Shown here one piece after another: positions 1 through 29,480 of a stretch of 29,480 nt of DNA. Both the position numbers and the translations under genes were made by a program. Each line of letters begins with the position of its first letter. The first letter of the stretch is position 1. This DNA is from a virus (taxonomy: Duplodnaviria > Caudoviricetes): the IMG/VR virus record IMGVR_UViG_3300017778_007387, positions 1 through 29,480 of that record, one strand, 5' to 3'. The notes below the pieces were generated by a model that was not told where the DNA came from, searched no databases, and saw only the letters and a program-made list of their open reading frames with translations.

Positions 1-2
1 AA

Positions 3-2099
3 AAAGAAAAGGGCGCTCAAGATATAACTAATAATTTATCTGGTATAGTACAAACTGAATTATCTAGTCCTATTACCGGTACTATTATATCTTCTTTAAA
101 TACAAAGATAAAAAATGCCCTCCCTGCGGAGATTTCCAGACTTATAGACTTTAATAATATTGCAAACGTATTATCGCCTACACTAACCCCGTTAATTAAT
201 AAAAATTTAGATGTAGCGCTTAATAAGTTTACCACAGATGTTTACAGTACTAACAAGCCCCCGCGCTCCACGGTTGCTGATATATCTACACAGTTTGCAG
301 CAGCTGGTTCTTCTGATGTGGCACTTGAAAAAATCGACGAGTCTTTCGCCACCGCGACTACAGCCACTGCATTAGCTGAAGCTCAAAGTTTTGATATTAA
401 CAATACGGATAATCAAGATAAACTTACCGTACTTAAAAAAGGTTTTGTAGATCCAAGCGGCAATTACCCCACCAAGGAATATGCTGGTTTATCAGAGACT
501 AATAAACTTGCCCAGGGAGATGCCAGGGGTACTATTGTGCAAACCAAGAACGCAACCAGAATGCTGGGTGCTAAACTACCATTTGGTGAATCCTGGGATC
601 AACCAGAATCAGCTTTTAGAGGAGCATATCCCTATAACAAAGTAACTGAGACAGAATCAGGGCATACCATTGAGATGGATGATACCCCGGGATCGGAGCG
701 GCTTCATATCTATCATAAATCTGGTACATTTGTAGAGATAGATGCTAATGGCTCTATGGTAAGACGCATTGTAGGATCATCTTATGAAATTATAGATAGA
801 AATGGTAAAATTTCTATTTCTGGAAGCGCTGATATATCTATTAATGGTGCTTGTAATATTTTTGTGGGTAATGATGCTAATATTGAAGTTGACGGTGATG
901 TTAATCTTACATGTCATAATGATATAACTGCCCAGGCTGGGGGTACTCTAAACCTTTCTGCAACTAATGAGGTTAATATTACCGGGGGAAGCGTCAACGT
1001 ACAGGCTTATAATACCATGAATGTAGTGGCTAAGACTGCATTAAATTTACATGCAACCGAAAATATTAGTTTAAAGGCTAATACTAATGTATCCGTACAA
1101 GCTCTACAGGTATTAGACTTAACTGCCAACGCTGCTTTAAACGTACACGCTACAAAAAATATTAGTTTAAAAGCCAATGCAGATATTTTAGTTCAAGCGT
1201 TGGGTGGCCTTAAAAATCAAGCTGCAGGTGTAATTAGTAATAAAGCGGGTGGCGTTTATAGCGCTGATGGAAGCGCAGTGCACCTTAATTCTGGTAATTC
1301 CGTAAATGCAGAAGCTGTTTTAGCCGGGGTTGCAGTGTTAGCTGGTATTTCTAACATTGGAGTTTTATCAGGCCGAAAAGATCCTCCCCTCAACGTTACT
1401 ATTGACCCGCAGTCTATGACTTTGGCGGATAACAAATCTTTGTTACTGGAAGAAGCCACCCAGACCAAACAAGACCGCACCGAGCAAGACAACTTAATCA
1501 TTAGTCAAGGATTTGCCACCGCAGCTGATCTTAAAGAAGTACCGGTGGTGGGCGAGAGTAGTTCGGTATCATCAACTCAAAATATTGTCGTCACCCCAGA
1601 TGTTAAACTTAAGAAGGTAACTGAGTTGCCGGGTAACTATAATCTATCTCCTAATTTTACTTTGGAAATGCTTTCTTTTAAGGCAGCTGTTACCCGGGAT
1701 AAAGTTAGAGCCCATGGTACTTTAACTTATGGGGATATTGTTCTCAACCTACAAGCTTTGGCATTAAACGTATTAGAGCCAGTTAAGAAATTATACCCAA
1801 ATATGTTTGTTACCTCGGCTTTCCGAGACCCGGGTAATAAATCTAATGCTAAGACATCTCAGCACCCTCTGGGGCAGGGGGCCGACTTGCAATTTAAAGG
1901 TGCTTCGAAAAAAGAATATTATGATATTGCAGTTAAATTAGCCAAGGTAATTAAATACGATCAGTTTTTATTAGAATATTGTAACTATACCAACAACCCC
2001 TGGATTCATATATCTTATATAGATAAACAGAATAGAAATAAAGTCATGACATTCTTTAACCATAGCCGTCATTCTGATGGATTGACACAATTAGTATAA
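3..2099 (+). CDS. gp5: T4 gp5-like baseplate hub/central spike, 5'-truncated by the window, with a C-terminal M15-family Zn peptidase domain
   Basis: The frame is open from base 3 (KEKGAQDITNN...), so GTG 318 is internal. It has the gp5 motifs GFVDPSGNYP and YPYNKVTETESGHTIEMDDTPGSERLHIYHKSGT, then ~8-aa beta-helix repeats ending AVHLNSG. The tail reads LSPNFTL...TSAFR...SQHPLGQGADL...DQFLLEY...WIHISY (M15 H/D/H ligands). It lies upstream of PAAR and gp25. Confidence 0.9.
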   Translation, partial: KEKGAQDITNNLSGIVQTELSSPITGTIISSLNTKIKNALPAEISRLIDFNNIANVLSPTLTPLINKNLDVALNKFTTDVYSTNKPPRSTVADISTQFAAAGSSDVALEKIDESFATATTATALAEAQSFDINNTDNQDKLTVLKKGFVDPSGNYPTKEYAGLSETNKLAQGDARGTIVQTKNATRMLGAKLPFGESWDQPESAFRGAYPYNKVTETESGHTIEMDDTPGSERLHIYHKSGTFVEIDANGSMVRRIVGSSYEIIDRNGKISISGSADISINGACNIFVGNDANIEVDGDVNLTCHNDITAQAGGTLNLSATNEVNITGGSVNVQAYNTMNVVAKTALNLHATENISLKANTNVSVQALQVLDLTANAALNVHATKNISLKANADILVQALGGLKNQAAGVISNKAGGVYSADGSAVHLNSGNSVNAEAVLAGVAVLAGISNIGVLSGRKDPPLNVTIDPQSMTLADNKSLLLEEATQTKQDRTEQDNLIISQGFATAADLKEVPVVGESSSVSSTQNIVVTPDVKLKKVTELPGNYNLSPNFTLEMLSFKAAVTRDKVRAHGTLTYGDIVLNLQALALNVLEPVKKLYPNMFVTSAFRDPGNKSNAKTSQHPLGQGADLQFKGASKKEYYDIAVKLAKVIKYDQFLLEYCNYTNNPWIHISYIDKQNRNKVMTFFNHSRHSDGLTQLV

Positions 2100-2102
2100 A
2101 GA

Positions 2103-2699
2103 ATGGCCACAGTATCTAGAAGTCTCATTATAGCTGTATCTAATTTAGTTGGGTTTAGTGCTGTAAGTCCGGATCCGCTGGACATACTTACTCAGGAGGG
2201 GTTTGCTGATCTAGCAGCCAATACATATATTTCCAGCATATACCAGGGGGCGACTATTTCAGTAGATTTAGAGTTTAAAGTTCTATACATGGGCGCCCTG
2301 GATGTAGAGGAGGGCATACTCCCCGCTACCAGCGTTACTTCTAACTATGACTTTACTACTCATGGAATAACTGTTGCATCTATTAGTAGCAATATGTTAA
2401 GAATATCTGGAACTTACTCAAATGTTTTTAATGATGAGTATTATAATTTTGTTTTAAGAGACATGTCAACAATTCAACTCCCTGCAACTACCCAGGTAGA
2501 TTTTCTTGCGTTGATAGAGTACAATATGCCAAACCCTGTCACCATTGACCAGGAGTATACTTTTAGTGCGGTAGCCAGGACTGACTTTTCTTCTCCCACT
2601 CCCACCTCCTCCATATCTGGCCAAAAGAATCAATGGGTGGTTTGGAACTATGTTCCCACTGTCAATAGTATATTATCTCTGGTCGCTCAGGGGGTCTAA
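2103..2699 (+). CDS. Hypothetical virion-associated protein between gp5 and PAAR (the position T4 gp5.1 occupies)
   Basis: 198-aa ORF starting 3 nt after the gp5 stop, with a TAATG overlap into the PAAR gene. No motif recognised; the role is from synteny only. Confidence 0.6.
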   Translation: MATVSRSLIIAVSNLVGFSAVSPDPLDILTQEGFADLAANTYISSIYQGATISVDLEFKVLYMGALDVEEGILPATSVTSNYDFTTHGITVASISSNMLRISGTYSNVFNDEYYNFVLRDMSTIQLPATTQVDFLALIEYNMPNPVTIDQEYTFSAVARTDFSSPTPTSSISGQKNQWVVWNYVPTVNSILSLVAQGV

Positions 2700-3007
2700 T
2701 GCCAGCTGTATCAAGACAAGGCGATTCAGTTTTATCTCCGGATGGTTCTGGTTATAAATGCCAAATGCCTCTAGAAACTAGTGTTGGTCAGGTTAATTCT
2801 AACAGCGTTTATGCTAACGGTATATTGATAGTTGTGCAGGGCAATACGGTGTCTCCACATGCTAAATCCGGATGCTCGACAGATGACTCTACACTCAGTT
2901 CTTACTCCTCTGTTGTTTTTATAGGTGGTAAGGGTACCGGTAGAATAGGAGATGCATATGGTAATAACACAATCACCCAGGGGTCCCCTTCTGTATTTGC
3001 AAGTTAA
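2699..3007 (+). CDS. PAAR-like spike-tip protein (T4 gp5.4-like)
   Basis: MPAVSRQGD, VYANGILIVVQGN, VFIGGKGTGRIGD and C-terminal ITQGSPSVFA match three degenerate PAAR repeats. Located between gp5 and gp25. Confidence 0.85.
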   Translation: MPAVSRQGDSVLSPDGSGYKCQMPLETSVGQVNSNSVYANGILIVVQGNTVSPHAKSGCSTDDSTLSSYSSVVFIGGKGTGRIGDAYGNNTITQGSPSVFAS

Positions 3008-3021
3008 GGTTACCAACTGGG

Positions 3022-3029
3022 TATAAATA
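3022..3029 (+). promoter_or_regulatory. T4-type late promoter TATAAATA upstream of gp25
   Basis: Exact TATAAATA in the 27-nt intergenic gap, 5 nt before ATG 3035. Confidence 0.8.
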
Positions 3030-3034
3030 ATACT

Positions 3035-3427
3035 ATGGCACGAAGTACCCGAACCTATACTGATTTTAACCTTCTTTTTTCGCGTAATCCCATTTCTGGG
3101 GATGTGGCGGTGAAGTCGGATGAGGAGGCTGTAAAGTCGGCTATAAGAAATTTAATTTCTACCAGACATTATGAAAGACCCTTTCATTCTGAAATTGGAT
3201 GTCAAATACATGGTTTATTGTTTGAAAATTTTACCCCAGTCACCGTACAGTTAATTAAACGCTCTATCTTTGATGTTATTGAAAAATTCGAACCCAGAGC
3301 CACCGTACTTGATGTCAACGTGCGCGAAAGAGTAGATCTGAATCAAATCGATATGGAAATTATTTTTAGAGTAAATAATTCAGAAAAACCAATTACCCTA
3401 ACAACATTTGTCACCCGAGTACGATAA
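3035..3427 (+). CDS. gp25: Baseplate wedge subunit gp25
   Basis: YTDFNLLF, AVKSAIRNLIST, ERPFHSEIGCQIHGLLFE and IEKFEPRA are gp25/GPW signatures. Directly upstream of gp6. Confidence 0.95.
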   Translation: MARSTRTYTDFNLLFSRNPISGDVAVKSDEEAVKSAIRNLISTRHYERPFHSEIGCQIHGLLFENFTPVTVQLIKRSIFDVIEKFEPRATVLDVNVRERVDLNQIDMEIIFRVNNSEKPITLTTFVTRVR

Positions 3428-5277
3428 TGTCCCAATTAAGAATTGCAGAACTCGATTTTGACCAAATTAAGTCAAATTTAAAAACGTTTCTAACTGCTCA
3501 GACAAGCTTTACAGACTATGATTTTGAGGGCTCCAACCTTTCATCACTTCTCGATGTCTTAGCCTACAACACCCATTATAATGCCTATTTGGCAAATATG
3601 GTAATGAATGAGATGTTTTTAGATTCAGCTATTAAAAGATCATCAGCTGTTTCAATAGCAAAGCATCTGGGCTATACCCCCACCTCCGCGCGTGGTGCTG
3701 TGGCAGATATAGATGTGGTAGTTACCAGCCCCACTGGTCTGCCAACAAGTCTGACCATGGATCGCTATACTCAATTTACCACCATCATCGATGGTATCAC
3801 TTATACCTTTGCCACCACCGAGGATATGACCTCCCTACGAAGCGGGCTAACATATACATTTAGCGATGTAAGTGTGGTGGAGGGAACCATACAAAATTTT
3901 AATTATATAGTAGCCGACAACTCTACTGAAATTAAATATGTCCTACCCAGTGCATCGATTGATACCACAACCCTACAGGTATCTGTGCAGACCTCACCCT
4001 CAGATTTAACCACTACTATCTTTACTTTGGCTACCGATATTACCGGGCTAGATGGTACTTCTAACATATTCTTCCTGGAACAAAACAGCCAAGAAAAATA
4101 CGAAATAAATTTTGGTGATGGTATTATTGGAAAACAACTTACCAAGGGTAATATAGTTAAGCTACAATTTATAGTAACCTCTGGCGCGGTTGCTAACGTC
4201 TCGGGTACTACAGTACAATCCTTCACCGCTCTTACAAGCATAGGCGGGTCTGCATCAGTAGCTGTGACAGTTAACTCTAATTCTACCGGCGGGGCTGATG
4301 AGGAAACTATTACCTCTATAAAGTATAATGCCCCTAAAGTAAATGCTACCGGTAATAGATTGGTTACAGCCTCCGATTATGAAGCATTACTCACATCGCG
4401 TTATCCTAATTTTGAATCTATATCTGTATGGGGTGGAGAGGATAATGATCCCCCAATCTATGGTAAAGTTATTATATCGTTAAAACCATTTAATGGATTC
4501 ACGGTATCTGATACTACCAAAAACAATATCATAATTGACACCCTTAGAAGTAAAAAAGTACTGGCAATACAGCCCGAGTTTGTAGATCCTACCTACTACT
4601 ATGTAAACTTAACGGTTAATGCATCATATAACCCATCAATTACTAACCTGACCTCTACTGCTATTAAGAATCTAATTAGTAGCGCTATTACCATTTATTT
4701 TTCTACGAACCTGCAAAAATTTAATAAGTCGTATAATCAGACAAAATTAATTAGCAGCATTCTTCTCACAAGTCCTTCCATATTCAGCGTCAATGTAGTG
4801 GAAAAACTTCAAAGAAGATTGCCATTGGTATTAAATACTACAAATATCTTCACCACCGATACTTCTATAAAATTTAGAAACTCCATACAACCCGGTCAGT
4901 TGACGTCTAGTTATTTTTACATATTAAATAACACCGTCAGTACATTGGTAAAAATAACTGATCTGCCAGATAGCACGCCGCCAGATCTTAATGGCTCGGG
5001 TGTTTTAAGATTAGTTGACACTGTTAGTGGTCTTACCGTTAATGCAGGGGTGGGTACTGTTAATTATGCTACCGGGGTGGTAAGCATAACAGGTATAACA
5101 CCTAGTGGTTTTCCCACAGGTATTAGTGAGCTAAATTTGACTTGTGGTATACAGAACGTCGGTCAAAATTTAAGTGTTTCAAGAAATGAAATACTTGTTA
5201 TAGATGATAACACCCTTAATGCAACCGGGGGAACTATTGCTGGTGTTACGATTAATATGACTTCTTCTGTGCAGTAA
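3427..5277 (+). CDS. gp6: Baseplate wedge subunit gp6
   Basis: ELDFDQIKSNLKTFL, FTDYDFEGSNLSSLLDVLAYNTHYNAY, EMFLDSA, FGDGIIGK, GGADEE, RLVTASDY and VWGGED..PP.YGKV are gp6 signatures. Confidence 0.95.
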   Translation: MSQLRIAELDFDQIKSNLKTFLTAQTSFTDYDFEGSNLSSLLDVLAYNTHYNAYLANMVMNEMFLDSAIKRSSAVSIAKHLGYTPTSARGAVADIDVVVTSPTGLPTSLTMDRYTQFTTIIDGITYTFATTEDMTSLRSGLTYTFSDVSVVEGTIQNFNYIVADNSTEIKYVLPSASIDTTTLQVSVQTSPSDLTTTIFTLATDITGLDGTSNIFFLEQNSQEKYEINFGDGIIGKQLTKGNIVKLQFIVTSGAVANVSGTTVQSFTALTSIGGSASVAVTVNSNSTGGADEETITSIKYNAPKVNATGNRLVTASDYEALLTSRYPNFESISVWGGEDNDPPIYGKVIISLKPFNGFTVSDTTKNNIIIDTLRSKKVLAIQPEFVDPTYYYVNLTVNASYNPSITNLTSTAIKNLISSAITIYFSTNLQKFNKSYNQTKLISSILLTSPSIFSVNVVEKLQRRLPLVLNTTNIFTTDTSIKFRNSIQPGQLTSSYFYILNNTVSTLVKITDLPDSTPPDLNGSGVLRLVDTVSGLTVNAGVGTVNYATGVVSITGITPSGFPTGISELNLTCGIQNVGQNLSVSRNEILVIDDNTLNATGGTIAGVTINMTSSVQ

Positions 5278-6969
5278 ATGGCCACCACCCGAATAACGGA
5301 AAAAATATCAACGCTGGTAAGTAGCCAGTTACCGGAATTTGTTCGTTCAGATTTTACCACCTATGTTTCATTTGTTGAAGCTTATTATAGATTTCTAGAG
5401 CAAGATCAGGGTGCGTTAGAAATCGTACAGAATGCCAGATCATACAGTGATATAGATACAACCACTGAAGCATTTGTAAATTATTTCCTTGCCAACTATG
5501 CACAAAACATACCCCTGGGCGTACTGACAAATAAAAGATTACTGATTAAACGAATACGTGACCTGTACGAATCTAAGGGTTCGGAAATTTCGTTTAAACT
5601 TTTATTTCAATTATTATATAATGAGCCAGTAGAGGTTACTTATCCCTATGAGAACGTACTCCGAGCCTCTGATGGCGTATGGGTGCAAAAGACAACTATT
5701 CGGGTGGCTGTTTCAACTGGTAGTGTTGCTGATATTGTGGATCGCTATTTGGTTATGGAGAAGGATGGGCTTTTATATCATACCTCTATTATAGAGGTAA
5801 GACTACTTACCGCCAACCTTTATGAATTGTCTTTGGAACATAATGAGTTGGGACCCTACGAAATAGGAGATACTGTAACCGTAAGCAATGGTACTAGTAC
5901 CATCTTTACCGGCATAGTATCTGGTACCACCACAGGGTATTCTATTCTAGCAGCAGGCACTGGGTTTAAAGTTGCTCAAATATTAAATGTAAATGTGGGG
6001 GGTGCGGTAGGCGCACAGCTGCAGGTTCTGGCTGTGAACGGTTCTGGGGGCATTACTAAACTAAGAATATTAAGTTTTGGTTACAATTTTACCGATACAG
6101 TAGATGTTAACATAACATCCGCTGGTGCAGTAACCGTTTTATCACCTATTAAGAAATCTAGTACATTAGGGTTCGTAGAATCTTTTAGCATTTTAGGTTC
6201 ATATGGAGTGAGTGATGCTGGTCGCTATTTTGACACTGATTATAATACTGATTCACCACTCAACTATACAGCAAATACTTTAATAAGTACCATTGTAACT
6301 ACCACTGTTGCAGCTTCTGCGTCAGGAGCAACAGATCCTGCTATAGCTCTTATCAGGTTAACGGTAGGCGCTATTGGTAGAAACCCAGGTGCTTGGGCTT
6401 CTAATAAAGGATTCTTGTCAGATGATGTAATAAGAATACAAGCTGAAAAATTATACCAGCCTTTCGCCTATCAGGTGGAATCTACCCTGGAGCTATCCTA
6501 TTTTTATGATGTAGTTATTAAGCTAGTTCACCCAGCGGGTCAACAACTATTTAACAGTCGTGTACTCACCAACACCATTAATGCTACCGCTAATGTCAGC
6601 GTGGTAACTAGCTCTAATATATTTACCGAATTGCGCGATGTATTTGAAATTATAGAAACACTAACTAAAGAAATATACCTTTACCCAACCGATAATACCA
6701 TTGTACTTGAAAGCTCAGTATACAGTCTGTTCAAGCCGGTTGATGATGAAGCTACTATGCTAGAATCTAGTGCGTTTAATATGGGTAAAGCAGTTACTGA
6801 TGAAGCTACTACACTAGAATCTAGTACGTTTAATATGGGTCAAGCAGTTGCTGATGAAGCTACCATAATTGAATCAATTGCCGGTACTATTGCAGAGGGT
6901 CCTTATGATTTAGAAAGCTATTTCAGCGAGACCTATGTTGATAATCCTGTCACTGCTATTCCGTTCTAA
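5278..6969 (+). CDS. gp7: Baseplate wedge initiator, gp7-like
   Basis: ISTLVSSQLPEFVR, YYRFLE, LYESKGSEISFKLLFQLLYNE, LRASDGVW and YQPFAYQV...VHPAG match gp7-like proteins of T4-like phages. Immediately after gp6. Confidence 0.8.
   Translation: MATTRITEKISTLVSSQLPEFVRSDFTTYVSFVEAYYRFLEQDQGALEIVQNARSYSDIDTTTEAFVNYFLANYAQNIPLGVLTNKRLLIKRIRDLYESKGSEISFKLLFQLLYNEPVEVTYPYENVLRASDGVWVQKTTIRVAVSTGSVADIVDRYLVMEKDGLLYHTSIIEVRLLTANLYELSLEHNELGPYEIGDTVTVSNGTSTIFTGIVSGTTTGYSILAAGTGFKVAQILNVNVGGAVGAQLQVLAVNGSGGITKLRILSFGYNFTDTVDVNITSAGAVTVLSPIKKSSTLGFVESFSILGSYGVSDAGRYFDTDYNTDSPLNYTANTLISTIVTTTVAASASGATDPAIALIRLTVGAIGRNPGAWASNKGFLSDDVIRIQAEKLYQPFAYQVESTLELSYFYDVVIKLVHPAGQQLFNSRVLTNTINATANVSVVTSSNIFTELRDVFEIIETLTKEIYLYPTDNTIVLESSVYSLFKPVDDEATMLESSAFNMGKAVTDEATTLESSTFNMGQAVADEATIIESIAGTIAEGPYDLESYFSETYVDNPVTAIPF
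6733..6876 (+). repeat. 54-bp (18-aa) tandem repeat, ~2.7 copies, near the gp7 C-terminus
   Basis: KPVDDEATMLESSAFNMG / KAVTDEATTLESSTFNMG / QAVADEATIIES. The DNA core tgatgaagctac recurs every 54 bp. Confidence 0.85.
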
Positions 6970-7017
6970 TTATTTAAAAATTCCAAAAAAGTGATTTGCT
7001 ATAAAAACGTTTTAAAC

Positions 7018-7063
7018 GATAAATATAACATAATATAAATTTAATTATAATTTTCTTAAGGAG
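7018..7063 (+). promoter_or_regulatory. Probable late promoter(s) and Shine-Dalgarno site for ORF 7069
   Basis: AT-rich intergenic region with GATAAATA (7018-7025), TATAAATT (7034-7041) and AAGGAG (7058-7063). Confidence 0.55.
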
Positions 7064-7068
7064 AAAAT

Positions 7069-7518
7069 ATGTTTACTGAATCTGTTGCCCTTAAAGGCAA
7101 AGTTAATATTATTCATCTAGATCAATTTGGTAACACAAAAGATGAAAGAAATATAGAGAATTTAGTTGTAACTGCTGGTAAGACTGTTATTGCGTCTAGA
7201 ATGGCGGGTAATACCTCTGCTCTTATGTCTAGAATGGGTGTTGGTACTAATAATACAGCCGCCGTTATTGGGGATACCTCTCTGGGCGCGGCAATTGCAG
7301 CAGGGAATGTTGTTCTAGATTCAACCACCGCCTCAACTAATACCATCACCTATGTTGCTACGTTCCCCGCTGGTACCGGGACAGGGGCTATTGTAGAGGC
7401 AGGCATCTTTAATGGATTCCCTGGTGTAGGGTCTATGCTATGCCGTACAGTATTTCCGGTGGTTACCAAAGGTGCTGGCGACGTTATTGTTATTACATGG
7501 GTGGTGAGTATATCATAA
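7069..7518 (+). CDS. Small structural protein, possibly a fibre-attachment (tail-collar/DUF3751-like) domain
   Basis: 149 aa with a strong SD. NLVVTAGK, MGVGT, FPAGTGTGAIVEAGIFN and MLCRTVFPVVTKG resemble tail-fibre N-terminal attachment domains. Sits between gp7 and gp8. Confidence 0.55.
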   Translation: MFTESVALKGKVNIIHLDQFGNTKDERNIENLVVTAGKTVIASRMAGNTSALMSRMGVGTNNTAAVIGDTSLGAAIAAGNVVLDSTTASTNTITYVATFPAGTGTGAIVEAGIFNGFPGVGSMLCRTVFPVVTKGAGDVIVITWVVSIS

Positions 7519-7519
7519 T

Positions 7520-9658
7520 ATGTCATTCTTACTAAAAGATACCTTCCACAACTCGTTGGTGGAGACGGTATATGAGGATATATTGGCTGGGAGATCTATC
7601 TATTATTATTTTATAGGTAGATTTTTAGCATGGGGTGATGAAACTACCCCCGATACGCCTCAATCCACAGATCAGTATGAGTATGATACTCGTAATAGTA
7701 TCTTAAGTGTAAAGAAAATACAACCCACCGATGTCTCCTTGGTGGTGCCCAGAAGAGATTGGGCAACTGGCACGGTGTATGATCGGTATGATGGCGAGTA
7801 TAATGTTAATTACACTTCTGATTCAGGCGCTACAAGTCCAAAGACAGCAAAATTTTATGTATTGACTACAGCATTTAATGTTTATAAATGCCTAGATAAT
7901 TTTAACGGGGCTGCCTCAACCTCACAACCTACAGGCACGAATTTTACACCGGATACTTATGCCGATGGTTATGTTTGGAAGTATCTTTATACCATACCAC
8001 TCTCCCTGAGAAATAGATTTTTAACTGCCGCTTTCATGCCAGTTCAAAAATCTATCCACAATCAATTTTATTCTGGCGGTGAGGTGGAGAGTGTTATAAT
8101 TGACAATGCAGGGTCGGGCTACCTGGGTAATGCTTACACCACTCTTACTGTTAATGGTAATTTTAGAAGCGGTACAGGTAATTCTATAGCTAATTTAAGA
8201 GCAGTTTTTAACGGTTCGGGCAGTTTTTTAGATGTAATAGTTGATGATGCAGGCGGCAATTATAGCAACGCAACTATTGTTATAAACGATACCCGGGGGC
8301 TGGGTGCAAGCTTCTTTAAGGGACTTAGTAATGTTTTTATATCTAACGTTGGTTCGGGTTATATAACTAATGCTATAGTTAATACGACTGCCACCATTGC
8401 AACAACCGGGTTATCCCAACCAACATCTAATGCTAATGTTACTTTAAACTTTAGTAATAGTTTTCTAACAGGGGTGGTAATTAATAATCGCGGTAGTGGG
8501 TATAATGCAGCTGCTATTGCCAACACAACTTTTTCTATCACCACCACCGGCAATACCCAACCAACTGTTAATGCTAAAGCTAATATCTTCTTTACCAGTA
8601 CAGCTATCCTTACTCCGGTAATTTTTAATAATCAAATTAATAAAATTTTAATAGAAGACCCGGGCTTAAATTATGGGGCAAATAATCAAACTACTATTTC
8701 CTTAATCGGTGATGGCACTGGTGCTGCATTAACACCGTTTGTAAATGCAGCTGGTCAGATAGAAGATATTATAGTAGAATCGAGAGGCAGTGGTTATACA
8801 TATCTAGATATTGCTTTTGTGGGTGATGGTACCTCTGCCAACGCTTATGCTGATCTATCTACAGGGGACCTAAGTACCCAGCAAAGTACTGTGGAACTGT
8901 CTGCAATTAATGGTGCTATCTATGCGCTAAGAATACATGGAGTAGGTGATCATTATTCAAATGCCAACATAACTATATCAGGTAATGGTACAGGGTTTGT
9001 GGGTAATGTTGTGGTAGACAATGCCAATAATACCATAGATTATATTTCAGTAACTAACCCAGGTTCTGGCTATTCTTATGCAAATGTTGTTATAACAGGA
9101 CCCAGTGGCAGCGGTAATGCCAATGTGACAGCTATTCTTTCTCCTGTAGGCGGGCATGGATTCAATCCTGTTAAAGAATTATACGCCGATGCTATTATGC
9201 TATATTCTACTATTAATGATGAGAAGAATCAAAATATCTCTATTGTTAATGATTACAGACAGTTTGGTATAATTAAAGATGTCAAACAATACGCTAATTC
9301 AAAAATATTCGCAAATGTGATAGGTAGTTCTTGTTTCCTTGTGACGGTAAACTCTGTAGGCTCTTTGGCACGTGATACCCTGTTACAACTAACTACAGAC
9401 ACCACGCGCGAATTTACCGTGGTAGAGACGGTAGCTGCTACTAATCAAATACTATTAAACAGTCTCAACGAATATGTATTTGCAGTAGGGGATGTATTAG
9501 ATGACCCTATCACATCTATAGACTATACTGTAAGCGCTATAAACAAATATCCAAGCATAAATAAATTTAGTGGTGATCTTCTTTACATTGATAACAGAAC
9601 ATCGATTAGCTACAGTGACGAACAGCTTGTAAAATTAAGAACAGTAATAAAATTATAA
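7520..9658 (+). CDS. gp8: Baseplate wedge subunit gp8, expanded with GSGY-type modules
   Basis: YYYFIGRFLAW, VVPRRDWATGTVYDRY, FYVLT..FNVYKCLDN, DGYVWKYLYTI, PVGGHGFNPVKEL, NDYRQFGIIKD and SGDLLYIDNR are gp8 signatures. Confidence 0.92.
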   Translation: MSFLLKDTFHNSLVETVYEDILAGRSIYYYFIGRFLAWGDETTPDTPQSTDQYEYDTRNSILSVKKIQPTDVSLVVPRRDWATGTVYDRYDGEYNVNYTSDSGATSPKTAKFYVLTTAFNVYKCLDNFNGAASTSQPTGTNFTPDTYADGYVWKYLYTIPLSLRNRFLTAAFMPVQKSIHNQFYSGGEVESVIIDNAGSGYLGNAYTTLTVNGNFRSGTGNSIANLRAVFNGSGSFLDVIVDDAGGNYSNATIVINDTRGLGASFFKGLSNVFISNVGSGYITNAIVNTTATIATTGLSQPTSNANVTLNFSNSFLTGVVINNRGSGYNAAAIANTTFSITTTGNTQPTVNAKANIFFTSTAILTPVIFNNQINKILIEDPGLNYGANNQTTISLIGDGTGAALTPFVNAAGQIEDIIVESRGSGYTYLDIAFVGDGTSANAYADLSTGDLSTQQSTVELSAINGAIYALRIHGVGDHYSNANITISGNGTGFVGNVVVDNANNTIDYISVTNPGSGYSYANVVITGPSGSGNANVTAILSPVGGHGFNPVKELYADAIMLYSTINDEKNQNISIVNDYRQFGIIKDVKQYANSKIFANVIGSSCFLVTVNSVGSLARDTLLQLTTDTTREFTVVETVAATNQILLNSLNEYVFAVGDVLDDPITSIDYTVSAINKYPSINKFSGDLLYIDNRTSISYSDEQLVKLRTVIKL

Positions 9659-9668
9659 CAGGTAAAAG

Positions 9669-16063
<6,395 letters not shown>

Positions 16064-16067
<4 letters not shown>

Positions 16068-16300
16068 AATTAAAAGTAAAAGGGTATCCGGAGTTGGTGA
16101 GAGATTCCCACAGCAAGGCTATTATTATGCAGGATTCCGATAGGTTTAAAGCATACCAGGTGGAGAAAAGCTTCAGGGAGAATATAGCTCATTCAAACTC
16201 CTCCACCCAGGAACAGATAAATAATATTAAAGAAGAGATGGGTGAGATAAAGGATTTACTTATTTCCTTATTTCACAAAATCGATCAAAAAAAGGTTTAA
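16064..16300 (+). CDS. Small conserved hypothetical protein (78 aa) with a coiled-coil C-terminus
   Basis: ATGA overlap with the stop of the 2132-aa gene gives MKLKVKGYPELVRDSHSKAII...QINNIKEEMGEIKDLLISL. ATG 16064 is preferred over GTG 16034. Confidence 0.75.
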
Positions 16301-16303
16301 GAA

Positions 16304-16519
16304 ATGGCTGCAACACTAACGCTTAGGGTACCAACGGGAGTTCCACTCACCAACGCCCAGGTGGATAATAACTTCTCCCAACTTAACGCTTTTGGTAATA
16401 CTATCAACGGTAATGTGGGGGTGCTTACTAATCTAACCACCTCTGCCAACGGTAATATTGTGGTGGCGATTAATGAAATAAACGCCGCCGTAACAGCAAT
16501 TGCAATTGCACTTGGATAA
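16304..16519 (+). CDS. Very short fibre/connector protein with a C-terminal AIAIALG tag
   Basis: LR..G.PLT..QVDNNFSQLN resembles phage fibre N-termini. LTTSANGNIVVAINEI is a fibre coiled-coil-type motif. The C-terminus is hydrophobic. Confidence 0.6.
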   Translation: MAATLTLRVPTGVPLTNAQVDNNFSQLNAFGNTINGNVGVLTNLTTSANGNIVVAINEINAAVTAIAIALG

Positions 16520-16530
16520 CAGGAAACAAA

Positions 16531-16863
16531 ATGGCAAACACATTCACCCGAAAACTATCTCGTAGCATAGGTACCACAGCCACACGCGTGGGGTCCTATA
16601 CGGTGGCAGCTTCCACCTCCACCACCGCCATTGGCCTATCGGTGGCCAATACCTCTACAGTAGCTATAAGTGCTAATGTATTTCACTCCGATGGTACCGA
16701 TAACACCTACATTGTATATAACGCCCCAATACCGGCAGGTGGTTCATTGGTGGCGGTGGGTGGCGATCAAAAGATCGTGCTGGTTACCGGGGATGGTATT
16801 TTTGTACAATCTACGGCGGCAAGTTCGGTAGATGCAATTCTGTCAATACTTGAAATTACTTAA
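16531..16863 (+). CDS. 110-aa beta-rich putative fibre adaptor protein
   Basis: SD AGGA. MANTFTRK...GLSVAN...IPAGGSL...KIVL..GD...VDAILSILEIT has the same pattern as ORF 20075..20443. Confidence 0.6.
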   Translation: MANTFTRKLSRSIGTTATRVGSYTVAASTSTTAIGLSVANTSTVAISANVFHSDGTDNTYIVYNAPIPAGGSLVAVGGDQKIVLVTGDGIFVQSTAASSVDAILSILEIT

Positions 16864-16877
16864 ACGGGGATAGAAAA

Positions 16878-18359
16878 ATGGCTTATCTTGGTCAACCGCC
16901 AGCCTTTGCGGCGTTAACTGCAGCTGATATTACTGACGGCATAATTACAGCGGCAAAGATTGCAAATGAGACGGGTACCGGTGAGGTAGTTTTTTCAAAT
17001 AGCCCTACTATAACTACGCCATTACTTGATAACATAAAATTAGGGTACACCACCACTGCCACAGCAGCTGGCACCACCACACTGACAGTATCTAGTACCC
17101 ATCAGCAGTTTTTTACCGGCTCTTCCACACAAACTATAGTCTTACCGGTGGTATCTACCCTGGTGACAGGTTTAGGTTATTTTATTCAGAATAATAGTTC
17201 TGGTATCTTAACTATACAATCGTCTGGGTTAAACACCATTACCACTATTGGTGCTGGTTTTGCGGCTTTATGTACCTGCATATCTACCAGCGGTACTTCT
17301 GCTGCATCTTGGGATACAGAGTTTACAGGATTTAGTACCCTTACAGGTACGGGTAATGTGGTATTATCAACAAACGCTGTCTTAACTACACCTGCACTTG
17401 GAACACCTTCTGCTATCATATTAACTAGTGGTACGGGGCTACCTTTAACTACAGGGGTAACAGGCACTCTCCCTGTAGCCAATGGCGGTACAGGTGTTAC
17501 TAGTAGCACAGGTACGGGTAATGTGGTATTATCAACAAACGCTGTCTTAACTACTCCCGCACTTGGAACACCATCAAGCGGCGTTGCAACTAATTTGACG
17601 GGCCTGCCTCTCACTACAGGGGTAACGGGAACGCTACCTGTTGCTAATGGTGGTACAGGTGTTACTAGTAGCACAGGCACAGGTAATGTGGTATTATCAA
17701 CAAACGCAGTCTTAACCACCCCTGCACTTGGAACACCTTCTGCTATCATATTAACTAGTGGTACGGGGCTACCTTTAACTACAGGGGTAACGGGAACGCT
17801 ACCAGCAGCTAATGGCGGCACCGGAGTAGCAAATAACGCTGCTATGACCGTAACAGGTGCTGGTAATTTTGCCTACACGCGAACGCTCACAGCCGCAACC
17901 AATGTCACGTTTCCCACTACAGGGACTCTAGCAACATTAGCTGGTTCTGAGACACTATCCAATAAGACCTTAACAGCACCCGCACTAGGTACACCTTCCA
18001 GCGGCACATTATCTTCTTGTACGGTTGATGGTACAAACAAGGTGGGCTACCAAAATATTCCGCTATCGGGTATCAAGACAGCTAGCTACACCCTTGTTGC
18101 TGGGGATGTAGGTAAGTTTGTAGAGTTAGGTACGTCAGGTACAATTGTTGTCCCGGCATCTGTATTTGCGACAGGTGATGTAATCAGTATCTTCAACAAT
18201 ACAGCAGGGACTATCTCCTGCACTTGCTCTGCTGTTACGACAGTTTATAAGGGTGGCACGAATGCAGATATTAGCACCTTTAGCATTACTACAAGGGGGG
18301 TGGCTACCATACTTTTTATCACTGCTACAGTTGCTGTGATCACGGGTAACTTAGCATGA
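16878..18359 (+). CDS. Tail fibre-like protein with 55-aa repeats and two small beta-sandwich-like modules
   Basis: Thr/Gly-rich, with GTLPVANGGTG and ETLSNKTLTAP fibre motifs. Starts MAYLGQPP. ATGA-coupled to the next gene. Confidence 0.75.
   Translation: MAYLGQPPAFAALTAADITDGIITAAKIANETGTGEVVFSNSPTITTPLLDNIKLGYTTTATAAGTTTLTVSSTHQQFFTGSSTQTIVLPVVSTLVTGLGYFIQNNSSGILTIQSSGLNTITTIGAGFAALCTCISTSGTSAASWDTEFTGFSTLTGTGNVVLSTNAVLTTPALGTPSAIILTSGTGLPLTTGVTGTLPVANGGTGVTSSTGTGNVVLSTNAVLTTPALGTPSSGVATNLTGLPLTTGVTGTLPVANGGTGVTSSTGTGNVVLSTNAVLTTPALGTPSAIILTSGTGLPLTTGVTGTLPAANGGTGVANNAAMTVTGAGNFAYTRTLTAATNVTFPTTGTLATLAGSETLSNKTLTAPALGTPSSGTLSSCTVDGTNKVGYQNIPLSGIKTASYTLVAGDVGKFVELGTSGTIVVPASVFATGDVISIFNNTAGTISCTCSAVTTVYKGGTNADISTFSITTRGVATILFITATVAVITGNLA
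17343..17828 (+). repeat. 165-bp (55-aa) tandem repeat, ~3 copies
   Basis: TGTGNVVLSTNAVLTTPALGTPS units start at 17343, 17508 and 17673. Confidence 0.9.
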
Positions 18360-19474
18360 GCGGGATCATGCATAGTTTGTGGGGTGGTAGTTTTGCATCT
18401 GGACCATTTTTGTACGCCTGGGGTAATGTCGGCAATGGCGCGCTGGGTAATAATTTAGCTGTGGGAAATAAATCCAGCCCTACCCAGATTGGTGCTTTAA
18501 CTGCTTGGTCACAGGTTGCTGCTGGTAATCAAGGCTCCGGGGCCATTAAAACCGATGGTACAATGTGGTTGTGGGGGGGTAATGATACTGGGCAGCTGGG
18601 TGATGATACTAATGTGGTTAAATCCAGTCCTGTCCAGATCGGTGCTTTAACCACCTGGTCAAAGATTGATCGCGGTCAAACTACGGCTATTGCCCTTAAA
18701 ACTGATGGCACAATGTGGACTTGGGGTAGGAATAATAACTTTGGTCAGCTTGGTGATAATACAGTAATAAATAGGTCCAGCCCCGTGCAGGTAGGTACAT
18801 TAACCACCTGGACGTTGATTGCTGCTGGTCAATACTTTAAAGTAGCTATTAAAACCGATGGTACGATGTGGTCATGGGGTACTAATGTTGATGGTCAACT
18901 AGGTGGTAATACAGTAATAAATAGATCCAGTCCGGTCCAGATTGGTGCCTTGACTACCTGGTCTAAAATTGATGTTGGTGCTAAACACTGTTTAGCCATT
19001 AAAACCGATGGTACATTGTGGACCTGGGGCAATAATCAATTAGGTCAGCTGGGCAATAATACAGATGGAACTATTACTAATAGATCCAGTCCTGTCCAGA
19101 TCGGTGCATTAACTACCTGGTCAAAGATTTCCGGTGGTCGAGTATTCTCTTTGGCTATTAAAACCGATGGTACGTTGTGGGCCTGGGGTAGTAACGCGGC
19201 ATGTGGTGAGCTGGGTGATAGTACAGCATATGATAAATCCAGCCCTATACAGATTGGCGCTTTAACTACTTGGTCTCAGATTGCTACTGGTTTTAGTGGT
19301 GACCACTCCTTAGCCCTTAAAACCGATGGTACAATGTGGTCTTGGGGTAAAAATGTTGATGGTCAACTAGGTGGTAATAATGTTATCTATTTATCAAGTC
19401 CGGCACTAGTCGGTACTTTAACCTCCTGGACTCAGATTGCTGCCGGCACTGCTCATTCCTTAGCTATAGGCTAG
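18356..19474 (+). CDS. RCC1/BLIP-II-like 7-repeat beta-propeller protein, putative receptor-binding head
   Basis: Seven ~50-aa repeats of WxWGxNxxGQLGxxxxxxxSSPVQIGxLTTWSxIxxGxxHxxAIKTDG after a short N-terminal peptide, MSGIMHSLWGG. Confidence 0.9.
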   Translation: MSGIMHSLWGGSFASGPFLYAWGNVGNGALGNNLAVGNKSSPTQIGALTAWSQVAAGNQGSGAIKTDGTMWLWGGNDTGQLGDDTNVVKSSPVQIGALTTWSKIDRGQTTAIALKTDGTMWTWGRNNNFGQLGDNTVINRSSPVQVGTLTTWTLIAAGQYFKVAIKTDGTMWSWGTNVDGQLGGNTVINRSSPVQIGALTTWSKIDVGAKHCLAIKTDGTLWTWGNNQLGQLGNNTDGTITNRSSPVQIGALTTWSKISGGRVFSLAIKTDGTLWAWGSNAACGELGDSTAYDKSSPIQIGALTTWSQIATGFSGDHSLALKTDGTMWSWGKNVDGQLGGNNVIYLSSPALVGTLTSWTQIAAGTAHSLAIG

Positions 19475-19563
19475 TATATTTACATGATTTTACTACCAAC
19501 AACTAAATGTGTATATTTACCCAGTGTTCAATTTGGTTTATAAAACATGCTCTCCGATTTACG

Positions 19564-19571
19564 TATAAATA
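19564..19571 (+). promoter_or_regulatory. T4-type late promoter TATAAATA upstream of ORF 19599
   Basis: Exact TATAAATA in the intergenic region, 27 nt before the ATG. SD AGGA at 19589-19592. Confidence 0.8.
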
Positions 19572-19598
19572 TTACATAGAATTTAAATAGGAATAAAA

Positions 19599-20039
19599 AT
19601 GGCGTATATCGGACAAGCCCCATCCGTATCTGTAGCTAATAGCCAGATTTCTGGCAATATTATTAGCTCGCAGATCACCTCGGTGGCTAACACCCAGATC
19701 ACCGGTAATATTATTAGTTCACAGATTACCTCGGTGGCCAATAGCCAGATCACCGGTAATATTATTAGCTCGCAGATTACATCGGTGGCTAACACCCAGA
19801 TCACCGGTAATATTATTAGTTCACAGATTACATCGGTGGCCAATAGTCAGATCACCGGTAACATCATGATAACGCAAATACAGCCCGCAGGCGCTACAGC
19901 CGGGGTATATGGTAGCACATCGGTTATACCTGTCATAACAGTGGATTATGCCGGTCGTCTTTCTTTTGTAGCCAACGCCACCCCCACCTTTGCAACGACT
20001 GGAAAAGCCATTGCAATGGCCATGGTCTTTGGCGGATAA
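19599..20039 (+). CDS. Short fibre protein with 17-aa repeats and a C-terminal GKAIAMAMVFGG tag
   Basis: Starts MAYIGQAP, then five SVANxQITGNIISSQIT units and the fibre motif AGVYGS...IPVITVDYAGRL. Confidence 0.7.
   Translation: MAYIGQAPSVSVANSQISGNIISSQITSVANTQITGNIISSQITSVANSQITGNIISSQITSVANTQITGNIISSQITSVANSQITGNIMITQIQPAGATAGVYGSTSVIPVITVDYAGRLSFVANATPTFATTGKAIAMAMVFGG
19629..19883 (+). repeat. 51-bp (17-aa) tandem repeat, 5 copies
   Basis: tcggtggc(t/c)aa...cagatcaccggtaatattattag recurs every 51 bp, with units alternating ANSQ and ANTQ. Confidence 0.92.
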
Positions 20040-20074
20040 ATAAAAAAACAATTGTATTTCTAAGGAAGAATTAA

Positions 20075-20443
20075 ATGGCCGCACCCAATATTGTAAACGT
20101 TGCTACTATAACAGCTAAATCAGCTGCCGCATTATTAACCGCATCTTTGGCATCCCAGGTATCCAACGCCGCATCAAGCGGCAAGGTGCTGAAGATTAAT
20201 AATATAGTTATATCTAATATTACAGCTTCTGCAGCCACCGTAAGGTTGGCTTATAATACAGCGGCTGCAGGTGCTGGGTCCTCATTTTATCTGGCATATG
20301 ATATTTCAGTGCCAGCGGCAGCTTCTTTAATTATCACCGATAAAACCACATCATTTTATTTAGAAGAAAATTCATCTATTGTTGCCCTGGCTGGTACTAC
20401 ATCAGCCCTACATTGTGTGGTATCTTTCGAAGAACTTTCCTAA
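20075..20443 (+). CDS. 122-aa beta-rich putative fibre adaptor protein
   Basis: SD AAGGA. MAAPNIVNV...IVISN...ISVPAAASL...FYLEEN...LHCVVSFEELS parallels ORF 16531..16863. Confidence 0.6.
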   Translation: MAAPNIVNVATITAKSAAALLTASLASQVSNAASSGKVLKINNIVISNITASAATVRLAYNTAAAGAGSSFYLAYDISVPAAASLIITDKTTSFYLEENSSIVALAGTTSALHCVVSFEELS

Positions 20444-20478
20444 GTTTTGAGAATAGATTCTTTTAAGAGGCAATATTA

Positions 20479-21609
20479 ATGTCTAAGCGTTATAACGGAG
20501 GATTTTTATCGGCTGTTTGGACTCCACTTGCTGAACACGGTGATAATAATTTTTTGTATCTTTGGGGTGGGAATGGTAATTATGGTAGAGTGGGTGATAA
20601 TACAACGATAAGTAGATCCAGTCCCGTTCAGGTTAGTACAGTTACCTGGTCAAAAATTACTGGTGGTAAAAATCATTCCTTAGCCATTAAAACCGATGGT
20701 ACGATGTGGGCTTGGGGAGATAACTCTGCTGGTGCTGTAGGTGATAATTCAGTAGTAAATAGATCAAGCCCTGTACAAATTGGCACTCTAGTCACTTGGT
20801 CCCAGATTGCTGCCGGGACACATAGTATGGCCCTTAAAACTGATGGTACATTGTGGGCTTGGGGAGAAAATGCCAATTATGGTGCTGTAGGTGATAATAC
20901 AGCTATAGCTAGATCCAGCCCCGTCCAGGTAGGTGCATTAACTACTTGGTCCAAAGTTGCTGCAGGTCGATTTCACTCCTTAGCCATTAAAACCGATGGT
21001 ACCCTGTGGGCCTGGGGAAACAATCTTTCTGGCCAACTGGGTAATCAGGGATTAGGATCAGCGTATAAATCCAGTCCTGTCCAGATCGGCGCTTTAACCA
21101 CCTGGTCAAAGATTGCTGGTGGTCAAGATCACACCATGGCAATTAAAACTGACGGTACCCTATGGACCTGGGGAAAAAATAACCAAGCTGCTCTGGGTGA
21201 TAATACAATAATACATAGATCAAGCCCGATACAAGTTGGTGCTTTAACTACCTGGTCCCAGATTGCTGGTGGGCAGAGTCAAACCTTAGCTGTTAAAACT
21301 GATGGTACAATGTGGTCCTGGGGAGATAATGGTTCAGGTCAGGTGGGTGATAATACAACGATAAGTAGATCCAGTCCCGTTCAGGTTGGTGCTTTAACCA
21401 CTTGGTCTATTATTTCTCGTGGTAGTAATACCGCTATGGCTATTAAAACTGATGGTACATTGTGGGTGTGGGGGAATGGTAGTCAAGGTCAACTAGGTGA
21501 TAATACAGGTGTAGGTAAAAGCAGTCCCATACAGGTGGGTGCATTAACATGGTCCTTAACAGCTCAAGGGGATAATCACTCTATTGGCCTTGTAGCTATT
21601 CCCTTCTAA
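20479..21609 (+). CDS. RCC1/BLIP-II-like 7-repeat beta-propeller protein
   Basis: Seven RCC1-type repeats after the N-terminal peptide MSKRYNGGFLSA. SD GAGG. Confidence 0.9.
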   Translation: MSKRYNGGFLSAVWTPLAEHGDNNFLYLWGGNGNYGRVGDNTTISRSSPVQVSTVTWSKITGGKNHSLAIKTDGTMWAWGDNSAGAVGDNSVVNRSSPVQIGTLVTWSQIAAGTHSMALKTDGTLWAWGENANYGAVGDNTAIARSSPVQVGALTTWSKVAAGRFHSLAIKTDGTLWAWGNNLSGQLGNQGLGSAYKSSPVQIGALTTWSKIAGGQDHTMAIKTDGTLWTWGKNNQAALGDNTIIHRSSPIQVGALTTWSQIAGGQSQTLAVKTDGTMWSWGDNGSGQVGDNTTISRSSPVQVGALTTWSIISRGSNTAMAIKTDGTLWVWGNGSQGQLGDNTGVGKSSPIQVGALTWSLTAQGDNHSIGLVAIPF

Positions 21610-21648
21610 TCCTATGCATAATAATTTACAAAGACTCGGAGTTTTTTC

Positions 21649-23892
21649 ATGCCATTAGCAGTACAATCTTCAGGAATGTGGACGTTGGCACAGCTGTTTC
21701 AGGCTGTGGGGGCTAGTACATGGAAGGGTATTCTAGAAGATTATTTGTGGACCTGGGGAACAAACGGCAATGGGGGGCTGGGTGATAACACCATATTAAG
21801 TAGATCTAGTCCCGTTCAAGTCGATTCTTTACATACTTGGTCACAAATTTCTTCTGGCGGTCACGTAATGGCCATTAAAACCGATGGTACAATATGGAAC
21901 TGGGGTGGTAATACTTACGGTCAACTAGGTAATGAAACCGTAATACTTAGATCCAGCCCTGTACAGGTTGGTATATTAACTACCTGGTCTAAAATTGCTG
22001 CAGGTACCTATCACTCTATGGCCATTAAGACTGATGGTACCATGTGGCTCTGGGGTCGTAATACTTACAGTACTGGCGGTGGTCAGTTGGGTGATAATAC
22101 AATAATAAGTAGATCCAGTCCTATTCAGGTTGGTGCTCTTACCACTTGGTCTTTAATTGCTGCTGGTACCTATCACAGCATAGCCACTAAAACCGATGGT
22201 ACAATGTGGTCTTGGGGGGTGGGGTCTAACGGTGCGCTGGGTGTTAACACTGTATTAAATAGATCCAGTCCTGTACAGATTGGTGCACTAACTACCTGGT
22301 CAAATATTTCTGGTGGTTTACGTCACTCTATGGCTATTAAAACCGATGGGTCGTTGTGGGCCTGGGGTAGAGCTGTTTGCGGTCAGCTGGGTGATAATAC
22401 AAGAGTGTATAGATCCAGTCCTGTTCAAATTGGTACAACTCCAATTGAAGAAACCCTCTGGTCACAAATTGCTGCTGGAGGTCGATACTCCATAGCTACG
22501 GAAACCGATGGTACATTGTGGGGATGGGGACGCAATCAAATCGGTCAGCTGGGTCGTAATTCAGTAGTATACGCAACCAGTCCTGTACAAATTGGCACTC
22601 TATCCACCTGGTCATTGATTGCTACTAGTATTGGTTATACCACCGCGGCTCTTAAAACAGATGGTACGATGTGGAATTGGGGAAGTAATACTAGTGGCCA
22701 ACTGGGTAATAATACAATATTACCTAGATCCAGTCCAGTCCAAGTTGGTGCTTTAACCACCTGGTCCAAGATTGCTAATGGTGAAGAGTTCTCTATGGCC
22801 CTCAAAACCGATGGTACTTTGTGGAACTGGGGTTATAATTTTTACGCTCAGCTGGGTGATAATACAATAATAAATAAATCCAGTCCAATTCAGGTAGGGG
22901 CTTTAACCACCTGGTCTCAGATTGCCCCTGGTCAGCACCACTCTATAGCTCTTAAAACCGATGGTACGATGTGGGCCTGGGGACGTAATCAAATCGGTCA
23001 ACTAGGTGATGGTACAGTAATATCCAGATCTAGTCCCGTGCAGATTGGTGCTCTTACTACTTGGTCATCGATTGCTGGAGGTGGTACGTTTCATTCCATG
23101 GCCATTAAAACCGATGGCACAATGTGGACTTGGGGTGACAATAGTTCTGATGGTAGACTAGGGGATGGTACACAAATAAATAGATCAAGTCCTGTACAGG
23201 TTGGTGCTTTAACCACCTGGTCCAAGATTGCTGGTGGTACGTTTCATTCTATGGCTATTAAGACCGATGGCACAATGTGGGTCTGGGGTAAAAATAGTGA
23301 TGGTCAGCTGGGTAATAATACAGGATCAATAAGTAAATCCAGTCCTGTACAAATAGGATCTTTAACTACCTGGTCCAAAATTGTTGGAACAGAACACACA
23401 TTAGCAATTGAAACTGATGGGGCGTTATATGGCTGGGGACTTAATATTAATGATGCACTGGGTGATGGGTCAGCTGCAAATAGATCCAGCCCAGTTCAAA
23501 TCGGTGCTGGTAATGGTCAGATTGGTTGGTCTAAGGTTGCTGCCAATAGTCAACAAACCTTAGCCATTAAAACCAATGGTACGATGTGGTCGTGGGGTGA
23601 AAATCAGGGAGGCGGTTTTGGTAAATTGGGATTAAATGATACGGTCTATAGATCAAGCCCAGTTCAAGTTGGAGCTCTAACCACCTGGTCTCAGATTGAT
23701 GGGGGATCAGAATGGTGTATGGCTATTAAAACTGATGGTACTTTGTGGGCTTGGGGTTCTAATGGCGCTGGACATCTAGGTGATAACACCATATTAAGTA
23801 GATCCAGCCCGGTCCAGATTGGTACATTAACCACCTGGTCTAAAATTACCGCCGGCGGAGCTACTGTGGGTATCGCATCACTTCCCTCTTAA
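21649..23892 (+). CDS. RCC1/BLIP-II-like 14-repeat (double propeller) protein
   Basis: Fourteen repeats counted. N-terminal SSGMWTLAQ peptide. SD GGAG at 21638-21641. Confidence 0.9.
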
Positions 23893-23899
23893 TTAACTA

Positions 23900-23928
23900 T
23901 TGATTTTTACCTCAAAATAGGTTATAAT
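23900..23928 (+). promoter_or_regulatory. sigma70-like promoter TTGATT-N17-TATAAT upstream of the sulfotransferase fusion gene
   Basis: TTGATT at 23900-23905, a 17-bp spacer, and a perfect TATAAT at 23923-23928, all within the intergenic gap. The region is AT-rich, so a chance match is possible. Confidence 0.65.
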
Positions 23929-23961
23929 TATTTTTTTATTCACTCTTTTACTATATAAATC

Positions 23962-25725
23962 ATGAAAAGTATTTACTTCCTGGCAGGTCTTCCTCGGTCT
24001 GGTTCCACCGTTCTGGCAGCTATTCTTAATCAACACCCATCTGTTCATGCCACGTCTACCTCTGGGTTACTAGATATTCTGGTGGGTACACTTACTGCCT
24101 GGAATAACAGTCAGACGGTGAGAGCATCCATGGATAAGGCAGCCAATGAAGATGAAATCAAGCGTATTCTACGTAATATTTGCGAAGAAAAATATGCCAC
24201 TATTGATAAACCTGTTATTCTAGATAAAGCCAGGGGTTGGTCATCCAGTATCAATATCCCTACTATGGCAAATGTTCTTGGTCATAAACCTAAAATTGTA
24301 GCCACCGTTCGTAATATTCCAGATTGTGTGGCATCATTTGTTAGAATTGCCAAGCCTGAAGACAAATATCAATTTCTTCGTGATTCAGATCTTGTAGGCC
24401 ATGTTAAGGAGTCCTATCAGTCTCTAGAATCCGGGTATCATTTTGCACCAGAATGTATTCTATTTGTAGACTATGATGACTTGATGCGTGATCCTGCAAC
24501 TCAATTAAAACGCGTACATAAGTTTTTAGATCTACCCGATCATGAGTATGATTTTGATACCCTGGATGGTGCTAATCTCAAGGAGCGAGATGAAGAGGTT
24601 TGGTCTGTTAAGGGTCTTCATGATATTAAACCTAAGTTGGGGTATCAGCATTATGAGGATCCAAAAGACGTATTGGGTCATATGTATGATCAATACCTGC
24701 AACCAAGATTCTGGCTCAACGAACAAACTACCTCCAGACCCATACATAAACTAGATCTACAGCTTACCGCCAGTCTAATGGGCAATTTTAAAGAAGGTTG
24801 GAGGCTGGCTCAGGAGATCGAGGCTGATGAGCCCTGGAATCATCGTGCAGCATTCAATCGTGGCTGGTATAAGTTACAACAGGGTAAGCTTCTAGAGGGC
24901 GAGCAGCTATTATTCCGCGGTCGTATTGAAAAAGTATTCGGCAACCCTATACCCCGGGTACCTACTCAAATGTGGGATGGTGTATCTAAGGGTACTGTAC
25001 TTTTAAATCTTGAAGGGGGACTGGGTGATCAGATCCATGGAGCCCGTTATGCCAGATACATAACCGATAAAGGGTGTGAGGTAATAATTGCATGTTCTGG
25101 TGAAATAGCTACTCTGTTAAGAGGTATTAAAGGGGTGGTGGCGGTGGTGCAGCATGATGCTGTTTTTGGGGTGGTGCATGATTACTGGACCCCATCTATG
25201 TCCACTGTTATGCCCCTGGGACTAGAATATTCTGATGTAGACGGCTCTGCCTATATAAATAAACCAGAGGTTAAACAACATCAGGGTTTGAGAATAGGAT
25301 TAAGGTGGCAGGGTAATCCAGCTTTTGAGCATGAGCAGCATAGAATCTTTCCACCTAATCTAATGTTCGATGCATTGAAGGATCTAGATGCAGAGTTTAT
25401 TTCTTTGCAGCGAGATAAAGGAGCGGAATTTTGTCCCAGCTGGGTCAAGCAGGTTCCATTGGATGCTTGGGAAGATACGAAGGCGGCAATTGCATCATGT
25501 GATTTGGTAGTTAGTTCATGCACATCAGTTGCACACTTATCAGGTGCTATGGGTGTACCAACATGGATTATGGTACCGATTCTACCATATTATTTGTGGG
25601 CTAGGGAGGGTGATACCACACCTTGGTATGATAATGTACGATTATTCAGGCAGGAAGAATTTGGTGATTGGTCTGGTGCTTTTAAGAAGCTTAATTTAAA
25701 ACTCGCAGAAATGCAAACTAAGTAA
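23962..25725 (+). CDS. Sulfotransferase - TPR-like - glycosyltransferase (GT9-like, GT-B) fusion protein
   Basis: N-terminal PAPS-loop GLPRSGST, plus ILDKARGW, VRNIPDCVASF and VDYDDLMRDP. Helical segment PWNHRAAFNRGWYKLQQGKLLEG. C-terminal EGGLGDQI, IGLRWQGNP, DLVVSSCTSVAHLSGAMGVPTW and TPWYDNVRLFRQEEFGDW. Confidence 0.85.
   Translation: MKSIYFLAGLPRSGSTVLAAILNQHPSVHATSTSGLLDILVGTLTAWNNSQTVRASMDKAANEDEIKRILRNICEEKYATIDKPVILDKARGWSSSINIPTMANVLGHKPKIVATVRNIPDCVASFVRIAKPEDKYQFLRDSDLVGHVKESYQSLESGYHFAPECILFVDYDDLMRDPATQLKRVHKFLDLPDHEYDFDTLDGANLKERDEEVWSVKGLHDIKPKLGYQHYEDPKDVLGHMYDQYLQPRFWLNEQTTSRPIHKLDLQLTASLMGNFKEGWRLAQEIEADEPWNHRAAFNRGWYKLQQGKLLEGEQLLFRGRIEKVFGNPIPRVPTQMWDGVSKGTVLLNLEGGLGDQIHGARYARYITDKGCEVIIACSGEIATLLRGIKGVVAVVQHDAVFGVVHDYWTPSMSTVMPLGLEYSDVDGSAYINKPEVKQHQGLRIGLRWQGNPAFEHEQHRIFPPNLMFDALKDLDAEFISLQRDKGAEFCPSWVKQVPLDAWEDTKAAIASCDLVVSSCTSVAHLSGAMGVPTWIMVPILPYYLWAREGDTTPWYDNVRLFRQEEFGDWSGAFKKLNLKLAEMQTK
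25254..25261 (+). promoter_or_regulatory. Possible intragenic late promoter TATAAATA
   Basis: Exact consensus inside the enzyme gene, ~480 nt upstream of ORF 25741. Could be chance. Confidence 0.35.
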
Positions 25726-25740
25726 GTATAGGAGAAAAAT

Positions 25741-26175
25741 ATGGTAACAAGAACAACGGGATTTTGGATTCGTGAACAAAGCGGTGCTGTGACCGATTGC
25801 TGGGATGTAAAGCCCAATGATACAAAAATAGCCACCGAACCAGGATGGCGTGCAGCGGAGGAGGTTAAGCCCGATGTAACCCCTAATCGTGAATACATTA
25901 CCACCCATTCATTTGATCTGACTGTGACACCGGCAGAAATTGTCTGGGCAAAAACCTCACTGACAGTGGAAGATCGTCGCGGTGGGTTGCTGGGTGGTGC
26001 CAAGGGTAAGCTACAGCAGGTGGTGCAAGAGCAACTTCGCCTAGAAATGAGTGCTGATCCTGCTGAAGAATTTGATCCTGCCGCCGTTACAGCGGTAAAG
26101 GCTGAGATTGCAACACGTGTGGCAGCTATTAACGCCGCTGTAACCCATGAAGATCTAGACGCATTAATGGAATAA
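25741..26175 (+). CDS. Hypothetical protein, possibly a tail-fibre assembly/chaperone-like protein
   Basis: Strong SD AGGAG. The helical C-terminus AAINAAVTHEDLDAL resembles tail-fibre assembly proteins. Directly precedes the largest RCC1 gene. Confidence 0.5.
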   Translation: MVTRTTGFWIREQSGAVTDCWDVKPNDTKIATEPGWRAAEEVKPDVTPNREYITTHSFDLTVTPAEIVWAKTSLTVEDRRGGLLGGAKGKLQQVVQEQLRLEMSADPAEEFDPAAVTAVKAEIATRVAAINAAVTHEDLDALME

Positions 26176-26176
26176 T

Positions 26177-29100
26177 ATGGCAGGAGCATTTCCCGGCGGG
26201 GTTATAACCAAGAGTCCCACTGCAACGGTGGGACCGACTAATACTGAGTTTGGGTCGGAGGGCGGATCGGCGTCGGGAATGTGGACACTGGATCAGGCTC
26301 TATCATTAAAATCAGCCGGATTATGGCCATTAAAGACTTTAGAAAAGTATTTGTGGGCTTGGGGAACAGGTTCTACTAATGGACAGTTGGGTGATAATAC
26401 AGTAATAGATAAATCCAGTCCTATACAGGTTGGTGCTCTAACCCCCTGGTCTAATATTGCTGGGGGAAGTCAACACTCTATGGCTATTAAACCCGATGGT
26501 ACCATGTGGACTTGGGGTCAAAATACTAATGGCCAGCTGGGTGTTAATACAATAACAAATAGATCCAGTCCTGTACAGGTAGGCTTATTAGGCACCTGGT
26601 CTAAGATTACTAGTGGCGATAGTCATAGTATAGCTATTAAGACAGATGGTACTATGTGGATCTGGGGAAGCAATGAGCATGGTCAGATAGGTAATAATAC
26701 AATAGTACCTAGATCAAGCCCTGTACAAATTGGTGCTTTAACTACCTGGTCGTCAGTTGCTGCTGGCCAGGTGCACTCTATTGCCCTTAAAACCAATGGT
26801 ACAATGTGGTCCTGGGGAAATAATGCTAATGGTCAGCTAGGTGATAATACAATAGCAAAAAAATCAAGCCCCATACAGATTGGTGCATTAACCACCTGGT
26901 CTCAGATTGATGCTGGTGGTACTTTTACTATAGCCATAAAAACCGATGGTACAATGTGGGCATGGGGTATAAACACTAATGGTTCCGTGGGTGATGGTAC
27001 AATATTAAATAGATCAAGCCCAGTTCAGATTGGTGCTTTAACCACCTGGTCACAGATTGCTGGTGGTACTGCTCATTCTATGGCCGTTAAAACAGATGGT
27101 ACCATGTGGGCCTGGGGAAATAATGATGGCCGGTTAGGTGATGATGCAATACTAAGAAGATCCAGTCCCATACAAGTAGGTACATTAACTACCTGGTCTC
27201 AGATTGATGCTGGTACTCATTCTATTGCTACTAAAACAGATGGTACTATGTGGGCTTGGGGTGAAAATGCTGACGGTGTGTTAGGTGATAATACTGTAAT
27301 AGCTAGATCCAGTCCTGTCCAGATAGGTACATTAAGTACTTGGTCTTTAATTGCTGCTGGTACTGGACACAATATGGCTATTGAAACTGATGGTGCACTG
27401 TACACCTTTGGGGCTAATAGTGATGGTAAACTAGGTGATAATACAATAATATACAGATCTAGTCCTGTACAGATTAACTATACACCCGGAGCAGGAGATG
27501 CTAATTGGTCTCAGCTTGCTGCAGGCTTTGCTGAACACGTCTTGGCAATTAAAACTGATGGTACAATGTGGTCCTGGGGTAGAAATAGTACTGATGGTAG
27601 ACTAGGTCATAATGACAGAATATCTAAGTCCAGCCCCGTTCAAATTGGTGCATTAACCACCTGGTCCAAGATTGCTGCTGCTTCTTATCACTCCGCCGCT
27701 CTTAAAACTGATGGTACAATGTGGCTCTGGGGGCAAAATGAGTATGGGGCATTAGGTGATAATACAATAATAGATAGATCCAGCCCCGTCCAAATTGGTG
27801 CATTAACCACCTGGTCCAAGATTGCTGTAAATGAACAGCATAGTGCTGCTATTAAAACAGATGGTACTTTATGGACATGGGGTAAAAGTGATACCATAGG
27901 GTTTTTTTATGGTACCCTGGGTGATAATGCAGCAATACAAAGATCTAGCCCCGTACAGATTGGTGCAGGAACCACCTGGGATCAGATTGCTGCAGGTCAA
28001 CAATATAACATGGCCCTTAAAACTGATGGAACGATGTGGGCCTGGGGACGTAATGATTATGGACAACTGGGAAATAACACGGAAATAAATAGATCAAGCC
28101 CTGTTCAAATTGGTATATTAACTACATGGTCAAAGATTGCTGTTGGCCAGCGTCACACCTTAGCTATTAAAACCGATGGTACGTTGTGGGCCTGGGGCAG
28201 TAGCACCGCATTAGGTGATAATACAATAATAGCTAAATCTAGCCCCATACAGATTGGTGCATTAACCACCTGGTCAAAAATTTCTGGAGGTGATTTTCAC
28301 TCTTTAGCCATTAAAACAGACGGTTCTTTATGGACCTGGGGTAGTAATAATACTGGCATGCTGGGAGATATTACAGTAATAAGTAAATCTAGTCCTGTTC
28401 AGATAGGGGCTGAGGTATATGGTTGGTCATTAAGTAGTGCGGGCACTTCTCATTCCTTAGCCATTAGAGCAGATGGTACGTTGTGGGCTTTTGGGTATAA
28501 CACCGGAGTTTTCGGTGCTGGACAGTTGGGTGATAATACTGTAATAGCTAGATCCAGTCCTGTGCAGATAGGTCCATTAACTACCTGGTCAAAGATCTCT
28601 GGTGGTTGGGGACACAGTGTTGCTCTTAAAACCGATGGTACAATGTGGGCTTGGGGAGATGGTGATACTGGCAGTCTGGGAAATAATGCAGTATTAGAAA
28701 GATCTAGTCCTGTGCAGGTTGGTGCACTAACCACCTGGTCTCAGGTTTCTGCTGGTAATGGTTACTCCATGGCCATTAAAACCGATGGTACAATGTGGTC
28801 TTGGGGGCAAAATAATTATGGACAACTGGGGGTTAGCACAATAACAAATAGATCCAGCCCTGTACAGATTGGTGCTTTAACCACATGGTCACAAATTAGT
28901 GTTAGTAACAGTTCCATGGCGATTAAAACTGACGGTACGATGTGGTCCTGGGGAAATAATGTTGATGGTCAACTAGGTGGTAATACTGTAATAAATAGAT
29001 CCAGCCCTGTACAGGTAGGCGCTTTAACCACCTGGTCAAAAATTAGTGTTGGTGAAATACACTCTGTGGCTATTAAAACTGACGGCACTATGTGGGCGTG

Positions 29101-29480
29101 GGGGGGTAATACTCAAGGGCAAATAGGTGATAATACAGTAATAAGAAGATCTAGTCCTGTGCAGGTTGGTGCATTAACTACCTGGTCACAAATTAGTGTT
29201 AGTGAAACACACTCTAAAGCCATTAAAACTGACGGTACGATGTGGTCCTGGGGGCTAAATAATAGTGGCCAGCTGGGGGATAGCACAGATATAAATAGAT
29301 CCAGCCCCATACAAGTAGGCGCCTTAAATACCTGGTCACAAATTGATAATGGTGAAACCCACTCTATGGCCATTAAAACAGATGGTACGATGTGGACCTG
29401 GGGAGTTAATCTTCATGGTCGGCTGGGTGATGATACGGCAATATTTAAAAGCAGCCCAGTACAGATTGGATTAACTCCTT
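26177..29480 (+). CDS. RCC1/BLIP-II-like multi-propeller protein, at least 1101 aa and 21 repeats, 3'-truncated by the window (absent from the ORF track)
   Basis: Hand translation from ATG 26177 (MAGAFPGGVITKSPT...SASGMWTLDQALSLKSAGLWP...YLWAWG) stays open to the window end (...[11 protein letters not shown]). Confidence 0.9.
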   Translation, partial: MAGAFPGGVITKSPTATVGPTNTEFGSEGGSASGMWTLDQALSLKSAGLWPLKTLEKYLWAWGTGSTNGQLGDNTVIDKSSPIQVGALTPWSNIAGGSQHSMAIKPDGTMWTWGQNTNGQLGVNTITNRSSPVQVGLLGTWSKITSGDSHSIAIKTDGTMWIWGSNEHGQIGNNTIVPRSSPVQIGALTTWSSVAAGQVHSIALKTNGTMWSWGNNANGQLGDNTIAKKSSPIQIGALTTWSQIDAGGTFTIAIKTDGTMWAWGINTNGSVGDGTILNRSSPVQIGALTTWSQIAGGTAHSMAVKTDGTMWAWGNNDGRLGDDAILRRSSPIQVGTLTTWSQIDAGTHSIATKTDGTMWAWGENADGVLGDNTVIARSSPVQIGTLSTWSLIAAGTGHNMAIETDGALYTFGANSDGKLGDNTIIYRSSPVQINYTPGAGDANWSQLAAGFAEHVLAIKTDGTMWSWGRNSTDGRLGHNDRISKSSPVQIGALTTWSKIAAASYHSAALKTDGTMWLWGQNEYGALGDNTIIDRSSPVQIGALTTWSKIAVNEQHSAAIKTDGTLWTWGKSDTIGFFYGTLGDNAAIQRSSPVQIGAGTTWDQIAAGQQYNMALKTDGTMWAWGRNDYGQLGNNTEINRSSPVQIGILTTWSKIAVGQRHTLAIKTDGTLWAWGSSTALGDNTIIAKSSPIQIGALTTWSKISGGDFHSLAIKTDGSLWTWGSNNTGMLGDITVISKSSPVQIGAEVYGWSLSSAGTSHSLAIRADGTLWAFGYNTGVFGAGQLGDNTVIARSSPVQIGPLTTWSKISGGWGHSVALKTDGTMWAWGDGDTGSLGNNAVLERSSPVQVGALTTWSQVSAGNGYSMAIKTDGTMWSWGQNNYGQLGVSTITNRSSPVQIGALTTWSQISVSNSSMAIKTDGTMWSWGNNVDGQLGGNTVINRSSPVQVGALTTWSKISVGEIHSVAIKTDGTMWAWGGNTQGQIGDNTVIRRSSPVQVGALTTWSQISVSETHSKAIKTDGTMWSWGLNNSGQLGDSTDINRSSPIQVGALNTWSQIDNGETHSMAIKTDGTMWTWGVNLHGRLGDDTAIFKSSPVQIGLTP

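Follow-up and report, generated by a model that had tools for sequence, protein, structure and literature searches.

The 29,480-nt window analysed here, a stretch of freshwater phage DNA, contains four plus-strand open reading frames in its tail region that together hold 49 RCC1 repeats (Table 1). We think it probable that the seven propellers predicted from these repeats form a fibre-tip set that binds the host surface through a variable face and is slowly reshaped by recombination. Directly observed are the number of repeats, the positions that vary, the homogeneity of the repeats within the genome, the tracts they share, their stability between strains and the genes around them. Each gene would encode a short N-terminal leader followed by one to three propellers, and the leader would dock on a fibre end or on a small jelly-roll protein, as gene order and fusions in relatives suggest. 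The propellers would be displayed at the ends of branched tail fibres, where one variable face of each is likely to contact host-surface molecules. The 150-nt units would recombine both inside a gene and from one gene to another, which would keep the frame uniform and shift loop segments; purifying selection would preserve the frame, while six to seven binding-face residues would be under mild positive selection. The set would be inherited and altered by block exchange over evolutionary time, not rebuilt each generation.

Table 1. Features of the window discussed in the text.
Feature	Position	Strand	Description
T4-like baseplate module	318..16067	+	genomic context of the RCC1 genes
110-aa protein	16531..16863	+	second candidate adaptor
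493-aa fibre-like gene	16878..18359	+	55-aa repeats
RCC1 gene 1	18356..19474	+	372 aa, 7 repeats, one predicted propeller
Exact match to the T4 late-promoter consensus, TATAAATA	19564..19571	+	between genes, 28 nt ahead of the 146-aa gene
146-aa fibre-like gene	19599..20039	+	17-aa repeats, hydrophobic C-terminal motif
122-aa predicted jelly-roll protein	20075..20443	+	candidate adaptor, fibre end to propeller leader
RCC1 gene 2	20479..21609	+	376 aa, 7 repeats, predicted 7-bladed propeller
RCC1 gene 3	21649..23892	+	747 aa, 14 repeats, two predicted propellers; type B leader
587-aa fusion	23962..25725	+	N-terminal sulfotransferase (Pfam hit); C-terminal half putative TPR + glycosyltransferase
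144-aa conserved cassette gene	25741..26175	+	no family
RCC1 gene 4	26177->29480	+	21 repeats, three predicted propellers; 1101 aa within the window, open at the window end

The repeats of all four genes are about 50 aa long. Pfam RCC1 matches the genes with E values of 6.5e-63 to 6.2e-196, and PF00415 scores of 208-635 bits, compared to a curated cut-off of 21.7, place them among RCC1-like domains (RLD). The original prediction gave 7, 7, 14 and at least 21 repeats. The first three counts stand, and the last is exactly 21 in strain L173, which is 99.67% identical to the window across 11,673 nt and has a complete gene 4 homologue of 1123 aa; this count brings the total to seven propellers. Repeat number is a multiple of seven in all four genes. 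The framework had been described as almost invariant, which holds for 16 of the approximately 50 columns (at least 90% identical) and fails for the remainder; mean pairwise identity of the repeats is 59% in amino acids, and the best pair shares 82% of its nucleotides. Three short segments had been said to vary in sequence and length in nearly every repeat, and the loops quoted as examples are indeed found in the repeats. The variation in sequence was borne out, whereas length is canonical in 36 of 49, 45 of 49 and 39 of 48 repeats and therefore varies in a minority only. Per-column entropy, from repeats aligned with a profile built from the window itself, peaks at 3.2-3.7 bits at six positions inside these segments: 6, 8 and 9 (after WG), 19 (before RSSP), and 39 and 40 (between G and H). 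Each repeat has six to seven hypervariable positions, and among the 49 repeats of strain L173 no two share the same combination of seven variable residues.

A structural model of gene 2 (pLDDT 92.9, pTM 0.89) has seven four-stranded blades and resembles UVR8, HERC2 and RCC1 (TM 0.82-0.88). Together with the repeat counts, this one modelled propeller is consistent with the proposal of seven 7-bladed propellers. UVR8, RCC1, the HERC RLD domains and BLIP-II share the predicted fold of the phage repeats; their blades, however, have diverged individually, and the blades of BLIP-II are three-stranded rather than four-stranded as in the phage model. Repeat positions 6, 8, 19, 39 and 40 align to UVR8 W94, D96, D107, W285 and R286. 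W94 and W285 are located at the UVR8 dimer interface (PMC7455749), R286 is part of the surface that binds COP1 and RUP2, and a D96N D107N mutant is monomeric (PMC13322755). By alignment to these interface residues, rather than by model coordinates, the variable sites lie on one face, as had been predicted, and this face corresponds to the one with which UVR8 engages its partners.

The RCC1 genes follow baseplate and fibre genes, and gene 1 and the fibre gene that precedes it overlap at start and stop, respectively. The baseplate module encodes a gp5-like hub, PAAR, gp25, gp6, gp7- and gp8-like wedge proteins and a 2132-aa DUF4815 protein. At position 19564, TATAAATA matches the T4 late-promoter consensus exactly. 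Because the same pattern with one mismatch occurs at chance level (74 against 83), we cite only the two exact intergenic sites; scans for sigma-70 promoters and terminators were likewise at chance level. Judged by gene order and the putative promoter, the RCC1 genes would belong to a late-expressed tail module, as phage receptor-binding proteins do. The C-terminal domain of the 493-aa fibre-like protein resembles the end domains of other phage fibres, and its counterpart in relative L205 is also followed by an RCC1 gene. A resemblance of this domain to one fused to RCC1 in L027 was discarded as not clearly related (E 0.006). L099 has a fusion of an RCC1 propeller with a domain homologous to the 110-aa protein, the hydrophobic C-terminal motif of the 146-aa gene is common to genes upstream of adaptor homologues, and fold matches to the 122-aa candidate adaptor are weak (best E 2e-4, TM about 0.5). 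The leader of gene 2 is of type A (25 aa), and that of gene 4 resembles types A and B joined. Leaders are conserved across phages. In eight proteins whose leader shares 89-98% identity with that of L179, identity over the whole protein is 77-100%. The leader of gene 3 is itself strain-variable, a block at 21659-21735 having been exchanged between strains.

Several observations point to homogenisation within the genome. Exact runs of at least 25 nt are shared by 16 repeat pairs, compared to a mean of 3.3 and a maximum of 10 in 200 shuffles, and some of these runs include loop codons and connect genes 1 and 4. The nearest DNA neighbour of each of the 48 full repeats, among 1,592 repeats, is inside the window, and synonymous identity at 12 invariant columns is 0.47, compared to 0.29 from codon usage. 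Recent duplication as the only source of homogeneity was rejected because no pair exceeds 82% nucleotide identity and repeats at the same blade are no closer than others (0.669 vs 0.668). In eight of ten orthologous cassettes the frame resembles other genes of its own genome more closely than it does the orthologous blade (0.68 vs 0.60 for the window's own cassette), so that repeats group by genome rather than by orthologous position; homogenisation was absent in the other two (L001, L040), and the repeat tree is mostly unresolved. One contig joint skips 1,245 nt of gene 4, from repeat 7 to repeat 15, at a shared 35-nt exact repeat, and was set aside as evidence since it may be an assembly artefact on that repeat. 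The HNWD WD-repeats of Podospora anserina (het-d, het-e) also evolve in concert within and between genes and group by genome; a few residues on their interaction face are positively selected (PMC1805685). The likeness is one of analogy and not of membership, as HNWD repeats are WD40 repeats of fungal NACHT receptors and the phage repeats are RCC1; moreover, HNWD repeats are up to 100% identical (PMC1805685), compared to at most 82% of nucleotides in the phage repeats.

Three alternatives to a host-binding set were weighed. Diversity-generating retroelements (DGRs), such as that of Bordetella phage BPP-1 Mtd, and lamprey VLRs combine a constant scaffold with variable binding residues, and the original prediction likened the set to antibodies or VLRs. 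Hypervariable sites set in a constant frame, the richness of the variable positions in Asn and the two variable-site changes that occur together between strains in repeat 21 of gene 4 would suit an active system of this type that makes new loops per lineage or generation, yet we consider such a system highly improbable. Of the 49 repeats, 48 have the same residues at the variable positions in L173 as in the window, contrary to the strain-level loop variation that had been anticipated, and the contig pieces listed from four runs differ from gene 4 at 0-2 sites outside the repeat-21 block. These comparisons use contigs, which drop rare variants; among reads mapped at 85% similarity, those of related phages predominated, which made loop statistics unusable. 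A is involved in 62% of variable-site differences vs 50% elsewhere, and the third base is A or G in 80 of 288 variable codons, an outcome that an AAY template does not allow. A DGR mechanism was rejected on the lack of an adenine-specific signature and of any repeat pair above 82% nucleotide identity. The template repeat and adenine bias of the BPP-1 system have no counterpart here, and no reverse transcriptase was found among the open reading frames of this 29-kb genome fragment or above the cut-off in five related, incomplete records. The silent cassettes and somatic assembly of VLRs have no counterpart either: the window has no silent cassettes, all repeats lie inside intact open genes and, in the contig data, strains are nearly identical. 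The set is germ-line and nearly fixed in the population, without a DGR signature and with an aromatic-poor face, and the antibody- or VLR-like mechanism was not upheld.

It is rather unlikely that the propellers, although on the virion, have a face that is unconstrained or that binds weakly and unspecifically, for example to particles, mucus or sheath, with no distinct receptor specificities. Residues at the variable positions are 55% small polar and 8% F/W/Y, compared to 15% in the family, as such a face might be, and orthologous genes encode one to three propellers, with single genes missing from some cassettes. Within the window, pN/pS of the loops is near 1 (approximately 1.0-1.6), and synonymous sites there are near saturation, so that this ratio does not separate positive selection from relaxed constraint. 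Eight close orthologue pairs of relatives (83-99% nucleotide identity), between which differences are patchy, show a contrast between variable face and frame: pN/pS is 1.34 at variable positions (bootstrap 1.04-1.69) and dN/dS is 0.26 elsewhere, with repeats treated as independent and recombination ignored. In these pairs, pN exceeds pS at positions 6, 8, 9, 19 and 40 (ratios of 1.25-1.76), which argues against an unconstrained face, as does the match of the variable positions to a binding face known from a relative, given that the other exposed positions hardly vary. Less likely again is a role within the head or in the infected cell, where the proteins would organise DNA or would inhibit host proteins in the manner of BLIP-II, a seven-bladed propeller inhibitor (PMC6121496). 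The authors of the phAPEC6 and W70 studies suggest that RCC1-like proteins order packaged DNA (PMC7247149, PMC11370258), and the W70 RCC1 genes (237-239) are apart from the structural genes (106-137) (PMC11370258). In the window, by contrast, the RCC1 genes have fibre genes as neighbours. Of 14 long N-termini scanned in homologues, 12 carry tail-fibre, Ig-like or FN3 domains ahead of the RCC1 part, and the variable face lacks a basic character (K+R 8%, D+E 12%).

Multi-copy, virion-associated RCC1 genes of phages have already been published. The myovirus genomes of coliphages phAPEC6, 121Q, PBECO4, GAP32 (gp1) and W70 (gp237-239) carry several RCC1-propeller genes, as the window does, with eleven in phAPEC6 (PMC7247149); these and the window genes hit the same PHROG, phrog_4219 (PMC11370258). 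Some were seen in virions by mass spectrometry, namely in W70 and GAP32, and the authors of these studies proposed that they help to pack DNA (PMC11370258, PMC5259590). The GAP32 and PBECO4 proteins are distant from those of the window (17-18% identity; GAP32 17%), and the coliphage sets lack its homogenised repeats, its up to three propellers per chain and its fibre operon beside a sulfotransferase fusion. The repeat type of the window recurs in two freshwater myoviruses in culture, Synechococcus phage S-SRM01 (NC_070963; 47% identity) and BUCT-ZZ01 (ON615601; 44%), with 20 and 14 repeats in the regions compared, against 49 in the window, and with different leaders. S-SRM01 has three such RCC1 genes behind a fibre gene, together with TPR, sulfotransferase and glycosyltransferase genes; the main text of its paper mentions neither RCC1 nor chromosome condensation. 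A single exact 12-residue motif identifies the family in about 490 stored IMG/VR stretches, and other phage fragments carry 56-83 repeat matches. The window is an ordinary, well-stocked member of this widespread RCC1-repeat family, and the scale and homogeneity that had been thought to stand out are typical of it. Databases mislabel these phage genes as regulators of chromosome condensation, and little is known about how the abundant uncultured phages of fresh water recognise their hosts. Should the propellers prove to be adhesins, they would represent a motif-marked family that evolves in concert like fungal recognition repeats and that can be tested in a cultured cyanophage.

More tentatively, the genes may form a mobile cassette in unrelated aquatic phages that specifies a branched, sulfated and glycosylated fibre tip, an HNWD-like repertoire with one ligand per propeller. 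This possible cassette would pair RCC1 propellers, anchored through their leaders, with a jelly-roll adaptor and a hydrophobic fibre end, and the linked sulfotransferase and glycosyltransferases would decorate the propellers; such decoration would explain the conserved serines and threonines of the exposed frame. Phage adhesins of this kind, glycosylated and sulfated, would make up a large class not described before, for which S-SRM01 would be the cultured test case. The 146-aa fibre-like, 122-aa jelly-roll, 587-aa sulfotransferase fusion and 144-aa genes, all within the same stretch, went unmentioned in the original prediction. The C-terminal half of the 587-aa protein matched no family and no solved relative. 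Of 56 related locus groups, 49 have a sulfotransferase or TPR/glycosyltransferase-like gene in the vicinity, and 31 have the 144-aa gene near RCC1 genes.

The four RCC1 genes are real, and the anatomy originally predicted for them is largely right. All four ORFs match Pfam RCC1 far above the cut-off, and the repeat numbers expected for the first three were found. The last ORF, for which at least 21 repeats had been claimed, is open at the window end; in L173, a near-identical strain (99.67% identity across 11,673 nt), it stops at 1123 aa and contains exactly 21, so the region encodes 49 repeats, or seven propellers. The framework, described as nearly invariant, is so in part: 16 of the roughly 50 repeat columns are at least 90% identical, but mean pairwise repeat identity is 59% (aa), the closest pair sharing 82% (nt). 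Three windows had been said to vary in both sequence and length; entropy maxima of 3.2-3.7 bits at repeat positions 6, 8, 9, 19, 39 and 40 bear out the former, but loop length is canonical in 36/49, 45/49 and 39/48 repeats, so variation is chiefly in sequence. The left part of this 29,480-nt virus record is a T4-like baseplate module, and freshwater metagenome is the label of all seven public runs (7/7) containing at least half of the words sampled from 19480-26400.

Coordinates of the RCC1 genes, their neighbours and other features of the window
Feature	Position	Strand	Description
gp5-like hub	318-2099		
Linker in DUF4815 protein	13503-13618		
Three-gene pattern, first copy	16304-16863		
110-aa protein	16531-16863		second candidate adaptor
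RCC1 gene 1	18356-19474	+	7 repeats of ~50 aa
Three-gene pattern, second copy	19599-20443		
122-aa protein	20075-20443		candidate adaptor
RCC1 gene 2	20479-21609	+	7 repeats of ~50 aa
Gene 2 leader	20479-20553		type A
RCC1 gene 3	21649-23892	+	14 repeats of ~50 aa
Gene 3 leader	21649-21744		type B
Strain-variable part of gene 3 leader	21659-21735		
Sulfotransferase fusion	23962-25725		587 aa
144-aa gene	25741-26175		
RCC1 gene 4	26177->29480	+	21 repeats of ~50 aa
Gene 4 leader	26177-26350		

An AlphaFold2 model of the gene 2 product (80-sequence alignment; pLDDT 92.9, pTM 0.89) has seven four-stranded blades behind a disordered leader (residues 1-20) and resembles UVR8, HERC2 and RCC1 (TM 0.82-0.88). 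The face was assigned by alignment to UVR8 chain 6xzm, the mutant D96N D107N W285A; repeat positions 6, 8, 19, 39 and 40 align with UVR8 W94, D96, D107, W285 and R286. W92 is the counterpart of position 4, which is conserved. A figure legend in PMC7455749 places W94, W198, W250, W302, W233, W285 and W337 at the UVR8 dimer interface and lists W92 with buried residues; in PMC13322755, R286 and R338 belong to the surfaces for COP1 and RUP2, and D96N D107N is monomeric. Judged by this alignment, the variable sites fall on one face, as had been proposed, and the partner-binding face would thus carry all three variable windows. In this phage, small polar residues make up 55% of the variable face and aromatic residues 8%; the aromatic share in relatives is 15% (2,185 repeats).

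We consider it reasonably probable that the seven propellers are heads of a branched fibre system and form a fixed set that undergoes concerted evolution, the binding face being under mild diversifying selection. Inside the window, pN/pS is 0.30 for the frame and 1.0-1.6 for the loops, with synonymous sites near saturation. In eight orthologue pairs (83-99% nt identity; pairs above 99.2% and below 80% omitted), the seven variable positions give a pN/pS of 1.34 (bootstrap 1.04-1.69 over 62 repeats) and the rest of the repeat a dN/dS of 0.26, the differences being patchy.

The repeats are homogenised within the genome. Exact runs of at least 25 nt are common to 16 repeat pairs (shuffled mean 3.3, maximum 10; 200 shuffles), the longest being 45 nt, and a 28-30-nt tract including loop codons is common to two gene 1 repeats and one gene 4 repeat. 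For 48/48 full repeats the nearest DNA neighbor among 1,592 repeats lies in the window. Synonymous identity over 12 invariant columns reaches 0.47, where codon usage would give 0.29. In 8/10 orthologous cassettes (the related loci L001 and L040 are exceptions), the frame resembles that of the genome's other genes more than that of the orthologous blade, and a poorly resolved tree of 237 repeats groups by genome (96 changes vs 171 shuffled). Both the remoteness of the nearest orthologues and the use of a profile derived from the window tilt the analysis somewhat towards this result.

The array had also been likened to an antibody or VLR system; it is very probably neither a DGR nor a VLR system. 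The window and L173 differ at 38 sites, clustered in the gene 3 leader and gene 4 repeats 19-21, and variable positions change in repeat 21 alone (positions 6 and 19), accompanied by synonymous changes that resemble block exchange. That repeat 21 allele occurs in run X5, a contig from run X2 spans the site without it, and other pieces listed from four runs have 0-2 differences from gene 4. Since contigs lose rare variants, these matches show stability of the majority sequence only. Adenine is involved in 62% of variable-site differences vs 50% elsewhere, and 80/288 variable codons have A or G as their last base, a pattern unlike DGR mutagenesis. A reverse transcriptase was detected neither in the window nor, above the cut-off, in five incomplete relatives; a DGR was rejected. 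Separately, strain differences in gene 3 concentrate in part of its leader (ten codons changed, six non-synonymously) rather than in its loops, and the same alleles occur in runs X3 and X6.

Scale and homogeneity had been thought outstanding, and the array is exceptional in neither. Five related fragments hold 83, 60, 56, 32 and 30 Pfam matches, and within-locus repeat identity, 0.60 in this phage, ranges from 0.42 to 0.71 (67 loci). By the tool's estimate, the exact 12-codon pattern occurs in about 490 stored IMG/VR stretches. Seven repeats are present in 178/232 complete unique RCC1 ORFs of the fetched loci, and cassettes of relatives usually have one propeller per gene. L001, L002, L008, L040, L080, L183, L209 and other loci share the arrangement adaptor, RCC1, RCC1, sulfotransferase fusion, 144-aa gene, RCC1. 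Among 56 non-redundant groups from RCC1 queries with a locus of at least 8 kb (50 smaller groups excluded), homologues of the sulfotransferase half lie near RCC1 in 39, of the C-terminal half in 48, where matches may reflect TPR alone, and of either in 49. GenBank phages gave 22 matching records; the top one, S-SRM01, has three RCC1-type genes after its fibre gene, and also TPR, sulfotransferase and glycosyltransferase genes. Phages that lack a T4-like context also have the cassette (L206, with a Phage_capsid_4/Mu gpT-like capsid gene, and L209), which suggests that it moves from one phage type to another.

Indirect clues bear on a place on the virion. The RCC1 genes lie behind genes for the baseplate and fibres. 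The fibre-like gene whose stop is overlapped by gene 1 has an end domain similar to those of collagen- and Mtd_N-type fibres, and an exact copy of the late-promoter consensus lies upstream of the gene run with RCC1 genes 2-4. N-termini of at least 100 aa are found in 46/207 complete homologues; 14 that were scanned included three with tail-fibre PHROGs, two with minor-tail PHROGs (one also FN3), seven with Ig-like Pfam domains, one glycine-rich and one without a match. The model of the 122-aa protein is a jelly roll (pLDDT 91.4) that weakly resembles viral cement and knob proteins, and in the related locus L099 a propeller carries a fused homologue of the 110-aa protein.

A three-gene pattern is found twice, in which a gene with a hydrophobic AIA...G motif at its end is followed by one for a beta-sandwich protein of 110-122 aa and then by a fibre or RCC1 gene. 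The gene upstream of 122-aa homologues has a clear motif in 29/34 cases and a variant in 4/34, and the pattern is possibly a fibre branch point. The gene 4 leader resembles the gene 2 and gene 3 leaders joined. Genes 2 and 3 are neighbors in most cassettes, and their products may pair via split leaders. A gene-4-type leader precedes a non-RCC1 domain in two related loci (L036:1684-2952, L053:6760-8019), so this leader can bear other heads.

Multi-copy phage RCC1 arrays are already known, and this array is a variant of them and a member of the RLD family. In published work, phAPEC6 has eleven RCC1-like proteins of unknown function (PMC7247149), the W70 virion holds three by mass spectrometry (PMC11370258), GAP32 gp1 is structural, with multiple copies in 121Q and PBECO4 (PMC5259590), BLIP-II is a seven-bladed propeller inhibitor (PMC6121496), and HNWD repeats evolve in concert (PMC1805685). 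The array probably works much as the HNWD repertoire does. RCC1 goes unmentioned in the main texts of PMC8557907, PMC12619734 and PMC12801897, and the searched literature (main texts, few subscription papers) yielded no paper that presents homogenised arrays of this kind as phage adhesins or links them to sulfotransferases. The array belongs to a widespread family seemingly undescribed in that literature.

Past the window end, the region of L173 that follows gene 4 (11759-13965) encodes glycosyltransferases of family 25 and, by a weak match, family 2, together with two methyltransferases; the related locus L179 additionally has a UDP-galactopyranose mutase and an APS-kinase-like gene. Virion glycosylation in mycobacteriophages is cited in PMC12619734. 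Perfect 6-nt repeats within the gene for the 2132-aa DUF4815 protein encode a linker of (Pro-Ala)n and (Pro-Thr)n, and the gp5-like hub C-terminal domain matches an endolysin PHROG (phrog_894), unlike the T4 lysozyme arrangement.
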